Shown: positions 1 through 64,000, counted from the stretch's first letter. The stretch is DNA of 64,000 nt from Alphaproteobacteria bacterium (GCA_965205905.1 CBDBHZ010000012.1:7869-71868), one strand, 5' to 3'. Notes: a model not told the origin generated them from the sequence alone. Made by a program: numbers and translations.

Positions 1-1084
1 AATTAGTTCCGCTAATAACAGGCAAAGTTTCTGGCGTTTCCGTTACCGTTTGCACCGTATTAATCGCAAGCGTATCAGCACTCTTAAATATATCTGCACC
101 GAATGCACCGAAATAATAGCTTTGCTTATCGGCCGCGCTTAGCAAAAATGTGCCCCCAAGCTCTCGTGCCACACTACCATAAAAGCGTGCATCAACCGTG
201 CCAGTTAGCCCACCAGCGCTTGTAATAGCACCATCGCTGATATAATGACTACCATCATCATTGGCAACAAAACTTAATTTTGTGCCATCATTTGTTGTAA
301 AATCAAGAGCCTCAACAGCATTACTCGCACAATCAGTTGCTTTACAGGTGTTAGCAGTGCTCAATATTAGCATTTTAGTTGAAAAATCAACAGTTGCGTT
401 GACATCAAATAGGGTGTTATAGCGTTCTTCTCCAGCACCATAAATACCACTGCCTTTGCCTGTGAATTTTACATTATCAGTTGTAAGGCTTGTGAAATCT
501 GTGGTTACACTTCCCGCAATCATCATACCGTCAATAGTCGTGCCATTGCTCCAACTCAGATGAGTTATTTCTTGCGAGTTAAAGCCAGTCCAAATTTTAT
601 CATTTGTAGAGACATTGAGTGTTACGCCATCAGCAATGCCAGTGAAAATAGTTGCTCTATCAGCCTCGTCTGCTGTATTTGCAGGTGCCTCATATTTTGC
701 GTTCACATAGGCGGTTACGCCAGATATATTTGTCCCAGTTAGTGAGAGAATAAGAATCGGGTCATCAATTTGGCTTACAACCAAACCATCGCGGAATATA
801 CCAAGACTATCACCGAGAGCACCATTACTGACACTATCATTTCTTATCTCTTCTTTTTTAGCTATTTTTGCTGCTTCGTCGGCACCCTCAAATAAATCGA
901 TTGTTGTTCTGGGCGCACCAATAGCAAATTCTATGGTGTCTGGCGTATCATCAGGTGTTTCAGCTGGTGGCGTATCAGATTTAGCAGAACCACCGCCGCC
1001 ACCACCACCACCACCGCCGTTACATGCGGTAAGTGCCACAGAAAAAATGGTGAACATGATGATTGAAAAGACTGAATTTTTCAT
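1..1084 (-). CDS. Modular surface lipoprotein with TbpB/fHbp-like handle-barrel repeats (N-terminal part; gene runs off the window start)
   Basis: Absent from the ORF track because no stop lies in the window. My translation of the minus strand from ATG 1084-1082 (AAGGAG upstream) gives MKNSVFSIIMFTIFSVALTAC-N-G10-SAKSD..., i.e. signal peptide, lipobox LTAC and Gly linker. The frame stays open to position 1 (checked codon by codon for 1-178). It contains ...TGTVDARFYGSVARELGGTFLLSAADKQSYYFGAFGA (about 95-200), the same barrel-closing motif as every module of 1377..6284. Confidence 0.75.
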   Translation of the reverse strand, partial: MKNSVFSIIMFTIFSVALTACNGGGGGGGGGGSAKSDTPPAETPDDTPDTIEFAIGAPRTTIDLFEGADEAAKIAKKEEIRNDSVSNGALGDSLGIFRDGLVVSQIDDPILILSLTGTNISGVTAYVNAKYEAPANTADEADRATIFTGIADGVTLNVSTNDKIWTGFNSQEITHLSWSNGTTIDGMMIAGSVTTDFTSLTTDNVKFTGKGSGIYGAGEERYNTLFDVNATVDFSTKMLILSTANTCKATDCASNAVEALDFTTNDGTKLSFVANDDGSHYISDGAITSAGGLTGTVDARFYGSVARELGGTFLLSAADKQSYYFGAFGADIFKSADTLAINTVQTVTETPETLPVISGTN

Positions 1085-1122
1085 AACTTATCTCCTTGAT
1101 ATGATTCGGTATACCACCTAAA

Positions 1123-1151
1123 AACATACAATATTTGACAAAATTTTGCAA
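1123..1151 (-). promoter_or_regulatory. Candidate sigma70-type promoter, TTGCAA-N17-TATGTT
   Basis: On the sense (minus) strand TTGCAA (1151-1146), a 17-nt spacer and TATGTT (1128-1123) sit about 40 nt upstream of ATG 1084. The same hexamers and spacing are conserved upstream of the paralog at 6323..6351. Confidence 0.4.
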
Positions 1152-1265
1152 TAATTTTTAAGGATAGTCCACATTAGGATGTGAATAAGCAAGAAAAATG
1201 CCATATTGTTTTTTATAATATCAAGGGGTGGCATAAAAAAAGCGGGGGTTGCGGTAGGGGGTAAT

Positions 1266-1317
1266 GGGGGGCGTCCTTGCGGTTAGCAAGGTCGCAAAGC
1301 CCCCCATATATTAATGA
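1266..1317 (-). repeat. Short intergenic repeat: TCATTAATATATGG box plus G6...C6 hairpin (copy A)
   Basis: The minus strand reads TCATTAATATATGGGGGGCTTTGCGACCTTGCTAACCGCAAGGACGCCCCCC. It has an inner stem CCTTGC/GCAAGG and an outer G6/C6 stem. The box recurs at 52357 and 52728. Confidence 0.5.
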
Positions 1318-1318
1318 T

Positions 1319-1352
1319 AAAAAAAGCGGGGGTTTTGACGCCCCCGCTTTTT
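1319..1352 (-). terminator. Rho-independent terminator of the 1377..6284 lipoprotein gene (bidirectional shape)
   Basis: Stem GCGGGGG (1326-1332) pairs with CCCCCGC (1341-1347) across an 8-nt loop. On the minus strand 7 T follow (A-run 1319-1325 on plus); on the plus strand 5 T follow. It lies 25 nt past the stop codon. Confidence 0.8.
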
Positions 1353-1376
1353 GATATTATATCACTCGAATTTTAA

Positions 1377-4300
1377 TTATTTTTGCGCGCCGAAATAGCC
1401 GATATAGGTTGCGGTAGGATTACTTACGATGAATGTGCCACCCATTTCTGCGGCATCTGGTCCGTAAAATCTGGCATTGGCTGTGCCTGACATTTCGTCG
1501 CCATTATTAGTATTTGCCCATTGTTCATCGTAATGAGCCTGTTTATTACCACCGCCACTATAGTAATCGTTACCACCTTTGGAGGCAATATTACCGCTGA
1601 TAGCATTAGTAGTTGAATTATAGCTTAATTTGCCTCTTAAATCATCATCAATTGCTAAGTATTCGTTTCCACAGTTGCTTTCATAACGAAAGCATGTGTC
1701 AAATGTTTTGAAATCGATACTATCTGCATCCGTTATATTCGCAAAATCAACTGTTAGTTTTACCTTAAAGTAACGCGCACGAGTATCACGATTAGCAGTT
1801 GAAGGAGTTTCAGGATAAATTGTGCCATTACCGCGCCCGGTAAATTCTACAGCAGTGCCAGATGTTGGAATATCACTGCCACTTTCAAAGCCAGTGATGC
1901 TATAGCCACGATGATTCGCGTCATTATGCCAAGCAATTGATGCCATATATTTGGCAGAAAAACCAAAATTACGAGACGAAGCCCTGCTGAATGCCATGAA
2001 TTCGGGGTCGGTAACCCCCATGTTACTGGATATATCCGCTTGGTCTACGACTAGGGATGGGGTTAGGACCATGACATTGTTTGAATTTGGTACGAGAGTG
2101 TTGACGAGAGTGAAGTTGCTCAGAGATTCTGTATCACCCGTGCCATCGTCGGCATCAAGCGTGATAGTATGTTGTTTATCATCAAAATAGCTAGAGACGC
2201 TTTCAACATTACCGCTGGCATCATAGCTGATTTCAGCGACTGCGCCAGTATGATGATTGCTATTCTGAGTTTCGACGGTTGTATCATAAGTTGCTTCCAC
2301 TGTTAATGCGTTCAGGGCGATGCCAACCTTACTGGTGGTGTCTTCACCCGTTACGTTAAAACCTGTCAATCCTTGAAGATTTATTGTTGGTGTGGTAATG
2401 GTGGTGGCTTTATCTTCTATGCTAACACTAAGCCCTGTTTTTGCACCAAAGACACCATAATAAAAAACGTCGGCACCGTTTAACGCAAATGCGCCACCAA
2501 ATTCATCGGCACCATAGAAACGGGCATCAATGTAACCTGTGAAACCTGAGGTAACGCGCGAATAACCACCGCCTGCACCATCAAAGTGATGGCTGAGTGT
2601 ATTGTTACTCCCATAATTGATGGCAGGTGTGGTGATGTCATAAGCATTATAATAGGTATCATCAATGGTAATTTGAACAGTAGTAGCGTCAAAATCAATA
2701 GCGGCTGTTACATTAAATGTTGAAGCATCTGTTGTAATGGCACTACCACTGCGCGTAACAATAGAACCTGTGCCTTTACCCTTAAAGGAAAAACTGCCAG
2801 TTTTACCACCAAGGACGCTATTAGAAGTTTCAATGCCTGCAAGCATTCTGCCATTAATAGCCGTATGCGTTTGCATTATATCGGTATTCGTGGCATCAAA
2901 TGCTGTCTTGGTTTGAGACCATGTAACATAAGCCATATATTTTGGCGTAAAGCCAAAAGTTGAATTGAGAGCTGCCCCTGTTTTCGCAGTTGCAGTTGTG
3001 TTATATTCAGCATCAGCAAAAGCAGTTACTGCTGTGCCATCACCATTCGCATCAAATGTAGCGGTAACCGCAGGGAGTGAGCTACCTGATGCAATGCGCG
3101 TTGCACCAATTTCTCTGGTAATGTCTTGGGTTTGACCCGTCCAATCACTAACAATATCGTTACGTTCGCGTGTGTAAATAGTGGCATCATTTCTATCAAC
3201 AGCAAGACCTTGCAGATTGATGCTTGTGCCAGCAGAATCAGCTAGCTCACCCATGTCTACAATAGTAAGTGTAGGCGTGGGTGTAAAGACTGTTTTATTT
3301 GCCACAGCAACAACTTCTGTTGTTGTGCCTGCGGTGAATGTATCGGTAAGCGTTCCAAATTTTGCACCAAACGCACCATAATAGCTTGTATTGCTGTTGG
3401 CAAGCGCAAATGTGCCACCAAATTCATCGGTGGTCGTGCCATAGAAACGCGCATCAAGCTGACCTGCCATGCCCGCAACCGTAGGATTCGCACCAACACC
3501 AAATTGATAATTGATGCTTGTATCTGCTTGCGTATAGTCGATGGCAGTGGTGGTGAAATCAAGCGTAGCAGTATCTGTGTTAGAAGTATTGGTGGTTTTA
3601 ATGGTTACATCATCAGTCGCAAAATTAACATCTGCACTCACATCAAATGTTACATTCTCAGATGAAAAAGTAGTGCCATTCCCTGTGTTATAAACGCCCG
3701 CGCCTTTACCCGTAAAACTGGTTGTGCCTGTAACACGAATCGCAGCGGTTTCAATACCCGCTATCATCATGTGGTGGCGACCCGTAACCGTTTGCGTGTT
3801 GGTTGTGGCATCAGTGGCAATAAGCGCGCCATCTTGTTGCCAAGTAACATACGCCATATATTCAGCATTCGCATTGCCCGCAAAGCCGAAAATCGTAGCT
3901 CTATCAATAGTCGCATTGCTATAGCTCGCATTATCATAGGCTGATACTGCTGAGAGAGACGTGCCATTATCACCAAATGTGAGCGTAACAGCAGGCGAAG
4001 TGATTCGCACTAAGTTTGAGGTGCGCGCAATGGTTAAACCATTGGGATTTTCTGCGCTAGCAACCAGCCAATCAGTGCCAGCATCGGTCCGCGTATAGAC
4101 ACTGCTATAATCATATTCCACAGCCACGCCTTGCAATGTTATATCTATTGCTGAATTGCCGTTTGCCGCGCCAGCAACAGCGGTGAGTGACGCATGGGTT
4201 TTGGTATCAACTGCCATAGGGTTTGTTGCCGCTATGTCATCACCAACTGCCGCACTATAGGTGATGGTATTGAGCGGAAGCGCATCACGGTCTGCACCAA

Positions 4301-6284
4301 ACGCGCCATAATAATAGCTATTGGCATTGGTTAGCGCGAATGTGCCACCCAATTCTTTGGCATTTGCGCCGTAAAAGCGTGCATCAAGCGTGCCTGCAAG
4401 CGAGGTAGTGCCAGTGTTTGCGCTTGTAACAGCCGCAGTGAGATTGTTGAAATCAGTGATTGTGGCGAAGTTGGTGAAATCAAGGCTACTGCCAATCGCG
4501 CCAACCGTGCCATTGGTGGCAATCGCTACATTAGGAGTGGTGAAATTAACAGTGGCGGTTACATTAAAGATGGTTGCCTCGCCTGCGGTGGCATCCGTAG
4601 CATCAGCATCATAGACGCCCGCGCCTTTGCCGGTAAATGTTACATTGCTAGCCGTGAGAGGTGTGAAATCAGCGGTTTCAATACCCGCAATCATCATGCC
4701 ATCAAAATCGGTGATTGTGTCTGTTGACAGGCTTGTGCCAAGGTCGTCATTGGTTTCAGTTTGGCTCCATGTAACATATGCCATATATTGCGAATCAGCA
4801 CCAAAGCCGAAAATCGCGCTTCTATCCACAGTGGCAGGCGTGATTGTGTGGACAGCATTAGCATAAGCTTTTACGCCCGTGATAGCATTACCAGCAATGG
4901 TGAGCTCAAGCGCAGGATTGCCACCAACTGGCGCAATGCGTGAGAGTGTGAAATCTTCAACAATTTGCAGATTGCTTTTATTGGTGATATCCCAAGCGCC
5001 ACTGGTTGCCTCGCGTGTGTATTTACGTGTGTGGTTGTAGTCAACCGCCAAGCCTTTCAAGACGATGGTAGCATCAGTTGTTAAATCTATGGCTGAGGTT
5101 GCATCTGGCGTTGTGCCAGTAGATGCGGTTGCGGTTGCATCTGGCGTTGCAGAAGTAAGAGAATTGATTGCCTCGCTGTTTTTGAAAGTGAAATCAATCG
5201 CCCCACGTTGTGCGCCGAACGCACCATAGTAATATTGTGTATCGGCTTGGGCAAGGGCAAATGTGCCACCCAATTCGTTCGCGCCAACAACCGTTTTATC
5301 AGCGGCATCAGTTTGAGCGTTACCATAAAAACGTGCATCAAGATGACCGTTCATACCAAGTAAAGAAAGGTTGGTAGTGATACTATTACCGCTATAGCTG
5401 AATGATTTTGCGGGGATATCAAGACTAGATGCAGTGATGCCTGTGTTACAAGTAGCGCCAGCATCACAAGCAGTGCCTGTGGTTGCAATTGTGAGCGTGT
5501 TGCTTGTAAACACAGCAGTCGCGGTTACACCAAATGTTACATTATCTGCTTTGGTGGCATTGCCATAAACGCCTTTGCCGTTACCCGTAAATATGGCAGT
5601 GCCTGTGCCGACGCCTGTTGGAACCGCAGTGGTTTCAATACCCGCAATCGCCATTGCCATTTTTGTATATTGTGTAGGTGGTGTGTCATCAAAATTGACG
5701 GCTTGCGAATCACTCCATGTAACATAAGCCATATATTTGGCATCAACATTACTAGTAAAGCTGAAAATATTCGCAGTCGCATCGCTACGCGCCTCGTCAG
5801 CATAGATGGTTGCGCCAGTAATTGCACCGCTAGCAAATGTAAGCCCAACAGCAGATGACGTGGGGGTGCGTGAGAGGGTTGCCGTGCGCGCGCGGGTTAA
5901 GCCTTTTGAATTATCTTCACCATCAACTTGCCAATCAACGCCATCAATACGGCTGTAAGCAGTGGATTCATTGAATGAAACTGTTAGAGCGGGGAGAGTG
6001 ATAGTAGAATCTGCAACCGCTGTGAGCGATGTATTGCCTTGTATATCAAGTGATTCGGTATTCGCTATCGTATCCAGTTCGGCTGAAAATTCGAATGTGT
6101 TTTCGGTATCGGCGCATTTGGTAAGGTCTTCAGGACATTCTTTTGTAGTAGCAGTAGGGGCAGGGTCAGTATCGGTATCGGTTGTATTGGCTGCGCCACC
6201 ACCACCGCCACCGCCACCATTACATGCGGTGAGTGCAACTGAAAAGATTGTGAATAAAATGATTGAAAAGACTGAATTTTTCAT
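1377..6284 (-). CDS. Giant modular surface lipoprotein (1635 aa) with five TbpB/fHbp-like handle-barrel modules
   Basis: ORF track gives 1377..6317. I trimmed the start to ATG 6284 (MKNSVF..., AAGGAG upstream) by homology with the paralog starting at 1084. It has a signal peptide, lipobox LTAC and a G8 linker. Five modules each carry ..YMAYVTWS.., ..FTGKG.G.Y.. and a closing ..DARFYG..E(L/F)GG(T/A)F....YYG.FGA. ARFYG codons lie near 5321, 4369, 3440, 2511 and 1462, a period of about 930-1050 nt. The motif pattern matches the 8-stranded barrel of TbpB C-lobe/fHbp/hemophilin-type lipoproteins. Confidence 0.85.
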   Translation of the reverse strand: MKNSVFSIILFTIFSVALTACNGGGGGGGGAANTTDTDTDPAPTATTKECPEDLTKCADTENTFEFSAELDTIANTESLDIQGNTSLTAVADSTITLPALTVSFNESTAYSRIDGVDWQVDGEDNSKGLTRARTATLSRTPTSSAVGLTFASGAITGATIYADEARSDATANIFSFTSNVDAKYMAYVTWSDSQAVNFDDTPPTQYTKMAMAIAGIETTAVPTGVGTGTAIFTGNGKGVYGNATKADNVTFGVTATAVFTSNTLTIATTGTACDAGATCNTGITASSLDIPAKSFSYSGNSITTNLSLLGMNGHLDARFYGNAQTDAADKTVVGANELGGTFALAQADTQYYYGAFGAQRGAIDFTFKNSEAINSLTSATPDATATASTGTTPDATSAIDLTTDATIVLKGLAVDYNHTRKYTREATSGAWDITNKSNLQIVEDFTLSRIAPVGGNPALELTIAGNAITGVKAYANAVHTITPATVDRSAIFGFGADSQYMAYVTWSQTETNDDLGTSLSTDTITDFDGMMIAGIETADFTPLTASNVTFTGKGAGVYDADATDATAGEATIFNVTATVNFTTPNVAIATNGTVGAIGSSLDFTNFATITDFNNLTAAVTSANTGTTSLAGTLDARFYGANAKELGGTFALTNANSYYYGAFGADRDALPLNTITYSAAVGDDIAATNPMAVDTKTHASLTAVAGAANGNSAIDITLQGVAVEYDYSSVYTRTDAGTDWLVASAENPNGLTIARTSNLVRITSPAVTLTFGDNGTSLSAVSAYDNASYSNATIDRATIFGFAGNANAEYMAYVTWQQDGALIATDATTNTQTVTGRHHMMIAGIETAAIRVTGTTSFTGKGAGVYNTGNGTTFSSENVTFDVSADVNFATDDVTIKTTNTSNTDTATLDFTTTAIDYTQADTSINYQFGVGANPTVAGMAGQLDARFYGTTTDEFGGTFALANSNTSYYGAFGAKFGTLTDTFTAGTTTEVVAVANKTVFTPTPTLTIVDMGELADSAGTSINLQGLAVDRNDATIYTRERNDIVSDWTGQTQDITREIGATRIASGSSLPAVTATFDANGDGTAVTAFADAEYNTTATAKTGAALNSTFGFTPKYMAYVTWSQTKTAFDATNTDIMQTHTAINGRMLAGIETSNSVLGGKTGSFSFKGKGTGSIVTRSGSAITTDASTFNVTAAIDFDATTVQITIDDTYYNAYDITTPAINYGSNNTLSHHFDGAGGGYSRVTSGFTGYIDARFYGADEFGGAFALNGADVFYYGVFGAKTGLSVSIEDKATTITTPTINLQGLTGFNVTGEDTTSKVGIALNALTVEATYDTTVETQNSNHHTGAVAEISYDASGNVESVSSYFDDKQHTITLDADDGTGDTESLSNFTLVNTLVPNSNNVMVLTPSLVVDQADISSNMGVTDPEFMAFSRASSRNFGFSAKYMASIAWHNDANHRGYSITGFESGSDIPTSGTAVEFTGRGNGTIYPETPSTANRDTRARYFKVKLTVDFANITDADSIDFKTFDTCFRYESNCGNEYLAIDDDLRGKLSYNSTTNAISGNIASKGGNDYYSGGGNKQAHYDEQWANTNNGDEMSGTANARFYGPDAAEMGGTFIVSNPTATYIGYFGAQK

Positions 6285-6322
6285 AATTAACTCCTTAGAT
6301 ATGATTCGGTATACCACCTAAA

Positions 6323-6351
6323 AACATATATTATTGCAAGAAATTTTGCAA
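6323..6351 (-). promoter_or_regulatory. Candidate sigma70-type promoter, TTGCAA-N17-TATGTT
   Basis: Sense-strand TTGCAA (6351-6346), a 17-nt spacer and TATGTT (6328-6323). Position and sequence are conserved with 1123..1151. Confidence 0.4.
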
Positions 6352-6510
6352 CCAAAATATAAAAGGCAATGCCAATGCCTGTGCATAAGCAAGAAAAATG
6401 CCAATATGTTTTGGCACAAATCTTGCTTAATATCGATTGGAAGAGTATATTTTGTATATGGGTTTTGAAAATGACACATATTATATAGTGTAAGAAATGG
6501 GGATTTAATA

Positions 6511-7437
6511 ATGGGCAGCGATATAGATTTACGGTTAGGGTTAGGGCGTGCCGTGCGCTCTACATTGCACACGTTGCAGAGTAATAAAGATTTAACCGAA
6601 CGCACTCAGATTCGCCTGACAACTGGCAAGAAAATCAATTCGGTGGTTGATGGCGTGATAGATTATTTCCGCAGTGAGGCGCTGATTGAGCGCTCCGATA
6701 TTTTTAAACGCAGGCGTGAAGAAGTTGGGCAGGCGGTGAGCAATCTTAAAGCCCATATCAGCGCATTGGATTCGCTAGAAGAATTTATTGACCAATTAAA
6801 AGGGCATGTTACAGCGGCGCGTGCCAAAACCGACCCCGAAGATAAGGAAGGCTTTACTGAAGCGTTTCGCGAAGTGGGGTATCAGCTTTTGTTGTTGGTG
6901 AATGATGTTGATTATAATGGGCTGAATTTGCTTGCCAGTGATAACAGTATCTTGACGGTGCGGTTTTCGGATATAGAAGAATCGCGCATTGATATTGTGG
7001 GGCAACAAGTGCTGGGCTCAAGGGTGTCGGCAGGCGGTTTGTTTAGCGAGGGCGTTTATAACCTTACCGCACCTGAATTTTTGGATAGCAATTTTGATTT
7101 AGGCTCTAGCAATTTTGCGGGGTTTTCTAACATTGATAATAGCAATATTTCGCAATCGGATGTGTTATATCAAAAATTGGAATTGGCAACAAACAGGATA
7201 GAAAATATCACCCGCAATTTGGGAAATCGCGTGGCTTTACTGCAAGGGCGTGAGCAATTTTTAACGCAATATACCACCGAATTATTGATTGGTTCTGAGA
7301 AAATTTCAACGGCTGACCTTGAAGAAGAAAGCGCAAATTCTGTGGCGCTGGAATTGAAGCATCAGATTGGGCTGACCTCTATCACCAATACCAACCGCAA
7401 TCATCAATATTTGTTGCAGATTATCAATAGCAGCTGA
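6511..7437 (+). CDS. Flagellin/FlgL-family protein (308 aa), orphan copy
   Basis: The N-terminus ..LQSNKDLTERTQIRLTTGKKINSVVDGVIDYFRSE.. and C-terminus ..ISTADLEEESANSVALELKHQIGLTSITNTNRNHQYLLQII resemble the conserved terminal helices of flagellin family proteins (alpha-type ..YW/YF.. variant). A central ..YNGLNLL.. motif is present. No other flagellar gene is in the window. Confidence 0.6.
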   Translation: MGSDIDLRLGLGRAVRSTLHTLQSNKDLTERTQIRLTTGKKINSVVDGVIDYFRSEALIERSDIFKRRREEVGQAVSNLKAHISALDSLEEFIDQLKGHVTAARAKTDPEDKEGFTEAFREVGYQLLLLVNDVDYNGLNLLASDNSILTVRFSDIEESRIDIVGQQVLGSRVSAGGLFSEGVYNLTAPEFLDSNFDLGSSNFAGFSNIDNSNISQSDVLYQKLELATNRIENITRNLGNRVALLQGREQFLTQYTTELLIGSEKISTADLEEESANSVALELKHQIGLTSITNTNRNHQYLLQIINSS

Positions 7438-9672
7438 TTACCGTCTTTTTTTGCCAATATTTTTGCCAGTATTTTTATTGGCGGGCTTTTTATAGCCACC
7501 TTGCTTACGGTCGTCTTGCTTACGGTCGTTTGGCTTGTCAAATTTTTTGTTACCAAATGTCCGTCCGCCACTGGGTTTTTTATCATCGCTTCTTCTATCG
7601 TCGCTGTTCTTTTTAGAGCGTTTCTTATAAGGCTTTTTGCCGAATTTATCTTTATCCCTATATTTATCTTTACCGTCATCTTTGCCGAGTTTTATATCGT
7701 CAGCAGGTGCGAATGTTACATTGGCGGTGAGAGGGTCTGCCTCCATCACGATAATATCAATCTTTTGTTGGGTGGTGAACAAATCATTCAGCGATGCGCG
7801 TTGTTGATATTGTCCGCGCTGATAGCGTTCGCGTCTTGGAAACAGCAATCTTGCGGGCAAAAACCCCTCGACCCGTGTTTTATCAAGCCTAATAAACAAC
7901 CCTGCTTCGCTGATATGGGTGATGATACCGCTCATTTTCTTATCAATATAGCTTTCAGCCAGTTGCGCACTGTAGCGGTCAAAACAGGAATATTCGCATT
8001 TTTGAGCATTGCGTTCGGTAGCCGAAATATGCGTGCAAATCTCGTCATCAATCATAGGCGGGCTATCTTGATTATCAAGCACAGAACATAATGCGCGATG
8101 CACCAGTAAATCGGCATAGCGTCTGATGGGCGAGGTGAAATGGCAATAATGCTGTAATGCCAATCCAAAATGCCCGATATTTTTGCGCGCATAAACCGCT
8201 TGCGCTTGGGCGCGTAAAGTGGCATCGGTTAGCAATGCGTAAAAGCTTTCGCCTTTGGCGCGCTTTAATAATTGCTGATAATCCTTGCTGTGATTGCCCA
8301 TTCTGTTCGGCATTTCCATCCCTAAATTAAGGGCAGCCTGCCGTAATTCTTCGCCTTTTTCTTTGGAGGGTTTATCATGGATTCGATACACGCAATCTAT
8401 GAGATTTTTGGTTAAAAACTGCGCCACTGCCACATTGGCGGCAATCATGGCTTCTTCAATCATTTGATGCGATTCTAGGCGCGGTGCAGGGCTAATATCA
8501 ACGGGCAGAAAATCCTTATCAAAATTGATACGATATTCGGTTCTATCCAAATCAATCGCGCCACGTTTTTCGCGCTGTAATCGTAATTGTTGATAGGCTT
8601 GATAGAGGCAATCAATTTGTGGCTTTAGCTTATGGGGCTTGAGCGAATCCAGATTGAGTTTTTCGCTTCGCTTGGGCCTGTGGCTGTTGATGATTTTTTC
8701 AGCCTGTTCATAAGTAAGGCGCGCCGCTGAATGAATGGTGGCACGGAAAAAATCACATTCGCCAATCATTCCATTTGACGATATTTGCATTTTCGCCACC
8801 AGCACGGGACGGTCTTGATTTGGCACCAGCGAGCATAAATCATTGCTGAGCCGTTCGGGCAACATTGGCACTGCCATATCGGGGAGATAAACCGAATTGC
8901 CACGTTTTACAGCTTCCTTATCAAGCGGGCTATGGGCGGCAACATAATGGCTAACATCGGCAATTGCCACATATAAAATCAGGCTGTTGCTGTCGTCATC
9001 AGCAGGGGTGGCATAAAGGGCGTCATCAAAATCTTTGGCATCAGCGCCATCTATGGTAACAAAGGGCAGGGCGGTTAAATCAACACGTTTATTTTGCGTG
9101 TTATTATCGGCTTCAAAAGGGGGCAACTGATTTGCCTGTTGCAACATTTCATCGGGGAATTCAAGTGGAATATTAAATTGCGCCAATGTGATATAGCTTA
9201 ACGCATGGGGTTGGCTCTGACTGGATAAGCGCGTGAAAGATTCAATCACCGATTTGATTTTTTCTTGCCGTATCTTTGCGCTGATTAAATCGCCATCTTT
9301 TAAGTCTTGCTTTAGCACCCATGCTTTATCTAGCGGTATATCTAACCGATTTTTACTGGTGCGGCTCATCGCGCTGTGAAACCACCATTCGCTTTGGTTT
9401 TTTACAATCATGCCGATGGTAGCAGCCTCTGCTTGTGGGCTGATAAGATGTAGAATATGGGCGTGGTAACATACATCACCCTCATCATGCAATTCTAGCC
9501 GTGCCAAGATATGGTCGTTGGTTTTAGGTGCAAATTTTTTATGTTTGGCAAGAAAGATAGGTTGGTTAACTTTATAGACGGGGTCAAGCGGTGTTAAAGC
9601 AATATCACCATTGCCATCGGGCGCTGATATTTTTAACCATATAGCCGATGGGTGGGCGGGGGATTTATTCAT
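7438..9672 (-). CDS. rnr: Ribonuclease R
   Basis: 744 aa with an RNB catalytic region (..DGADAKDFDDALYA.., ..HFGLALQHYCHFTSPIRRYADLLVHR..), a C-terminal S1-like segment and a Lys/Arg-rich tail. The ATG abuts the topA stop. Confidence 0.93.
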   Translation of the reverse strand: MNKSPAHPSAIWLKISAPDGNGDIALTPLDPVYKVNQPIFLAKHKKFAPKTNDHILARLELHDEGDVCYHAHILHLISPQAEAATIGMIVKNQSEWWFHSAMSRTSKNRLDIPLDKAWVLKQDLKDGDLISAKIRQEKIKSVIESFTRLSSQSQPHALSYITLAQFNIPLEFPDEMLQQANQLPPFEADNNTQNKRVDLTALPFVTIDGADAKDFDDALYATPADDDSNSLILYVAIADVSHYVAAHSPLDKEAVKRGNSVYLPDMAVPMLPERLSNDLCSLVPNQDRPVLVAKMQISSNGMIGECDFFRATIHSAARLTYEQAEKIINSHRPKRSEKLNLDSLKPHKLKPQIDCLYQAYQQLRLQREKRGAIDLDRTEYRINFDKDFLPVDISPAPRLESHQMIEEAMIAANVAVAQFLTKNLIDCVYRIHDKPSKEKGEELRQAALNLGMEMPNRMGNHSKDYQQLLKRAKGESFYALLTDATLRAQAQAVYARKNIGHFGLALQHYCHFTSPIRRYADLLVHRALCSVLDNQDSPPMIDDEICTHISATERNAQKCEYSCFDRYSAQLAESYIDKKMSGIITHISEAGLFIRLDKTRVEGFLPARLLFPRRERYQRGQYQQRASLNDLFTTQQKIDIIVMEADPLTANVTFAPADDIKLGKDDGKDKYRDKDKFGKKPYKKRSKKNSDDRRSDDKKPSGGRTFGNKKFDKPNDRKQDDRKQGGYKKPANKNTGKNIGKKRR

Positions 9673-12414
9673 TTATTTTTTTGTCTGCTTCTTCGTTGTC
9701 GTTGTTGTTTTTTTGGCAGTTGTCTTTTTCGCAGGTGCTTTTTTCTTTGCCGCTGGTTTTTTTGCAGGTGCTTTCTTAACAGGGGCTTTCACCACTATCT
9801 TTTTCGCGCCCTGTGCCAGTAATTCCAGTGCGGTTTCAAAATCGGTGCTTTGTGCATCGGCTTTGCGCCCCACCGCCGCATGTTCATCGTGATGCTGAAT
9901 GTAATAGCCATAGCGTCCGTAACGCAATAACACATCATGCCCGCTATCAGGGTGCGTGCCTAATACAACACCGCGTTTTTTCTTCAGGGTCTCACTCACC
10001 AAATCAACGGCACGGTTGATGCCAATTTCTAGCACATCATCAGATTTAAGCGAGACAAAATCATTGCCGACTTTCAAGAATGGACCAAATCGCCCGATAC
10101 CACCCGTAATCATTTCAGCCGTTTCAGGATAAATGCCAATCTCGCGTGGCAATGCCAATAATTGCACGGCTAAATCCATCGTAACATGGTTGGCATTATA
10201 GATGCGTGGCAGGGGTGCGCGTCTGGGTTTAGGGGCGACTGGTTTTTTCTTCCTGCCTTTTGTTTTTTTCTCTGGTTCTGGCGTTTCTTCTTTTTGGGCT
10301 TCAGCAGGGTCTAGCTCTGGCTCTTGTTGCAGATACAACCCGTAAGGCCCTTTACGCAGGCTGATTTCTTGCCCATTAACAGGGTGCGCGCCTAATATTT
10401 TGGGGAATATCATCTCGCCATCAGCGCCATCTTGCGCGTCTGCCTCCTCGCCTAATTGCCCGGTATAGCGGCATTCAGGATATTGGTCGCAAGCGATAAA
10501 TGCCCCGAATTTACCTGTGCGGAGCGATAAACGCCCTTCTTTGCATGATGGGCATTTGCGCTTTTCCTCACTGGTTTTATCATCAGTGGCAGCAAAATAA
10601 TGAAAAGCAAGTTTCTCATCAAGCTGTTTGCTAACATCAGCGGGTGTTACTTCTTCAACCCTATCAATCAGCTTGCCCATATCAGCCCAAAATGTGTTAA
10701 GCAGGCTTTTCCATTGCATCGCGCCATGCGAAATCTCATCAAGCTTATCTTCCAAATCAGCGGTGAAATCATACTCAACTTGCTCTGGAAAATACAGCTC
10801 TAGGAAGCTGACAATGATGCGCCCAATATCATCAGGGATAAAGCGTTTTTTATCCAGATGCACATATTTGCGATTAACCAGCACCTGCAAGATTGAGGCA
10901 TAGGTTGAGGGACGCCCGATGCCCAATTCTTCCAGTTTTTTCACCAAAGACGCATCAGAATAGCGGGGCGGGGGTTGCGTAAAATGTTGGCTTGGCGTTA
11001 CATTTTGCTTGTTTAACGCCTCATTCTCGGTAAGGGGTGGCAGTAAGCGATTCTCGTCATTTTCCTGCTGTTGGGTGTCGCCATCTTTAGTGTTGGGTTC
11101 ATCATCACGCGATTCCATGTAAAGCCGTGTAAAACCATCAAATAGCATCACCGAGCCATTGGCGCGAAAATTGATTTTTTTATCTTCATTGGCAATATCA
11201 GCCGCCACTTTTGCAAATTGAGCATTTGCCATTTGCGTGGCAAGGGCGCGCTTCCAAATCAACTCATACAGTTTGGCTTGGTCAGCATCTAGGAATTGCC
11301 GAATATCGCTAGGCGCATATTCAAAATGGGTCGGGCGAATGGCTTCATGTGCCTCTTGCGCGTTTTTCACCTTGCTTTTATAGCGGCGCGGACTATCAAG
11401 CAGATATTTCTTGCCAAATTTTTGCGAAACCAGTGAGGTGGCGTTTTGCACTGCCTCATCAGAAAGGTTCACCGAATCCGTCCGCATATAGCTAATCAGC
11501 CCGATGGTTTTGCCTTTAATATTAATGCCCTCATATAATTTTTGCGCCACCATCATGGTATGTTGTGCGCGGAAATATAATTTACGCGCCGCTTCTTGTT
11601 GCAAAGTTGAGGTGGTGAAAGGTGGGGGTGGGCTACGTTGCACATTGCTTTTTTTAATGTGAACAATGCTGTAATTCTGTGCCTCACATGCTGATGTGAT
11701 GCGGGTGGCATCTTCTTGGTTGTTGATTGAAAATTTGCCTAATTTTTCGCCATCAAAATGAGTGAGGCGGGCAGGAAACGCTATTTTTTCTTGGTTTTTT
11801 TCGGGGTTTTTCTGGAATTGCGCTTCCACCGTCCAAAATTCTTGTGGATTAAATAATTCAATCTCATTCTCGCGCTCACATACCAACCGAAGCGCCACCG
11901 ATTGCACGCGCCCTGCCGAACGGGCGGCACGCGATATTTTGCGCCATAATAAAGGTGAGATTGAGAAACCCACCAAATAATCTAAGGCACGGCGGGCAAG
12001 ATAGGCATCTACCAAATCCTGATTGATGGCACGGGCATTGGCAATCGCTTTTTGGATCGCGGTTTTGGTGATTTCGTGAAACACCACACGTTCGGTGGTT
12101 TTGTTTTTCAGCTTATCTTGCAACACAGAATGTAAATGCCATGCAATCGCTTCACCCTCGCGGTCAGGGTCGGTGGCAAGAATAAGTTTATTCGCTGATT
12201 TTAACGCGGTCTCGATTTGCTTTAGGCGCGGGGCAGCGCGTTCGCTAAGCTCCCACCGCATCGCGAAATCTTCTTCAGGCAATACCGAGCCTTTTTTAGA
12301 AGGCAAATCGCGGATATGCCCATAGCTAGCCAACACCTGATAGTCTTTACCCAAATAGCCAGCGATGGTTTTGGCTTTGGCAGGCGATTCCACAATGACA
12401 AGATTTTCAGCCAT
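9673..12414 (-). CDS. topA: DNA topoisomerase I
   Basis: 913 aa. It has the TOPRIM N-terminus MAENLVIVESPAKAKTIAGYLG..., ..SYGHIRDLP.., the active-site region ..ISYMRTDS.., a Zn-ribbon (CPSCKEGRL..) and a C-terminal AKKP-type lysine-rich tail. Confidence 0.96.
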   Translation of the reverse strand: MAENLVIVESPAKAKTIAGYLGKDYQVLASYGHIRDLPSKKGSVLPEEDFAMRWELSERAAPRLKQIETALKSANKLILATDPDREGEAIAWHLHSVLQDKLKNKTTERVVFHEITKTAIQKAIANARAINQDLVDAYLARRALDYLVGFSISPLLWRKISRAARSAGRVQSVALRLVCERENEIELFNPQEFWTVEAQFQKNPEKNQEKIAFPARLTHFDGEKLGKFSINNQEDATRITSACEAQNYSIVHIKKSNVQRSPPPPFTTSTLQQEAARKLYFRAQHTMMVAQKLYEGINIKGKTIGLISYMRTDSVNLSDEAVQNATSLVSQKFGKKYLLDSPRRYKSKVKNAQEAHEAIRPTHFEYAPSDIRQFLDADQAKLYELIWKRALATQMANAQFAKVAADIANEDKKINFRANGSVMLFDGFTRLYMESRDDEPNTKDGDTQQQENDENRLLPPLTENEALNKQNVTPSQHFTQPPPRYSDASLVKKLEELGIGRPSTYASILQVLVNRKYVHLDKKRFIPDDIGRIIVSFLELYFPEQVEYDFTADLEDKLDEISHGAMQWKSLLNTFWADMGKLIDRVEEVTPADVSKQLDEKLAFHYFAATDDKTSEEKRKCPSCKEGRLSLRTGKFGAFIACDQYPECRYTGQLGEEADAQDGADGEMIFPKILGAHPVNGQEISLRKGPYGLYLQQEPELDPAEAQKEETPEPEKKTKGRKKKPVAPKPRRAPLPRIYNANHVTMDLAVQLLALPREIGIYPETAEMITGGIGRFGPFLKVGNDFVSLKSDDVLEIGINRAVDLVSETLKKKRGVVLGTHPDSGHDVLLRYGRYGYYIQHHDEHAAVGRKADAQSTDFETALELLAQGAKKIVVKAPVKKAPAKKPAAKKKAPAKKTTAKKTTTTTKKQTKK

Positions 12415-12557
12415 AAAATTATTCCGTTAATGATACAAATAAGCCTACTCTTTACAGCAAAAGCAAGTAAAAGGCAAACATTATCATATAAAATTAAAAC
12501 CATTATGAAAATCAGGTTGAGAGTTGCTTTTTTTATGTGCATCACTATAATGCCCGA

Positions 12558-14105
12558 ATGAACATGTTAAAACAATATATCGTTAAGGGCTTTCAGTTTA
12601 TTTTTGCCCTTAATATCAGCCCATTATTATTTATGGTTTTGTTTAGTTGGGCATTCCTGCTAGATATGTTAGAGCGCAATGGGCATTTGATGCGCCCGAG
12701 TGATACGCTATTATTTTTTGCCTATGGGTGCATCATTGTATTATTGCAATATTTCATGGCTCTTAGAATCAAACCATATTGTAAACATATCAATATTTAT
12801 TATGCCGTCATCACATTATTATTTATTGTTAATCTGCTTGGTTTTTATTTGTTAAGTTACGGACGATATATACAAGCACCATTATTTGGGCAAATAGTAA
12901 CATTATTAATAGTCGGAGGGTTGTTTTACATCATTATTAAATATAGCGAGAAATGGGTGTTCTTTATCACATTATTGCTGATTTATTCATTATTTATTGC
13001 AGGCGCAGTTTCGGGCAAAACAAAACTTCTTGATAAGATAAATGCAACGCAAATTGCATTGCCAGAAAATTATACGCCGCAAAATTTTAGCAAAAAGCCG
13101 AATATTTACCTGCTCTCGTTCGATGCCATGATGCCACAGAATGTCGCGCAAAAATTGCTTAATTTGCAACCATCAGAAATACCTACATATTTTGATGTTT
13201 TGCAACAAAATGATGCTGTTATTATCCCCAATGCTTTCACATATTTACCGAAAACCTCCAGCTCATTTTCATCATTGCTTGCATTAGATATTGAATGGTA
13301 TCGCGCATTATATCAGAAATATATAAATTACGGTGCCGAAATGGTAACGGGCGCACGCTGGACACCTACCTATGATATTTTTGACCGCAATGGCTATGAT
13401 TTGCAGATGGTTTATGAGAGTGATTTTTTTATCAGCCCATTAAGGATTGAAAATAAAAAAGTAACTTACTGGTATAAAACCAAAGGTGAAGGATTTTGCA
13501 AACATATTGACCTTGCTTATTCATTATGGGGATATTGTGCGCTTAAATCTGTGTTTGTTGAAATTATCAATGCCAATAACAATATTGATAATATCTATCA
13601 TGATAGGTTGCAAGCGGCGGCACAGTCAGCAAAGCCAACATTTACATTTGCCTATACTTTTGTGCCGGGGCATACAACGGCATCGCATAATGGCAATGAT
13701 TTAGAACAGGTGGCGGAATATAAGCAGGATTTTTTACTTAATAGTATCGAAGCCGCAAAATATCTGCAAAATTATATTGATATTATTCGCGCTGATGATA
13801 AGGATGGCATTATCATCATTTTTGGTGATCATGGCGCTTGGATAACCAGAGGGATTGATGCCGATAATATCCCTGCCGATAGCCTTTATGGTAAAACAGA
13901 TATTGTGCAAGATAAGTATGGGGTGTTGCTTGCAGTGCTTGACCCACATGGGTGTAAGATTGCCGATAGGGTTGTAACCACATTGCCCGATATGATGTAT
14001 CATCTTATCACTTGCTTAACGGGTGGCAAACCAGTGCTGAAAGAACGTTATGATAGCGAGGCTGAATTTATCGACTATCTCTACGACTCTATTTCATCAC
14101 AATAG
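12558..14105 (+). CDS. Membrane enzyme, 5 TM plus alkaline-phosphatase-superfamily (sulfatase/LtaS/ENPP-like) domain, paralog 1
   Basis: ORF track starts at GTG 12537. ATG 12558 or 12564 aligns better with paralogs 3 and 4 (MW(L/Q)QK...LLDMLERNG). Five hydrophobic helices precede PNIYLLSFDAMMP (metal Asp), LPKTSSSFSSLLALD (Ser/Thr nucleophile region), VPGHT and FGDHGAW. Confidence 0.7.
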   Translation: MNMLKQYIVKGFQFIFALNISPLLFMVLFSWAFLLDMLERNGHLMRPSDTLLFFAYGCIIVLLQYFMALRIKPYCKHINIYYAVITLLFIVNLLGFYLLSYGRYIQAPLFGQIVTLLIVGGLFYIIIKYSEKWVFFITLLLIYSLFIAGAVSGKTKLLDKINATQIALPENYTPQNFSKKPNIYLLSFDAMMPQNVAQKLLNLQPSEIPTYFDVLQQNDAVIIPNAFTYLPKTSSSFSSLLALDIEWYRALYQKYINYGAEMVTGARWTPTYDIFDRNGYDLQMVYESDFFISPLRIENKKVTYWYKTKGEGFCKHIDLAYSLWGYCALKSVFVEIINANNNIDNIYHDRLQAAAQSAKPTFTFAYTFVPGHTTASHNGNDLEQVAEYKQDFLLNSIEAAKYLQNYIDIIRADDKDGIIIIFGDHGAWITRGIDADNIPADSLYGKTDIVQDKYGVLLAVLDPHGCKIADRVVTTLPDMMYHLITCLTGGKPVLKERYDSEAEFIDYLYDSISSQ

Positions 14106-14186
14106 CTTTGATTTGATGGTTGCTTTTTAAAGTTAATTATATTATACAGTTTTAGATGCGATGTTTTTTCTTAAAAGGAGTGCCAA

Positions 14187-14423
14187 ATGAAAAAGAATAA
14201 GATGAAAAATAAATATTTATTATGTTTGCCAGTATGTGTAGGATTGTTGCCATTAAACGCATACGCCTATCTTGACCCCGGCACAACGGGCATTATTCTA
14301 CAAGCATTGATTGGCGGGTTTGTGGCGACAATGGCAGTTTTATCGGTGATGCGCCATAGAATCACTACTTTTTTCAAGAATTTGTTCGGCAAAAAGCCTG
14401 ATAGCAACTCTGAAGAAAAATAA
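14187..14423 (+). CDS. Small membrane protein (78 aa), signal-like N-terminus plus YLDPGTTG motif plus TM helix
   Basis: AAGGAG lies 7 nt upstream of the ATG. The sequence has a hydrophobic N-terminus (..LLCLPVCVGLLPLNAYA), then YLDPGTTGIILQALIGGFVATMAVLSV and a basic tail. The stop is 6 nt before the methyltransferase ATG. Confidence 0.5.
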   Translation: MKKNKMKNKYLLCLPVCVGLLPLNAYAYLDPGTTGIILQALIGGFVATMAVLSVMRHRITTFFKNLFGKKPDSNSEEK

Positions 14424-14429
14424 AAATTG

Positions 14430-15830
14430 ATGGCACAAAAAGATAAAGGTTCTTTTCGCGACCCCTCTGGGCATGTGTTCACGCATCAAGGCAGAATATT
14501 AAGAAGCGTTACCAAACATGGCGCAGAAAAATATGAAGCAGTGCGCGATGCGGGTTTGCTTGATGCGCTTTACGATAAAGGGTTTATTGTTAAAACCACC
14601 GAACTTAGCGCGCAAGAACAAAAGAAGCTAGATATTGCTGATGGTGATGTAAAATATTTACTAGAGCATGAAAAAATCCCTTATATTTCGTATCCTTACG
14701 AATGGAGTTTTGAGCAATTAAAAACTGCCGCTTTGCATCATTTGGAAATGCAATTATTTTGCTTCGATAAAGGTTTCATACTAAGCGATGCCACCGCTTA
14801 TAATATCCAATTTATTGGTGCGCGCCCGGTATTTATTGATATTTTATCGTTGCGCCCTTACCAGCAGGGTGAATTTTGGCAGGGCTATCAACAATTTTCT
14901 ATGCAGTTTTTATATCCGCTGATTTTACAGGCAAAAGTTGGTATTAATTATCAGGCGCTGTATCGTGGCGGATTTGAAGGCATCAGCGCAACTGATTTAC
15001 ACGCCATGCTTTCATGGCGCGATAAATTATCATTATTGACTTATTTGCATGTTACATTGCCCGCGAAATTAGATAAAAAACGCATTAATAATCCTGATGG
15101 GGTGATGAAAAATGCCGCCAAGCAAAGACAATTAAGCGCAAATGCCTATCGCGGATTTTTGGGTGCGATGTTGCGGGCAGTATCGGGGCTTAAACCCAAA
15201 GGCAAAAACAGAACTGTGTGGAATAATTACGAGATTGAACAGACTTATGTCAGCGATGAATTGCAACAAAAGCGTGATTTCGTGGCAAAATTTGTGAAGG
15301 CTGAAAAACCCAATATGCTTTTTGATATTGGCTGTAATTTAGGCGGTTATTCGTTGTTGGCACGTGAATCGGGTGCTGAATATGTGGTTGGTTTTGATTT
15401 TGATAGTGGCGCGATTGATGTTTCGTATCAGCGCGCTTCAAAGGTTGATAATTTTCTGCCGTTATTATTTGATGCTGCCAATCCTACGCCGTCTATCGGC
15501 TGGCGCGAGACGGAACGGCAAAGCTTTAGCGGCCGTGCCAATGCTGATGCTTTGGTTGCCTTAGCGTTTGAGCATCATCTGGTGATTGCCAAAAATATCC
15601 CAATGGCTGATTTTATCGATTGGTTGCTATCGCTGGCAAAAAGCGGTGTGGTAGAATTTGTGCCAAAAAATGATGAGACTGTGCAGAAAATGCTGACCTT
15701 GCGCGAAGATATTTTTCATGATTATACCCAAGAAAATTTTGAAAAATTATTGCAGCAATCAGCAAAAATTATTGAGCAAAAAATCATATCAGCATCAGGG
15801 CGCACGCTTTATTGGTATCAACAAAAATAG
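14430..15830 (+). CDS. Class I SAM-dependent methyltransferase (about 466 aa) with N-terminal FRDPSG domain
   Basis: LFDIGCNLGGYSLLA matches SAM-binding motif I. A long N-terminal domain begins ..KGSFRDPSGHVF... ATG is at 14430; the track uses TTG 14427. Confidence 0.7.
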   Translation: MAQKDKGSFRDPSGHVFTHQGRILRSVTKHGAEKYEAVRDAGLLDALYDKGFIVKTTELSAQEQKKLDIADGDVKYLLEHEKIPYISYPYEWSFEQLKTAALHHLEMQLFCFDKGFILSDATAYNIQFIGARPVFIDILSLRPYQQGEFWQGYQQFSMQFLYPLILQAKVGINYQALYRGGFEGISATDLHAMLSWRDKLSLLTYLHVTLPAKLDKKRINNPDGVMKNAAKQRQLSANAYRGFLGAMLRAVSGLKPKGKNRTVWNNYEIEQTYVSDELQQKRDFVAKFVKAEKPNMLFDIGCNLGGYSLLARESGAEYVVGFDFDSGAIDVSYQRASKVDNFLPLLFDAANPTPSIGWRETERQSFSGRANADALVALAFEHHLVIAKNIPMADFIDWLLSLAKSGVVEFVPKNDETVQKMLTLREDIFHDYTQENFEKLLQQSAKIIEQKIISASGRTLYWYQQK

Positions 15831-15839
15831 TAGTTTAGA

Positions 15840-17402
15840 ATGAAGATGTTTAAGAAAATCCTGTTTGGTGCTTCAAAATCAGTCAATCAATTACGACCCG
15901 GTATTTTCACTGTTTTGATGAGTCTGTTCCTGTTTTTAGCCTTGCTAGAAAAGGGCGGTCAGCAATTAAATCCAAGCGAAACATGGTATATGTTTTTTTA
16001 TATTTGCGCTATTTTACTGGTGCAATTTATCATTTTAACATTTGCGCGTATCAAGAAAATCTCGGCGGTGCGCTTTGATTTATTGGCAACATTTTTCTTT
16101 ACTGCTAATTTATTTTTTATCTATTTGGCGAATTATCCTAGTTTTTTAGAAGCCAATATGTTGCTACAGCTTTTGTTGTTGGCGGGTGTCATGTTGTTTT
16201 TCTATGCGATGATTCACTATTCGCAAGGGTGGGTGTTATCACTATGGTTGGCATTGATGATTTTTACCACCGTAGAAGATATTTTTGACAAGCATAGCTA
16301 TTTGCTTGATAAAATATTGCCACCACCCTTGCATGAATTGCCATCAAATTATCAGTTTCAGGAATTCACCCATAAGCCAAATGTCTATATATTAGGTTTT
16401 GATGCCTTGCTCCCCGAAATTTTAGCGCGTGATATGATTGAATATGGTGACGAAGCTATCGGCTATATTGATGCGCTGAATGAAGTTGGTGCCAAAATTA
16501 TCCCCAATAGTTTCACCCATATCCCCTATACGATTGGCAGCTATTCATCATTATTGGCGTTGGATATTGACTGGTATAATAATATTTATGGTGGCTATTA
16601 TCGCACGGGGCGCGAGATGATTAGGGGCGTGCAACTCACGCCAACCTATGATGTGTTTCATAAAAATGGCTATGATTTGCGTCTGCTATATTATTCTGAT
16701 TATTTTAAAAGTGCGTTTAATGTTGGTGATGGCGAAAACCCCGTGCAGTATGAATTTTTTCAAGGTGGCGGTATTTGCAATCATGTTAATTCGCCCTATG
16801 CGTTCTGGGGATTTTGCTATGTTGCCTTGCATAATAATAAGCAAGAAACCCATGAATATACCAGTGAAGAAGAGTTTCATTATGGCGAGTTAGAAAAATC
16901 TGCTTATATGGCGGTGCAAACCAATACGCCAACGCTTACCGTGTTTCATACCCAGCATCCGGGACATACTTATGGTAAATATAGCGTACGCAACCGCGCC
17001 GATGTTGAGGCTTATTTTGACTATTACCGCGAGGGTGCTAGCAACGTGGCGCGCTATATCAAGGATTATGTTGGGCTTATCCGCAAACATGACCCCGATG
17101 GTATTATTGTGATGATCAGCGACCATGGCACTTTTTTAACCAAAGGCATTGATGCTGATAATATCCCTGCTGATAGCCGCTATGATGCCAAAGATATTTT
17201 TAACGATTATCATGCGGTAACCATTGCCACGCTTGACCCGCTGGGGTGCCAAATTGCAGGCGACATTGTAACCACATTGCCCGATATGGTGAATAATCTC
17301 ATTACCTGTTTAACGGGTGGCAAATCAGTGCTGAAAAAGCGATATGATAGCGAAACTGAATTTATTGATTATCTCTACGACCCTTTAATTATCGGCAATT
17401 AA
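15840..17402 (+). CDS. Membrane enzyme, 5 TM plus alkaline-phosphatase-superfamily domain, paralog 2 (most divergent)
   Basis: Same architecture as paralog 1. Motifs are PNVYILGFDALLP, IPYTIGSYSSLLALD, HPGHT, ISDHGTF and the shared C-terminal block IVTTLPDMVNNLITCLTGGKSVLKKRYDSETEFIDYLYD. Confidence 0.7.
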   Translation: MKMFKKILFGASKSVNQLRPGIFTVLMSLFLFLALLEKGGQQLNPSETWYMFFYICAILLVQFIILTFARIKKISAVRFDLLATFFFTANLFFIYLANYPSFLEANMLLQLLLLAGVMLFFYAMIHYSQGWVLSLWLALMIFTTVEDIFDKHSYLLDKILPPPLHELPSNYQFQEFTHKPNVYILGFDALLPEILARDMIEYGDEAIGYIDALNEVGAKIIPNSFTHIPYTIGSYSSLLALDIDWYNNIYGGYYRTGREMIRGVQLTPTYDVFHKNGYDLRLLYYSDYFKSAFNVGDGENPVQYEFFQGGGICNHVNSPYAFWGFCYVALHNNKQETHEYTSEEEFHYGELEKSAYMAVQTNTPTLTVFHTQHPGHTYGKYSVRNRADVEAYFDYYREGASNVARYIKDYVGLIRKHDPDGIIVMISDHGTFLTKGIDADNIPADSRYDAKDIFNDYHAVTIATLDPLGCQIAGDIVTTLPDMVNNLITCLTGGKSVLKKRYDSETEFIDYLYDPLIIGN

Positions 17403-17403
17403 C

Positions 17404-18957
17404 ATGTGGCTACAAAAATTGAGATGCGTTTTCAAACCATTACTCAACATTAGCGTGTTACTATTTACAATGCTGTTTAGTGGCGCGTTTTTACTAGATA
17501 TGTTGGAACGTAATGGGCAATTTATGACTCCGAGTGATATGGTCTTATTATTTCTTTATGGCAGTATTATCTTATTATTGCAATATTTTATTGCCCTTAA
17601 AATTAAACCATATTGTAAACATATCAATTTTTATTACGGTCTTATCACATTATTTTTTATCGCCAATGTGCTTGGCTTTTACTTATTAAGTTACGGGCGA
17701 TATATACAATCATCATTGTTTGGACAGTTCATAACCATGCTGATCATTGGCGGGGTGTTTTACATCATTATCAAATATAGTGAGAAATGGGTGTTTTTTA
17801 TCACATTATTGGTGGTTTATTCATTGTTTATTGCAGGCGCAACATCAGGTAAAACAAAAATTCTTGATAAAATAAATGTAAAACAGATTGAATTGCCCTC
17901 AAATTATATACCGCAAAGTTTTATCAAAAAACCTAATATCTATCTGCTTTCGTTCGATTCCATGATGCCCTATAATATAGCGCAAAAATTTCTTAATTTA
18001 CAGCCATCAGAAATGCCTGAATATTTTAATATCTTGCAACAAAATGAAGCTGTTATCATCCCTAATGCTTTTTCATATTTACCAAGAACTCATGGTGCGT
18101 TCTCATCATTGCTCGCGTTGGATATTGAATGGTATAATACAATATATGGCGCGCAAGAAAGCTATGGTGGCGAAATGATAACGGGTGCGCGCTGGACACC
18201 TGCCTATGATATTTTTGACCGCAATGGTTATGATTTGCAGATGGTTTATGAAAGTGATTTCTTTCGTAGTCCCTTGCGAAATGGAAGCAAAAAAGTAACT
18301 TATTGGTATAAAACCAGTGGAGAAGGGTTTTGCAAACATATCGATATTGCTTACTCATTATGGGGCTATTGTGCCATCAAATCTGTGTTTGTTAAATATA
18401 ATAATGCGAATAATAAGATTGATAATATCTATTATGATAGGTTGCAAGCGGCCGCACAATCAGCAAAGCCAACATTCACGCTTGCTTATACGTATCACCC
18501 AGGGCATACGGCACTCTCGCATAATGGCAATGATTTAGAACAAGTGGCGAAATATAAGAATAAGTTTATGAGGCGGAGTAAGGTTGCCGCACAATATTTG
18601 CAAAATTATATTGATATTATTCGCGCTGATGATAAGGATGGTATCATCATTATTTTTGCCGACCATGGCGCTTGGGTAACCAGAGGCATTGATGTTGATA
18701 ATATACCAGCCGATAGCCGTTATAGCAAAGCAGATATTATCCAAGATAGATATGGTGTGCTGATGGCAGTGCTTAACCCACATGCCTCTACGCCAGATAA
18801 TTGCCAAATTGCTGGCAAAATTGTTACCACATTGCCTGATATGATGCATAATCTTATCACCTGCCTAACGGGTGGCAAGCCAGTATTAGAGACGCAATAT
18901 AATAGCGAAACCGATTTTATTGATTACCTTTACAGTCCGTTAATTGTTGGAAAATAG
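17404..18957 (+). CDS. Membrane enzyme, 5 TM plus alkaline-phosphatase-superfamily domain, paralog 3
   Basis: The ATG is 1 nt after the preceding stop. It is closely similar to paralog 1 along its whole length, with PNIYLLSFDSMMP, LPRTHGAFSSLLALD, HPGHT and FADHGAW. Confidence 0.7.
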   Translation: MWLQKLRCVFKPLLNISVLLFTMLFSGAFLLDMLERNGQFMTPSDMVLLFLYGSIILLLQYFIALKIKPYCKHINFYYGLITLFFIANVLGFYLLSYGRYIQSSLFGQFITMLIIGGVFYIIIKYSEKWVFFITLLVVYSLFIAGATSGKTKILDKINVKQIELPSNYIPQSFIKKPNIYLLSFDSMMPYNIAQKFLNLQPSEMPEYFNILQQNEAVIIPNAFSYLPRTHGAFSSLLALDIEWYNTIYGAQESYGGEMITGARWTPAYDIFDRNGYDLQMVYESDFFRSPLRNGSKKVTYWYKTSGEGFCKHIDIAYSLWGYCAIKSVFVKYNNANNKIDNIYYDRLQAAAQSAKPTFTLAYTYHPGHTALSHNGNDLEQVAKYKNKFMRRSKVAAQYLQNYIDIIRADDKDGIIIIFADHGAWVTRGIDVDNIPADSRYSKADIIQDRYGVLMAVLNPHASTPDNCQIAGKIVTTLPDMMHNLITCLTGGKPVLETQYNSETDFIDYLYSPLIVGK

Positions 18958-18959
18958 AA

Positions 18960-20552
18960 ATGTGGCAACAAAAATCATTCAGAGTTTTCAAAGCATTATT
19001 CAACATTAACCCGTTACTATTTGCCATGCTGTTTAGCGGTGCGTTTTTGCTGGATATGCTGGAACGTAATGGGCGGCTGATTTCGCCTCACGATATGCTA
19101 TTGCTCTTTATTTATGGGTGTTTAATTCTGTTGTTACAATATTTCATTGTTAAAAAAATCATTCCATATTTCAGGCATATTAATATTTATTACGGGCTTA
19201 TCACATTATTATTTATCTCTAATTTGCTTGGCTTTTATTTGCTAAATTATGGGCGCTATATCCAAGCCTCACTCTTTGGGCAGTTCATAACATTATCAAT
19301 AGTCGGGGTTTTGTTTTATCTTATTGTAAAATATAGTGAAAAATGGGTGTTCTTTATCACATTATTGTTGGCTTATTCATTGTTTGTTTCAAGCGCAACA
19401 TCGGGCACGACCAGAATTCTTGATAATATAATCGGGAAAAAACAAGCTGAAATTAAGGCAGTTGAAACCCCCGATGATGAGGCTGATATAATAGGTGACA
19501 CGCAATTTGTAACTTTGCCAGAAAATTATATAGCGCAGGATTTTATCAAAAAGCCAAATATTTATTTGCTTTCATTTGATGCGATGATTCCAGAAAATAT
19601 TGCTCAAAAATTATTGGAACTAAGCCCGAAAGAAATGCCAAAATATTTAGATGTTTTACAAAGAAATAAGATGCAAATTATTCCTCATTCATTTGCATAT
19701 CGGCATGGCACAATCAGTTCGTTTGCGTCAATGTTGGCATTAGATACTGATTGGTATAGCAAAATACATGGTGATGTTAAGTCGCCAGCTGCTGATATGG
19801 TAACTGGCGCACAATGGACGCCTACCTATGATATTTTTGACCAAAACGGCTATGATTTGCAACTGGTTTATAGAAGCGATTATTTTAGTAGCCCACAAGG
19901 TGATGGTAATAAAGTCACTTATTGGTATAAAACTGTCGGTGAGGGATTTTGCGCGCATCTTGATAATCATTATTCATTATGGGGATATTGTGCGCTAAAA
20001 TATTTTTTTGTTAATATTATCAATGCGGATAATGATATTGGCAATATCTATCATGATAGGCTGCAAGCGGCCGCACAATCAGCAAAGCCAACATTCACAC
20101 TTGCCTATACATTTCTTCCGGGCCATACAAGCGCATCGCATAATGGCAATGATTTAAAGGATTTAAGTCGCTACAAGCATCAGTTTTTAAATGCGAGTGT
20201 GCGCGTAGAAATCTGGTTGCAACGTTATATTAACATTATTCGTAAATATGATAAGGATGGCATTATCATTGTTTTTGGTGATCATGGCGCGCATATTACA
20301 CGAGGGGCAGATAATATTGGCGCAAACAGTAGATATAGTAAAGCAGATATTATCCAAGATAGGCATGGGGTGCTACTTGCCACGCTTGACCCGCATGGGT
20401 GTAAGATTGCTGAGCCTGTTGTAACCACATTGCCCGATATGATGCATAATCTTATCACCTGCTTAACGGGTGGTAAGCCAGTGCTGAAACAGCAATATAA
20501 CAATGCGGCTGAATTTGCTGATTATCTCGATGACTCTGTTTCAGCGAAATAA
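18960..20552 (+). CDS. Membrane enzyme, 5 TM plus alkaline-phosphatase-superfamily domain, paralog 4
   Basis: The ATG is 2 nt after the preceding stop. Motifs are PNIYLLSFDAMIP, GTISSFASMLALD, LPGHT and FGDHGAH. An extra acidic insert (..AEIKAVETPDDEADIIGD..) sits between the TM region and the catalytic domain. Confidence 0.7.
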   Translation: MWQQKSFRVFKALFNINPLLFAMLFSGAFLLDMLERNGRLISPHDMLLLFIYGCLILLLQYFIVKKIIPYFRHINIYYGLITLLFISNLLGFYLLNYGRYIQASLFGQFITLSIVGVLFYLIVKYSEKWVFFITLLLAYSLFVSSATSGTTRILDNIIGKKQAEIKAVETPDDEADIIGDTQFVTLPENYIAQDFIKKPNIYLLSFDAMIPENIAQKLLELSPKEMPKYLDVLQRNKMQIIPHSFAYRHGTISSFASMLALDTDWYSKIHGDVKSPAADMVTGAQWTPTYDIFDQNGYDLQLVYRSDYFSSPQGDGNKVTYWYKTVGEGFCAHLDNHYSLWGYCALKYFFVNIINADNDIGNIYHDRLQAAAQSAKPTFTLAYTFLPGHTSASHNGNDLKDLSRYKHQFLNASVRVEIWLQRYINIIRKYDKDGIIIVFGDHGAHITRGADNIGANSRYSKADIIQDRHGVLLATLDPHGCKIAEPVVTTLPDMMHNLITCLTGGKPVLKQQYNNAAEFADYLDDSVSAK

Positions 20553-20575
20553 AATATAAGCACTCATCACTTATA

Positions 20576-20604
20576 TTGACATTATATCAGATTAGAATTA
20601 TGTT
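20576..20604 (+). promoter_or_regulatory. Candidate sigma70 promoter, TTGACA-N17-TATGTT
   Basis: TTGACA (20576-20581), a 17-nt spacer and TATGTT (20599-20604) lie 30 nt upstream of GTG 20635. Confidence 0.4.
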
Positions 20605-20634
20605 ATCCTCATCGTAACATTTAAGGAGAGAATA

Positions 20635-22032
20635 GTGAAAATTATCCTCAAAAAGAAACATATCATCTGGCTGATGATTTTATTATTGACAATTTTATTT
20701 TATTTTGCAGCACAATCCACAGTTAAAACTCCTGCATTGAAAGATAGGCGGATTATTGCTGAAGGCAATGCCGACTTTGCCAGAAAGATTGAAGTATTTA
20801 TCAAAGAAAAAATATTTTATTTCCATAATAAAGAATTAACGGATGTGGCATTATTTCGTGAGAAAAATGGCGGTGCTCAAGCCCCTTTATATATGAGCAG
20901 TCAGCAAAATATCACCGCTAATAATGTGAAAAGCGATAAGATGAAAGTTAATGAACAATCATATCAGGTGAATTATTATAATATTGACTATATTCATCAT
21001 CAGCCACGAGGCTTTGTTGACCATGATGAGAATAATTTATTTTTGATGCATGGTGATGGCTTCCTTGCTTATGTGCCACTAAGTGATTTAACAGCTGATG
21101 GCTTTACACTCACCACCATTCCAACCAATATGCAACAATTTAGAGATAAAGAAGATTGGGTTTTTGATATATTGATTCATGATGAAAAAATATATCAAAC
21201 AAACTCATTCTCTCTATCGGAAGGTTGCTATGGTTTTAGGGTGTTAATGGGTGATGTTAATTTAGAAAAAATCACTTTTAAAGAAATTTTTTCTACAAAA
21301 GAATGTGATGATAGCAGAGATTATACGTCGCCTTACGGTGAGGGCGGTAAAATGGTGGCTTATAAGGATGGCAAAATTTTATTATCAAGGGGCAATATGA
21401 CAGGCGACCCCCAAACAGATGATAATATTGGCAGTAAAATTATTATTTTAGATATTGAGAATGGCAGCTACGAGATTATTTCTAAAGGCCACCGTAATGT
21501 GCAAGGTATCGCGTATGATAGCGAGAAAGATTTACTGTGGTCAACCGAGCATGGGCCGCAAGGTGGCGATGAGCTTAATCTTAATATGGCTATTGGTGGT
21601 GAAATAGAAAATTATGGCTGGCCAGTTGCTTCCTATGGCTGGCCCTATCATCTTGACCCAGACGGTGACGAGCCTAACATATATAAGCAACCCCATGATG
21701 CTTATGGTTTTATAGAACCCTTTATGATGTTCTCGCCCGGCATTGGCATTTGCAATATTATTAAAGTGCCAGCCAGTTTTAATGGGGTGAGTGAGCAGTT
21801 ATTTATAACAGGGCTAACGGGCAGTGATGCATCGCATCGTTCGGGTAGAAGAGGGGTAACGCATCTTATTTTAGATGATGCCAATAATGTGATTGCCCGT
21901 GATGCGTTCAATTTGGGTGGTAGAATCCGCGATATAAACTATAGTGCAACCAACAATCAACTATCAGCATTTTTAGAATATGGCGCAAACCGCCATATCA
22001 AGCAAACCATTATCACGATTAGCCCTGAATAA
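20635..22032 (+). CDS. Membrane-anchored PQQ-dependent sugar (glucose/sorbosone) dehydrogenase-like beta-propeller
   Basis: GTG start with AAGGAG 6 nt upstream and an N-terminal TM helix (IIWLMILLLTILFYFAA). Motifs GHRNVQGIAYD, TEHGPQGGDELN and NYGWP are typical of the soluble PQQ sugar-dehydrogenase fold. Confidence 0.65.
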   Translation: MKIILKKKHIIWLMILLLTILFYFAAQSTVKTPALKDRRIIAEGNADFARKIEVFIKEKIFYFHNKELTDVALFREKNGGAQAPLYMSSQQNITANNVKSDKMKVNEQSYQVNYYNIDYIHHQPRGFVDHDENNLFLMHGDGFLAYVPLSDLTADGFTLTTIPTNMQQFRDKEDWVFDILIHDEKIYQTNSFSLSEGCYGFRVLMGDVNLEKITFKEIFSTKECDDSRDYTSPYGEGGKMVAYKDGKILLSRGNMTGDPQTDDNIGSKIIILDIENGSYEIISKGHRNVQGIAYDSEKDLLWSTEHGPQGGDELNLNMAIGGEIENYGWPVASYGWPYHLDPDGDEPNIYKQPHDAYGFIEPFMMFSPGIGICNIIKVPASFNGVSEQLFITGLTGSDASHRSGRRGVTHLILDDANNVIARDAFNLGGRIRDINYSATNNQLSAFLEYGANRHIKQTIITISPE

Positions 22033-22046
22033 AAACCCAAATCATT

Positions 22047-22077
22047 ATCGGATGCGCCACTAGCGTATCCGATTTTT
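22047..22077 (+). terminator. Possible terminator hairpin overlapping the 3' end of convergent acs
   Basis: ATCGGAT (22047-22053) pairs with ATCCGAT (22067-22073) and is followed by TTTTT. The loop is long (13 nt), so the structure is weak. Confidence 0.35.
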
Positions 22078-24003
22078 AATCAAATCATCTACCACTGAAG
22101 GGTCGGCAAGGGTTGAAATATCGCCCAAACTATCCAACTCATCACAGGCGATTTTGCGTAAAATACGGCGCATAATCTTGCCCGAACGGGTTTTCGGTAA
22201 TCCCGGCGCCCATTGCAATTTTTCAGGCTTGGCAATTTTACCGATATGGTTTGCCACCCAATCCACCAATTCCTGCTTCATCGCATCGCTTGGCTCAAAT
22301 CCATCATCATGCATCAGGGTAACAAAGGCGTAAATGCCGCTGCCTTTCACATCATGCGGATAGCCGACCACTGCCGCCTCTGCCACAGCCTCATGCAATA
22401 CCAACGCGCTTTCAATCTCAGCCGTGCCTAAGCGATGCCCCGAAACATTGATAATATCATCCATGCGTCCCGTAATCCAATAATAGCCGTCTTTATCGCG
22501 CCTTGCACCATCACCGCTAAAATAATAGCCCGGATATTGCACGAAATAAGTATCAATAAACCGCTGATGGTCGCCATAAACCGAACGCATCTGACCGGGC
22601 CAGCTATGCAACACACATAGCGCACCTTCGCCTTCGCCCTCGATAACATTCTGCTTCTCATCAACCAATACAGGTTGAATGCCAAAAAATGGCTTGGTTG
22701 CTGAACCCGGTTTTAAGTCGGTGGCACAGGGTAATGGCGTGATTAAGAAACCGCCAGTTTCGGTCTGCCACCATGTATCAATAATTGGGCATTTTTTCTT
22801 GCCAACATTTTCATAATACCAACGCCATGCTTCGGGGTTAATCGGCTCGCCTACCGTGCCTAACACGCGTAAAGAATCGCGGTCGGTGCGGGCAAGAAAA
22901 CCATCACCCTCTGCCATTAAAGCGCGAATTGCAGTGGGTGCAGTGTAGAAAATTGTTACCTGATGCTTATCGCAAATTTGCCAGAAACGGCTATAATCGG
23001 GATAGTTCGGCACGCCCTCAAACATCAAAGTTGTTGCGCCATTGGCAAGCGGTCCATACACAATATAGCTATGCCCTGTAATCCAGCCAACATCGGCAGT
23101 GCACCAGTAAATATCGCCATCTTGATAATCGAACGCATATTGATGAGTCATCGACGCATAAGTGAGATAGCCGCCCGATGTATGCAACACGCCTTTCGGC
23201 TTACCCGTAGAACCAGAGGTGTAGAGAATAAATAAAGGGTCTTCGGCGTTCATTTCGGCAGGCGGGCATTCATCTTCCACCGTATCATATAAATCGTGAT
23301 ACCACACATCGCGCCCTGATTGCATGTTAATAGAAGCACCTGAATTTTTGACCACCAATGTTTTTTTGATAGTGTGCGCTTGCTTCAAAGCCTCATCAAC
23401 CGTTTTTTTCAATGGCACTGTCTTACCGCCACGAATGGATTCATCGGCAGTAATCACAAAATCAGAGTCGCAATCATCAATGCGCCCAGCAAGTGCAGTC
23501 GCCGAAAACCCACCAAATACGACTGAATGCACTGCGCCAATTCTGGCACAGGCAAGCATAGCATAAGCGGCTTCGGGAATCATCGGCATGTAAAGCGTTA
23601 CGCGGTCGCCACGTTTTACCCCGATATTTTTCAACACATTGCCGAATTTATTCACCTCGTGATATAGCTCTAAATAGGTGATATGGCGTGATTTTGTTGG
23701 GTCATCACCCTCCCAGATGATAGCGGTCTGCCCCGCGCGATTTTTCACATGGCGGTCAACGCAATTATAACAGACATTCAACACGCCATCATGGTACCAG
23801 CGCACGCCAAGATTATTTTTATCGTAATTGCAATCCATCACCGCATCACTGCTGTAACGGCGAATCCAGTCTAGCCTATCGCCTTGCTTATCCCAAAAAC
23901 CTGCGGGGTCTTCAATGGAATGTTGATACATTTGTTGGTAGGTTTCGGCATCACATGATGTGCGTCCATCTTTGCGTTGCACGGGATAAAATTCTTCTAG
24001 CAT
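22060..24003 (-). CDS. acs: Acetyl-CoA synthetase
   Basis: 647 aa with the AMP-binding motif [11 protein letters not shown] and a typical Acs N-terminus (..[19 protein letters not shown]..) and C-terminus (..[17 protein letters not shown]..). Confidence 0.96.
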
Positions 24004-24094
24004 CTTGCCTCCTTATCGTCATAGCGTCAATATTGATTCTATCATAATATAATTGCAATGATGATGCAAGTACCAAGATACTTGCCACCGTCAT

Positions 24095-24871
24095 TCAGCA
24101 GTCAAACAGCATACCGAATTTTTGAGGGGAAGTTTTGATATTTGCCAGACGCAACATGTGCCACGCCATCACCTGATTGCTAGAAAGCACGGGCTTGTTT
24201 AGAATGGCTTCGGCTTCGGCAATGATTTTCAACACGCGCAGACTGGTGCATGAGACAAACACCGCATCAACCGCATCATCTTTGCCGATTTGCAAAATCG
24301 CTTGTAAGATACTGGCAGGCGTGATACGCGCCACCAGCGAATCTTTGGCTTGGTAAAAACTATGCACGCTTGTGGTGGAAAATCCTGCATCTTGTAGATT
24401 TTCTTGCATAGCAAGCGTTACATCGGGCGGGTAGGGCGTTAGCAACGCGATATTTTTGATACTCAATGCCGATAACGCAGCCTTGCAAGCCGTGATTGGA
24501 TTGGTGGCACGGGCTTTGGGGTGATGGGTTTGAATGATTTTTTCTATTTTTTCCTCGCCAATCATGGTCGCGCCCGACGTGCAGGCATAGCCCACCACAT
24601 CATAGTTGAAATCCTGATTCAGCAATGCGGCGGATATCGGCATTTGCTGTTCCATTGATTTTAGGTTTTCGGGCGTTACATCATCAAAATTGGCAATCCG
24701 CGAATGATAAAGCGCAATCGCACCAGTAGTGAAACCCGCTTCATCATCAAGCGATTGCAAGATGGTAGAAAACTCATGCTCGATGGTTTGGTCGCTTTGC
24801 AACACAATCAAGCCCATTTTGGCTAATGTGCCGTAACCCTCATCAAATTCGCATGGCATTTTGTTTTGCAT
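24095..24871 (-). CDS. Asp/Glu/hydantoin-racemase-superfamily protein (maleate isomerase / arylmalonate decarboxylase-like)
   Basis: 258 aa with two Cys-containing half-site motifs, YACTSGAT and FVSCTSLR, as in maleate cis-trans isomerase-type enzymes. It is the last gene of the minus-strand pyrimidine operon. Confidence 0.65.
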   Translation of the reverse strand: MQNKMPCEFDEGYGTLAKMGLIVLQSDQTIEHEFSTILQSLDDEAGFTTGAIALYHSRIANFDDVTPENLKSMEQQMPISAALLNQDFNYDVVGYACTSGATMIGEEKIEKIIQTHHPKARATNPITACKAALSALSIKNIALLTPYPPDVTLAMQENLQDAGFSTTSVHSFYQAKDSLVARITPASILQAILQIGKDDAVDAVFVSCTSLRVLKIIAEAEAILNKPVLSSNQVMAWHMLRLANIKTSPQKFGMLFDC

Positions 24872-24875
24872 TACA

Positions 24876-26378
24876 TTACCCTAGCGTCGGTAAAGTAAAT
24901 TCAGGGTCTTCGCGTAAGCCGCTAACCCACCGCGTTGTAACAGTTTTGATTTTGGTATAGAACCGAACCCCTTCATTGCCGTGCATGGCATGGTCGCCAA
25001 AGATTGACCCCTTCCAACCACCAAAACTATGAAACGCCATCGGCACAGGAATTGGCACATTCACGCCCACCATGCCCACCTGAATATGACGCGCAAAATT
25101 ACGCGCAGTATCGCCATCGCGGGTAAAAATTGCCGTGCCATTGGCGTAGTGATGCTGATTGATAAGCCGAACCGCCGATTGATAATCGGGTTTACGCACC
25201 ACACTTAATACAGGTCCAAAAACCTCTTCTTTCCAGATACGCATTTCTTCGGTAACATTATCAAACAGAGTGCCACCCAAATAATAGCCATTTTCATAGC
25301 CCTGCATTTTTTGCTGAAAATTTCTGCCATCTAGCACCAAAGTTGCGCCCTCTGCCTCGCCACTATCGATATAAGATGTTACCTTATCGCGATGTTGCGC
25401 CGTTACCAAAGGTCCCATTTCAGTGGCTTTATCATTGGCTGGACCAATCTTTAAGGCTTCTATTTTGGGCGTAAGCCTTGCAACCAAAGCATCTGCCACC
25501 GCATCAGTAACTGCCACTGCCACCGAAATTGCCATGCACCTTTCGCCTGCCGAACCATAGCCAGCGCCCATCAGCGCATTGACTGCCATATCCATATCGG
25601 CATCAGGCATGATAACCATGTGATTTTTTGCACCGCCTAATGCTTGCACACGTTTGCCATTTTGCGTGCCAGTTTCGTAAATATATTTGGCAATAGGCGT
25701 AGAACCAACGAACGAAACCGCCTGCACATCAGGGTGAGTCAGCAACGCATCAACCGCCACTTTATCGCCATGCACAACGTTAAACACGCCATCGGGCAAG
25801 CCCGCTTGCTTCAGCAAATCGGCAATCATCATGCTGGTTGATGGGTCGCGTTCCGAAGGCTTCAGCACAAATGTATTGCCACAACCAATCGCGATTGGGA
25901 ACATCCACATTGGCACCATCGCAGGAAAGTTAAAGGGCGTGATGCCCGTTACCACGCCCAATGATTGGCGCATATTATAGCTATCAATATTGGTGCCGAC
26001 TTGGTCGGAATAATCCGATTTCAGCAAGGTTGGAATCGCGGTTGCAAATTCCACCACCTCAATCCCGCGCGTGATTTCACCCAGCGCATCATCGTGGGTT
26101 TTGCCATGTTCGGCTGAGATTACCTTTGCCATTGCATCGGCATTATCCCATAATAATGTTTTGAACCTATCCAAAATGCGCGCACGTTTTAGGGGAGGCG
26201 AATTCGCCCATGCGGGGAAGGCAGTTTGCGCCGCTTGCACAGCTTGATTCACCGCAGCTTCATCAGCAAGCACAACTTGTTTCTCTGATTTTCCTGTGGC
26301 AGGATTCCAAACATCTTGCGTCCGCCCTGATTGTGAGGTGGAAATTTGATTGTTAATCCAATGGTTGATTTGTGTCAT
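24876..26378 (-). CDS. mmsA: CoA-acylating methylmalonate/malonate-semialdehyde dehydrogenase
   Basis: 500 aa of the aldehyde dehydrogenase family, with ..FVGSTPIAKYIYETG.., ..GGAKNHMVIMPDAD.. and the catalytic Cys in ..AGERCMA... Confidence 0.88.
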   Translation of the reverse strand: MTQINHWINNQISTSQSGRTQDVWNPATGKSEKQVVLADEAAVNQAVQAAQTAFPAWANSPPLKRARILDRFKTLLWDNADAMAKVISAEHGKTHDDALGEITRGIEVVEFATAIPTLLKSDYSDQVGTNIDSYNMRQSLGVVTGITPFNFPAMVPMWMFPIAIGCGNTFVLKPSERDPSTSMMIADLLKQAGLPDGVFNVVHGDKVAVDALLTHPDVQAVSFVGSTPIAKYIYETGTQNGKRVQALGGAKNHMVIMPDADMDMAVNALMGAGYGSAGERCMAISVAVAVTDAVADALVARLTPKIEALKIGPANDKATEMGPLVTAQHRDKVTSYIDSGEAEGATLVLDGRNFQQKMQGYENGYYLGGTLFDNVTEEMRIWKEEVFGPVLSVVRKPDYQSAVRLINQHHYANGTAIFTRDGDTARNFARHIQVGMVGVNVPIPVPMAFHSFGGWKGSIFGDHAMHGNEGVRFYTKIKTVTTRWVSGLREDPEFTLPTLG

Positions 26379-26399
26379 GTTACTTCCTTAATATACGTT

Positions 26400-27863
26400 T
26401 TAAATGCCGGCTGGAATGTTAAGCGGGTCACGCTTAATCATTTTTGGGCTGTTTAATTCTTTCCATTTGCTGAGTGCCTGATGTGCCGATGGAAAAGCAG
26501 GGCGCGGCACAAAACGCCCACGACCCGGTTGCGGTTGGCTATTCTGCCCCCAGCTCCATATCACTTCACCGCGCGATAGGGTATAGCGACTTTGCGCCGA
26601 AACCTTAAAGCCTTCAAATACATTATAGTCAAGCACCGAATGATGATTGGCAGGTGAAATGGTTTTGCTGATTTTAGGATCCCATACCACAATATCGGCA
26701 TCAGCCCCCACCACAAGCGCGCCTTTTTTAGGATAAATATTCAAAATTTTGGCGATATTGCTAGAGGTAACGGCAACAAATTCATTTGGCGTTAGCCTGC
26801 CTGTTTCCACACCTTCCGTCCACAGCACGGCAAGGCGTTCTTCAAGACCGTTTGAGCCGTTGGGGATAATTCTAAAATCATTGATACCTGCCCGTTTTTG
26901 CTTGGTATTAAACGCCGCATGGTCGGTGGCAACCACTTGCAGAGAGCCTGATTGCAACCCTGCCCATAAAGACGCCTGATGGTCTTTCGAGCGGAAGGGT
27001 GGCGACATCACACGCCGTGCGGCATGATCCCAATCCTTGTTGAAATATTCACTTTCATCAAGCGTTAAAAACTGAATCAGCGGTTCGCCATAGACACGCA
27101 TTCCTTTTTGCCGTGCGCGCCTAATTGCCTCATGCGCTTGTTCGCACGAAACATGCACAATATAGAGCGGCACACCTGCGGCATCGGCAATGGTGATGGC
27201 ACGGTTGGCCGCCTCACCTTCTAATTCTGGCGGACGCGAATAGGCATGACCTTCGGGCCCCGTAATGCCTTGCTCAAAATATTTTGTCTGTAATTCGGCG
27301 ACTAAGTCACCATTTTCGGCATGCACCATTGGCATCGCGCCAAGTTCGGCACACCGTCTGAAAGAGGCAAACATCTCATCATCTTCAATCATCAGCGCGC
27401 CTTTATATGCCATGAAATGTTTGAATGAATTAATACCCATATCAACCGCGGTTTTCATCTCGGTAAAGATATTTTCATTCCAGCCCGTAATCGCCATGTG
27501 ATAGCCAATATCAGAACAGATTTGCGGGGCAGATTTGCGATGCCACTCATTGATGGCATTCACGATTGAACCATCAGCACCCGGTAAGCAAAAATCAACA
27601 ATCATGGTTGTGCCACCCGTCGCCGCTGCCCATGTGCCAGATTCGAATGTTTCGGCAGCAGTTGTGCCCATAAAAGGCATTTCTAAATGAGTATGGGGGT
27701 CAATCCCACCGGGTATCACATAAGCGCCTTCGGCATCTATCACCGTTTCTGCTTTCAGGTTTTCGCCAATCTCTTTAATGGTTTCGCCCTCAATCAAGAT
27801 ATCGGCTTTATAGCTACGGTCTGCGGTGCAAACTGTTCCGTTTTTAATTACTTTTGACATCAT
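26400..27863 (-). CDS. dht: Dihydropyrimidinase (D-hydantoinase)
   Basis: The track ORF extends to 27932, but that overlaps the upstream gene. ATG 27863 (MMSKVIKNGTV...) lies 2 nt after the upstream stop. Metal motif GGIDPHTHLEMPF is present and similarity to cyclic amidohydrolases spans the full length. Confidence 0.9.
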   Translation of the reverse strand: MMSKVIKNGTVCTADRSYKADILIEGETIKEIGENLKAETVIDAEGAYVIPGGIDPHTHLEMPFMGTTAAETFESGTWAAATGGTTMIVDFCLPGADGSIVNAINEWHRKSAPQICSDIGYHMAITGWNENIFTEMKTAVDMGINSFKHFMAYKGALMIEDDEMFASFRRCAELGAMPMVHAENGDLVAELQTKYFEQGITGPEGHAYSRPPELEGEAANRAITIADAAGVPLYIVHVSCEQAHEAIRRARQKGMRVYGEPLIQFLTLDESEYFNKDWDHAARRVMSPPFRSKDHQASLWAGLQSGSLQVVATDHAAFNTKQKRAGINDFRIIPNGSNGLEERLAVLWTEGVETGRLTPNEFVAVTSSNIAKILNIYPKKGALVVGADADIVVWDPKISKTISPANHHSVLDYNVFEGFKVSAQSRYTLSRGEVIWSWGQNSQPQPGRGRFVPRPAFPSAHQALSKWKELNSPKMIKRDPLNIPAGI

Positions 27864-27865
27864 CT

Positions 27866-29131
27866 TTACTCCATAATTTGTGCGGTTTCTAATACCGCAT
27901 GTAATAACACATTTGCGCCTGCGCTTGCCCAACTTTGCGTGATTTCTTCTGCCTCGTTATGCGATAAGCCACCCACGCATGGGCACATCACCATCGCGGT
28001 GGGCGCAACACGGTTAATCCAGCAAGCATCATGCCCTGCACCAGATATAATATCGCGATAGCCATAGCCGAGACGTTCAGCGGCATTGCGAACGGCTGAG
28101 ACGCAATCAGCATCAAAGGTTACAGGGTCAAAACCGCCCACTTGTTCAAAAGTGATGGCAAGCCCCATCTCATCACATAATTGGGTTGCTTGTGTTTTCA
28201 TTTGCGTTACCATATCAGCAATCACCTTCACATCAGGCGAACGAAAATCTACCGTGAACACCACACGCCCCGGAATAACATTGATTGAGTTGGGATAGAC
28301 ATCAATATGCCCAACCGCCCCCACAGCATTTGGTGAGTTTTGCCAAGCAATCAAATCAACCATATCCAGAATCCGCGCCATGCCTAAACCTGCATTATAG
28401 CGCATCGGCATCGGGGTTGAGCCTGTATGACTATCTTTGCCGATAATCTCAATCTTTGTCCAGCAAAGTCCTTGCCCATGTGTAACAACGCCAATTTCTT
28501 TGTCCTCATTTTCAAGAATAGGCCCTTGTTCAATATGAAGCTCAAAAAACGCTTTCATTTTGCGCGCACCCACAGGCTCATCACCAATCAGATTCAGCCG
28601 TTTTAATTCATCACCAAAGCTTTTACCGCTCGCATCACGCCGTTCGTAAGCCCATTCTTGTGTATGCACCCCTGCAAACACCCCAGAGGAAATCATCATT
28701 GGCGCAAAGCGTGTGCCTTCTTCGTTCGTCCAGTTGGTAACAACAATCGGGTGGCGCGTGTTAATAGCCAAATCATTTAATGTTCTTACCAACTCTAAAC
28801 CTGCTAACACACCTAGCACACCATCATATTTGCCACCCGTAGGCTGGGTATCAAGGTGGCTACCCACATAAACAGGCAAGGCATCAGGGTCGGTGCCCTC
28901 ACGTCTGGCAAACATATTGCCCATACTATCCAGCCCCATTGTCAAACCCGCTTGCTCGCACCATTTTTGAAATAATTTACGCCCCTCAGCATCTTCATCA
29001 GTAAGGGTTTGGCGATTATTTCCCCCTGCAATGCCCGGACCTATTTTTGCCATTTCCATCAAACTCTCCCATAAGCGTGGCGCATTGACACGTAACTGAC
29101 GGTTTGATAATTTTTCTATATGATTTGACAT
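27866..29131 (-). CDS. M20-family N-carbamoyl-amino-acid amidohydrolase, in context beta-ureidopropionase
   Basis: 421 aa with ..VGSHLDTQPTGGKYDGVLGV.. (Zn ligands), typical of allantoate amidohydrolase and N-carbamoyl-beta-alanine amidohydrolase. It sits directly upstream of dihydropyrimidinase. Confidence 0.8.
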   Translation of the reverse strand: MSNHIEKLSNRQLRVNAPRLWESLMEMAKIGPGIAGGNNRQTLTDEDAEGRKLFQKWCEQAGLTMGLDSMGNMFARREGTDPDALPVYVGSHLDTQPTGGKYDGVLGVLAGLELVRTLNDLAINTRHPIVVTNWTNEEGTRFAPMMISSGVFAGVHTQEWAYERRDASGKSFGDELKRLNLIGDEPVGARKMKAFFELHIEQGPILENEDKEIGVVTHGQGLCWTKIEIIGKDSHTGSTPMPMRYNAGLGMARILDMVDLIAWQNSPNAVGAVGHIDVYPNSINVIPGRVVFTVDFRSPDVKVIADMVTQMKTQATQLCDEMGLAITFEQVGGFDPVTFDADCVSAVRNAAERLGYGYRDIISGAGHDACWINRVAPTAMVMCPCVGGLSHNEAEEITQSWASAGANVLLHAVLETAQIME

Positions 29132-29182
29132 TACTTTACTTACCCTTTATAATATGCGTTTTATTGTTATGCTATCATTCAT

Positions 29183-29860
29183 ATGCCTGTATCCACTGCC
29201 CATTCCCCTAGCCGTATCCAACTTGCGAACGAGAAGAAAATTCTTGAGGCCGCCCTTGAGATATTCTCAACCTATGGTTTTCGTGGGTCGACGCTCGACC
29301 AAATTGCCAAGCAATCTGGTCTATCCAAGCCCAATATTCTCTATTATTTTTCAGATAAAGAAGCCATTCACCAAAGGCTGATTGCTGATTTGCTTGATGT
29401 GTGGCTTGCCCCCTTGCAACAGATTGAAAGCACTGCTTCGCCTTTAACGGCATTATGGGCTTATATTGACAAAAAGTTACAAATGTCGCGCGATATGCCC
29501 CGCGAGAGTCGGTTATTTGCCAACGAGATGCTACAAGGTGCGCCACATGTTTCAAATATTTTGAAACATAATCTAAAACTGATGGTTGACGAGAAAGTCT
29601 TGATAATTCGCGGTTGGATTGAACAAGGCTTGCTTGCCCCGCACGACCCTTATCATTTGTTGTTTTCAATCTGGGCAACAACGCAACATTATGCTGATTT
29701 TGCGGCACAAATCCACAGTATTTTGCCAGATGCCCCTCCTGAAAAACCTGCCAAACAACCAGCAGCACAAATTGATAATGTTGCCCAAGATAAGTTGTTT
29801 TGTGATGCTGAAAATTTTTTGAAGCATCTCTATTTATCGGCATTAACACCAAAAGCTTAA
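29183..29860 (+). CDS. rutR: TetR-family pyrimidine-utilisation regulator, RutR-like
   Basis: The HTH region ..ILEAALEIFSTYGFRGSTLDQIAKQSGLSKPNILYYFSDKEAI...DVWLAPL closely resembles E. coli RutR. It is divergent from the amidohydrolase operon. Confidence 0.8.
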   Translation: MPVSTAHSPSRIQLANEKKILEAALEIFSTYGFRGSTLDQIAKQSGLSKPNILYYFSDKEAIHQRLIADLLDVWLAPLQQIESTASPLTALWAYIDKKLQMSRDMPRESRLFANEMLQGAPHVSNILKHNLKLMVDEKVLIIRGWIEQGLLAPHDPYHLLFSIWATTQHYADFAAQIHSILPDAPPEKPAKQPAAQIDNVAQDKLFCDAENFLKHLYLSALTPKA

Positions 29861-31173
29861 CTCCTTGATTCTGCGGCTTTGCTGGCAGGGTTATTCGGAT
29901 GGGTTGTCCAATCCGCAAAATCGGGTGAAATCTTCAATTTGGTGCGCGGGTCAACATCACCCACTTGCATCGGCACCATCGTGATACATTCTTCAACAGG
30001 GCAAACATTCACACAAAGATTGCAACCCACACATTCCTCATCAATCACTTCAAATTTGCGCTCACCATTCACCATTGATGTAATGGCTTGATGCGATGTA
30101 TCTTCACATGCAATATGGCAACGCCCGCATTGAATACATGAATCTTGATCAATTTTTGCCTTTGTTACATAATTAAGGTTAAGATTTTTCCAATCTGAAA
30201 CATTCGGCACAGCCCGCCCGATAAGTGATTGTAAATTGGCATGACCATTTTCGTCCATCCAATTATTCAACCCATAAACCATCTCTTCCACAATCTTAAA
30301 ACCATAAGTCATCGCCGCTGTGCAAACTTGCAATGTAGAAGCACCCAACGTTAAAAACTCTGCTGCATCGCGCCATGTGGTAATGCCGCCAATGGCAGAA
30401 ATCGGTAGATTAGCCGTTTCGGGGTTGCGGGCAATTTCAGCAACCATATTCAGGGCGATTGGTTTTACTGCAGGGCCACACAGCCCACCATGACTGCCTT
30501 TGCCGTCAATCATCGGTTCGGGGCAAAAATTCTTTAAATCAACCGATGTGATGGAATTGATTGTATTAATCAACGATACCGCATCTGCGCCCCCTGCATG
30601 TGCGGCACAAGCGGGCTGGCGAATATCAGTGATATTGGGGGTGAGTTTGACGATAACGGGCATCCGCGTATGGGCTTTGCACCAACGGGCAACCATCTCG
30701 ATATATTCTGGCACTTGCCCAACTGCTGAGCCCATGCCACGTTCTGACATGCCATGTGGACACCCAAAATTAAGCTCGATACCATCAGCGCCCGTTTCTT
30801 CCACCAATGGCAGAATTTCTTTCCAGCTGTTTTCATCACACGGCACCATCAGCGACACAATCATCGCATGATTTGGATAATCGCGTTTTACCTGCTTTAT
30901 TTCGCGCAAATTCACAGCAAGCGGTCGGTCGGTAATCAGCTCGATATTATTCATAGAGAGTAACACGCGATTTGCTCCCCATGTTGCGCCATAACGTGGG
31001 CCATTCACATTGACGACATGTGGGTCTAACCCTAATGTTTTCCAAACCACGCCACCCCAGCCAGCATCATAAGCGCGCCGAACATTATATTCTTTATCGG
31101 TTGGTGGCGCCGAAGCAAGCCAAAAAGGATTGGGCGATTTAATGCCTAAAAAATTTGAACGAATATCTGCCAT
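29857..31173 (-). CDS. preA: NAD-dependent dihydropyrimidine dehydrogenase subunit PreA
   Basis: 438 aa with a DHODH-like barrel and two C-terminal 4Fe-4S motifs (CIQCGRCHIACED, CVGCNLCVNVCP). Confidence 0.9.
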   Translation of the reverse strand: MADIRSNFLGIKSPNPFWLASAPPTDKEYNVRRAYDAGWGGVVWKTLGLDPHVVNVNGPRYGATWGANRVLLSMNNIELITDRPLAVNLREIKQVKRDYPNHAMIVSLMVPCDENSWKEILPLVEETGADGIELNFGCPHGMSERGMGSAVGQVPEYIEMVARWCKAHTRMPVIVKLTPNITDIRQPACAAHAGGADAVSLINTINSITSVDLKNFCPEPMIDGKGSHGGLCGPAVKPIALNMVAEIARNPETANLPISAIGGITTWRDAAEFLTLGASTLQVCTAAMTYGFKIVEEMVYGLNNWMDENGHANLQSLIGRAVPNVSDWKNLNLNYVTKAKIDQDSCIQCGRCHIACEDTSHQAITSMVNGERKFEVIDEECVGCNLCVNVCPVEECITMVPMQVGDVDPRTKLKISPDFADWTTHPNNPASKAAESRS

Positions 31174-31223
31174 AAAACACTCCTATACACTAACCTTTAT
31201 TTTCTAATATGCAAATTTTCACT

Positions 31224-32594
31224 TTAGCCCGTTATATTCGCATGGATATTTTTAGCGGCATCACGCCCCATTGCAACGGCACTCACCGTTAAATCATCAC
31301 CGCCAGCGGCGCAATCGCCACCTGCCCAAATCTTATCCAGATTTGTTTTGCCATTACCGTCTATTTTAATGCGTCCTGCGTCAAAAGCAAGCCCCATCTC
31401 AGATAAATCACTGCTGATGGATTGCCCGATGGCTGCAAAAACCTGTTGCGCCTCAAGGGTGAGGGTTTCTTGGCTTGCCACCAATTTACCATCAACCGTT
31501 TGGGTATAGCGCATGGTGATGGCTTTCAGCTTGCCATCTTGTGTTTCAATTTTTTCAGGCTGTAAATTATATTTTAAGATAACCCCTTTGGCAGCCGCTA
31601 AATCTTGTTCCCATTGCGAGGCGTTCATTTTTGATTGTTCGCGCCGATAGCATAGGGTAACAGTTTCTGCCCCAAGTAATTTTGCTTGGATTGCCACATC
31701 AATGGCGGTCATGCCACCACCAATCACAACCAGATGGCGCGCCACAGGCAAAGTGGCTAAATCTTTTGCTTGCCGTATTTGTGCGATATAATCCACGGCA
31801 TTTGTTGCTTCCCTGTCTAAATTATTGGCTAAATCATTGTCTAAATCATTAGTATCGCCTAGCCCTAACCCTAAAAACACCGCATCATAATCTTTTTGCA
31901 AATCATCGAGCTGATAATCATGCCCTAATGCCGAGTCATTTTTAATCTGGATACCGCCAACCGATAGAATATAGTCAATCTCGGCTTGTGCAAAATTATC
32001 AACTGTTTTATAAGCCGCAATGCCATATTCATTAAGCCCGCCATTTTTACTTTTGGCTTCTAATATTATTACCTGATGCCCGTTTTTGGCAAGTTCATGG
32101 GCACATGCCAAGCCCGCTGGCCCAGCACCCACAACCGCAACTGATTTGCCCGTTGCTTGTGCCGCCTTGTAAAAATATTTTTTATCAGTGATGGCTTTAT
32201 CTGTGGCGTATCGTTGCAATCTGCCAATTTCTACGGGCTTGCTTTCGGCGGTTTCGCGCACACAAGCTTGCTCGCATAATGTTTCGGTAGGGCAGACGCG
32301 CGCGCACATGCCGCCTAATATATTCTGGTCAAAAATTGTTTTGGCCGAACCAAGCACATTATCGGTTGCAATTTGCCGAATGAACATAGGAATATCAATT
32401 TCGGTAGGGCAGGCGATTGTGCAAGGCGCATCGTAACAAAAATAACAGCGGTCTGCGGCTGCCTTCGCTTCAAATTGACTGTAGGGCGGGTGCAAGTCAG
32501 AAAAATTATCGTTGTAAGCATCGGCATCTAATCTTCCTGCAATAACGCCATCTTGAAATTTGCAATTTGCTACTGTTTGTGGGCTTTTTGTCAT
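31224..32594 (-). CDS. preT: NAD-dependent dihydropyrimidine dehydrogenase subunit PreT (GltD-like)
   Basis: 456 aa with an Fe-S motif (..CYFCYDAPCTIACPTEIDIP..) and a dinucleotide fold (VAVVGAGPAGLACA). Confidence 0.88.
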   Translation of the reverse strand: MTKSPQTVANCKFQDGVIAGRLDADAYNDNFSDLHPPYSQFEAKAAADRCYFCYDAPCTIACPTEIDIPMFIRQIATDNVLGSAKTIFDQNILGGMCARVCPTETLCEQACVRETAESKPVEIGRLQRYATDKAITDKKYFYKAAQATGKSVAVVGAGPAGLACAHELAKNGHQVIILEAKSKNGGLNEYGIAAYKTVDNFAQAEIDYILSVGGIQIKNDSALGHDYQLDDLQKDYDAVFLGLGLGDTNDLDNDLANNLDREATNAVDYIAQIRQAKDLATLPVARHLVVIGGGMTAIDVAIQAKLLGAETVTLCYRREQSKMNASQWEQDLAAAKGVILKYNLQPEKIETQDGKLKAITMRYTQTVDGKLVASQETLTLEAQQVFAAIGQSISSDLSEMGLAFDAGRIKIDGNGKTNLDKIWAGGDCAAGGDDLTVSAVAMGRDAAKNIHANITG

Positions 32595-32667
32595 CTGTTG
32601 CTCCTTATATTATAATCCCTGACTATAGGCATCTTAACATAGTCAAATCGTTGTAAGCAAGAATTAT

Positions 32668-32683
32668 TTTATCATTTGGTAAA
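32668..32683. promoter_or_regulatory. Candidate RutR operator, TTTATCATTTGGTAAA
   Basis: An imperfect palindrome matches 11 of 14 defined positions of the E. coli RutR box TTGACCAnnTGGTCAA as I recall it. It sits in the divergent preT / cytosine-deaminase intergenic region. Confidence 0.3.
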
Positions 32684-32746
32684 AAAAATGCTTGCAATCA
32701 TGTTTTTTTTAATATATCTATAAGAAATAAGCAAGGATATAAGTGA

Positions 32747-33211
32747 ATGACAGAAAAAATAACATTAAACGAGATTGATAGAAAATTCTTAGATATTGCT
32801 ATCAATGAAGCAAAAGCAGGGCTTAGCGTAGGCGGCATACCGATTGGTTCATCATTACGACGGGGTGATAATCTGGTTGGCAAAGGGCATAATCAGCGCG
32901 TTCAAAAAGGCGATGCGATGACTCATGCCGAGATTGATTGTATGCGAAATGCCGGACGCCAAAAGACTTACAAAGATACAACATTATATTCAACATTGGC
33001 ACCATGCTATATGTGTTCTGGCACTGCTGTGCAGTTTGGAGTGCCGCGTATTATTGTGGGTGAAGATAAAACTTTCCCCGGCGCACTTGAATTTTTGCGT
33101 GAACATGGTATTGAAGTAATTGTAGTGAATGATGAAACATGTATTTCTATGATGGAACAATTCATCAATGATAGTCCCGAACTGTGGAATGAGGATATCG
33201 GAGAAGATTAG
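32747..33211 (+). CDS. Cytosine deaminase, yeast Fcy1-type (CDA-fold)
   Basis: 154 aa with zinc motifs HAE and PCYMCSG. It resembles S. cerevisiae Fcy1 from end to end (..YKDTTLYSTLAPCYMCSGT.., ..IIVGE.., C-terminal ..WNEDIGE). Confidence 0.85.
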   Translation: MTEKITLNEIDRKFLDIAINEAKAGLSVGGIPIGSSLRRGDNLVGKGHNQRVQKGDAMTHAEIDCMRNAGRQKTYKDTTLYSTLAPCYMCSGTAVQFGVPRIIVGEDKTFPGALEFLREHGIEVIVVNDETCISMMEQFINDSPELWNEDIGED

Positions 33212-33276
33212 GTTTCGTTGGAAGCTCATCTCATTACACACATATATATTCATAATTTATGAAGGAGTTTAATATT

Positions 33277-34269
33277 ATGAAAATTTTAACAAAAACAATG
33301 AAGCAAAGTCTTGCCATTTTTGGTCTGGCTTGCACATTGGCTTTAAGTATGAATGTTGCCCATGCTGCGAAAGTAAAAGTGGCTGCGATTTATACTTTGC
33401 CTGTTGAACAGCAATGGATTGGACGGATTCATCAAGCGCTCAAAGCAGCTGAAAAACGTGGCGATATTGAGTATCAATATTCTGAAAATGTTGCCAATAA
33501 CGATTATGAGCGTGTGATGAGGCAATATGCCGAACAAGGCGCGCAACTGATTGTTGGTGAAGTGTTTGGTCTTGAGCGTGCTGCCCGTAAAGTTGCTGCT
33601 GCTTATCCCAAAACCGCCTTTTTGATGGGGTCTTCATTTGGTCCCAAAGGTCCGAATTTTTCAGTTTTTGATAATTGGATTCACGAACCTAGCTATCTGA
33701 CTGGCATGGTTGCAGGCGCGCTTACCAAAACCAATAAAATCGGTTTGGTTGGCGGTTATGCCATTCCTGAAGTGAACCGCTTGATGCACGCTTTCATGGA
33801 TGGTGCGCGTGAAGTTAATCCTAAAGTGCAATTTACTGTTACCTTTATTGATAGCTGGTATGACCCTCCCAAAGCAAAAGAAAGCGCGTTTGCGATGATT
33901 GATGCGGGTGCGGATATTATGTATGCAGAACGTTTTGGCGTGGCTGATGCGGCTGTTGAACGCAAGATAAAAGCGATTGGTAATGTGATTGATACATCAA
34001 AAGATTATCCTAAAACGATATTATCTTCTGCGCTTTGGCATATGGAACCAACGATTGACCGTGCCATTAAAGCAGTGGCTGAAGGTAAATTTGAAGCTGC
34101 TGATTATGGGCAATATAGCTTCATGTCTTACGGTGGTGGTTCTGTTGTGGTTGATAAAAAACTAGTTCCCTCTAAAATTAGGAAACAAGTTGAAAAAAGA
34201 GAAAAAGAAATCCTTGATGGTTTGTTCCGCGTTAATGTGAACGACGCACAACCCAAATCGGGTAAATAA
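33277..34269 (+). CDS. BMP-family (PnrA/Med-like) ABC substrate-binding protein, nucleoside/nucleobase type
   Basis: GAAGGAG (33261-33267) favours ATG 33277 over the track start 33259. The signal peptide ends AHA. ..VGGYAIPEVNRLMHAFMDGAREVNP.. is typical of the BMP family. Confidence 0.82.
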   Translation: MKILTKTMKQSLAIFGLACTLALSMNVAHAAKVKVAAIYTLPVEQQWIGRIHQALKAAEKRGDIEYQYSENVANNDYERVMRQYAEQGAQLIVGEVFGLERAARKVAAAYPKTAFLMGSSFGPKGPNFSVFDNWIHEPSYLTGMVAGALTKTNKIGLVGGYAIPEVNRLMHAFMDGAREVNPKVQFTVTFIDSWYDPPKAKESAFAMIDAGADIMYAERFGVADAAVERKIKAIGNVIDTSKDYPKTILSSALWHMEPTIDRAIKAVAEGKFEAADYGQYSFMSYGGGSVVVDKKLVPSKIRKQVEKREKEILDGLFRVNVNDAQPKSGK

Positions 34270-34298
34270 TTTTATCAACACGATAGAATAAAAATCAA

Positions 34299-34327
34299 GC
34301 CCGTGCTTTAAGTTTAACGGCACGGGC
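34299..34327 (+). promoter_or_regulatory. Intercistronic stem-loop between the binding-protein and ATPase genes
   Basis: GCCCGTGC (34299-34306) pairs with GCACGGGC (34320-34327) across a 13-nt loop, with no U-tract. This fits a partial terminator or mRNA-stabilising hairpin that raises the SBP:transporter ratio. Confidence 0.45.
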
Positions 34328-34347
34328 AAGATTTAAGGTAAAATATA

Positions 34348-36102
34348 ATGACACAGTCCGCGATAGTTACGCCCATACTCCGCTTGCAAAATCTTTCAAA
34401 AAAATTTGGCAATAATCAAGCGAATGATGCGATTAGCCTCGATATTTATCAGGGCAAAATCTTGGCATTATTAGGCGAGAATGGGGCGGGCAAAACCACA
34501 TTGGTTAATATTTTATTCGGGCATTATTTGCCTGATAGTGGCAAAATAACAATCGCAAAAAATCTATTACCGGCATCGATGCAGGCGCAAACAGATACAG
34601 ATAGTGATATGCTATCATTGCCATTAGGCAACCCGCAAACTGCGATTAAAGCAGGCATTGGTATGGTGCATCAGCATTTTACGCTGGCAGAAAATCTTAA
34701 TGCACTTGATAATATTATGCTGGGCGCAGAACCTCTCTTTCGCTGGAAGCGCAATATTTCTGAAACGCGCACAAAGTTAGAAACATTAATGCAGCAGACA
34801 GGGCTTCACGTGCCATTAGATGAAAAAGCATCGCATCTATCGGTTGGCGAACGGCAACGTGTTGAAATCTTAAAAGCCTTATTTGCAGATGCAAAAATTT
34901 TAGTATTAGACGAGCCGACCGCAGTGTTAACCCCGCAAGAGGCAACAAGTCTGTTTGAAAATCTTCGCACCTTAACAAAAAAAGGGCTTTCAATTATTTT
35001 CATTTCTCATAAATTGCATGAGGTTATCGCATTTTCTGACCATATCGCCATTTTAAGGAATGGTAAAAAAGTATCGGAAATGCAAACGTCGGATGCTGAT
35101 GAAAAGAAAATCACCTATGCGATGGTTGGTAGAACTGCTTCTAAAACTGTCTTCAAATCTGATAAAAAACAGGCGAAAACCCGCACACGCCACGATATAA
35201 GATGCCAGTTTGATAAGGTTTGCATGAAAGGCAATAGCCAACGTGCCAGCTTGAAACAAGTTTCTTTTGACCTGTATGACCATGAGATTCTAGGCATTGC
35301 AGGGGTTTCAGGTAATGGGCAGAAACTGATTGCCGACTGCCTTTCGGGATTGCGCGCACCACAATCGGGCACGATTCAGCTCAATGGCTCAGCAGTCAAA
35401 AACTATAATCCTGCATCTATGATTAAAGCAGGAGTGGGGCGTATCCCCGAAGATAGGCATCATATGGGTGTGATTGGCAATATGAATTTTGCTGAAAATC
35501 TTGTGATTGAACGGCTTGATAGTCCAGAATTTCAACGATATGGCTTTTTGAAAAGCCGTGCAATTCAAACCCATGCCGAACAGCTTCGTGAAAAATATGA
35601 TGTGCGCGGGGTTAGTAAAAATAGTTTGGTGCGGTTGCTTTCTGGTGGCAATATGCAAAAACTTATTCTGGCGCGTATTTTTCAAAATAACCCAAAGATT
35701 ATTTTAGCCAACCAACCAACACGTGGCTTAGATGTAAAAGCGGCAGGTGATGTGTATCAAAAACTGCTTGATGCCCGTAATGAAGGCAATTCTGTTATTT
35801 TAATATCAGAGGATTTAGATGAAATTCTAACGATAGCCGACCGCATCATGGTGATACAAAATGGGCAGTTAAAGCTGGCAGAAAAGCGCACCCGTGCGAT
35901 GATTGGGCTGATGATGGCAGGGGATACCCCACCACAAGAAGCGGTTAAGGCGGACTCATTGCCAAAAGAAATTAAAAAAGCGATAGTTAAAAAACCCGCA
36001 ACCAAAAAAACTGAAACCAAAAAACCAACAACCAAGAAAGCGGCAGTTAAAAAAACACCGACTAAAAAGACATCAGCCAAGAAAGTTAAGGGGCAAGCAT
36101 GA
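34348..36102 (+). CDS. ABC transporter ATP-binding protein (duplicated ABC domains) with a lysine-rich C-terminal tail
   Basis: Walker A motifs GENGAGKTT and GVSGNGQ and signatures LSVGERQ and LSGGNMQ. The tail reads KEIKKAIVKKPATKKTETKKPTTKKAAVKKTPTKKTSAKKVKGQA. Confidence 0.9.
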   Translation: MTQSAIVTPILRLQNLSKKFGNNQANDAISLDIYQGKILALLGENGAGKTTLVNILFGHYLPDSGKITIAKNLLPASMQAQTDTDSDMLSLPLGNPQTAIKAGIGMVHQHFTLAENLNALDNIMLGAEPLFRWKRNISETRTKLETLMQQTGLHVPLDEKASHLSVGERQRVEILKALFADAKILVLDEPTAVLTPQEATSLFENLRTLTKKGLSIIFISHKLHEVIAFSDHIAILRNGKKVSEMQTSDADEKKITYAMVGRTASKTVFKSDKKQAKTRTRHDIRCQFDKVCMKGNSQRASLKQVSFDLYDHEILGIAGVSGNGQKLIADCLSGLRAPQSGTIQLNGSAVKNYNPASMIKAGVGRIPEDRHHMGVIGNMNFAENLVIERLDSPEFQRYGFLKSRAIQTHAEQLREKYDVRGVSKNSLVRLLSGGNMQKLILARIFQNNPKIILANQPTRGLDVKAAGDVYQKLLDARNEGNSVILISEDLDEILTIADRIMVIQNGQLKLAEKRTRAMIGLMMAGDTPPQEAVKADSLPKEIKKAIVKKPATKKTETKKPTTKKAAVKKTPTKKTSAKKVKGQA

Positions 36103-37199
36103 TACGGATAGAACCACGCACCGAATTCTCGCGTAAGCTAACAATCGGCATCCCATTTATTGCCGCGCTTGTTGCGTTATTATTGGCAGCCATTCCCATT
36201 GCTTTTACGGGTGCAAGCGTGATTGCAGGCTATGGGCATATGGTTAAAGGGGTGTTTGGCTCGCTCTTTGTGTTTACCGAAATGCTCACCCGTGCCACCC
36301 CATTGATTTTCACAGGGCTAGCGGCGGCAATTGCTTTTAGGGCAAGGCTTTGGAATATTGGCGCAGAAGGACAGCTTTATTTGGGTGCATTGGGTGCGGT
36401 ATGTATCGGCACTGGTATTATCAACGTTCCCGCGCCATTGCTTCTGCCCGCAATCATCATTGTTGGCGCGTTATTTGGTGCTATCGGCATGATTGGTCCC
36501 GCCATATTGAAAGCGCGGTTTAATGCTGACGAGGTGGTAACAACCTTATTGCTGAATTTTATCATTGTTATTTTTGTGCAAATGATGTTAGAGGGTGTGC
36601 TGAAAGACCCTTATGGGCTTGGTTGGCCACAATCGGAACCCATTCTTGAGGGTGGCATGTTTGCGCCATTGGTGCCAAGAATGCGGCTTCATGGCGGTTT
36701 TATTCTAGCCATTATTTTGGTGATTGCTGCCCATATCGCGCTTCATCATACGGTTTGGGGATTGAAAATCAGAGCGGTTGGTGAGAATATCAATGCTGCC
36801 AGACATGCGGGTATTTCAGTGAATGTTACTCTGTTAAGTGTCGCCATGATTTCGGGCGCTTGTGCAGGGCTTGCAGGGGTAAGCGAAGTGGCAGGATTGA
36901 AAGGCTATCTAACAGCTGATATATCACCGGGCTTTGGTTATGCAGGGATTGTGGTGGCAATGCTAGCAGGACTATCACCTATCGGGGTTTTTATTTCAGC
37001 CATCTTTATCGCATCGGTTTTTGTGGGTGCTGATAGTATGAGCCGTGCCTTAGATGTCTCGAATTATCTTGCCGACCTTGTGGTCGCATTATCGTTAATT
37101 TGTGTGCTTATTGGCGGGTTTGTCTCACGTTTTAAAATCATTAAAAAAACACCTGTCGCCGATAATATCAAGAGTGAAGGAGACGCTTCAAATGGATAG
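36099..37199 (+). CDS. ABC transporter permease (BMP/sugar-type)
   Basis: 366 aa and polytopic. The ATGA overlaps the ATPase stop. Confidence 0.88.
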   Translation: MIRIEPRTEFSRKLTIGIPFIAALVALLLAAIPIAFTGASVIAGYGHMVKGVFGSLFVFTEMLTRATPLIFTGLAAAIAFRARLWNIGAEGQLYLGALGAVCIGTGIINVPAPLLLPAIIIVGALFGAIGMIGPAILKARFNADEVVTTLLLNFIIVIFVQMMLEGVLKDPYGLGWPQSEPILEGGMFAPLVPRMRLHGGFILAIILVIAAHIALHHTVWGLKIRAVGENINAARHAGISVNVTLLSVAMISGACAGLAGVSEVAGLKGYLTADISPGFGYAGIVVAMLAGLSPIGVFISAIFIASVFVGADSMSRALDVSNYLADLVVALSLICVLIGGFVSRFKIIKKTPVADNIKSEGDASNG

Positions 37200-38133
37200 T
37201 CTATTAATCTTTTTTAGCGATAGTTTTTGGGTCGCTACCTTACGCATTGCAACCCCTCTGATTTTTGGTGTGCTAGGCGCATTGATATGCGAACGCGCAG
37301 GGGTTTTGAATCTGGGCATTGAAGGTATTTTCGTGATTGGCGCGATGACGGGCTGGCTAGCGGTATGGTATGGCGCAAGCCTATGGTTTGGCGTGCTGAT
37401 TGCCGCATTTTGTGGTGGCATGTTTGGTTTGTTTCATGGCGTGTTAACAGTGCCATTGGGATTGTCGCAACATGTGTCAGGGCTTGGCATTACCCTATTT
37501 GCAACCTCTGTTGCATATTTTTCTTACCGAACTGCCTTGCCGGATGTTACCTCGCCACCGCGTATCACGCCATTTCAACCGATGGATATTCCGTTATTAT
37601 CTGATATTCCTTTCTTTGGACCAGTAATTTTTCAGCAAACAGCATTAACATGGCTTGCGCTATTTATGGTGGTGTTGGTTGCCTATGTTCTGAATCGTAC
37701 CCCGCTTGGCATTGCTTTATCAGCGGTTGGCGATAACCCAAATGCTGTTAGCGCACAAGGGTTGTCGGTTTATGGGTTGCGGATTGGTGCGGTTGTAGCA
37801 GGCTCGGCTTTGATGGCGGTGGGCGGGGCTTTCCTTACCATGTCCGCGTTTGATGCTTTCTTTTTTGGCATGGTTAATGGGCGTGGTTGGATTTGTATTG
37901 CATTGGTTATTTTTGGTAGCTGGCGCCCTAGTAAAGCGCTACTTGGCGCATTGCTTTTCGCCGCTTTTGATGCGTATCAGGTAAGATTGCAAACTGAAAT
38001 TGGTTCGGTCGTGCCAACGCAAATATTTTTAATGGCGCCGTTTGTTCTCTCGATTATTGCACTTGTTATTGTGGCGCGCAAAGCTGAATATCCACGTTCT
38101 TTGTTGATTCCTTGGTTTAAGGGACAGCGCTAA
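37192..38133 (+). CDS. ABC transporter permease (second subunit)
   Basis: The track ORF starts at 37102. ATG 37192 (MDSLLIFFSD...) overlaps the upstream stop by 8 nt (ATGGATAG), a typical coupling arrangement. Confidence 0.88.
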   Translation: MDSLLIFFSDSFWVATLRIATPLIFGVLGALICERAGVLNLGIEGIFVIGAMTGWLAVWYGASLWFGVLIAAFCGGMFGLFHGVLTVPLGLSQHVSGLGITLFATSVAYFSYRTALPDVTSPPRITPFQPMDIPLLSDIPFFGPVIFQQTALTWLALFMVVLVAYVLNRTPLGIALSAVGDNPNAVSAQGLSVYGLRIGAVVAGSALMAVGGAFLTMSAFDAFFFGMVNGRGWICIALVIFGSWRPSKALLGALLFAAFDAYQVRLQTEIGSVVPTQIFLMAPFVLSIIALVIVARKAEYPRSLLIPWFKGQR

Positions 38134-38258
38134 AAAACAGAATAAAACTTAATGAGGTCTGTTGGGAAGAATTTAATTTATGGAATAAAAATTGCTTTAT
38201 TCATTGGGAATGAACAGTTGATTTATTGCATTTGCAACCAGATATTAATTGATAGGCA

Positions 38259-40481
38259 ATGTTAAAATATCTTAAAAATTTATCTATTACGCATAAGTTT
38301 CAACTTGTATCGTTGGGTTTTGTGTTATTGGCAACGGCGATGCTATGGCTTTTGATTAGCTATGGCACCGAGCGCAATGCCCGCACGGCAGCCCGTGAGA
38401 CTTTGGGCGCGATTGCCAATGAACGTTTGCTCTTATTTCAAAGCCACATGCGCTTAACAGAACTACATCTCAAAAGATTTGCGACCGATAACGCAGAAAT
38501 TTCGGCAGTGGCACGGGCAGGTATCCCATCGGAAGAAGCCATTAAGGCATTTACCCAAGAAAATCCATTCCCTGATGCGCCTGAAATATATAACAGTGCG
38601 CGTGGCATTGTCTCTGTTTATAATAGCACGCATGGCTATAATAACCCGCGGATTGTGAATTTATTTGCATTGGGCAATTATGATGATTTGATTATTCTCA
38701 ATTTAGAAGGCGATATTATCTACACTGTCAAAAAATATGAAGATTTTGGTAAAAATCTGGTAGATGATGAGGAATTATCTAACACAGGCTTAGCGGATAT
38801 TTATAAGATAGTGAGCGAGCAAACGCAAACGCAATCATTTGATTTTGATTTAGATTTAGATGCTGAAGAAGAAGAAAATAAGCCGATATTCATAGATTTT
38901 AAGGCATATCCTTATAGCAATACTGGTGAATCCGCTTTTATCGGTGTGCCGATTTTCAATAATATTGGGTTTAATGCGTTAGGGATTATTGTGTTACGCG
39001 TGGATTCTTCTTTACTGGCAACAATCGGTGATACAAGTCATATTGGCGGACATAATAATGTTGCTCTTTATAACGAAAACACACAAAAATTGCACAAAAA
39101 TCCTGTGATGACAGATGATAGTGGCGTGGCTGCTGATGATAATGATGCCGATATTGCCCCTGATACGGTAGCAAAAAATAGCATCAATTTGTTAGCAACC
39201 AAGCAAAAAGAAGCTGATGCAATCTTACAAGAAAACACGAATTTTGATGTTTCCAAACGCATATCTAACCTAACAGATAGCTTTAATCTGCTAGATACAA
39301 ATTACCGTATTGTTACCAGCACAGAAGAAGAAGTTGTGTTAGCAACATTCCGTCGGTTGCAAATTATTATGTTGGCTGCTGTGGTATCTATTTTTGTTGT
39401 GATGTTTTTCTTAACCAGAATTGCCTCTGCCACAGTAACAGGCCCTATCCGCCGCCTTACCCAATCTATGAAAAGATTAGCAGATGGCGATACCAAAATT
39501 GAGCTAGATGCTGATAATGTTGCCAACGAGATTGGCGAGATGAATCAGGCGGTCAAGATTTTTCAAGAAAGCATGGTCAATATCATCGCATTACAAGATG
39601 AAAAAGATGATAGGTTGCAAGAAGAAAATAACGAGAATGAGGTTGTTAAAGAGCTTATCAATAAATTTAGCAATCAAATGTCTGGTTTATTAGAAGAAGC
39701 CGTGCATGTGATGGAGAATATGGAAAAATCCAACCAGATTGTGATGAATGCGGTTACCGAAGCAAAAGATTTTTCTGGCGAAATTGCCAGTGCCAGCGAT
39801 AACGCCACTCAAAATGTGGAAACTGTTGCGACTGCTACCTCTGAAATGAGCGCGTCTATTGGTGAGATTGCCAATAACATGCAGGAATCTATCCATGCCA
39901 TTCAAGTAACACACAGCACAGCCAAAGAAACTGATATTGTTGTTAAAAATATGTCTGAACTTTCCAACAAAATCGGAGATATTGTCTCGCTGATTAACGA
40001 TATTGCAGGGCAAACCAATTTGCTGGCATTAAACGCCACCATTGAAGCCGCGCGCGCGGGCGAGGCAGGCAAAGGCTTTGCGGTGGTAGCCAACGAAGTT
40101 AAAAATCTTGCCAGTCAAACCACCAAAGCAACTGAAGAAATCTCCACCCAGATTGGCAGCATTCAAGATATTTCGGGCAGGGCAGTCAATGCGATTGTAA
40201 CCATTCAAAACGAGATTAGCCATGTCAGCGAAATGATGACCACAGTCAGTGCTGCGATGGAACAGCAGGCGGTTAGCACAAAAGAAATTAACGAAGCGGG
40301 CAGTAGCGCATCTTACGAGACCAATCGCGTCAATCAAAAAATTGAACAGGTGAATGGACGCGTGGTAGATAGTTTTGAACAATCTAAATTGATGTCAGTT
40401 TCGGTGAATGATAGCACACGCACCATTACCAGTTTGCGCGATGCCATTCAGGAATTTTTGGATAGGCTTAAAAATCATTAA
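38259..40481 (+). CDS. Methyl-accepting chemotaxis protein
   Basis: 740 aa with 2 TM helices flanking a periplasmic sensor of about 330 aa, a HAMP domain (..[17 protein letters not shown]..) and the conserved signalling hairpin ..[32 protein letters not shown]... Confidence 0.9.
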
Positions 40482-40484
40482 TAT

Positions 40485-42002
40485 CTAGCGGCTTTTGCCC
40501 TGCACGATGCGGTCTAATATCATGGCGCAGAATAAAATAGCGAAACCTGCCAATATTCCTTGCCCCACATTGGCGTATTGCAAGGCTTCTAGCACATCTT
40601 CGCCCAAGCCTTTCGCCCCAATAAGCGATGCCACCACCACCATTGCCAAGCTGAGCATAATCGTTTGATTGATGCCTGCCCGAATAGATGGCGCGGCAAG
40701 CGGTAAATCCACTTTACGCAACAGATACCATTTGGTTGCACCGTAAGAGATTGCTGCCTCGCGCACATGTTCTGGCACACCGCGAAACCCTAGCACAGTA
40801 AGCCTTACAACAGGTGTGCCGCCAAAAATCATGGTGGTAACAACCGCTGCGGGCTTGCCAGTGCCGAAAAACGCAATCACGGGTATCATAAACACAAAGG
40901 CAGGCATGGTCTGCATAAAATCCATAATCGGGCGGATGAAATTATAGAATTTATCACGCCTTGCACAATACATACCAAGCGGAATGCCAATCAAGATGGA
41001 TAAGCAAGCTGCAGTGCCTAGCAATGCCAATGTTGTCATGGCTTTCACCCAAAAGCCTAGCAATCCCATATAGCTAAGAAAAGCGGTTGAATAAATAGCG
41101 GTTTTGAAGCCCGCCGATAAGCCCGTCAGCAACACGATGAAGCAGATAATCACGATCCATGGCGTGCCAACAAACACCAATTCAAGAAAATCCAGAAGCA
41201 AGCGAATGACTGATGTAATCGCGTCAAAAAACGCATCACCATTCAGCACTGCCACATTAAACAGCCACTCCACCCAGTTGATGGCGGTCAGGCGAATAAA
41301 GCCTTTGGTTGGAAATTCAGCAAACAAAGCAAAAAATTCAGGGAAACTGTAATGAATAACCGTTGCGGTGATAATCACGACATTAAAAATGCCTGCCAAT
41401 GCAAAATGTTTGAGCGTCATACCATAAGATAAAGTTTTATCAGATAGCCAATTAGAAAATCGTTTTTCTAAAGTAACATTTGCTAACATCGCTTGCGCGG
41501 TTTTTGCCACTAAAATAATCAACAGACCTGATAGAAAAATCCAGACCCATGTTTGTTCAACCGCAATCGCTTCTAACCTTATGCCGTCAATATTGGCTTC
41601 TAATGAATCAACGGTGCGCTTGTAAACGTCAATTTTATCGGATTGGGTTTCAATCGCGTTGGCTAATTGTTGCTTTCGCAATGTTAATGTGGATTCTATT
41701 TCCGAAATTCGGATTCTGGTATCGAAAGCAATATCGCCAAATAGCCCGCGGATAATTTGAACCCAACCGAAAGTTTCGATAATAAGAAACGCCAATGCCC
41801 AATTCCAAATTGAGCGCGACCCATACCAGATAGGCCCTAAAATAAACGCCCATAAATTAAACGTAAAAACATAAGATGATTTGCTGCCAATATATTGAAA
41901 TTGCTTCTTATAATAAGCAACATTGCTTACCACAAATTTTGCCAGCAAGAGTTGTCTTTCTTGTTGTTTTTGCGTTTCAGGCTGTTCTACCGTATCATTC
42001 AT
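40485..42002 (-). CDS. proW: Glycine-betaine/proline-type ABC permease (ProW-like) with an N-terminal membrane extension of about 215 aa
   Basis: The C-terminal half is a BPD-type TMD (..REAAISYGATKWYLLRKVDLPLAAP..). The N-terminus carries ..FNLWAFILGPIWYGSRSIWNW.. plus additional TM helices. Confidence 0.82.
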   Translation of the reverse strand: MNDTVEQPETQKQQERQLLLAKFVVSNVAYYKKQFQYIGSKSSYVFTFNLWAFILGPIWYGSRSIWNWALAFLIIETFGWVQIIRGLFGDIAFDTRIRISEIESTLTLRKQQLANAIETQSDKIDVYKRTVDSLEANIDGIRLEAIAVEQTWVWIFLSGLLIILVAKTAQAMLANVTLEKRFSNWLSDKTLSYGMTLKHFALAGIFNVVIITATVIHYSFPEFFALFAEFPTKGFIRLTAINWVEWLFNVAVLNGDAFFDAITSVIRLLLDFLELVFVGTPWIVIICFIVLLTGLSAGFKTAIYSTAFLSYMGLLGFWVKAMTTLALLGTAACLSILIGIPLGMYCARRDKFYNFIRPIMDFMQTMPAFVFMIPVIAFFGTGKPAAVVTTMIFGGTPVVRLTVLGFRGVPEHVREAAISYGATKWYLLRKVDLPLAAPSIRAGINQTIMLSLAMVVVASLIGAKGLGEDVLEALQYANVGQGILAGFAILFCAMILDRIVQGKSR

Positions 42003-43054
42003 GATGTTTCAGTGCCTTCTATGATGGTATGCAACACATTATTATGCGTAATCACACCCGTTATTGTGTCGTTTTTCTTCACCAAAATCGGTGAGTTTTC
42101 TTGCATGATGAGTTGAATGATTTTGGTGAGATTTTCTTCCTCATCAACTGCGGGTCTATCCGCTGATACACCACCATTTTGCGCCTCAAAATCTTTGATA
42201 TTGTGCATCACGGTTTTGGCTTTCACCACTTTCAAGCGCGATATGCCTGCCACAAAATCGCTGACATAATTATCAGCAGGGTTGGTGATAATATCCTCTG
42301 GCGTGCCTACTTGCACCACACGCCCATCACGCATAATCGCAATTTTCTCGCCAATACGCACCGCTTCATCTAAATCATGGGTGATGAAAATGGTGGTTTT
42401 CTTCATTACCGCCGATAATTTCATAAACTCATCTTGCAGCTGTCTACGGATAAGCGGGTCTAGCGCGCTAAAAGGCTCATCCATCAGTAGAACATCAGGG
42501 TCAGATGCCAATGCACGGGCTAACCCTACCCGTTGCTGCATACCACCCGATAATTCATGAGCAAATTTATTGCCCCAGCCATCTAATTCCACCATATGTA
42601 AGATTTGTTCGGCTTTTTCCAAACGTTGATTTTTGTTCATTGCGCGTATTTCAAGCGGCATGGCGATATTATCTAACACCGAATAATGCGGCAGAAGTGC
42701 AAAATTTTGAAACACCATCGCCACCTTATGATTGCGATAATGCCGTAATTGTGCGGGCGAGAATTCTAATATATTCTGCCCATCAACAATAATTTCACCC
42801 GAACTAGGCTCTAATAAGCGGTTAATATGGCGCACCAATGTGGATTTGCCACTGCCCGATAGCCCCATAATGCAAAAAATTTGCCCGGGCGCGATAGAAA
42901 GCGAGACATCAGCAACACCAATCACGGCATTATATTTTTCTAAAATTTCTTGTTTTGATAGATTGTCTTTTTCGATGGCAATCATGGCTTCTGGTGCGCG
43001 GTCACCAAACACTTTCCACACATTCCGAATATCAATCGCGATATCTGATGCCAT
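41999..43054 (-). CDS. proV: Glycine-betaine/proline ABC ATPase (ProV-like, CBS tail)
   Basis: Walker A GLSGSGKST, signature LSGGMQQRVGLARAL, and a C-terminal regulatory domain of about 100 aa. Confidence 0.9.
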   Translation of the reverse strand: MASDIAIDIRNVWKVFGDRAPEAMIAIEKDNLSKQEILEKYNAVIGVADVSLSIAPGQIFCIMGLSGSGKSTLVRHINRLLEPSSGEIIVDGQNILEFSPAQLRHYRNHKVAMVFQNFALLPHYSVLDNIAMPLEIRAMNKNQRLEKAEQILHMVELDGWGNKFAHELSGGMQQRVGLARALASDPDVLLMDEPFSALDPLIRRQLQDEFMKLSAVMKKTTIFITHDLDEAVRIGEKIAIMRDGRVVQVGTPEDIITNPADNYVSDFVAGISRLKVVKAKTVMHNIKDFEAQNGGVSADRPAVDEEENLTKIIQLIMQENSPILVKKNDTITGVITHNNVLHTIIEGTETS

Positions 43055-43137
43055 ATCTACCTATTCCAATCCTATTGAATGCGAGTCATGTTCATAAGAA
43101 GGCACCCATTAAATGAGCGCCTTCATTATTTCAAAGA

Positions 43138-44103
43138 TTAAAGTCCAAGCCAAGCATCAACGCGTTTTGGGTTATTTTTAACCCATTCTTTTGCCACTTC
43201 TTGTGGGTCACGCCCTTTGCCAGCAATTTCATATGCGAAACCGCTCACATCAGAGGCATCTAACTTCATATTGGCAAGAAACTCTGCAATCGCAGGCGAG
43301 CGTTTCTGCAATGATTTAGAATAAGCAACCTGCACTTTTTTCAACGCATCTTTTGACGCAACAAATGATTCCTTATACCAATCGGGGGAATCAGATGGTT
43401 GCACCATTTTATATTTTTTGGCGCTATGTTTAGGCTCAGAGAGCATCACAACATCAAATTGCGACCAAATGGCATGGGGTTCGTAGCAATAAAAAGCATA
43501 GCCTTCGTTTTTGGCAATCGCATCTTTAATTCTTGCTGTTTTCGCACTTTCATCAACACGAATGGGTTCAAGAAAGTTAAGCAATTTATAATCGCGCACT
43601 TTTACTTCATTCACATTGGCAGATGCCCAACCGGGTGCACCAATCCAAATTTCGCCTTTGCCATTGCCATCAGAATCCATCTTTTTGGCAACATCAGGAC
43701 GCCCTAAATCAGCAATATCAGTGATTTTATTGGCTTTCGCAAATTTCTGAGTTACACAGAAACCTTGATTGCCAATATAAGGATTTTTGCTCAACAAGAC
43801 TGTGCGCCTGTCGCGGACATATTTATTGGTAAAAGATTCTTGATTGGGCAACCATACATCAGGATGCACATCAATATCGCCTTTGCCTTGATCCATTGCT
43901 TGGAAAATAGCCGCATTATTACCCGGCACCATTTCCACTTTACCACCAATACGGTCGGTAACAACAACAGCAATCAAATTGGCAATGGCTTGCGCGCCCG
44001 TCCAAGATGGCACACCAATCGCAACTTTCTCTGCTGCAAAGGCGGTGCTGGCTGTTAAAGCCATTAAGCTACCTATAATAGCTGATTTTAATATTTTTTT
44101 CAT
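43138..44103 (-). CDS. proX: Betaine/choline-type periplasmic substrate-binding protein (ProX-like)
   Basis: 321 aa with a signal peptide ending AFA. It is the first gene of the proXVW-like operon. The family call rests mostly on context and size. Confidence 0.72.
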   Translation of the reverse strand: MKKILKSAIIGSLMALTASTAFAAEKVAIGVPSWTGAQAIANLIAVVVTDRIGGKVEMVPGNNAAIFQAMDQGKGDIDVHPDVWLPNQESFTNKYVRDRRTVLLSKNPYIGNQGFCVTQKFAKANKITDIADLGRPDVAKKMDSDGNGKGEIWIGAPGWASANVNEVKVRDYKLLNFLEPIRVDESAKTARIKDAIAKNEGYAFYCYEPHAIWSQFDVVMLSEPKHSAKKYKMVQPSDSPDWYKESFVASKDALKKVQVAYSKSLQKRSPAIAEFLANMKLDASDVSGFAYEIAGKGRDPQEVAKEWVKNNPKRVDAWLGL

Positions 44104-44154
44104 AAGCTTCCTCCTGCTTTTTATTATATTAACGGTTAAATAGTTAACCTTAAC

Positions 44155-45168
44155 TTAAATAGATTTAAACTGGTCTTCATAAGCAAATAATGATGCTGAG
44201 CCACCCGTATGAATGAATACCACATCACCATCATCACCTAATTTACCTTGTTTGATTAAACCTATCAACCCTGCTAATCCTTTGCCTGCATAGACAAGGT
44301 CTAACAAAATTCCTTCTTGGCGCGCTATTAATTCGCACGCTTCAATTGTTTGATTGGTTGGGATACCATAACCCTCGCCAACATAATTATCATCTACCAA
44401 TATTTTGCTTTTATCCGTGAAGGGTGTATCAGATATTAAAGAGGCTGTTTTTTGTGTCAATTCAAACACCTTATCAATCTGAACCTGTTGTGGTTGCCGC
44501 ACGCTGATACCCATAATCGGCACATCGCAACCAAGCGCGTGAAACCCTGCCACTAGCCCCGCTTGCGTGCCTGTACTGCCCGTGCCGAACACAATCCATT
44601 TAGGATTTAGACTTTGCGTTTTCATCTGCTGAATCAATTCTTCGGCGCAAGCAACATAGCCTAGCGCACCGATTTCATTTGAGCCACCGCCCGGAATAAA
44701 ATAAGGTTTGCGTCCCTCTTGCTTAAATTTATCAGCAACTTTAATGGCTTCGGCATTCATATCTAACCCTGCGGGGCGATATTCCATCGTGGTGCCAAAT
44801 AAATTATCCAAAAAAACATTGCCAGTTGTTTCGTAATTTGCGCCTTTATTAGGTACCCTGCGTTCCAATAAAGCATGACAATCTAGTCCTAATTTACACG
44901 CGGCGGCGGCGGTTTGGCGCACATGGTTAGATTGAATCGCGCCTTGCGTTACAATCATATCGGCCCCTGCATCAAGGGCGGCTGCCATTAAGAATTCAAG
45001 TTTGCGGGTTTTGTTACCACCTGTTGCTAGCCCCGTGCAATCATCACGCTTTATCCATAGATTCGGTCGGTTAAGACTTTTGGATAGGCGCGGCATTCTT
45101 TCTAATGGGGTAGGTTGGTGGCACAATGCCACACGGCTAAATTTTTCTAATACTCCCGACATATTCAT
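44155..45168 (-). CDS. dcyD: PLP-dependent ACC deaminase / D-cysteine desulfhydrase-family enzyme
   Basis: 337 aa with ..RDDCTGLATGGNKTRKLEFLMAAAL.. (PLP-Lys motif) and ..GGSNEIGALGY... Confidence 0.82.
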   Translation of the reverse strand: MNMSGVLEKFSRVALCHQPTPLERMPRLSKSLNRPNLWIKRDDCTGLATGGNKTRKLEFLMAAALDAGADMIVTQGAIQSNHVRQTAAAACKLGLDCHALLERRVPNKGANYETTGNVFLDNLFGTTMEYRPAGLDMNAEAIKVADKFKQEGRKPYFIPGGGSNEIGALGYVACAEELIQQMKTQSLNPKWIVFGTGSTGTQAGLVAGFHALGCDVPIMGISVRQPQQVQIDKVFELTQKTASLISDTPFTDKSKILVDDNYVGEGYGIPTNQTIEACELIARQEGILLDLVYAGKGLAGLIGLIKQGKLGDDGDVVFIHTGGSASLFAYEDQFKSI

Positions 45169-45216
45169 CTCTCTTCTTGTGAAACATTATATATTTATTT
45201 ATTTTTACCATATAGT

Positions 45217-45244
45217 AAAAAAAACATAATAGCAATGTTTTTTT
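45217..45244 (-). terminator. AT-rich hairpin downstream of the amidase gene
   Basis: AAAAAAACAT pairs with ATGTTTTTTT across a 7-nt loop. The stem has very low GC, so it is only a weak terminator candidate. Confidence 0.3.
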
Positions 45245-45249
45245 GAGGA

Positions 45250-46638
45250 TTACTGATAGTTTTGCACAACAGACTTCCTAAAACCAAGATGCTGTTCAAT
45301 ATATTGGGCAATGCAGAATAAATCATGCTCATGCAAAGGTTTCGCCACCATTTGCAAACTAACGGGATTATTGTTGCCATCAAACCCTATCGGGATACAG
45401 ATACAAGGCAAGCCTAAAAAATTAAAAGGTCTGGTATTATGCCCCGCACGGCTGATAAGGGCAGGCGCATCAGCACTTGCCCCTGCATCGCTGGCTTTGA
45501 TGGTGGGCAATGCAAACGGCCAGACGGGCGTGATGATAATATCAGTTTTTGCAAAAACATCTTTAATGGTTGCTTGCGTAAAATCGGCACGATGCCGAAT
45601 GATTTTATCATATTCTTGGCTGCTAATGGTCATGCCTTCGTTGATACGCAAAATCGTTTGGGCATTGAAATCTTGTTTGCGCGTTTGGGCAATCAAACCA
45701 TATTTCATTGCTGCTTCATAGGCGACAATCATGCGGGTTAAATCATTGGTGCTGTCAATATTTTTAAGCTGAATATCGGCTATTTTATTGTTTTGCGTCT
45801 TGATAAAAGTCACTATTGGCTCGATGATTTTGACGATATTATTATCACATTCCTCAAAAAAATACCGACTGCCAATTCCAATCCGCAGATGCTTGATAGT
45901 ATCGGGCATTATATTGTCGATACTACTACCCACCAGCGCGTCAAGCATAATCATAGCATCATTCACGCTTCTGGTTAATGTGCCAACCGTATCCAAAGAT
46001 TCTGATAGGCAAAACACGCCCGCACGGCTGATAAGGTCGTAACTGGGCTTTAAGCCAACCAAACCGCAGGCGGCAGCAGGAAGCCTGACTGAACCACCCG
46101 TATCCGTGCCAAGCGAGGCGGGGATAAAGCCATTCGCCACCATCACTGCCGAGCCCGAAGATGACCCGCCCGCAATATAATCTTGATTCCATGGGTTAGG
46201 CGGTGTGCCTGCATAGTGATTATGCCCCGTAATGCCAAGCCCATATTCTACCGATGTTAAGCGCGCAATATCTAGCGCACCTGCTTTATCTAATTGCGTT
46301 ATCGCAATAGCGGTCTCGTCTGCTATCATGCCCTCACGGCTTTTTGACCCCGCCTCATCTGCCCAATTTTTGCGTTTGAACAGCTCTTTATGGGCAAGTG
46401 GCACCCCCAATAATGGTGAGATATTTTGTGTGCCATGTTGCTTCAAATTTTGTAATTGCGCGGTTAAAAATTCATCATCGCAATAGCGCAATGATTGCGT
46501 TTGTTTGGCTTTCGCCACGAAGAGGGGCATAAATTCTGATAACAGCCATTCGGGGTAATCAGGATTTGTGAGATATTGCTGATGAAACCATTTGATAGAC
46601 TGATATTGATATTGATATTGATATTGAAAATCTGGCAT
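45250..46638 (-). CDS. Amidase-signature enzyme
   Basis: GGSSGSAV(..) is in ..YIAGGSSSGSAVMVANG.., with a Ser-cisSer-Lys family layout. The track ORF extends to 46728. I prefer ATG 46638 (MPDFQYQ..., GAAAGGGG upstream), which leaves a 152-bp divergent promoter region. The start is uncertain. Confidence 0.82.
   Translation of the reverse strand: MPDFQYQYQYQYQSIKWFHQQYLTNPDYPEWLLSEFMPLFVAKAKQTQSLRYCDDEFLTAQLQNLKQHGTQNISPLLGVPLAHKELFKRKNWADEAGSKSREGMIADETAIAITQLDKAGALDIARLTSVEYGLGITGHNHYAGTPPNPWNQDYIAGGSSSGSAVMVANGFIPASLGTDTGGSVRLPAAACGLVGLKPSYDLISRAGVFCLSESLDTVGTLTRSVNDAMIMLDALVGSSIDNIMPDTIKHLRIGIGSRYFFEECDNNIVKIIEPIVTFIKTQNNKIADIQLKNIDSTNDLTRMIVAYEAAMKYGLIAQTRKQDFNAQTILRINEGMTISSQEYDKIIRHRADFTQATIKDVFAKTDIIITPVWPFALPTIKASDAGASADAPALISRAGHNTRPFNFLGLPCICIPIGFDGNNNPVSLQMVAKPLHEHDLFCIAQYIEQHLGFRKSVVQNYQ
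46602..46625 (-). repeat. In-frame hexanucleotide repeat (CAATAT)x4 encoding QYQYQYQY
   Basis: Plus strand gatatt x4 (46602-46625) lies within the first codons of the amidase. Confidence 0.9.
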
Positions 46639-46790
46639 GACGCCCCTTTCAAGCGGAAGATTGTAAGTTTTATAGCTTAACATATTCCACTTATTATTTC
46701 TATTGGCATTTCCACTGGTTGACATCATCGCGACAGATTGCTACAGTCTGATGTGATATATTGTGTTTTAGGGGGCGTATTGGAGGCGCA

Positions 46791-49142
46791 ATGTCGGCAA
46801 AAACAATCATTCATGAATTTAGCAATGTCGGTTTTGCAGCAAAAAACCGTGCATTCCCCGGCTTTTTGATAAAATCTGAGGCCAATCGGCAAGTGATAGC
46901 ACCGCGTCAGGCTTTGCAGTTTCATTTGCAAATGGGTGATATTATCTCGTTACGGGGCTTAAATAGCGGGCAATCTGTCGCGCTCTCTATCACAGATGCA
47001 AAAGGAAAATCATGCCCAGAAATGCTTGGCTTGAAACCTGCCACCATCAATATGGCAACAGATGATTTTGATAGCGAAGAGTTGCTAGCTTGGGTTTCAA
47101 AAAATGGCGGTAAGGTAACGGATTCCTTGCCTGTTACCATGATTGCACTTGATGCCCTATCTGAAGATGCGCTTATCCTCAAAACAAAAGCGGTTTGCAC
47201 CCTATGGGTTATCCATCCGATGCCAACCGAAGATTTGGTCAGCCATGCATCTGTTGGGCTGCTTGAAATAGCGCACAAGCAAGCCAATCAGCAAGCCAAT
47301 CATGCGCTCACACAATTACCGCCGCCATTAGGTGATATCCGCGATGAGTTCACCATCAACCGTGCCACTGCCCAAGCCTATCAGGTGAATGCAGGTGAGA
47401 TTGTCCAAATTATTGATGTGGAAGGGCAGCAATGCTCTGATTTTATGGCATTGAGGCGCGCGCCCCTTGATAATAACATTGAGATGATGATTGATAGCAC
47501 TGCCACCCGTTCGATGGTGCGTGGTGCGTATCCTGCGCCCGGTCTATTGGATAAATTCTTTGATGCCCAATTACAGCCGATGATGAATGTGCTACAAGAT
47601 ACCTGCGGACGGCATGATACCTTTGGCTTGGCGTGTAATGCGCGTGGCTATGAAGAGCGGGGTTTCCCCGGGCATGTGAATTGCTCTGATAATATTTCAA
47701 ACGCGCTTGCGCCACATGGTGTGCAAAAACGCCTCGCATGGCCTGCGATTAATTTTTTCTGGAACACATGGATAGATGCCGATTCTCATCAGCTGATGAG
47801 CGAAGAGAGCTATTCGCGTGCGGGCGATTATGTGGCGATACGGGCTTTAGATGATTTGGTTTGTGTCAGCACCGCTTGCCCCGATGATATTGACCCCATC
47901 AATGGCTGGAATCCCACCGATATTCATGTGCGTATTTATCGCCCTGATGCCCCCATACGCGTTGCCATAGCCTATCGCGAGAAAGAGAATGCCCCCATGT
48001 CCATCAGTAACCATAGTGCGTTTCACCCCGCAACCTCACAATTAACCACGCAATTCGCACCTGCGCGTGACCTTTGGTTGCCGACAAATTTTCCTGCCTA
48101 TGGCACGATTGGCGAATATTGGGCATGCCGCGAAAAAGTAACATTACAGGATATGTCTAGTTTGCGAAAATACGATATTATCGGTCCTGATGCTGAAAAA
48201 TTATTGCAATATGTGATGTCTCGCGATATTGCCCGTTTGGCTGTGTTTCGTGGCACATATGCGCTGATATGTGACGAGACGGGCACGGTGGTAGATGATG
48301 GCACATTATTTCGGTTAGCGCCTGATTTGTTTCGCTGGTGCTGTGGCACGGAAGAAAGTGCGCGTATTTTAGAGAGCATCGCGCAATCACGCAATATGCA
48401 GGTGCGGATTCATGGCATGGGCGGTGCTTTGCCTAATTTGGCATTGCAAGGGCCGCAATCACGCGCATTGTTGCAGAAAATCATATTCACGCAACCCACT
48501 GTGCCGTCGCTTGAAAATCTAAAATGGTTTGGTGTTACCGTTGCGCGCTTACATAACCGAGATGGCATTCCCTTTATGCTCAGCCGTTCGGGCTATACGG
48601 GTTTGCTTGGCTACGAGTTGTTTTGTGCCGCCTCAGACGCGCCTGCCTTGTGGGATGCTTTGATGCAAGCGGGCGAAGAATTTGGAATTGCGCCGATGGG
48701 GTTACATGCGCTTGATATGATTAGAATTGAAGCAGGATTGGCGGCGGGCAATGCCGAATTTGCTGATGGTGTTGATGCGTTTGAAGCAGGGCTTGGCTTT
48801 GCGGTTAATCTTAACAAAGTAGATTTTCTTGGCAAAACCGCACTTGAGCGCAATGTTCAAAATCCGCGTAAATTATTGAAAGGCCTGATGTTTGATTGCA
48901 ATGATTTACCGATGAATGGCGCGCATGTTTTTGCAGGCGAACGGATGGTTGGCGTGATTACCTCTGCCACGCGCTCACCAATGTTTGAATGTAGCATTGC
49001 GATGGCACGGTTGGCGGTTGAGTTTGCCGATAATGATGTGATGCTGGAAGTAGGGCAGATGGATGGGCGAATGAAACGGCTGAGTGCGCGTGTTTGCGAT
49101 ATTCCGTTTTACGATCCTAAACGCGAAAAACCGCGGATGTGA
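46791..49142 (+). CDS. Fusion protein: DUF1989 (urea-carboxylase-associated-like) domain plus GcvT-type aminomethyltransferase
   Basis: ATG 46791 follows TGGAGG (46781-46786); the track starts at TTG 46761. The middle region ..YQVNAGEIVQIIDVEGQQCSDF...DTCGRHDTFGLACN...STACPDDIDPINGWN.. fits DUF1989. The C-terminal 370 aa or so (..DMSSLRKYDIIGPDAEKLLQ...LALQGPQSRALL...EAGL..) fit the GcvT/DmdA folate-binding family. Confidence 0.78.
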   Translation: MSAKTIIHEFSNVGFAAKNRAFPGFLIKSEANRQVIAPRQALQFHLQMGDIISLRGLNSGQSVALSITDAKGKSCPEMLGLKPATINMATDDFDSEELLAWVSKNGGKVTDSLPVTMIALDALSEDALILKTKAVCTLWVIHPMPTEDLVSHASVGLLEIAHKQANQQANHALTQLPPPLGDIRDEFTINRATAQAYQVNAGEIVQIIDVEGQQCSDFMALRRAPLDNNIEMMIDSTATRSMVRGAYPAPGLLDKFFDAQLQPMMNVLQDTCGRHDTFGLACNARGYEERGFPGHVNCSDNISNALAPHGVQKRLAWPAINFFWNTWIDADSHQLMSEESYSRAGDYVAIRALDDLVCVSTACPDDIDPINGWNPTDIHVRIYRPDAPIRVAIAYREKENAPMSISNHSAFHPATSQLTTQFAPARDLWLPTNFPAYGTIGEYWACREKVTLQDMSSLRKYDIIGPDAEKLLQYVMSRDIARLAVFRGTYALICDETGTVVDDGTLFRLAPDLFRWCCGTEESARILESIAQSRNMQVRIHGMGGALPNLALQGPQSRALLQKIIFTQPTVPSLENLKWFGVTVARLHNRDGIPFMLSRSGYTGLLGYELFCAASDAPALWDALMQAGEEFGIAPMGLHALDMIRIEAGLAAGNAEFADGVDAFEAGLGFAVNLNKVDFLGKTALERNVQNPRKLLKGLMFDCNDLPMNGAHVFAGERMVGVITSATRSPMFECSIAMARLAVEFADNDVMLEVGQMDGRMKRLSARVCDIPFYDPKREKPRM

Positions 49143-49173
49143 GAGGATTATTAAGACTTGCACGATGCAAGTA

Positions 49174-49202
49174 TTGACGAGCCTAACAAAAAACATTATA
49201 CT
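49174..49202 (+). promoter_or_regulatory. Candidate sigma70 promoter, TTGACG-N17-TATACT
   Basis: TTGACG (49174-49179), a 17-nt spacer and TATACT (49197-49202) lie 36 nt upstream of ATG 49239. The inverted repeat CTTGCAcgaTGCAAG (49158-49172) precedes it. Confidence 0.5.
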
Positions 49203-49238
49203 CACCTTAATGACCAGTCATCAACAGGAGAAAAACCA

Positions 49239-52200
49239 ATGAAACACCTTGTTTTACCGATATTATTATCCCTCACCCTTATTGCTTGCAATGGTAGCAG
49301 TGCTGGCGGTAGCACCGCATCCGATAACACAGGCACTGACCCTGTAACAGACCCTAAAACAGACCCTGTAACTGACCCTAAAACTGACCCTGTTGAGAAA
49401 ACATGCGCGACTGATATTACCCTATGCCTTGAGAGCGTTACGCACATTTTTAGCTTTACCGAAACGCTTGGCACAATTACGGTTGCCCCCGAATCGCAAA
49501 CCACAACCACCGCCTATAGTGAAACCTCGCTCACAGCGGCAGCCACAGCCAATAGCAATATCATTACCCTGCCTGCGATTGCCGTGTTGTTTAACAATAG
49601 CACCAGTTACAAGCGTGAAGCTAGCACGGTTGACTGGAATAATAGTGAGGATAGAGGCATCATCACCACGCCCAATGCCACTTTATCACGCACCTCGCTC
49701 GATGTTTCTGCTAAATATCCGACTGTGCAACTCACACTTGATGGCTCGGCATTCACGGCAGAAATCTATGCTGACGATACCTATAGCAATCTAACTGCCG
49801 ATACAAGTTCAACTTTCTTCGGCTTTACTGCCACCAATATGGCGTTTGTTGAATGGAGCGATTCGCCCACGCCTGCCTTTGATTTAAGCACCCAAACAGG
49901 TGATTTAGCAACGGATTACAGCAAGCAAGGCATGTTGATAGCGGGCATTGCCACCACTGATTTTACCATGCTTGATGGCGCAACGCAATTTACCGGCAAA
50001 GGCAAGGGCGAATATGGCGTGTTGCAAGCGGATAAAAGCTTTACGCCTTACGATACCACATTCAGCACCAGAATTAATGTTGATTTCGTCAGTAAAATGC
50101 TTGATTTCTATAGCTATGGCACGGCTTGCGATAGTTGCACATTGCCTGCCGATACCGACCTTAATCTCACCGCAACGGGTTTAAGTTTTGCTGATGCTGT
50201 TGGTAATAATCTCAGCACCAATACCGCAAGTGCAGGCACATTAACAGGCACGCTTGATGCGCGATTCTATGGCAATGTAGGCGATGGCGCAAATGAATTT
50301 GGTGGCACATTCGCGCTTACCGATAATGCAAGCTATTATTATGGTGCATTCGGGGCAGAAATTGGCGATTGGTTTGTGTTTACGAATCAGGTTACAACTG
50401 CTGATGCAGGTGAGATGATTGGTGACTACACTGTGCCAACGGCTAATAAAGAAGGCGTAGCAAACACAACAGATTTAACCTTAACAAGCTTTACTGATAC
50501 AGATGCCAATAAGGGTAAAACCAATATTACCTTGCCTGCCTCTATGGTTTATCTTCAAAGAGTAACTGGCAACACTAAAACCATCACCAATAATATTTTT
50601 GAAAATAGTGCCACCAATAAAGCCGTGCTACAATTTTCTTATGATTCTGCTGGTCAGTTTTTTGCTAATAAAGACAATGACGGCGACAATGATAAAACCA
50701 ACGACAACCATGTCGCCCTCTATTTTGGTGATAAACGCTATGGAATAACGATTGGCACAAACGCTGGAAACGCTATTGCCATTGATGGTGATAATTTCGC
50801 TTCGAGTGATAATGTTTTTATTCTTAATTTTGAAATGATTAACGCTAATAGTGACTCTGTTTTTGGCTTTGCCACCGACTATATGGTCAATATCAGTTGG
50901 AATGCAACTGGTGGCAGGCTTGGCATGGGCGTTGCCGGTTTTGAAACTGAAACATTGCTAACTGCTGGCGCCACCCGTTTCACGGGCAGAGGGCGTGGTG
51001 CTTATGCTTCTTCAAGCAGTAGCCCACTCACTAGCGTCCGCTATTTTGCTATCACCGCCGATATTGATTTTTTCGAGCGTAGTGTGGTGCTAGAAAGCCG
51101 TAATACTTGTAGTAATATCGATAATTGCTCTGGCACGTTAATACCAGAACTTGATTTCAAAGGCACTTTAGAATATGCGGAGGGCATCAATGCCATTTCT
51201 GGCACTATTGCCACCAAAGCCACTAGCACTGCAGGCTCGGCATTAACAGGCAAGGCTTTTGCCAAATTTTACGGAGGCGACACCCAAGAATTTGGTGGCA
51301 CTTTCAGCCTACAAAACGCATCAAGTGAGAGCTATATCGGCTTCTTCGGCGGTGTGCGCGGTGATTATCTTATTTTTAGTAACGATGATGTTACAACCGA
51401 TGCAGTGATTACTGATAGCACAGATTCATCAATAACCTATAATACGCCAACGATTGATAAGCAAGACCTAACAGGTTTGAATGATAGCAATCGCGCAAGT
51501 AAAACCATCACCTTGCCTGCCTCTATCGTCTATATCAGAAGAGATACAACTGCTAAAACCATCACCAACACTATTGTTGAAAATAGTGCTGATAATAACG
51601 CAGTGCTAGAATTTTCTTATGATGCAGATGGTAAATTATTTGCTAATAGCAACAACCCTGCCGCCCTCTATTTTGATGATAAACGCTATGCGGTTACTGA
51701 TTCATCAGCGAATGACAATTATATTGAAAGTGCATTTTCTGGTGACAGCAGTGATGGTGGGATTCTTACTGTTTTATCATTCAGTAAATCTAGTAATAAC
51801 TTTGACTTTGCCACAGAGTATATGATCAGGATTCACTGGGAGGGAGTTATTGGATTAACCGATAATATTTCGGGTAGCGGGGTTGCAGGTTTCGAAACCA
51901 TAGGCAGTGCAATTCCTACATCTAGCAGTGCCAGTTTCACGGGCAAAGGGAGTGGCAATGATTATGATGAAGGTAACAGTGCCAACCGCTATTTTGATAT
52001 TGATGCCGATATTGATTTTAGCAATCGCACTGTGGCACTGGAAAGCCGTAATACTTGTAGCAATCCTAATAATTGCTCTGGCACGTTAAAACCAGAACAT
52101 GATTTTAAAGGCACTTTAAGCTACGAAGCAGGCACAAACGCTATCACGGGTAATATCATTGCCAAAGGCAATGATGATAGTTTTGATAGTGATGACGGCA

Positions 52201-52337
52201 CGCAATTAACAGGCACAGCCAATGCCAAATTTTACGGAATTGTAACTGATGGCGCACCCGCAGAATTAGGCGGCACATTTTCTATGCAACACCCATCAGG
52301 CGAGGGCTATATAGGCTTTTTCGGGGCGACGAAATAA
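49239..52337 (+). CDS. Modular surface lipoprotein (1032 aa) with three TbpB/fHbp-like handle-barrel modules
   Basis: ATG 49239 follows CAGGAG (49225-49230); the track starts at 49158. The signal peptide is MKHLVLPILLSLTLIAC (lipobox LIAC). Three closing motifs are LDARFYG..EFGGTFAL..YYYGAFGA (about 50259), AKFYG..EFGGTFSL..YIGFFGG (about 51261) and AKFYG..ELGGTFSM..YIGFFGATK (about 52224). Confidence 0.85.
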   Translation: MKHLVLPILLSLTLIACNGSSAGGSTASDNTGTDPVTDPKTDPVTDPKTDPVEKTCATDITLCLESVTHIFSFTETLGTITVAPESQTTTTAYSETSLTAAATANSNIITLPAIAVLFNNSTSYKREASTVDWNNSEDRGIITTPNATLSRTSLDVSAKYPTVQLTLDGSAFTAEIYADDTYSNLTADTSSTFFGFTATNMAFVEWSDSPTPAFDLSTQTGDLATDYSKQGMLIAGIATTDFTMLDGATQFTGKGKGEYGVLQADKSFTPYDTTFSTRINVDFVSKMLDFYSYGTACDSCTLPADTDLNLTATGLSFADAVGNNLSTNTASAGTLTGTLDARFYGNVGDGANEFGGTFALTDNASYYYGAFGAEIGDWFVFTNQVTTADAGEMIGDYTVPTANKEGVANTTDLTLTSFTDTDANKGKTNITLPASMVYLQRVTGNTKTITNNIFENSATNKAVLQFSYDSAGQFFANKDNDGDNDKTNDNHVALYFGDKRYGITIGTNAGNAIAIDGDNFASSDNVFILNFEMINANSDSVFGFATDYMVNISWNATGGRLGMGVAGFETETLLTAGATRFTGRGRGAYASSSSSPLTSVRYFAITADIDFFERSVVLESRNTCSNIDNCSGTLIPELDFKGTLEYAEGINAISGTIATKATSTAGSALTGKAFAKFYGGDTQEFGGTFSLQNASSESYIGFFGGVRGDYLIFSNDDVTTDAVITDSTDSSITYNTPTIDKQDLTGLNDSNRASKTITLPASIVYIRRDTTAKTITNTIVENSADNNAVLEFSYDADGKLFANSNNPAALYFDDKRYAVTDSSANDNYIESAFSGDSSDGGILTVLSFSKSSNNFDFATEYMIRIHWEGVIGLTDNISGSGVAGFETIGSAIPTSSSASFTGKGSGNDYDEGNSANRYFDIDADIDFSNRTVALESRNTCSNPNNCSGTLKPEHDFKGTLSYEAGTNAITGNIIAKGNDDSFDSDDGTQLTGTANAKFYGIVTDGAPAELGGTFSMQHPSGEGYIGFFGATK
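49338..49394 (+). repeat. 12-bp tandem repeat encoding (DP[VK]T)n linker
   Basis: gaccctgtaaca/gaccctaaaaca/gaccctgtaact/gaccctaaaact/gaccctgtt encodes DPVTDPKTDPVTDPKTDPV just after the lipobox. Confidence 0.9.
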
Positions 52338-52356
52338 TATCAAGGGGGGTGCGGTC

Positions 52357-52382
52357 TCATTAATATATGGGGGGCTTTGCGA
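52357..52382 (+). repeat. TCATTAATATATGGGGGGCTTTGCGA box (copy B1)
   Basis: It is identical over about 25 nt to the minus-strand sequence at 1292-1317. Both copies lie 20-60 nt downstream of paralogous lipoprotein genes. Confidence 0.6.
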
Positions 52383-52583
52383 AGTCGGTTCATTATTTAA
52401 GGGGGGGTGCGAAATGGCTTCTCGATGCGCGCTTGTCAAATTTTTGTCCGTAGGACAACCACCACGCGATGTTCGGTTTGCCCTTGTACCAATGGCGGGC
52501 AACCCCTCACCCATACCCCCCACCGCTGTGTCTCACATGAATATCACGCTTGCCTTAACAACCCCCCCGCTCCCCCCTCCGTC

Positions 52584-52629
52584 ATTCCGTGCCACTGTGC
52601 CGATAGGCACAGTGACTAAGACACGGAAT
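52584..52629. other. Strong nested hairpin inside the GC-rich non-coding spacer (possible structured RNA)
   Basis: The outer stem is ATTCCGTG (52584-52591) with CACGGAAT (52622-52629). The inner perfect 9-bp stem is CACTGTGCC (52593-52601) with GGCACAGTG (52606-52614) and loop GATA. Confidence 0.4.
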
Positions 52630-52727
52630 CCAGAGTATAAGGCACTGCGAGCGACAAAAACACAACTATCAAAGTATTCCGCATAAACCTGCAAAAGAAC
52701 GACAAGCATTTCGATTATACCCACCGC

Positions 52728-52768
52728 TCATTAATATATGGGAGACTGCCCCCGTGAAGACGGGGGGC
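52728..52768 (+). repeat. TCATTAATATATGGG box (copy B2) plus GC hairpin
   Basis: The box (52728-52742) is followed by stem CCCCCG (52749-52754) with CGGGGG (52761-52766) and loop TGAAGA. A weakly T-rich tract follows on the plus strand. The element abuts the stop of the convergent amidase. Confidence 0.45.
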
Positions 52769-54183
52769 TATTGTTGTGGTAGGGAAAATTTTCCAATCTG
52801 TTGCTCTAGCATTTGTGCAACATCAAGACAAAACCAATCATCAAACATGGCACCGACTAACTGCACCCCAACAGGAGTTTTTTCTGCGCCAGTTTCGGCA
52901 ATATGGGTAGGCAAGGCAACCGAAGGTAAGCCAAGCACATTAATCGCTGTTAGGTAACGTTGCTGCTGTAAGATAGTTGAGACAGATTGTGGATTTTTGA
53001 AATCGGCATCATTTTCAAAAGGTAACGCCCCTGATGTTGGTAGCAGTAACATATCAATATTTGCGAACATTCTTGACCAATCCCTCTGAATTGCCACCCT
53101 ATCACGCATGGCATACATCACAGTTTCAAGCGTTATTGTGTCGGCATCAGCGGCTTGTTGATAGAGTTTGATAAGGTTGCTCATTTCAGGTGTCAGCACT
53201 TTATGTTGATTTTCTTTTAGGAAAATGTTGGTTTCAGAAAATAGTAATTGCATCCAAATTTCACCAGCGCGTATCATTTGTGGTGGGGTAATCTCTTCCA
53301 CAATACAGCCTGCTTGTTGCAAGCCGTTAATGGCAATATCCATACCGCGCTCTATCTCTGCGTCAATTTTATTGTTAAAAGGGGTGCGTGCAAAGCCAAT
53401 TTTAAGAGGCTTGTTTCTGGCATTACCACTTGTTAAAGCATCGCGCCATGCGGGGTCGGTTGCCGAAAATTTTGACATTGATTGTAACGCCACTCGCACA
53501 TCACTGATACAGCGTGCTATCGGGCCATGCACCGACATAGATTGCGTCATGGGTGGGCGTTCTTCAGGCAAGCTAGCCACATATAATGGTACACGCCCCA
53601 CCGAAGGCTTGATGGTTGCAACCCCGCAACAATAAGCAGGATAGCGAAGCGAGCCACCCAAATCACTGCCATGTGCAATCACCCCTATGCCCGATGCCAC
53701 CGCCGCCGATGCCCCACCGCTTGACCCGCCGGGCGTTAGATTGGCATTCCAAGGGTTTTTCGTTACGCCATAAATCGGGTTTGATGAAAACCACCGCATT
53801 GATAATTCAGGCACATTGGTGCGCCCAATAACAATCGCGCCATCATCTTGCATGAATTGAAGCACAGGCGAGGTTTGGGTTGCCTCTTGTTTGTTGAAGG
53901 CAGGAATGCCATTAGAACTACAGCTACCCTTAAAATCGGTGTTGATTTTAACCGTTACTGGCACGCCAAATAAATCGGATGCGTTTTCAGGGATTTTTGC
54001 ATTGTCAATGGCTTTGGCTTGCGTAATACTTTCATCAGCGAATGTTTCAGTGATGGCGTTGATTTTTGGATTGACTGCCTCAATTTGTGTAAGGTGAGCA
54101 GCAATCACTTCTTCAGCTTTGATATCACGCGATTTAATGGCTTGTGACGTTTGTAATGCCGACCATTGCAATATTTCTTTCAT
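52768..54183 (-). CDS. Amidase-signature enzyme
   Basis: 471 aa with ..TPGGSSGGASAAVASG.. and a typical N-terminus (..IKSRDIKAEEVIAAHLTQIEAVNPKINA..). Confidence 0.9.
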   Translation of the reverse strand: MKEILQWSALQTSQAIKSRDIKAEEVIAAHLTQIEAVNPKINAITETFADESITQAKAIDNAKIPENASDLFGVPVTVKINTDFKGSCSSNGIPAFNKQEATQTSPVLQFMQDDGAIVIGRTNVPELSMRWFSSNPIYGVTKNPWNANLTPGGSSGGASAAVASGIGVIAHGSDLGGSLRYPAYCCGVATIKPSVGRVPLYVASLPEERPPMTQSMSVHGPIARCISDVRVALQSMSKFSATDPAWRDALTSGNARNKPLKIGFARTPFNNKIDAEIERGMDIAINGLQQAGCIVEEITPPQMIRAGEIWMQLLFSETNIFLKENQHKVLTPEMSNLIKLYQQAADADTITLETVMYAMRDRVAIQRDWSRMFANIDMLLLPTSGALPFENDADFKNPQSVSTILQQQRYLTAINVLGLPSVALPTHIAETGAEKTPVGVQLVGAMFDDWFCLDVAQMLEQQIGKFSLPQQ

Positions 54184-54260
54184 AACATCCCTCTTTTATT
54201 AATGAAATTATCCGTATGGTGTTTATAACAGAAAAAAACATGGTATTCAATTTTATTATC

Positions 54261-54284
54261 TGTTATATTGTTACAGAGAATCAA
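54261..54284 (+). promoter_or_regulatory. Shared upstream motif TGTTAT..TGTTACAGA(G)AATCAA (copy 1)
   Basis: tgttatattgttacagagaatcaa lies 40 nt upstream of dctP. It aligns with 59221..59248 upstream of the second dctP, and TGTTACA recurs at 59265 and 63520 (upstream of paaA). Confidence 0.3.
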
Positions 54285-54323
54285 ATTCTCTAAAAATATG
54301 ACACAACAATGGGGGTATATAAT

Positions 54324-55343
54324 ATGACTATTATCAAAAAAATAAGTTTTGCCAATATTGCAGTTAAAATGGCAATGGCAATGGCATTTTTGCTTGCAAC
54401 TACAAATGTTAGCGCAAAAGAGCTAAAATTTGCAACAGCAGCACCTGCAAAAACACCATGGGTAACGCACATGGAAAAATCAGCCGCAAGCCTAGCGGAA
54501 TCATCGGGTGGTGATTTAACCTTGAAGGTATTTGCAGCATCACAATTAGGTGATGAGACCGAAACCATCAAACAAGTCGCACGTGGCAGAATTGATATGG
54601 GACTGTTTTCGGTAAGCGCAGCATCTATTGTTGTGCCTGAAGTGGTGTTATTAACCTCACCATTTTTCTGGGATTCTTTTGAACAGGCTGATTGCGCGTT
54701 AGATAATCATTTAACCGAAGTCTTTAACCCGATTTTTGAAGCAAAAGGCTTGAAAATTGTGCAATGGCAAGAATTAGGTTGGCAAAATCTTTTTGCAAAA
54801 AAACTCATTACCAAACCTTCTGAGGTTGTTGGCTTTAAGATGCGCGTTGCACCTGCAAAAAATCACGATATTTTATGGCGTGGTTTACGCGCAAGTGGTG
54901 TGCCACTGCCTTTTGCTGAAACAGCGTCGGGTTTGCAAACAGGGCTTATTGATGGTGGTGAATTGCCAACAATCTCGTATGTGGCAACAGGCATGGGTGA
55001 GATTGCGCCTTATTTAACCAATACCCGCCATGTCTATCAACCATCGATTTTGTTGGCAAGCACAAGAAGCTGGAAAAAGCTTTCAAAGAAAGAAAAGAAA
55101 TGGTTTAATGATTCACTCGCACCATCGTCGGAGTTACGTGCAGGTGTGCGTGGTGCTATTAAATTCTTTGAAAATAAGCTGATTGAAAGTGGTGGCACGG
55201 TAACGAATTTAACCGATGCAGAACGTGCTGAATGGTCAAAATTATATACGCCGAAAATGCAAGCACAGCTTATCAAAGAATTGGGTGGTTCTTCCAAAAA
55301 AATATTTAAGGCGGTTGAAGCGGCGCGTAAAGCCTGCTCATAA
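54324..55343 (+). CDS. dctP: TRAP transporter substrate-binding protein DctP
   Basis: ATG 54324 (MTIIKKISF...) follows TGGGGG. The signal peptide ends VSA and the protein is DctP-family in length and layout (..KELKFATAAPAKTPW..). Confidence 0.88.
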   Translation: MTIIKKISFANIAVKMAMAMAFLLATTNVSAKELKFATAAPAKTPWVTHMEKSAASLAESSGGDLTLKVFAASQLGDETETIKQVARGRIDMGLFSVSAASIVVPEVVLLTSPFFWDSFEQADCALDNHLTEVFNPIFEAKGLKIVQWQELGWQNLFAKKLITKPSEVVGFKMRVAPAKNHDILWRGLRASGVPLPFAETASGLQTGLIDGGELPTISYVATGMGEIAPYLTNTRHVYQPSILLASTRSWKKLSKKEKKWFNDSLAPSSELRAGVRGAIKFFENKLIESGGTVTNLTDAERAEWSKLYTPKMQAQLIKELGGSSKKIFKAVEAARKACS

Positions 55344-55350
55344 TTAAACC

Positions 55351-55842
55351 GTGAATGGGGTTCTAGCCAAAATTCTAAAATTAGAAGTTCTTGTCGCAGG
55401 ATTATTTTATGGTCTTGCGGCAGGGATTTTGGTGATAGATGTGGTATCGCGTGAAATATTTGGGCAATCTATATGGGGCGCGCAAAGAATGGCGGTGTTA
55501 CTGGCAAATGGCGCAGCCTTAATTGGCATTGGGGTGGCTGTTGGTTTAGGACGGCATATTCGTCCACCTTTGTTAGATTTTATTGTTAAAGATTCTTACC
55601 TCCCTTATGTGCAACGCATCGGGCATTTTATTTCTAGCCTTGTCTGTTTTATTGGTGCTTATTATGCCAGTTTATTGGTGCTAAGCAACAAACAGATGGG
55701 TTTTACTGCAGTGCCATTAGATTTGCAGATTTGGGTGGCACAAACCGCTCTTATTTATGGGCTTGCCTCGTCGGGTATGCGCTATCTTATTTTTATGTTG
55801 CGGCCAGCTTTAGCCCCTGTTGACGATGCGAGTAAGACATAA
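55351..55842 (+). CDS. dctQ: TRAP transporter small permease DctQ
   Basis: 163 aa with 4 TM helices and a GTG start. The stop overlaps the dctM ATG (TAATG). Confidence 0.82.
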   Translation: MNGVLAKILKLEVLVAGLFYGLAAGILVIDVVSREIFGQSIWGAQRMAVLLANGAALIGIGVAVGLGRHIRPPLLDFIVKDSYLPYVQRIGHFISSLVCFIGAYYASLLVLSNKQMGFTAVPLDLQIWVAQTALIYGLASSGMRYLIFMLRPALAPVDDASKT

Positions 55843-57104
55843 TGCTTTCTTTGATTTTATTAGCTATCATTGTTGTGCTATTGGCGTTTCGACAATCGGT
55901 GATGATTATTTTAGCGGTCTCAGTTGCTTTCATGCATCTGTTTTGGGGTGATGGTGATTTACTGTATCTGTTAGAAGATTCATGGATTGCGATTGATAAA
56001 GAGGCACTGCTTGCCATCCCGATGTTTATTTTGGTGGGGGCTGTGATGTCGCGTGGCTCAATCGCTGAAAGGCTGATAGAAATGATTGTGGCGGCAACCA
56101 GTCGATTTCGTGGCGGATTAGGGGCGGCGGCAATTTTATCTTGTGCTGTGTTTGCGGCTATTTCGGGCTCATCACCTGTTACATTAATTGCTGTGGGTGC
56201 CATTCTTTATCCTGCTTTATTGAAAGAAGGCTATAGCAAAAACTATTCACTAGGCGCGCTTACAAGTGGCAGCACACTTGGCATTATTATTCCGCCATCA
56301 ATTCCTTTGATTATTTATGGCATAGCCACTGAAACATCGATTGTTGCGTTATTCTCGGCGGGGCTGATACCCGGTATTATTTTAGCGATGGTGATGGTTG
56401 TCTATACATTATGGCGCAATCAAGATATTGTAGCGCGCCCGCGTGAAAAAAGAAGTTTGTTTGAAAGTGTGAGGCGTGGCGGCCCTGCTTTATTTATGCC
56501 AATCTTATTGCTTGGGGGAATTTATTCAGGTTATTTTAGCCCGACAGAATCTTCGGCTGTTGCACTTTTATATGCGATTTGCATTGAAACATTTGTGTAT
56601 CGCGAGATGAGGTTTAACGATATTTATGAGATTGTGCAAGAAACCCTATCTCTGTTAGGGTCGCTGATTCCTATTATCGCGATTGCGGTCAGCATTAATA
56701 TATTTTTGACGGCTGAAGGTGTGCCAGCGATGTTGACGCAATGGCTTAGCGCAAATATTACCAATGTGATTATATTTATCATTTGTCTCAATCTTCTGTT
56801 ATTGCTGGTTGGTTGTTTGATGGATACAATCTCTGCCTTGCTGATATTAGGACCATTAATCGCCCCCATTGCCGCATCTTATGGCATTCACCCTGTGCAT
56901 TTGGGCATTATGATGGTATTAAATTTAGAAATTGGCTTGCTAACCCCGCCGATGGGCTTAAATCTTTTGGTGGCAAGCACCACATTTAAGGAACCCTTTA
57001 CGCGCGTGGTTAAATCAGTGTTACCGTTTATTGGGCTGATGCTATTGGTTTTATTGCTTATCAGCTTTGTGCCACAGCTTTCACTGTTTTTCGTGGCAAG
57101 ATGA
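55842..57104 (+). CDS. dctM: TRAP transporter large permease DctM
   Basis: 420 aa and polytopic, with typical ..GGIYSGYFSPTESSAVA.. and ..LLTPPMGLNLLVAS... Confidence 0.9.
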   Translation: MLSLILLAIIVVLLAFRQSVMIILAVSVAFMHLFWGDGDLLYLLEDSWIAIDKEALLAIPMFILVGAVMSRGSIAERLIEMIVAATSRFRGGLGAAAILSCAVFAAISGSSPVTLIAVGAILYPALLKEGYSKNYSLGALTSGSTLGIIIPPSIPLIIYGIATETSIVALFSAGLIPGIILAMVMVVYTLWRNQDIVARPREKRSLFESVRRGGPALFMPILLLGGIYSGYFSPTESSAVALLYAICIETFVYREMRFNDIYEIVQETLSLLGSLIPIIAIAVSINIFLTAEGVPAMLTQWLSANITNVIIFIICLNLLLLLVGCLMDTISALLILGPLIAPIAASYGIHPVHLGIMMVLNLEIGLLTPPMGLNLLVASTTFKEPFTRVVKSVLPFIGLMLLVLLLISFVPQLSLFFVAR

Positions 57105-59200
57105 TGCCAGAAAATATATTAGAAAAAATAAATTACCAACGTCGTGATAATATCGCAATTATCTGTATCGATAACCCGCCCGTAAATGCGTTAAGCAAGC
57201 AGGTAAGGCAGGCATTACAGCAACAGATAACAAAATTTCAACAAGATGATAAAGCCGAGATTGCGATTTTAATCGGTAAAAATGCTTTTATCGCAGGCGC
57301 GGATGTTACCGAATTTCGCAAGCCACCGCAAGCTCCCTTTTTGCCCGATATTATCGCCCTGATTGAGAATACGCCAAAAATCATCATTGCCGCAATGGCA
57401 GGCTTCACGCTAGGGGGCGGTTTAGAAATTGCCTTAGCCGCTGATTACCGATTGGCAGATAGCAAGACATTATTCGGCTTTCCAGAGGTTACATTAGGGG
57501 TGATACCGGGGTCAGGTGGCACTCAAAAATTGCCAAGATTGGTGGGGGTGGAAAAAGCTTTGGAATTGATTACCTCTGGCAAGCAATTTACCGCCACGCA
57601 AGCGCATCAATTAGGGGTGATAGATAGAATCAGTGATGCCGATGATTTGCAACAGGTTGCCATTGATTTTGCCAAAGAAATATTGAAAGAAAATTATCCG
57701 CGCACATCTGTGTCGCAATTACCGCTACCGATAGTAGCATCACCCGATATTTTCACAGACTATCAGCAAAAATTGCAAAAATCAGCATTCGGGCAAGTGG
57801 CACAATCACATGCGGTAAAAGCCATTCAAATTGCTAGCGAGAAAAGCGTTGCTGAGGGCATGAAAGCCGAGCGTCTGCTATTTTTAGAATTATTGCAAAC
57901 CCCGCAACGGGCTGGCTTGGTACACGCATTTTTTGCTGAAAATCGCTTGAAAAAAATCCCTGAATTAAAGCAGGTAACCGTGCCTGATATTGATAATGTG
58001 GCGGTGATTGGTGGTGGCACGATGGGGTGCGGCATCGCAACCGCCTTGCTATTAAACGGCTTTGCGGTGATACTGATAGAGCAAAATGATGAAGCGGTTG
58101 CAACTGCCACTCAACGCATTGCAAATTTGCTTGATACATCAGTGGCACGTGGCAAGATTGATGCTGATAAGCGCGATATATTGTTGAACAAACAGTTGCA
58201 AATAACCAGTGATTATCAGCAGATTGCCGATGCTGATTTGGTGATTGAGGCGGTATTTGAAGATATGGCGGTGAAACAAAAAATCTTTGCATTGCTAGAT
58301 AAAATCTGTAAAAAAGAGACGGTTTTAGCCAGCAATACCTCTTATTTGGATATTAATCAGATTGCCCGTAGCACCAACCGTGCCTCGCAAATTATTGGCT
58401 TACATTTTTTCTCACCTGCCCATATTATGAAATTGCTAGAGGTGATTATCCCTGATACCGCCAGCCCGCAGAGCATTGCAATCGGGTTTGCCTTTGCCAA
58501 GAAAATGAAAAAAATCGCGGTGCGCTCCCGCGTATGTGATGGTTTTATTGGCAATCGAATTTTGGCAAAATTGCGCGATGCCGCGCATATGATGGTGCTT
58601 GCGGGTGCAGATTTATATCAGATAGATAAAGCGTTAGTGGGGTTTGGCTTCCCGATGGGCGTGTTTGCAACAGGCGATTTGGCAGGGCTAGATATTCAAT
58701 GGGCGCAACGCAAGCGCAAAAAGCAAACACAGCTATCGATAGATTTTCCTGATAGAATTTGCGAGAATGGTTGGTTCGGGCAAAAAACCGGACGCGGCTA
58801 TTATCTTTATCCAGCTGATAGCAAGCAAGGCATTGTTGATGCGGAGGTGCAGGCAATTATTAAAGCAGAGAGGCAGGCAAAAAACATTATTGTCAAAACA
58901 TTCACCGACCAAGAAATCATCGATTGCTATCTGGCCGCCATGATTAACGAGGCGGCAAATATTGTGGCAGATGGCATTGCCACCCGTCCATCAGATGTTG
59001 ATATGGTGATGATTGCGGGTTATGGCTTTCCGCGCTATCGTGGTGGGCCGCTGCATTATGCTGATTTAATCGGTTTAAATAATATTGTGAGCATCATTAA
59101 GAATTACCAAACAGAAAATACAGAATTTTGGCAAATATCGCCGTTATTACAACGATTAGAACAACAGAAAAAATCATTTGATAGTTTAAATGAAGCGTAA
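57101..59200 (+). CDS. Bifunctional enoyl-CoA hydratase / 3-hydroxyacyl-CoA dehydrogenase (FadB/FadJ-like)
   Basis: 699 aa with a crotonase N-terminus (..IDNPPVNALS.., ..GFTLGGGLEIALAAD..) and a Rossmann motif VAVIGGGTMGCGIA. The ATGA overlaps the dctM stop. Confidence 0.9.
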   Translation: MMPENILEKINYQRRDNIAIICIDNPPVNALSKQVRQALQQQITKFQQDDKAEIAILIGKNAFIAGADVTEFRKPPQAPFLPDIIALIENTPKIIIAAMAGFTLGGGLEIALAADYRLADSKTLFGFPEVTLGVIPGSGGTQKLPRLVGVEKALELITSGKQFTATQAHQLGVIDRISDADDLQQVAIDFAKEILKENYPRTSVSQLPLPIVASPDIFTDYQQKLQKSAFGQVAQSHAVKAIQIASEKSVAEGMKAERLLFLELLQTPQRAGLVHAFFAENRLKKIPELKQVTVPDIDNVAVIGGGTMGCGIATALLLNGFAVILIEQNDEAVATATQRIANLLDTSVARGKIDADKRDILLNKQLQITSDYQQIADADLVIEAVFEDMAVKQKIFALLDKICKKETVLASNTSYLDINQIARSTNRASQIIGLHFFSPAHIMKLLEVIIPDTASPQSIAIGFAFAKKMKKIAVRSRVCDGFIGNRILAKLRDAAHMMVLAGADLYQIDKALVGFGFPMGVFATGDLAGLDIQWAQRKRKKQTQLSIDFPDRICENGWFGQKTGRGYYLYPADSKQGIVDAEVQAIIKAERQAKNIIVKTFTDQEIIDCYLAAMINEAANIVADGIATRPSDVDMVMIAGYGFPRYRGGPLHYADLIGLNNIVSIIKNYQTENTEFWQISPLLQRLEQQKKSFDSLNEA

Positions 59201-59220
59201 GAATTTATTGACATATTATA

Positions 59221-59248
59221 TGTTATTGGTGTAATGTTACAGAATCAA
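59221..59248 (+). promoter_or_regulatory. Shared upstream motif TGTTAT..TGTTACAGAATCAA (copy 2)
   Basis: tgttattggtgtaatgttacagaatcaa contains the palindrome TTACAgaatcaaTGTAA. It lies 62 nt upstream of ATG 59310. Confidence 0.3.
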
Positions 59249-59309
59249 TGTAATAACGTTTTTTTGTTACATTGCGTATTTAATATTGTTATTATGGGAG
59301 AATAAAACA

Positions 59310-60332
59310 ATGAAACATCTTAAAATAACGCTATTCGCTTTATTATTAGCGGGTTATAGCGTAACAGCACAAGCTGAAAAACAAATGACGGTAGGCACAT
59401 GGTTAGGGCCATCGCATACCATGAATGAAAATTTCTTTGCCCAATGGGCGAAGCAAATTTCAGATGCCACCAATGGCGAAGTTACTCTAAAATTAGAATA
59501 TCATAAGGGACACCCTAAAGCGATTTTTGATTTGGTTGAAGATGGCACTTACGATGCAGGTTGGTCGTTTCATGGCTATATACCGGGCAGATTTAAGCTG
59601 ACTGTTATGGCAGAATTGCCACTATTAGGCGCGGGCGCACAAGCCGCTTCTACCGCTTATTGGGAGACTTACGAAAAATATCTTGCCAAAGCCAATGAGC
59701 ATGATGGCGTTGAATTGGCGGCGTTATTCATGCATGGTCCAGGGCAAATTCAAATGCGTCAACCCATTAGCAATCTTGCCGATATGAAAGGCAAGAAAAT
59801 CCGTGTTGGCGGCGGTGTGCAAGGCTTGATTGGCAAAAATATGGGCATTGCTGCCATTGCGGCGCCGGGCTCTAAAGTGTATGAGATTCTATCGCAAGGC
59901 GTTGCTGATGGTGTGTTCATGCCTGTTGGTGAGCAAAATAGTTTGCGTCTATCAGAAGTTACCAAATATATTTACGAAGTGCCGGGTGGCATGTATTTGG
60001 GCAGTTTTGCAATATTTATCAGCCCAGATTTCTTGGCATCGTTAGATACAAAAACCCGTAAAGCATTGCTGAAAACCACGGGCAAAGATTTGTCAACATT
60101 GGCGGGCAAATTATGGGAAGAAAATGATGATAAAGGCTATCAGGCAGCAAAAAAAGCTGGCGTTACGGTTACAACATTATCAAAGGCAGATGTAAAAACA
60201 TTTGTTGGCTATAGCAAGCAGATTGAAGCTGATTGGCTGAAAGATGTTGCAAAACGCGATGTTGATGCTAAAAAAGCGCTTGCTGATTTCCGCAAACGCG
60301 CCCGCGCCTATCAGAAAAAAATGCAAAAATAA
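59310..60332 (+). CDS. dctP: TRAP transporter substrate-binding protein DctP (second system)
   Basis: ATG 59310 (MKHLKITLFALLLAGYSVTAQA) follows GGGAG; the track uses TTG 59286. Confidence 0.88.
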   Translation: MKHLKITLFALLLAGYSVTAQAEKQMTVGTWLGPSHTMNENFFAQWAKQISDATNGEVTLKLEYHKGHPKAIFDLVEDGTYDAGWSFHGYIPGRFKLTVMAELPLLGAGAQAASTAYWETYEKYLAKANEHDGVELAALFMHGPGQIQMRQPISNLADMKGKKIRVGGGVQGLIGKNMGIAAIAAPGSKVYEILSQGVADGVFMPVGEQNSLRLSEVTKYIYEVPGGMYLGSFAIFISPDFLASLDTKTRKALLKTTGKDLSTLAGKLWEENDDKGYQAAKKAGVTVTTLSKADVKTFVGYSKQIEADWLKDVAKRDVDAKKALADFRKRARAYQKKMQK

Positions 60333-60393
60333 TAACGCTATGTAAACTCATTTGAAGCAACAGTTTAACCGCTGTTGCTTTAAGGGGTATCAG

Positions 60394-60966
60394 ATGATAA
60401 AAAAATATTTTCAGAATTATTGGCTAAAAGGCAGACTGCCAGCGAGATATATTGCGACTGGTATTCAAAGCACTATCCCCAATCATATTGCCACCGCCGC
60501 GGGCATTTTATTATTGCTGGTGATGGTGATAACTTTTATTGATGTGATTGGACGCTATGTGTTTTCTGCGCCCATCAAAGGCGCGGTTGAGCTGACTGAA
60601 TTTATCCAAACTATTTTTATTGTAGCGGGGATATGGATTGTTACAATCGCAAATCGCCATATAACAGTGGATTTATTTGATAGGTTTTTGCCAAAATCAT
60701 TTCAGCATTGGTGGCAAAATATTAACTGGCTGCTCATCATTATCAGTTTCTATTTTATTGGCAAGCGCATTTGGTATTTTGCGGAACGTTCAGCACGGCG
60801 TGAAGAGGTGAGCGAATATTTTCTTATCCCGCTATTTTATAGCAAAGCCTATGTGGCAATCATCTGTTATGTGATTGCAGGTTTTTCACTGATTTATTTG
60901 CTATTATCAATATTTTATCCAAAAGCAACCATGCAACAAACCGAGATAGAAAACCGCCATGATTGA
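60394..60966 (+). CDS. dctQ: TRAP transporter small permease DctQ (second system)
   Basis: ATG 60394 follows AAGGGG; the track uses TTG 60352. It has 4 TM helices and an 8-nt overlap with dctM. Confidence 0.8.
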   Translation: MIKKYFQNYWLKGRLPARYIATGIQSTIPNHIATAAGILLLLVMVITFIDVIGRYVFSAPIKGAVELTEFIQTIFIVAGIWIVTIANRHITVDLFDRFLPKSFQHWWQNINWLLIIISFYFIGKRIWYFAERSARREEVSEYFLIPLFYSKAYVAIICYVIAGFSLIYLLLSIFYPKATMQQTEIENRHD

Positions 60967-62287
60967 AGCAGTTTCAGGCATGACAATTTTACTCTTGTTG
61001 ATTTTTTTACGAATGCCGATTGCATTGGCGATGGGGTTGGTTGGCTTTATGGGTTTCGCGCTGATTTCTGGTTTGGGCACTGAAATTAGCTTTGCAGAAT
61101 TTCGGTGGCAATCGGTATTATCACTTGCTGCCAATGATTTACTTTCGATTAGTGGCAATTATTCACTATCGATTATTCCACTATTCATTTTGATGGGCAA
61201 TTTTGTTTCGCAAGCAGGATTATCAAAACAGCTTTATGATGTTTCTTACGCATTTTTAGGACATAAAAAAGGCGGATTAGCAATGGCGAGTGTAACGGCA
61301 TGTGGGCTGTTTTCGTCTATTTGCGGGTCTAGCCTTGCCACTGCCGCTACTATGTCGCAAGTGGCGATTCCACAAATGCGCCGCTATGGCTATAGTGATG
61401 CGCTCGCCACTGCTTCGGTTGCCGCTGGTGGCACATTGGGTATCTTAATCCCACCAAGCGTGATTTTGGTGATTTATGGCATTATCAGCAATCAGAGTAT
61501 CCGCGAATTATTTGCCGCAGGCTTTATCCCGGGTTTGATTGGCATTATATTTTATCTGTTGGCAGTCAAATGGGCAGTATATCGGCGACCGCAAGATGGA
61601 CCCGCAGGGGAAAAAATCAGCTTTCAAGAAAAAATCAAAGCCATTAAAGGCGTGCAAGCCACGTTATTGTTACTCATCACAGTGATTGGCGGTATTTATG
61701 CAGGTGTGTTTACGCCAACCGAAGCGGCATCTATCGGCTCGATGGGCGCGTTTGGCATCGCCTTATTCAGACGCACTTTAACCTTGCCGATATTATTGCG
61801 GATAGCCTCTGATTCTGTCAAAACCAGCGCATCTTTATTTGCGATTCTATTTGGCGCAACAATTTTTGCAAGCTTCATCGACCGCACAGGCTTCCCTAAC
61901 CAGCTTGCAGATTTAATTCAACAGATGGCAATCACTCCTTTTGTGGTGATATTACTGATTTTACTGCTCTATATTATTTTGGGGATGGTGATGGAAAGCC
62001 TGTCAATGATTTTGCTAACCGTGCCAGTGATTTACCCGATAGTTGCCAGCATGGGTTTTGATTTGGTTTGGTTTGGCATTATTGTGGTGGTGGTAACTGA
62101 AATTAGCCTGATTACACCGCCAGTGGGGCTGAATGTATTTGTGCTATCTAACATGCTCCCCGATATTAAGGTCGGCACGATATTTAAGGGCATTACGCCC
62201 TTCTGGGTGATGGATATTTTACGGCTATTGCTGTTAACATTGATACCGAGTCTGTCATTATTTCTACCGCAATTATTTTACGGGTGA
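60959..62287 (+). CDS. dctM: TRAP transporter large permease DctM (second system)
   Basis: 442 aa and polytopic, with ..GGIYAGVFTPTEAASIG.. and ..LITPPVGLNVFV... Confidence 0.9.
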   Translation: MIEAVSGMTILLLLIFLRMPIALAMGLVGFMGFALISGLGTEISFAEFRWQSVLSLAANDLLSISGNYSLSIIPLFILMGNFVSQAGLSKQLYDVSYAFLGHKKGGLAMASVTACGLFSSICGSSLATAATMSQVAIPQMRRYGYSDALATASVAAGGTLGILIPPSVILVIYGIISNQSIRELFAAGFIPGLIGIIFYLLAVKWAVYRRPQDGPAGEKISFQEKIKAIKGVQATLLLLITVIGGIYAGVFTPTEAASIGSMGAFGIALFRRTLTLPILLRIASDSVKTSASLFAILFGATIFASFIDRTGFPNQLADLIQQMAITPFVVILLILLLYIILGMVMESLSMILLTVPVIYPIVASMGFDLVWFGIIVVVVTEISLITPPVGLNVFVLSNMLPDIKVGTIFKGITPFWVMDILRLLLLTLIPSLSLFLPQLFYG

Positions 62288-62304
62288 TGGAGGAATGATT
62301 GACG

Positions 62305-63510
62305 ATGTCTGATGCTTATATTTGCGATTATAGCCGCACGCCGATTGGGCGTTATGGTGGGGCGTTGGCGCATATCCGCCCCGATGATTTAGGCGTTGTG
62401 CCACTGAACGCATTGCAAGCGCGCAATTCGCAAATTGATTGGCAAGAATTAGACGAGATAATTTTAGGCTGTGCCAATCAGGCAGGCGAGGATAATCGCA
62501 ATATTGCCCGTATGTGTGGCTTGTTGGCAGGTTTGCCAATAACAACACCCGCTATCACCGTTAATCGCTTATGTGCATCAGGGCTAGATGCGGCATTGCT
62601 GGCAGCGCGTGCCATTAAAGCAGGCGAGATGGATTTGGTGATTGCAGGCGGGGTGGAATCAATGTCACGCGCGCCTTTTGTGATGCCGAAAGCCGAGAAT
62701 GGTTTTACGCGCAATGCTGAAATTTATGATACCACCATTGGTTGGCGGTTTATCAACCCGTTATTAAAGGCAGAGTTTGGCGTGGATTCCATGCCTGAAA
62801 CCGCTGAAAATGTTGCCGAAAAATTTAATATCTCACGTGCCGACCAAGATAAATTTGCCTTGCATTCACAGCAAAAAACCGCAAAAGCCATCAAAAATGG
62901 CAGGCTAGCACAGGAAATCACCCCCGTTACGATAAAGCAAAAAAAAGGTGATGTGTTGGTGATAGATACCGATGAACATCCGCGTGGCGATATTGATTTG
63001 CAAAAATTAACGTCTCTCAAACCGATTGTGAAGCCAGATGGCACGGTTACCGCAGGCAATGCATCAGGGGTAAATGATGGGGCGGCGGCGTTATTGATTG
63101 CTTCAAAAAACTCAGTGAAACAGCATGGTTTAACGCCGCTTGTCCGTATTGTGGGTGGTGCGAGTGTGGGCATTGCGCCCAATATGATGGGGTTTGCGCC
63201 TGCATTGGCGGTTGAGAAAATTTGCAGGCAATATCAGCTAACCCCGCAAGATTTTGCGGTGATTGAATTGAACGAGGCTTTCGCCAGTCAGGCATTGGCA
63301 ATCTTACGCCATCTGAATATTGCCGATGATGCGCCGCATGTGAATCCACATGGTGGCGCGATTGCGTTAGGGCATCCGCTTGGCATGTCGGGCGCGCGGA
63401 TTTTAGGCAGTGCCGCCATATCGCTACAACAGACAGAAGGTAAATATGGGCTTGTCACCATGTGTGTTGGCGTTGGGCAAGGCGTTGCATTGTTGCTAGA
63501 AAAAGTGTAA
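62305..63510 (+). CDS. paaJ: Acetyl-CoA C-acyltransferase (3-oxoadipyl-CoA thiolase-like, PaaJ/PcaF type)
   Basis: ATG 62305 follows GGAGGA. The active-site Cys is in ..VNRLCASGLDA.., with ..NPHGGAIALGHPLGMSGAR.. and ..TMCVGVGQG... It lies next to paaA. Confidence 0.85.
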   Translation: MSDAYICDYSRTPIGRYGGALAHIRPDDLGVVPLNALQARNSQIDWQELDEIILGCANQAGEDNRNIARMCGLLAGLPITTPAITVNRLCASGLDAALLAARAIKAGEMDLVIAGGVESMSRAPFVMPKAENGFTRNAEIYDTTIGWRFINPLLKAEFGVDSMPETAENVAEKFNISRADQDKFALHSQQKTAKAIKNGRLAQEITPVTIKQKKGDVLVIDTDEHPRGDIDLQKLTSLKPIVKPDGTVTAGNASGVNDGAAALLIASKNSVKQHGLTPLVRIVGGASVGIAPNMMGFAPALAVEKICRQYQLTPQDFAVIELNEAFASQALAILRHLNIADDAPHVNPHGGAIALGHPLGMSGARILGSAAISLQQTEGKYGLVTMCVGVGQGVALLLEKV

Positions 63511-63596
63511 ATTGCCAAATGTTACAAAAATAATTGACTTTTTATTATTTGCAACATATTATCAATGTAGAGGCTTTAATTGTAAGGAATAAAATA

Positions 63597-64000
63597 ATGT
63601 ACACACAAGGATTATCAAATTCTAACAGTGACGAATTTATTGAAGATGAGGAATTTTTAACAAAATTTCAGGCGCGTATCGATAATGAAGAAAAAATCGA
63701 GCCCAATGATGCTATGCCCAAAGCCTACCGCAAAACTTTGATACGGCAAATCAGCCAACATGCCCATTCAGAGATTATTGGCATGTTACCAGAGGGCAAT
63801 TGGATTTCGCGTAGCCCCACCTTGCGCCGTAAAAAAATCTTGCTTGCCAAAGTGCAAGATGAGGGTGGGCACGGTTTGTATCTGTATGCCGCCGCCGAAA
63901 CGCTTGGCATATCGCGCGAAGAAATGATAGAGCAATTATTGGCAGGTAAGGCGAAATATTCGTCAATTTTCAACTATCCAACCCCAAGCTGGGCAGATAT
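63597..64000 (+). CDS. paaA: 1,2-phenylacetyl-CoA epoxidase subunit A (5' part; runs off the window end)
   Basis: Absent from the ORF track (no stop in the window). My translation from ATG 63597 (AAGGAA upstream) gives MYTQGLSNS...[71 protein letters not shown]..., the diiron-ligand region typical of PaaA. Confidence 0.88.

Follow-up and report, generated by a model that had tools for sequence, protein, structure and literature searches.

The question raised by this locus is what two tandem genes for very large lipoproteins encode, and where in the cell envelope their products act. Both genes lie on the minus strand, which had not been specified before, at the left end of the window (the whole stretch of 64,000 nucleotides that was analyzed). 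The initial annotation had claimed for both a signal peptide, a lipobox Cys and a poly-Gly linker, and all three are present in the translations. Gene 1 occupies 1377..6284 including the stop codon, within an intact ORF at 1377..6317, and translation from the ATG at 6284 gives 1635 aa. The N-terminus of its product reads MKNSVFSIILFTIFSVALTAC-NGGGGGGGG, with a signal peptide and the lipobox LTAC (Cys21) encoded at 6222..6284 and, after the lipidated Cys, a flexible linker of Asn and Gly8 at 6195..6221. Downstream of the gene, the terminator scan and the sequence gave an intrinsic terminator with a 12-bp stem and a T-run (1321..1352, minus strand). The lipobox falls within residues 17-21 and is followed by a Gly/Ser linker, being LTAC at residues 18-21 in genes 1 and 2 and LIAC in a third paralog. 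Of 158 family proteins checked with a regular expression and by eye, 103 gave a lipobox; many of the other 55 have an abnormal N-terminus or a miscalled start.

The remainder of the gene 1 protein is composed of five repeated modules, as had been proposed (aa 41-358, 359-664, 665-974, 975-1281 and 1282-1633). Each is 306-352 aa long, and the pairwise identity among them is 25-44% in the module alignment. Gene 1 contains exactly five copies of the closing motif [DN]ARFYG..E[LFM]GG[TA]F..Y[YI]G.FGA (aa 316, 634, 944, 1253 and 1603), the visible portion of gene 2 has one, and DNA repeats at a spacing of 921-1056 bp agree with the module periodicity. Given the Pfam TbpB_B_D cut-off of 26 bits, lobe 1 (5211..6164) and lobe 4 (2442..3362) were recognized by module alignment and module HMM and were undetected by the Pfam scan alone, and lobe 3 (3363..4292), recognized by the same two approaches, scored just below the cut-off with 22.5 bits. 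Lobe 2 (4293..5210) was identified by AF2, Foldseek and Pfam (28.7 bits). Lobe 5 (aa 1282-1635, 1380..2441) is a divergent C-terminal lobe, on which the Pfam match of 28.5 bits reaches residue 354 of 354; the protein stops 2 aa past the last barrel strand. All five lobes are encoded on the minus strand.

Gene 2, also on the minus strand, begins at 1084 and leaves the window at its left end, with 361 of 2197 aa visible. This 5' part (1..1084) encodes a signal peptide and lipobox near-identical to those of gene 1, and a Gly10 linker, followed by lobe 1 (nt 95-994) and the first part of lobe 2, consistent with the earlier reading of at least one complete module plus the start of a second. The full product (P0002, 2197 aa) has 7 modules, so the earlier "up to five lobes" is right for gene 1 and does not stand as a maximum. 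Lobes 1-3 of gene 1 are collinear with lobes 2-4 of gene 2 at 48-60% identity, the highest value being that of lobe 3 versus gene 2 lobe 4. The third paralog, at 49239..52337 on the plus strand, encodes a 1032-aa lipoprotein with three lobes (P0035; Pfam TbpB_B_D, 46.4 bits). Its N-terminus carries TDP repeats after the lipobox, TDPVTDPKTDPVTDPKTDPV; the gene 1 product shows TDTDTDPAPT alone, and in that of gene 2 there is nothing of the kind beyond the Gly run. At least five paralogs appear to be on the contig of the window.

The family assignment was examined with profiles and with a structure model. With Pfam TbpB_B_D, gene 1 scored 68.2 bits and gene 2 32.6 bits, and among single modules, modules 2 and 5 of gene 1 and module 1 of gene 2 were above the cut-off. 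TbpB_B_D was the only Pfam model to pass; the handle half (domains named TbpB_A / TbpB_C, PMC8406197) had no Pfam match on any lobe. The AF2 model of gene 1 module 2 (pLDDT 85, pTM 0.84) is a handle plus an 8-stranded barrel. Searched against PDB with Foldseek, it gave 44 matches at E<=1e-3, and the best 50 matches listed were all TbpB, fHbp, LbpB N-lobe, HphA or NHBA; TM-scores peaked at 0.69 for the NHBA barrel and at 0.54 for the TbpB C-lobe, and fHbp and HphA matched with E of 1e-4 to 1e-3. The module profile matched PDB sequences of hemophilin (E=0.003) and TbpB (E=0.04), and NCBI names family members "transferrin-binding protein-like solute binding protein". The initial annotation had assigned the modules to TbpB/fHbp/hemophilin-type barrels and had pointed to profile and single-module structure searches. 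The Pfam score above cut-off and the Foldseek matches to TbpB, fHbp and HphA, among others, bear this assignment out; NCBIfam NF041636 (slam_lipo, equivalog) stayed below its cut-off of 80, gene 1 scoring 45.5 bits, gene 2 19 bits and single lobes 16.6-25.6 bits. The barrel itself was correct, and a barrel alone was not, each module being handle plus barrel according to the lobe 2 model. Together, profiles and modelling support the modules of the tandem genes as predicted TbpB-type lobes.

The mature proteins are acidic (pI ~4.2) and contain 14-16% Thr and ~5% K+R, versus ~12% K+R in the housekeeping proteins of the window, and their cysteines occur only as C-x2-6-C pairs. In a 3-lobe AF2 model of the third paralog the inter-lobe segments had pLDDT <50 and the pTM was 0.39, the latter value maybe because of a shallow alignment of 22 sequences; the model fits a string lacking fixed inter-lobe packing.

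A close characterized relative in architecture is TbpB of Neisseria, Pasteurellaceae and Moraxella, likewise a lipobox lipoprotein with a flexible anchor peptide and handle plus 8-stranded barrel lobes, whose barrel closes on a RFYG...GG.F...FGA motif and which ends at the last barrel strand. However, TbpB has exactly two lobes, whereas the proteins of the window have 3-7 and the family 1-14; a TbpA-type receptor adjoins TbpB, and none was found in the window among ORFs >=150 aa; and the sequence similarity is marginal (the E=0.04 above). TbpB also comes from vertebrate pathogens, in contrast to the marine Alphaproteobacteria of this family. With 5, 7 and 3 lobes, no adjacent TonB-dependent receptor and no Pfam handle match, the window genes were rejected as TbpB proper. 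Transferrin binding by the lobes is unlikely because nothing points to a vertebrate host: the named relatives are environmental MAGs, one of them from sponges. The proteins fHbp, NHBA and hemophilin/HphA share the same C-terminal 8-stranded barrel, but they are single-lobed, and some of them act as soluble hemophores for defined ligands, unlike the lipidated concatemers described here.

As had been stated before, the window holds no receptor or Slam gene: the domain scan found DUF560 or a TonB-dependent receptor domain in none of its 44 ORFs >=150 aa. Six related gene sites, one of which (L003) consists of ORF coordinates only, likewise showed neither gene in their flanks. Because neither a TonB-dependent receptor nor a DUF560 gene is present in the window or these flanks, the strings are probably not half of a classical TbpA/TbpB-type receptor. 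For the same reason, the lack of a Slam/DUF560 gene at these places, surface exposure is a location that we infer. The proteins do share with Slam-type lipoproteins the lipobox Cys and a TbpB_B_D-type barrel at the very C-terminus. In the Slam model of the literature a C-terminal specificity motif and an unfolded substrate are proposed (PMC9090332). Lipoproteins of 282-375 aa in Rhodobacteraceae (cluster-3) are single-lobe Slam/T11SS cargo (PMC12282271), therefore Alphaproteobacteria can carry T11SS cargo; the present family also has one-lobe members, of 360-420 aa.

These observations bear on a reading in which the lineage lacks Slam and the products are periplasm-facing lipoproteins in the inner leaflet of the outer membrane, with a structural or chaperone-like envelope role. 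The lack of a Slam gene in any stretch examined and the slam_lipo scores under cut-off speak for it. However, chains of 1600-4500 aa with 5-14 folded lobes seem, by our own estimate, too long for the periplasm, every structural neighbor found is a surface or secreted protein, T11SS outer-membrane proteins occur in marine Alphaproteobacteria (PMC12282271), and fast diversification beside conserved neighbors, described below, is typical of exposed proteins. We give this location little credence.

The family spans 1 to 14 lobes per protein in ~144 representative clusters at E<=1e-30, and its named members are all annotated "Alphaproteobacteria bacterium". It is a fast-evolving family from uncultured marine Alphaproteobacteria, with at least one related MAG from sponges: the JAHZMA01 genome, from Vazella/Haliclona sponges, belongs to a relative and is not the genome of the window (PMC13393909). 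Most family proteins end 0-3 aa past the last barrel. For 44 of 61 last lobes the best match in another protein was also a last lobe, versus 21% expected (p=2e-17), and first lobes best matched first lobes in 37 of 61; judged from these alignments, the C-terminal lobes form a positional subtype of their own. A close relative has a syntenic locus, L005, where identity is 91% for TopA, 90% for the flagellin-like protein and 72% for RNB, whereas the lipoprotein encoded there is ~30% identical to that of gene 1 and has 7 lobes versus 5. This low identity could reflect paralog replacement instead of fast divergence of one gene. The genes may diversify fast by lobe duplication, segmental exchange and paralog turnover.

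Such variability would also be expected if the strings were a passive coat or decoy, shielding the cell from phages, predators or host phagocytes, with variation driven by escape and with no specific ligand. Besides hypervariability and paralog expansion, the acidic, Thr/Ser-rich and Lys/Arg-poor composition and the scattering of family genes among housekeeping genes are in line with this. On the other hand, every handle-plus-barrel lobe studied so far is a binding module (PMC12282271), and a complete handle is kept in every lobe, suggesting that the lobes do something. A purely passive coat is hardly probable in our judgment, though the idea overlaps with the explanation preferred below and sequence alone does not separate the two.

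The upstream regions gave a further line of evidence. An exact motif scan located a sigma-54-type -24/-12 motif, TGGCATTTTTCTTGCT, before gene 1 (6388..6403, minus strand) and an identical one before gene 2 (1188..1203, minus strand), in each case 104 nt upstream of the ATG; the gene 2 copy lies within upstream sequence common to both genes. A divergent motif of the same type (6412..6427, plus strand) precedes a flagellin-like gene at 6511..7437, which has Pfam Flagellin_N and NCBIfam matches, so that the putative promoter of gene 1 would stand back to back with that of the flagellin-like gene. These three are the only exact TGGCAY-N5-TTGCW matches in the 64 kb, where 0.75 are expected. The sigma-54-type motifs, including that of gene 1, are conserved at L005; upstream of family members in a more distant MAG the motif was absent, with only a related T-rich CTTGYTT motif. 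From these sequences, sigma-54-type promoters appear to drive both tandem genes.

This putative regulation matters for the idea of a multivalent nutrient scavenger, in which the lobes would capture metal, heme or another scarce nutrient and pass it to a TonB-dependent receptor encoded elsewhere, many lobes raising the capacity in dilute seawater or host tissue. The characterized structural neighbors that act in uptake (TbpB, LbpB, HphA and hemophilin) all capture nutrients, and an SBP_bac_1-type periplasmic binding protein gene lies ~1 kb upstream in one related locus. Slam substrates, moreover, are not always linked to a receptor or Slam gene, as only ~52% of Slam genes have an adjoining lipoprotein gene (PMC5449769). 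However, the sigma-54-type promoter came with no sign of iron regulation, no TonB-dependent receptor or TonB gene lies within ~10 kb at the sites examined, and extreme variability in sequence and copy number poorly suits a conserved small ligand. The residues conserved across the lobes all look structural, with no obvious ligand site of conserved His, Tyr or Met. We regard scavenging as unlikely.

With modest confidence we favor a different explanation, namely that the proteins form hypervariable binding arrays displayed on the surface, which a Slam/T11SS-like translocon threads out C-terminus first. They would be lipoproteins of the outer membrane and belong to the TbpB / fHbp / hemophilin superfamily, the class of cargo carried by Slam (type 11) secretion; in them the basic lobe of handle and barrel may have been multiplied into strings of 3, 5 and 7 in the window and up to 14 elsewhere. 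Judging from the sequence features, the chain would be exported by Sec and lipidated at the lipobox Cys. It might then cross the outer membrane unfolded and C-terminus first, if a Slam-like translocon, with its gene elsewhere in the genome, recognizes the specialized last lobe. Outside, the lobes would fold one by one into a flexible, acidic, Thr-rich chain held on lipid and the Gly linker. Such a chain may serve as a variable multivalent binding surface toward host or environment, for adhesion or recognition in marine-invertebrate-associated Alphaproteobacteria.

The nearest precedents are the "Sphingomonas surface proteins" and "Psychrobacter surface proteins", predicted T11SS cargo with 2-3 handle-barrel pairs (Grossman et al. 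2025, PMC12282271). They also have multiple TbpB_B_D handle-barrel pairs and are mostly lipidated, and their N-terminal Pro-Thr or PTD repeats recall the TDP repeats of the third paralog. They differ, in a comparison by description only, in having 2-3 copies versus 5-14 in the family here, and their genes adjoin T11SS outer-membrane protein genes (cluster-1), whereas no DUF560 gene is in the window or related loci. Our literature search found no characterized example of so long a lobe string, in agreement with the initial annotation; predicted proteins of 2-3 lobes were already described in 2025 (PMC12282271), and strings of 5-14 lobes are new.

More broadly, and only tentatively, the family may represent a distinct class of modular hypervariable surface fibres of up to 14 TbpB-type lobes in a marine-invertebrate-associated clade of Alphaproteobacteria. 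Sigma-54 might couple the regulation of these fibres to that of the flagellum, and their export might run C-terminus first through a T11SS that takes cargo of >4000 aa or, if the lineage is without a DUF560 protein, through another surface-lipoprotein route; the fibres might serve in host recognition or in escape from being eaten.

Gene 1, on the minus strand (ORF 1377..6317, ATG at 6284), is an intact reading frame coding for 1635 aa. The N-terminus of its translation product reads MKNSVFSIILFTIFSVALTAC, with the lipobox LTAC and Cys21 followed by Asn and eight Gly, and behind the gene, on the same strand, is a hairpin terminator (1321-1352; 12-bp stem, T-run). Gene 2 starts at 1084, also on the minus strand, and is cut by the left edge of the window; it codes for a near-identical signal peptide with the same lipobox and ten Gly, and its full product (P0002) has 2197 aa and seven modules. 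Gene 1 contains five copies of the motif [DN]ARFYG..E[LFM]GG[TA]F..Y[YI]G.FGA, and the part of gene 2 inside the window contains one; the spacing of the copies sets the modules of gene 1 at aa 41-358, 359-664, 665-974, 975-1281 and 1282-1633, which share 25-44% pairwise identity. DNA repeats at 921-1056 bp spacing have the same period as the modules. The initial annotation had described tandem multi-module lipoproteins with a signal peptide, a lipobox, poly-Gly and five motif copies in gene 1, and this description was correct. A third paralog (49239..52337, plus strand; 1032 aa, three modules) has the lipobox LIAC and N-terminal TDP repeats, and is located directly downstream of a DUF1989 and GCV_T fusion gene (46761-49142). 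Since the lobes are only 25-60% identical and every ORF is intact, an assembly or repeat artefact was ruled out. We infer that two further family proteins (3100 and 3251 aa, about ten lobes each) share the contig of the window's proteins, and that this one contig codes for five paralogs or more, with about 35 lobes in all.

The modules had been proposed to be barrels of the TbpB/fHbp type, and this proposal was borne out. With Pfam TbpB_B_D (cut-off 26 bits), gene 1 (68.2 bits), the third paralog (46.4 bits) and gene 2 (32.6 bits) all passed. When lobes were scanned singly, lobes 2 and 5 of gene 1 and lobe 1 of gene 2 exceeded the cut-off, lobe 3 of gene 1 reached 22.5 bits, slightly under it, and lobes 1 and 4 of gene 1 were recognised solely by homology to other lobes. 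The N-terminal half matched no Pfam family in any module. After alignment of 40 modules, lobe 2 was taken for AlphaFold prediction, and in the model (pLDDT 85, pTM 0.84) a beta-sheet domain at the N-terminus leads into a barrel of about eight strands. A Foldseek search of the PDB with this model returned 44 matches at E<=1e-3, and the best 50 listed matches were all TbpB, fHbp, the LbpB N-lobe, HphA or the NHBA C-domain; target-normalised TM-scores were 0.69 against the NHBA barrel and 0.54 against the TbpB C-lobe. The module profile matched PDB sequences only marginally (hemophilin, E=0.003; TbpB, E=0.04). Judged from the predicted fold, the Foldseek matches and the profile matches, each module is a complete TbpB-type lobe, handle plus barrel. 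The barrel half is conserved across modules and the handle half is divergent. In an AF2 model of three lobes, the inter-lobe segments had pLDDT <50 and the pTM was 0.39, which is too low for the inter-lobe geometry to be read; the model is weak evidence compatible with a flexible string.

The mature proteins are acidic (pI ~4.2) and contain 14-16% Thr, their Lys+Arg content is about 5% vs about 12% in the window's housekeeping proteins, and cysteines occur exclusively as C-x2-6-C pairs. This composition would fit an extracytoplasmic protein. A lipoprotein facing the periplasm was also considered, and seems improbable. In fold and signals the present proteins match the Slam-dependent surface lipoproteins. 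The curated NCBIfam Slam lipoprotein equivalog gave 45.5 bits against a cut-off of 80, and the proteins are thus placed outside that equivalog.

A word-indexed protein search detected 44 relatives of 900-2700 aa, and a profile search of the same database added only 6 short matches. The named relatives are annotated as 'transferrin-binding protein-like solute binding protein [Alphaproteobacteria bacterium]', which is misleading for these proteins. TbpB proper was rejected on the wrong lobe number, the absent receptor gene and handles that match no Pfam family. When 1.84 billion representative proteins were searched exhaustively with a profile, 1032 matched at E<=1e-3, of which 144 reached E<=1e-30. 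Lobe numbers form a continuum from one (about 360-420 aa) to 14 (4491 aa), and in most family proteins the last barrel strand lies 0-3 residues from the C-terminus. A lipobox was located at residues 17-21 in 103 of the 158 family proteins examined, and in many of the remaining 55 the start is miscalled or a normal N-terminus is visibly missing. Searched against genome contigs, gene 1 hit one related MAG locus only (L003, with tandem giants of 1841 and 2186 aa, available as ORF coordinates without domain annotation), while the module profile gave no matches in metagenome contigs. The family is sizeable, and there is no published study of it.

As stated in the initial annotation, no Slam or receptor gene was found in the window: DUF560/Slam, TonB-dependent receptor and TonB domains are missing from all 44 of its ORFs of >=150 aa. 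The same three domain types were absent from the domain-annotated flanks of family genes at L001/L002, L004, L005, L006 and L007. Family genes are dispersed, singly or in tandem, among housekeeping genes. At L001/L002 the family gene adjoins an SBP_bac_1 gene and a one-lobe paralog, and L007 has a two-lobe member amid housekeeping genes. L004, on a related metagenome contig, has a gene for a 2384-aa, 7-lobe protein (5769-12923) between atpI and atpB (ATP synthase a-subunit), so that a housekeeping operon is split. L006 (GCA_022605385.1; 808-14283) codes for the largest protein found, with 14 lobes and 4491 aa. Its neighbour is a Peptidase_S8 gene (890 aa), and a further large ORF there is cut by the contig end. 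Having no linked receptor or Slam gene, this context argues against a classical tbpBA-type operon. A nutrient scavenger paired with an unlinked receptor would agree with the TbpB-type lobes, and was considered unlikely, no TonB-dependent receptor gene being present in the window or the annotated flanks. Slam dependence is compatible with the missing linkage, since a lipoprotein gene adjoins only about 52% of Slam genes (PMC5449769).

Exact matches to the sigma-54 consensus TGGCAY-N5-TTGCW were scanned over the 64 kb, and only three were found, with 0.75 expected. Two are identical and each lies 104 nt upstream of an ATG on the minus strand, at 6388-6403 for gene 1 and at 1188-1203 for gene 2; the third (6412-6427, plus strand) lies 84 nt upstream of a flagellin-like gene (6511-7437). 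The motifs of gene 1 and the flagellin-like gene thus stand back to back as a divergent pair of the -24/-12 type, and both are kept at L005, the syntenic locus of a close relative (GCA_022599655.1). The third paralog instead has a sigma-70-like promoter, TTGACG-N17-TATACT. Among the fetched loci, a sigma-54 motif upstream of family genes was found at L005 only, so it is not family-wide; sigma-54 promoters may be a property of the window's sub-lineage. In a more distant MAG, the family genes are preceded only by a related motif, the T-rich CTTGYTT. The upstream motif that these genes have in common is T-rich and TTTTTTCTTGTTT-like (L001 ~9880-9930, L003 ~5050-5080 and ~10750-10780, L004 ~5660-5690); it resembles the window motif but departs from the sigma-54 consensus. 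The genes also have a strong, conserved ribosome-binding context, TTTAGGAGTTAAGTCATG.

A few MAGs have a TopA 90-91% identical to that of the window, and a few more have one at 62-70%; beyond these, identity falls to about 50-54%, with Rhodospirillales genera such as Nisaea, Aestuariispira and Azospirillum. By this marker the organism belongs to a deep, uncultured alphaproteobacterial lineage. The related MAG JAHZMA01 (GCA_022599575.1) holds many family members; its origin from Vazella/Haliclona sponges was reported in 2026 (PMC13393909) and is documented for this relative, not for the window's genome. Because the window also codes for an MCP chemoreceptor, a flagellin-like protein, TRAP and ABC transporters and pyrimidine catabolism genes, the organism looks like a motile heterotroph. 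The cluster resembling reductive pyrimidine catabolism (24095-32594, minus strand, and 29183-29860, plus strand) contains a dihydropyrimidine dehydrogenase-like pair, amidohydrolase, M20 peptidase-like, aldehyde dehydrogenase and Amdase-like genes and a TetR/YcdC-type regulator gene. A low-GC region (0.37-0.40) at 12537-20552 on the plus strand codes for four paralogous polytopic membrane proteins of about 520 aa (12537-14105, 15840-17402, 17404-18957 and 18960-20552), among which lies a 467-aa ORF with faint methyltransferase similarity (14427-15830, plus strand). None of these five had a Pfam match, and NCBIfam gave none for the one membrane protein scanned. Scanning for Rfam families and tRNAs gave no hits in the window.

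The gene order of the window is kept at L005: 520-aa membrane proteins, topA, an RNB-family RNase, the flagellin-like gene and then a giant lipoprotein gene. Identity between the two loci is 91% for TopA, 90% for the flagellin-like protein, 72% for the RNase and 73% for the 520-aa membrane protein, whose homologs adjoin topA there also. The giant lipoproteins are only about 30% identical, with 7 lobes at L005 vs 5 in the window, and a clearly closest counterpart at L005 exists only for the first lobe of gene 2 (50% identity). The locus is conserved and its content turns over, by fast divergence or paralog replacement.

Best matches between proteins depend on lobe position. For C-terminal lobes the best match in another protein was again C-terminal in 44 of 61 cases (21% expected; p=2e-17), and for first lobes it was a first lobe in 37/61 (p=2e-11); the lobes are specialised according to position. 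Lobes 2-4 of gene 2 are collinear with lobes 1-3 of gene 1 (48-60% identity), and the 158 nt at 994-1151 and 6194-6351, covering the 5' UTR/upstream region, signal peptide and Gly linker, are 84% identical. Together, positional matching, collinear lobes and shared 5' ends point to segmental duplication and gene conversion in the history of these genes. Outside the 158-nt stretch the tandem genes have diverged to 30-60% protein identity; this difference suggests gene conversion, with the stretch as a substrate for recombination between them.

The lipoprotein signal, the three to seven TbpB-type lobes per protein, the specialised terminal lobe, the extracytoplasmic composition and the rapid diversification are directly readable. 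The proteins would, with slightly better than even probability, form a variable surface for multivalent binding or adhesion at a host or environmental interface. A passive decoy coat was given the lowest probability of the readings considered. The proteins would be exported by Sec and lipidated, and the unfolded chain would then pass the outer membrane C-terminus first through a translocon of the Slam/T11SS type encoded elsewhere in the genome. This order follows the published Slam model, in which a C-terminal specificity motif of the unfolded substrate is recognised and folding takes place outside (PMC9090332). Lobe-by-lobe folding outside would yield a flexible string. Marine Alphaproteobacteria have T11SS proteins and one-lobe lipoprotein cargo, and the closest architecture in print, so far only predicted, is the set of 2-3 handle-barrel pairs in the 'Sphingomonas' and 'Psychrobacter surface proteins' (PMC12282271).

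No paper describing strings of five or more lobes was found in the literature, in agreement with the initial annotation, which knew of no characterised example; its reading of fold and architecture is correct and the finding is real. The fold and the kind of lobe are known, and the extreme lobe number is new. TbpB-fold surface lipoproteins studied to date contain one lobe or two and come mostly from vertebrate pathogens, where they serve as vaccine antigens and as models for Slam/T11SS export. A lobe repeated 5-14 times, in lipoproteins of up to ~4500 aa, is a natural test of the translocon mechanism, bearing on whether export runs C-terminus first, whether lobe folding outside acts as the driver and whether there is a size limit. 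The TbpB-type fold now reaches uncultured marine Alphaproteobacteria, some of them sponge-derived, and a fast-evolving, multi-paralog, putatively surface-exposed protein of this kind makes a good candidate for symbiont-host contact.

Follow-up and report, generated by a model that had tools for sequence, protein, structure and literature searches.

The seven genes on the plus strand between topA and acs in an uncultured Alphaproteobacteria bacterium (MAG) are a variant of the widespread noeA/noeB cassette, not a new system, in which the NoeB-type gene occurs four times and a propeller gene has been added. That the locus is a noeA/noeB-type cassette with alkaline phosphatase (AP)-fold paralogs is very probable. 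As an explanation of the whole locus, we lean toward a noeA/noeB-type cassette with an amplified NoeB set that would decorate the envelope with phospho groups, and hold the particular donors and acceptors proposed below only tentatively.

Gene content of the topA-acs interval

Within the 64-kb stretch of DNA analyzed here (the window), the cassette is flanked by topA (9673 to 12414) and acs (22060 to 24003), both on the minus strand. The seven open reading frames (ORFs) lie on the plus strand at the positions given in a preliminary description of this DNA, and all are real genes. In order, they encode a NoeB-like protein (par1, 12558 to 14105, with an alternative GTG start at 12537), a 78-amino-acid membrane peptide (14187 to 14423, with the Shine-Dalgarno sequence AAGGAG upstream), a cytoplasmic two-domain methyltransferase homologous to NoeA (14427 to 15830), three more NoeB-like proteins (par2, 15840 to 17402; par3, 17404 to 18957; par4, 18960 to 20552), and a membrane-anchored propeller of the GSDH/YliI type (20635 to 22032). 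Gaps of 1 nt (par2/par3) and 2 nt (par3/par4) match those first reported. All seven genes are under purifying selection (dN/dS of 0.09 to 0.23), with values of 0.13 for par2 and 0.11 to 0.18 for the peptide. Where the propeller and acs genes converge, the plus strand has a terminator-like hairpin (22047 to 22073) of 11 pairs with a run of T after it. No phase-variable tracts were found at the locus, and no phosphoramidate genes within the window.

A conserved unit of peptide, NoeA, and sulfatase-fold membrane protein

The preliminary description knew of no characterized system with this gene combination, which proved wrong, as the combination corresponds to noeA and noeB of the Sinorhizobium meliloti nod-box n5 operon and to Lani_1193 to Lani_1195 of Legionella anisa (PMC9758233). 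The window methyltransferase is 44% identical to S. meliloti NoeA over 98% of its length (E = 2e-121). On pSymA the order is nodL, a 71-amino-acid ORF, noeA, and noeB (the n5 operon; Ardourel et al. 1995), which agrees with the window in the succession of a YLDPGTG ORF, NoeA, and a sulfatase/AP-fold membrane protein. Unlike the n5 operon, the window locus has neither nodL nor a nod box, is chromosomal between topA and acs, has four NoeB-type genes instead of one (with one upstream of the peptide), includes a propeller, and encodes NoeB-type proteins with no significant pairwise similarity to NoeB. Nod factors of a nodL mutant polar on noeA and noeB are reported to be altered only by O-acetyl loss, and the literature on NoeA and NoeB gives no biochemical function, substrate, or product for either.

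A 2022 survey had already described the three-gene unit in L. anisa and about 1,200 other species: a hypothetical protein of small size, a protein uniting an atypical kinase with a class I methyltransferase, and a membrane protein with an EptA/YejM/MCR-1-like AP fold, with neighbors conserved in 65% (the peptide) and 38% of 816 neighborhoods (PMC9758233). Its authors suggested effector functions in Legionella and made no mention of AP-fold genes expanded in tandem (PMC9758233); the window's tie to the Lani_1194 family runs through NoeA only. The same triad was found in the related MAG loci L001, L002, and L017 and in nine further loci spanning Alphaproteobacteria to Flavobacteria (L007, L013, L014, L015, L016, L019, L020, L021, and L024), with the peptide upstream and a NoeB-type gene downstream of the NoeA homolog. 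The peptide gene lies upstream of NoeA homologs in 11 loci, and in eight loci its stop overlaps the noeA start or is no more than 3 nt from it. Numbers of NoeB-type paralogs vary among the related genomes (2, 2, 4, and at least 7), and the copies fall into clear ortholog groups.

Homolog neighborhoods make the role first suggested, decoration of the envelope or of glycans, plausible. One contains GT2, GtrA, PMM, and epimerase genes, another locus polysaccharide export and GDP-mannose genes, and a third Wzx and DegT, while one NoeA cassette adjoins Wzm and Wzt_C genes. In a Flavobacteriales locus (L006), a YLDPGSG peptide and an AP-fold relative directly adjoin genes whose domain make-up resembles that of Cj1418, Cj1417, and Cj1416.

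Four NoeB-like paralogs with a predicted AP/sulfatase fold

Paralogy of the four NoeB-like genes was confirmed, with identities to par1 of 40% for par2, 75% for par3, and 68% for par4. When the 64 kb were searched with a family HMM, four copies and no more were found (par1, E = 1.3e-153), along with a single NoeA-like gene, and the par3 family profile recovers 321 cluster representatives at E ≤ 1e-30. Because DNA identity among the copies is only 61 to 85%, they are not recent. Par1 is a par3-type duplicate sited upstream of the peptide. Par2, the most divergent copy (about 40% identical to the other three), belongs to the most conserved ortholog group, being 84 to 86% identical to L017_d520 and L001_a515; par4, which has an insertion of about 22 amino acids after the fifth transmembrane (TM) segment, is 81% identical to L017_f534.

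Each paralog has five hydrophobic segments within its first 150 residues, and the charge distribution places the N terminus inside and the C terminus outside, in agreement with the originally proposed topology of five TM helices and an extracytoplasmic domain. The motifs SFDAMMP, T..SSLLALD, PGHT, and GDHG were also found. Across 14 copies from four genomes (the 4 in the window and 10 from three relatives), D185, T229, H368, D420, and H421 are always kept, except for Ser in place of T229 in L017_c515. Cys310 and Cys323 are present in 14 of 14 and Cys467 in 13, the third Cys being absent from L002_b428, a truncated copy. The D/T/H/DH set and the three Cys are kept in par1, and the catalytic set is kept in par2 and par4.

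Assignment of these proteins to the AP superfamily holds by predicted structure and remote profiles, but not by direct Pfam matching, where Sulfatase scored below threshold for all four (E = 0.05, 13 bits, cutoff 25). NCBIfam gave no direct match to the four proteins, their similarity to BcsG was subthreshold (E = 0.24), and a PDB sequence search with them returned no match. Pairwise comparison of par3 with NoeB was not significant (BLASTP E = 1.2; hhalign, 66 columns at 58% probability). Relatives at 25 to 32% identity carry PF00884 at or just below threshold, and S. meliloti NoeB is itself a PF00884 protein (E = 2e-10). A 140-member family HMM matches the NoeB-position protein of Novosphingobium at 43 bits, from the TM region through the catalytic domain, and NoeB at 24.7 bits in three collinear pieces that include the T and GDHG.

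Par3 was the copy used for structure modeling (AF2; pLDDT 85, pTM 0.83). Foldseek matched the model with probability 1.0 to PbgA (6xlp), MCR-1 (9nww), LtaP (4uop), EptA (5fgn), and EptC (6a82), at 11 to 15% identity in the structural alignments. In the model, the D is at a strand end, the T at a helix N terminus, and the H and DH at strand ends; these are apparently the positions that hold the metal ligands and the nucleophilic Thr in the AP/sulfatase fold, and they mark a putative metal site. A fold like that of EptA, MCR-1, LtaS, and PbgA is predicted for the outward-facing domain. Like EptA/MCR-1, EptC, LtaS/LtaP, OpgB, and BcsG, the paralogs as modeled would combine a 5-TM N domain with a sulfatase fold outside the cytoplasm, and would have Thr as the putative nucleophile and a putative Asp/His metal set; those enzymes are not known to have the NoeA-type and peptide partners of the cassette.

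PbgA/YejM, generally seen as a nonenzymatic LPS-binding regulator, was the best Foldseek match of par3 (6xlp, E = 4.3e-9; also 6v8q and 6vat), and the paralogs could accordingly be read as noncatalytic sensors or regulators of lipid or LPS. Such a role is highly improbable given that the D/T(S)/H/DH set is complete in all 14 copies under purifying selection, that expansion to at least seven copies ill suits a regulator, and that TM-scores to EptA, MCR-1, and EptC are equal or higher (0.40 to 0.42 on the query, 0.51 to 0.52 on the target).

Many AP-superfamily members hydrolyze their substrates, and the Foldseek list for par3 is rich in sulfatases. The four proteins might act as sulfatases, phosphatases, or phosphodiesterases in lipid remodeling or in the scavenging of phosphate or sulfate, with a regulatory or coincidental link to NoeA; the neighboring periplasmic sugar dehydrogenase-like protein could suit such a catabolic role, and one relative (L023) adjoins a GH3 glycosidase, with no NoeA in the sequence seen. 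We consider hydrolysis unlikely, since the paralogs lack the C/S-x-P-x-R formylglycine motif and have Thr or Ser in the nucleophile column, and since transferases that draw on lipid donors (EptA, LtaS, OpgB, and BcsG) typically have a 5-TM N domain and provide the best full-length structural matches. Also counting against it are the tight linkage to NoeA and the peptide across phyla, often with translational coupling, and the biosynthetic nature of the glycan loci around homologs. Transfer of phospho groups is the reading we prefer.

The NoeA homolog and its membrane peptide

The NoeA homolog has no TM segment. Its model (AF2 pLDDT 88.4) matched class I methyltransferases in Foldseek, WbdD among them, and its C-terminal half belongs to the class I SAM methyltransferases, as had been called from the sequence. 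The N-terminal domain, which the preliminary description labeled by its FRDPSG motif and left unread, has been proposed as an atypical kinase (PMC9758233). Invariant residues in this domain are R26, D121-x4-N126, and D138. Pfam and PDB sequence searches with it gave no kinase signal, and an hhalign comparison to APH(3')-IIa was negative; its proposed kinase-like character draws on that survey and on the invariant R/D-x4-N/D pattern.

The 78-residue peptide is a real, conserved gene product, as first thought. It combines a hydrophobic, signal-like segment with an AYA-YLDPGTTG motif, a single TM helix, and a C-terminal tail that is basic, as is the N-terminal end. Its family comprises at least 7668 clusters and has no Pfam model. 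YidC-like genes occur inside two cassettes, as would suit a short membrane peptide with its N terminus outside.

Some transferases of the AP fold act on proteins, as PptA does on pilin and EptC on FlgG. The module could likewise modify a protein or the peptide itself, with NoeA phosphorylating or methylating the cytoplasmic tail or the AP-fold enzymes adding a phospho-form to the periplasmic Y-x-D-P-G or to other proteins. The peptide is translationally coupled to NoeA, its invariant Tyr and Asp lie on the predicted periplasmic face, and JGI annotates NoeA homologs as PrmA-like protein methyltransferases; the peptide is also the most widely conserved partner, both by its cluster count and by the 65% of neighborhoods cited above (PMC9758233). 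Polysaccharide genes nevertheless dominate the neighborhoods, only the Y and D of the motif are invariant across loci (some have Ala, Ser, or Leu in place of the Thr), and a single 78-residue peptide gives no reason for up to 7 transferases. Protein modification is distinctly unlikely on this evidence, and glycans or lipids remain our preferred acceptors.

A lineage-specific propeller

Assignment of the last gene to the GSDH/PQQ-type propellers was borne out by PF07995 (E = 7.5e-26, matching only profile positions 116 to 313 of 332), by PDB sequence matches to 7cdy and 2g8s, and by an alignment to Escherichia coli YliI (28% identity) in which the columns HRN, K, and RIRD are conserved. In common with YliI/Asd, which are soluble PQQ-dependent sugar dehydrogenases (PF07995), it has the motifs GHRNxQG, EHGPxGGDE, NYGWP, and RIRD. 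Unlike them, it has an N-terminal membrane anchor (a single hydrophobic segment) and about 100 extra residues, and the column of their catalytic His, which adjoins an insertion of 5 residues, is occupied by Tyr in the window propeller and by His in L017.

The propeller had been counted as part of the cluster, but the case for placing it in the functional unit is weak because it is missing from two of three related loci (absent from L001 and L002; found in L017 and in L018). It is a lineage-specific add-on. The promoter attributed to it exists as a sequence, TTGACA-17-TATGTT on the plus strand (20576 to 20604) in the 82-nt gap before the gene, but this is a sigma-70-like consensus match of a kind common in this AT-rich DNA, where 63 promoter-like sites were observed versus 43.5 expected.

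Age and composition of the locus

The locus was first described as AT-rich from spot GC counts and as possibly horizontally acquired. Its GC content is indeed lower, at 37.7% versus 44.5% elsewhere in the window (46.9% in topA and 47.6% in acs), a contrast about half of what those counts implied, and GC3 is 0.36 versus 0.42 ± 0.044. No other 9.6-kb stretch of the window is as low in GC. Such values could mark a recently acquired AT-rich island encoding a wholly uncharacterized, combinatorial envelope-decoration system without known relatives; other relatives of the cassette are found on plasmids or beside IS elements and integrases, and four of seven unrelated cassettes are also lower in GC than their flanks.

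Comparison with related genomes makes recent acquisition very unlikely. The cassette occupies the same topA-acs junction in L001 and L002 and adjoins acs in L017, where topA is unseen because the locus starts inside the cassette. NoeA keeps pace with TopA in divergence, with identities of 89% and 73% versus 90% and 78% for TopA. The low GC of the locus is long-standing, since the relatives show the same depression, and GC1 and GC2 are low too, which points to an effect of amino acid composition. No tRNA gene was found at the locus, neither an integrase nor an IS element would fit between the called ORFs, and there are no direct repeats beyond the paralogs themselves. The gene combination, moreover, is that of the known noeA/noeB unit. 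The best explanation is a chromosomal, vertically inherited cassette whose NoeB-type part was amplified to four diverged copies.

A possible route to envelope decoration

By analogy with EptA, LtaS, OpgB, and BcsG, the NoeB-like proteins may be Thr-nucleophile phosphotransferases that would move a phospho-headgroup from a membrane lipid donor to periplasmic or surface glycans or lipids. E. coli has several AP-fold paralogs that use one lipid donor and different acceptors. The presence of one NoeA and one peptide per 2 to at least 7 paralogs suggests common donor chemistry with several acceptor specificities. In the O-methyl phosphoramidate system of Campylobacter jejuni (Cj1415 to Cj1418; Cj1421/Cj1422), one donor set likewise serves several paralogous transferases with different acceptor sugars, and the product is a methylated phospho group resembling the chemistry proposed here, but the fold of Cj1421/Cj1422 is unrelated to that of the window paralogs.

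BcsF tethers the cytoplasmic partner BcsE to BcsG, a membrane-anchored AP-fold phosphoethanolamine transferase. The peptide may similarly be a single-span tether, N terminus out and C terminus in, linking NoeA with the membrane-bound enzymes. In the E. coli cellulose system (reviewed in PMC8892547), as in the cassette, a cytoplasmic protein, a single-span peptide, and an AP-fold enzyme are encoded together. The comparison is an analogy only; BcsE and NoeA, or BcsF and the peptide, are not homologous.

At the cytoplasmic face, NoeA would phosphorylate and methylate the donor or a lipid-linked acceptor, following a logic like that of WbdD of E. coli O9a, a bifunctional kinase/methyltransferase that caps O antigen with methyl phosphate (PMC3482155). 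Both combine a kinase-like part (a proposed one in NoeA) and a class I SAM methyltransferase in one cytoplasmic protein of glycan loci. Unlike in WbdD, the order in NoeA is proposed kinase then methyltransferase, there is no coiled coil, and the kinase part has no detectable sequence similarity; WbdD in turn is not known to have an AP-fold or peptide partner. The propeller would be a peripheral, lineage-specific periplasmic sugar oxidoreductase outside the core unit. On the best reading, the locus would be a phospho-group decoration module for envelope glycans whose set of transferases has been expanded.

A noeA/noeB-type cassette between topA and acs

Seven plus-strand open reading frames (ORFs), each exactly where the preliminary description had placed it, account for all long ORFs in the interval between topA (9673 to 12414, minus strand) and acs (22060 to 24003, minus strand). 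They encode four membrane paralogs (par1 to par4), a 78-residue membrane peptide, a methyltransferase, and, after par4, a β-propeller protein. Packing of the later paralogs was as tight as described, with 1 nt between par2 and par3 and 2 nt between par3 and par4. The peptide and methyltransferase genes are 3 nt apart, par2 starts 9 nt after the methyltransferase gene, and gaps of 81 to 82 nt precede the peptide and propeller genes.

The methyltransferase aligned with NoeA from Sinorhizobium meliloti pSymA at 44.1% identity over residues 8 to 466 (98% of the length, E = 2e-121). The genes noeA and noeB have been known as host-range nodulation genes since 1995. On pSymA, the gene order is nodL, a 71-aa ORF homologous to the 78-aa peptide of the window, noeA, and noeB, whose product matches PF00884 (E = 2e-10). 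As in this S. meliloti n5 operon, an ORF for a membrane peptide with the AxAYLDPGxG motif lies immediately 5′ of noeA in the window, and an alkaline phosphatase (AP)/sulfatase-fold membrane protein (par2) is encoded immediately 3′. No nodL-like ORF was found between topA and acs, linkage to nodL and nod-box/flavonoid control belonging to the rhizobial version only.

The same triad of small YLDPGTG membrane peptide, NoeA, and AP-fold membrane protein (NoeB) was present in every further NoeA locus examined. These included loci from Microvirga, Aureimonas, and Novosphingobium, three metagenomic contigs, the cultured flavobacterium Aestuariivivens marinum (NoeA 31% identical, AP protein matching PF00884 at 3e-9), and locus L024, where a gene for a YidC-like protein lies between noeA and the AP-fold member. 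The peptide and noeA genes are nearly contiguous in eight loci, the stop of the one overlapping the start of the other or lying at most 3 nt from it. Gene neighborhood is conserved from Alphaproteobacteria to a flavobacterium. Glycan genes adjoin homologous cassettes, among them GT2/GtrA/PMM, polysaccharide export, Wzm/Wzt_C, and Wzx/DegT genes. In Legionella anisa the triad corresponds to Lani_1193/1194/1195, and the neighbors of NoeA family genes are conserved in 65% and 38% of 816 neighborhoods (PMC9758233). The preliminary description had recognized no characterized system in this gene combination; the triad is instead the known noeA/noeB and Lani_1193 to Lani_1195 unit. The locus is a variant of the noeA/noeB-type cassette in which the NoeB-type component is tandemly expanded and belongs to a diverged subfamily, and to which a propeller has been added.

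NoeA domains

The window NoeA has at least 3,895 homologous clusters, with about 50% identity in Hyphomicrobiales. Its AlphaFold model (pLDDT 88.4) retrieved hundreds of class I methyltransferases in Foldseek, including WbdD (4azs/4azt, E = 3e-7), MePCE, and BCDIN3D. A D300-x-G-C-N-x-G motif and D324/D326 are invariant in the methyltransferase domain, and Pfam methyltransferase models gave sub-threshold matches only.

Members of the NoeA family have been proposed to join an atypical kinase to a class I methyltransferase, as WbdD does, and the proposed assignment of the N-terminal domain as kinase-like comes from that work (PMC9758233). Invariant residues of this domain in our alignments were R26, D121-x4-N126, and D138, a spacing like that of D166/N171/D184 in PKA. 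Neither PDB sequences nor Pfam yielded a match to the N-domain profile, APH(3′)-IIa (a query sequence confirmed as 100% identical to plasmid copies) reached a probability of 0.2% in hhalign, and the best 50 Foldseek matches to the full NoeA model all lay in the methyltransferase domain. WbdD shares the class I SAM methyltransferase domain with the window NoeA but differs in architecture, being ordered as methyltransferase, kinase, and coiled coil, whereas the window protein begins with the N-domain and has no C-terminal coiled coil.

Predicted fold and putative active site of the NoeB-like paralogs

Paralogy of the four long ORFs, as claimed, was borne out: par2, par3, and par4 are 40%, 75%, and 68% identical to par1, and the family HMM found exactly four copies in the 64 kb, while the NoeA profile found one gene only. 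DNA identity of 61 to 85% among the paralogs marks the duplications as old and led us to reject recent gene conversion between them. All seven genes, including the peptide gene, had dN/dS values of 0.09 to 0.23.

Direct family searches of the paralogs were uniformly below significance. PF00884 (Sulfatase) scored 13.2 to 13.3 bits for par3 and par4 against a cut-off of 25 (E = 0.05) and did not match par1 or par2, the BcsG Pfam model remained sub-threshold (E = 0.24), NCBIfam gave no significant match, and the paralog-family profile found nothing among PDB sequences. The AP-fold assignment consequently rests on predicted structure and transitive profiles. From an alignment with 18 relatives, AlphaFold gave a confident par3 model (pLDDT 85, pTM 0.83) with helices at residues 18 to 147 followed by an alpha/beta domain. 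Across its transmembrane and catalytic regions, Foldseek matched it, at probability 1.0, to PbgA/YejM (6xlp, 4.3e-9), MCR-1 (9nww, 3e-8), LtaP (4uop, 1.1e-7), EptA (5fgn, 1.6e-7), and EptC (6a82, 1.9e-7), with TM-scores on the target of 0.32 to 0.54, and further down the list to many sulfatases. Each paralog has five hydropathy peaks, and the basic N-terminus and basic loop between helices 2 and 3 indicate an N-in protein with its catalytic domain outside, where the conserved cysteines are also located. The proposed architecture of five transmembrane helices and an AP-superfamily domain held in predicted fold and topology, but the Pfam Sulfatase match stayed below threshold.

Conservation was examined in 14 copies from four genomes (par3 numbering). 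D185, H368, and D420-H421 were invariant, T229 was kept in 13 copies and replaced by S in one, and of three conserved cysteines only the last was ever missing, from one truncated copy. In the par3 model, D185 lies at a strand end, T229 at a helix N-terminus, and H368 and D420-H421 at strand ends, the positions expected for a putative metal-binding and Thr-nucleophile set. Around the putative nucleophile the sequence is P(K/R/Y)T(S/H/I)(S/G)(S/A)(F/Y)SSLLALD, with no formylglycine motif (C/S-x-P-x-R) in any paralog; identity as formylglycine sulfatases was rejected because CxPxR is missing.

Orthology to NoeB itself is possible, with similarity apparent only at the profile level. BLASTP of par3 against NoeB was not significant (E = 1.2), and hhalign gave a 58% probability over 66 columns, in the GDHG region only. 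A 140-member HMM of the paralog family matched the protein in the NoeB position of Novosphingobium at 43 bits, from the transmembrane region into the catalytic domain, and NoeB more weakly, at 24.7 bits in three collinear pieces. A word-indexed search recovered only 19 relatives of the paralogs; an exhaustive profile search raised this to 2,469 cluster representatives with E ≤ 1e-3, of which 321 had E ≤ 1e-30; most are about 500 aa long. Ten representatives that were looked up were metagenomic, and each was either nameless or labeled only "hypothetical." On another contig (L023, 641 to 5037, plus strand), two tandem family members of 524 and 516 aa lie directly 3′ of a GH3 glycosidase gene, and the 1.7 kb of upstream contig sequence encodes neither NoeA nor the peptide.

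Age of the locus and variation in paralog number

The cassette had been described as a possibly horizontally acquired island. GC content is indeed lower in this seven-gene stretch (37.7%, versus 44.5% for the remainder of the window), in its single genes (36 to 41%, versus 45 ± 2.3%), and at third codon positions (GC3 of 0.36, versus 0.42 ± 0.044), but the size of the drop is only modest. Because GC1 and GC2 are likewise low, part of it reflects amino acid composition. The depression recurs at the loci of two related metagenome-assembled genomes (MAGs), L001 and L002, where the cassette occupies the same place between topA and acs; in a third (L017), the cassette adjoins acs. Identity of NoeA to the window protein (89% in L001, 73% in L002) tracks that of the core proteins (TopA, 90% and 78%; Acs, 81% in L002), so recent horizontal transfer is not supported, and the shared topA-acs placement led us to reject it. 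The 64-kb window is free of tRNA and tmRNA genes throughout, and no flanking repeats were found around the cassette, leaving composition, to a modest degree, as the only island-like property.

What varies at this site is the number of paralogs. L001 encodes the peptide, NoeA, and two paralogs, and L002 encodes a paralog, the peptide, NoeA, and a second, frameshifted-looking paralog. The ORF of this last copy (9953 to 11489, plus strand) stops at 11239 (428 aa), and tblastn homology runs on to 11489; either a frameshift has made it a pseudogene or the assembly is wrong here. The window has four copies, and L017, the closest relative (1 to 11605, plus strand), has at least seven, three upstream and four downstream of the peptide gene. 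A neighbor-joining tree resolved three ortholog groups, of the par2, par3 (with par1), and par4 types, of which the par2 type evolves slowly (84 to 89% identity). L017 and the related L018 also carry paralog types of 545, 521, and 515 aa that have no counterpart in the window, and L017 encodes an ankyrin-repeat protein 3 kb beyond acs. Phase variation of the cassette was rejected, as all its homopolymers are shorter than 8 and simple-sequence repeats are absent. An Rfam search of the gaps found no riboswitch or small RNA element, and a promoter scan was uninformative in this AT-rich DNA.

The small membrane peptide

Peptides with the AxAYLDPGxG motif were found at 11 loci, including pSymA, in a family of at least 7,668 clusters (66 to 107 aa) that has no Pfam model. 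Proteobacterial members consist of a signal-like segment ending in AxA, an invariant Y-x-D-P-G, one transmembrane helix, and a basic tail, and the flavobacterial peptide begins at the motif (MYFLYFDPGLG). Both this order of segments and the flavobacterial start fit a mature single-span peptide in N-out/C-in orientation.

Genes for YidC/60KD_IMP-type insertases lie inside two cassettes (L024, 3345 to 7554, plus strand, in the order peptide, NoeA, a 226-aa YidC-like protein, and AP-fold member; L006, 16776 to 17954, plus strand). In L006, from a Flavobacteriales MAG (JBLIMQ010000037.1, 9062 to 17954, plus strand), a 586-aa AP-fold relative and a 76-aa YLDPGSGS peptide are followed by five genes in place of noeA, encoding a 996-aa protein with PPDK_N and PEP-utilizers domains, a Peptidase_C26 amidotransferase, an NTP_transf_3 protein, a TagF-like Glyphos_transf protein, and the YidC-like protein. 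We take this gene set to resemble the phosphoramidate donor pathway of Campylobacter jejuni (Cj1418/1417/1416), which also feeds paralogous transferases, and by this analogy a different kinase may occupy the slot of NoeA. No partner is more constant than the small peptide, which occurs even where another kinase may replace NoeA.

The propeller and other genes of the window

The propeller had been described as PQQ-sugar-dehydrogenase-like, in agreement with its match to PF07995 (GSDH, the soluble PQQ-dependent sugar dehydrogenases; 91.6 bits against a cut-off of 25, E = 7.5e-26), which covers residues 237 to 436 and only positions 116 to 313 of the 332 in the profile. It is 28% identical to Escherichia coli YliI, with the PQQ/Ca-type motifs, in the HRN, EHGPxGGDE, K, and RIRD columns, conserved. 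The column of the presumed catalytic His (HFGGR in YliI) is ambiguous: there, beside a 5-residue insertion, the window protein has Tyr and L017 has His. The protein has an N-terminal anchor, and its gene has its own Shine-Dalgarno sequence and is followed by a terminator-like hairpin. The propeller and acs genes converge with 27 nt between them, and there this strong hairpin (22047 to 22073; 11 pairs, 6 of them GC, plus a T run) overlaps the acs stop region; it may terminate transcription in both directions.

No relatives of the propeller turned up among species-representative genomes, so linkage was judged from four related loci. Since the propeller follows the cassette in the window, L017, and L018 and is absent from L001 and L002, we treat it as a lineage-specific neighbor.

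Downstream of acs, a gene set (24095 to 32594, minus strand, and 33259 to 36102, plus strand) looks like reductive pyrimidine catabolism. It includes a PreT/PreA-like pair (Fer4_20 plus Pyr_redox_2; DHO_dh plus 4Fe-4S), an amidohydrolase, an M20 peptidase, a 500-aa ORF, and an Amdase-like protein, and is adjoined by a PnrA-type ABC transporter. A 1,645-aa ORF (1377 to 6317, minus strand) has an unusually high second-position GC of 0.52, its only Pfam match being a TbpB-type beta-barrel domain at residues 558 to 676. Because a flagellin-N-domain protein (6511 to 7437, plus strand) and a methyl-accepting chemotaxis protein (38259 to 40481, plus strand) are encoded, the uncultured organism is probably motile and free-living.

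A possible trans-membrane pathway

From the gene content, homologies, predicted fold and topology, residue conservation, triad linkage, and copy-number variation described above, a mechanism can be inferred. The paralogs would act as Thr-nucleophile phospho-group transferases on the periplasmic side of the inner membrane. On its cytoplasmic side, NoeA would phosphorylate and methylate a donor or acceptor so as to prepare or tailor it, and the peptide would tether NoeA to the paralogs, by analogy with BcsF, which serves BcsE and BcsG in this way. The AP-fold component has been amplified while NoeA and the peptide remain single, and the service of several paralogs by one NoeA and one peptide argues for one shared donor chemistry with several acceptors.

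In its most specific form, the triad would be a previously unrecognized trans-membrane pathway that decorates glycans of the periplasm or cell surface with a methyl-phosphate-like group. The inner leaflet would be where NoeA makes a methylated phospho-lipid donor. Coupling of NoeA across the membrane would fall to the YLDPGTG peptide, and NoeB-type Thr-phosphotransferases would deliver the group to acceptors. Expansion of the paralogs (2, 4, and at least 7 putatively intact copies) would diversify acceptors and surface chemistry, and in some Flavobacteria a phosphoramidate-type kinase pathway would replace NoeA on the same scaffold. Taken together as one claim, we consider this full scheme unlikely.

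With the cluster numbers found for NoeA and the peptide, the triad is present in thousands of genomes, and its large NoeB-like subfamily of about 500-aa proteins, represented by the 321 clusters at the stricter threshold, escapes current domain libraries. If the mechanism holds, the triad would constitute a new class of modification of envelope or secreted glycans, with a bearing on symbiosis, Legionella biology, and surface antigenic variation.
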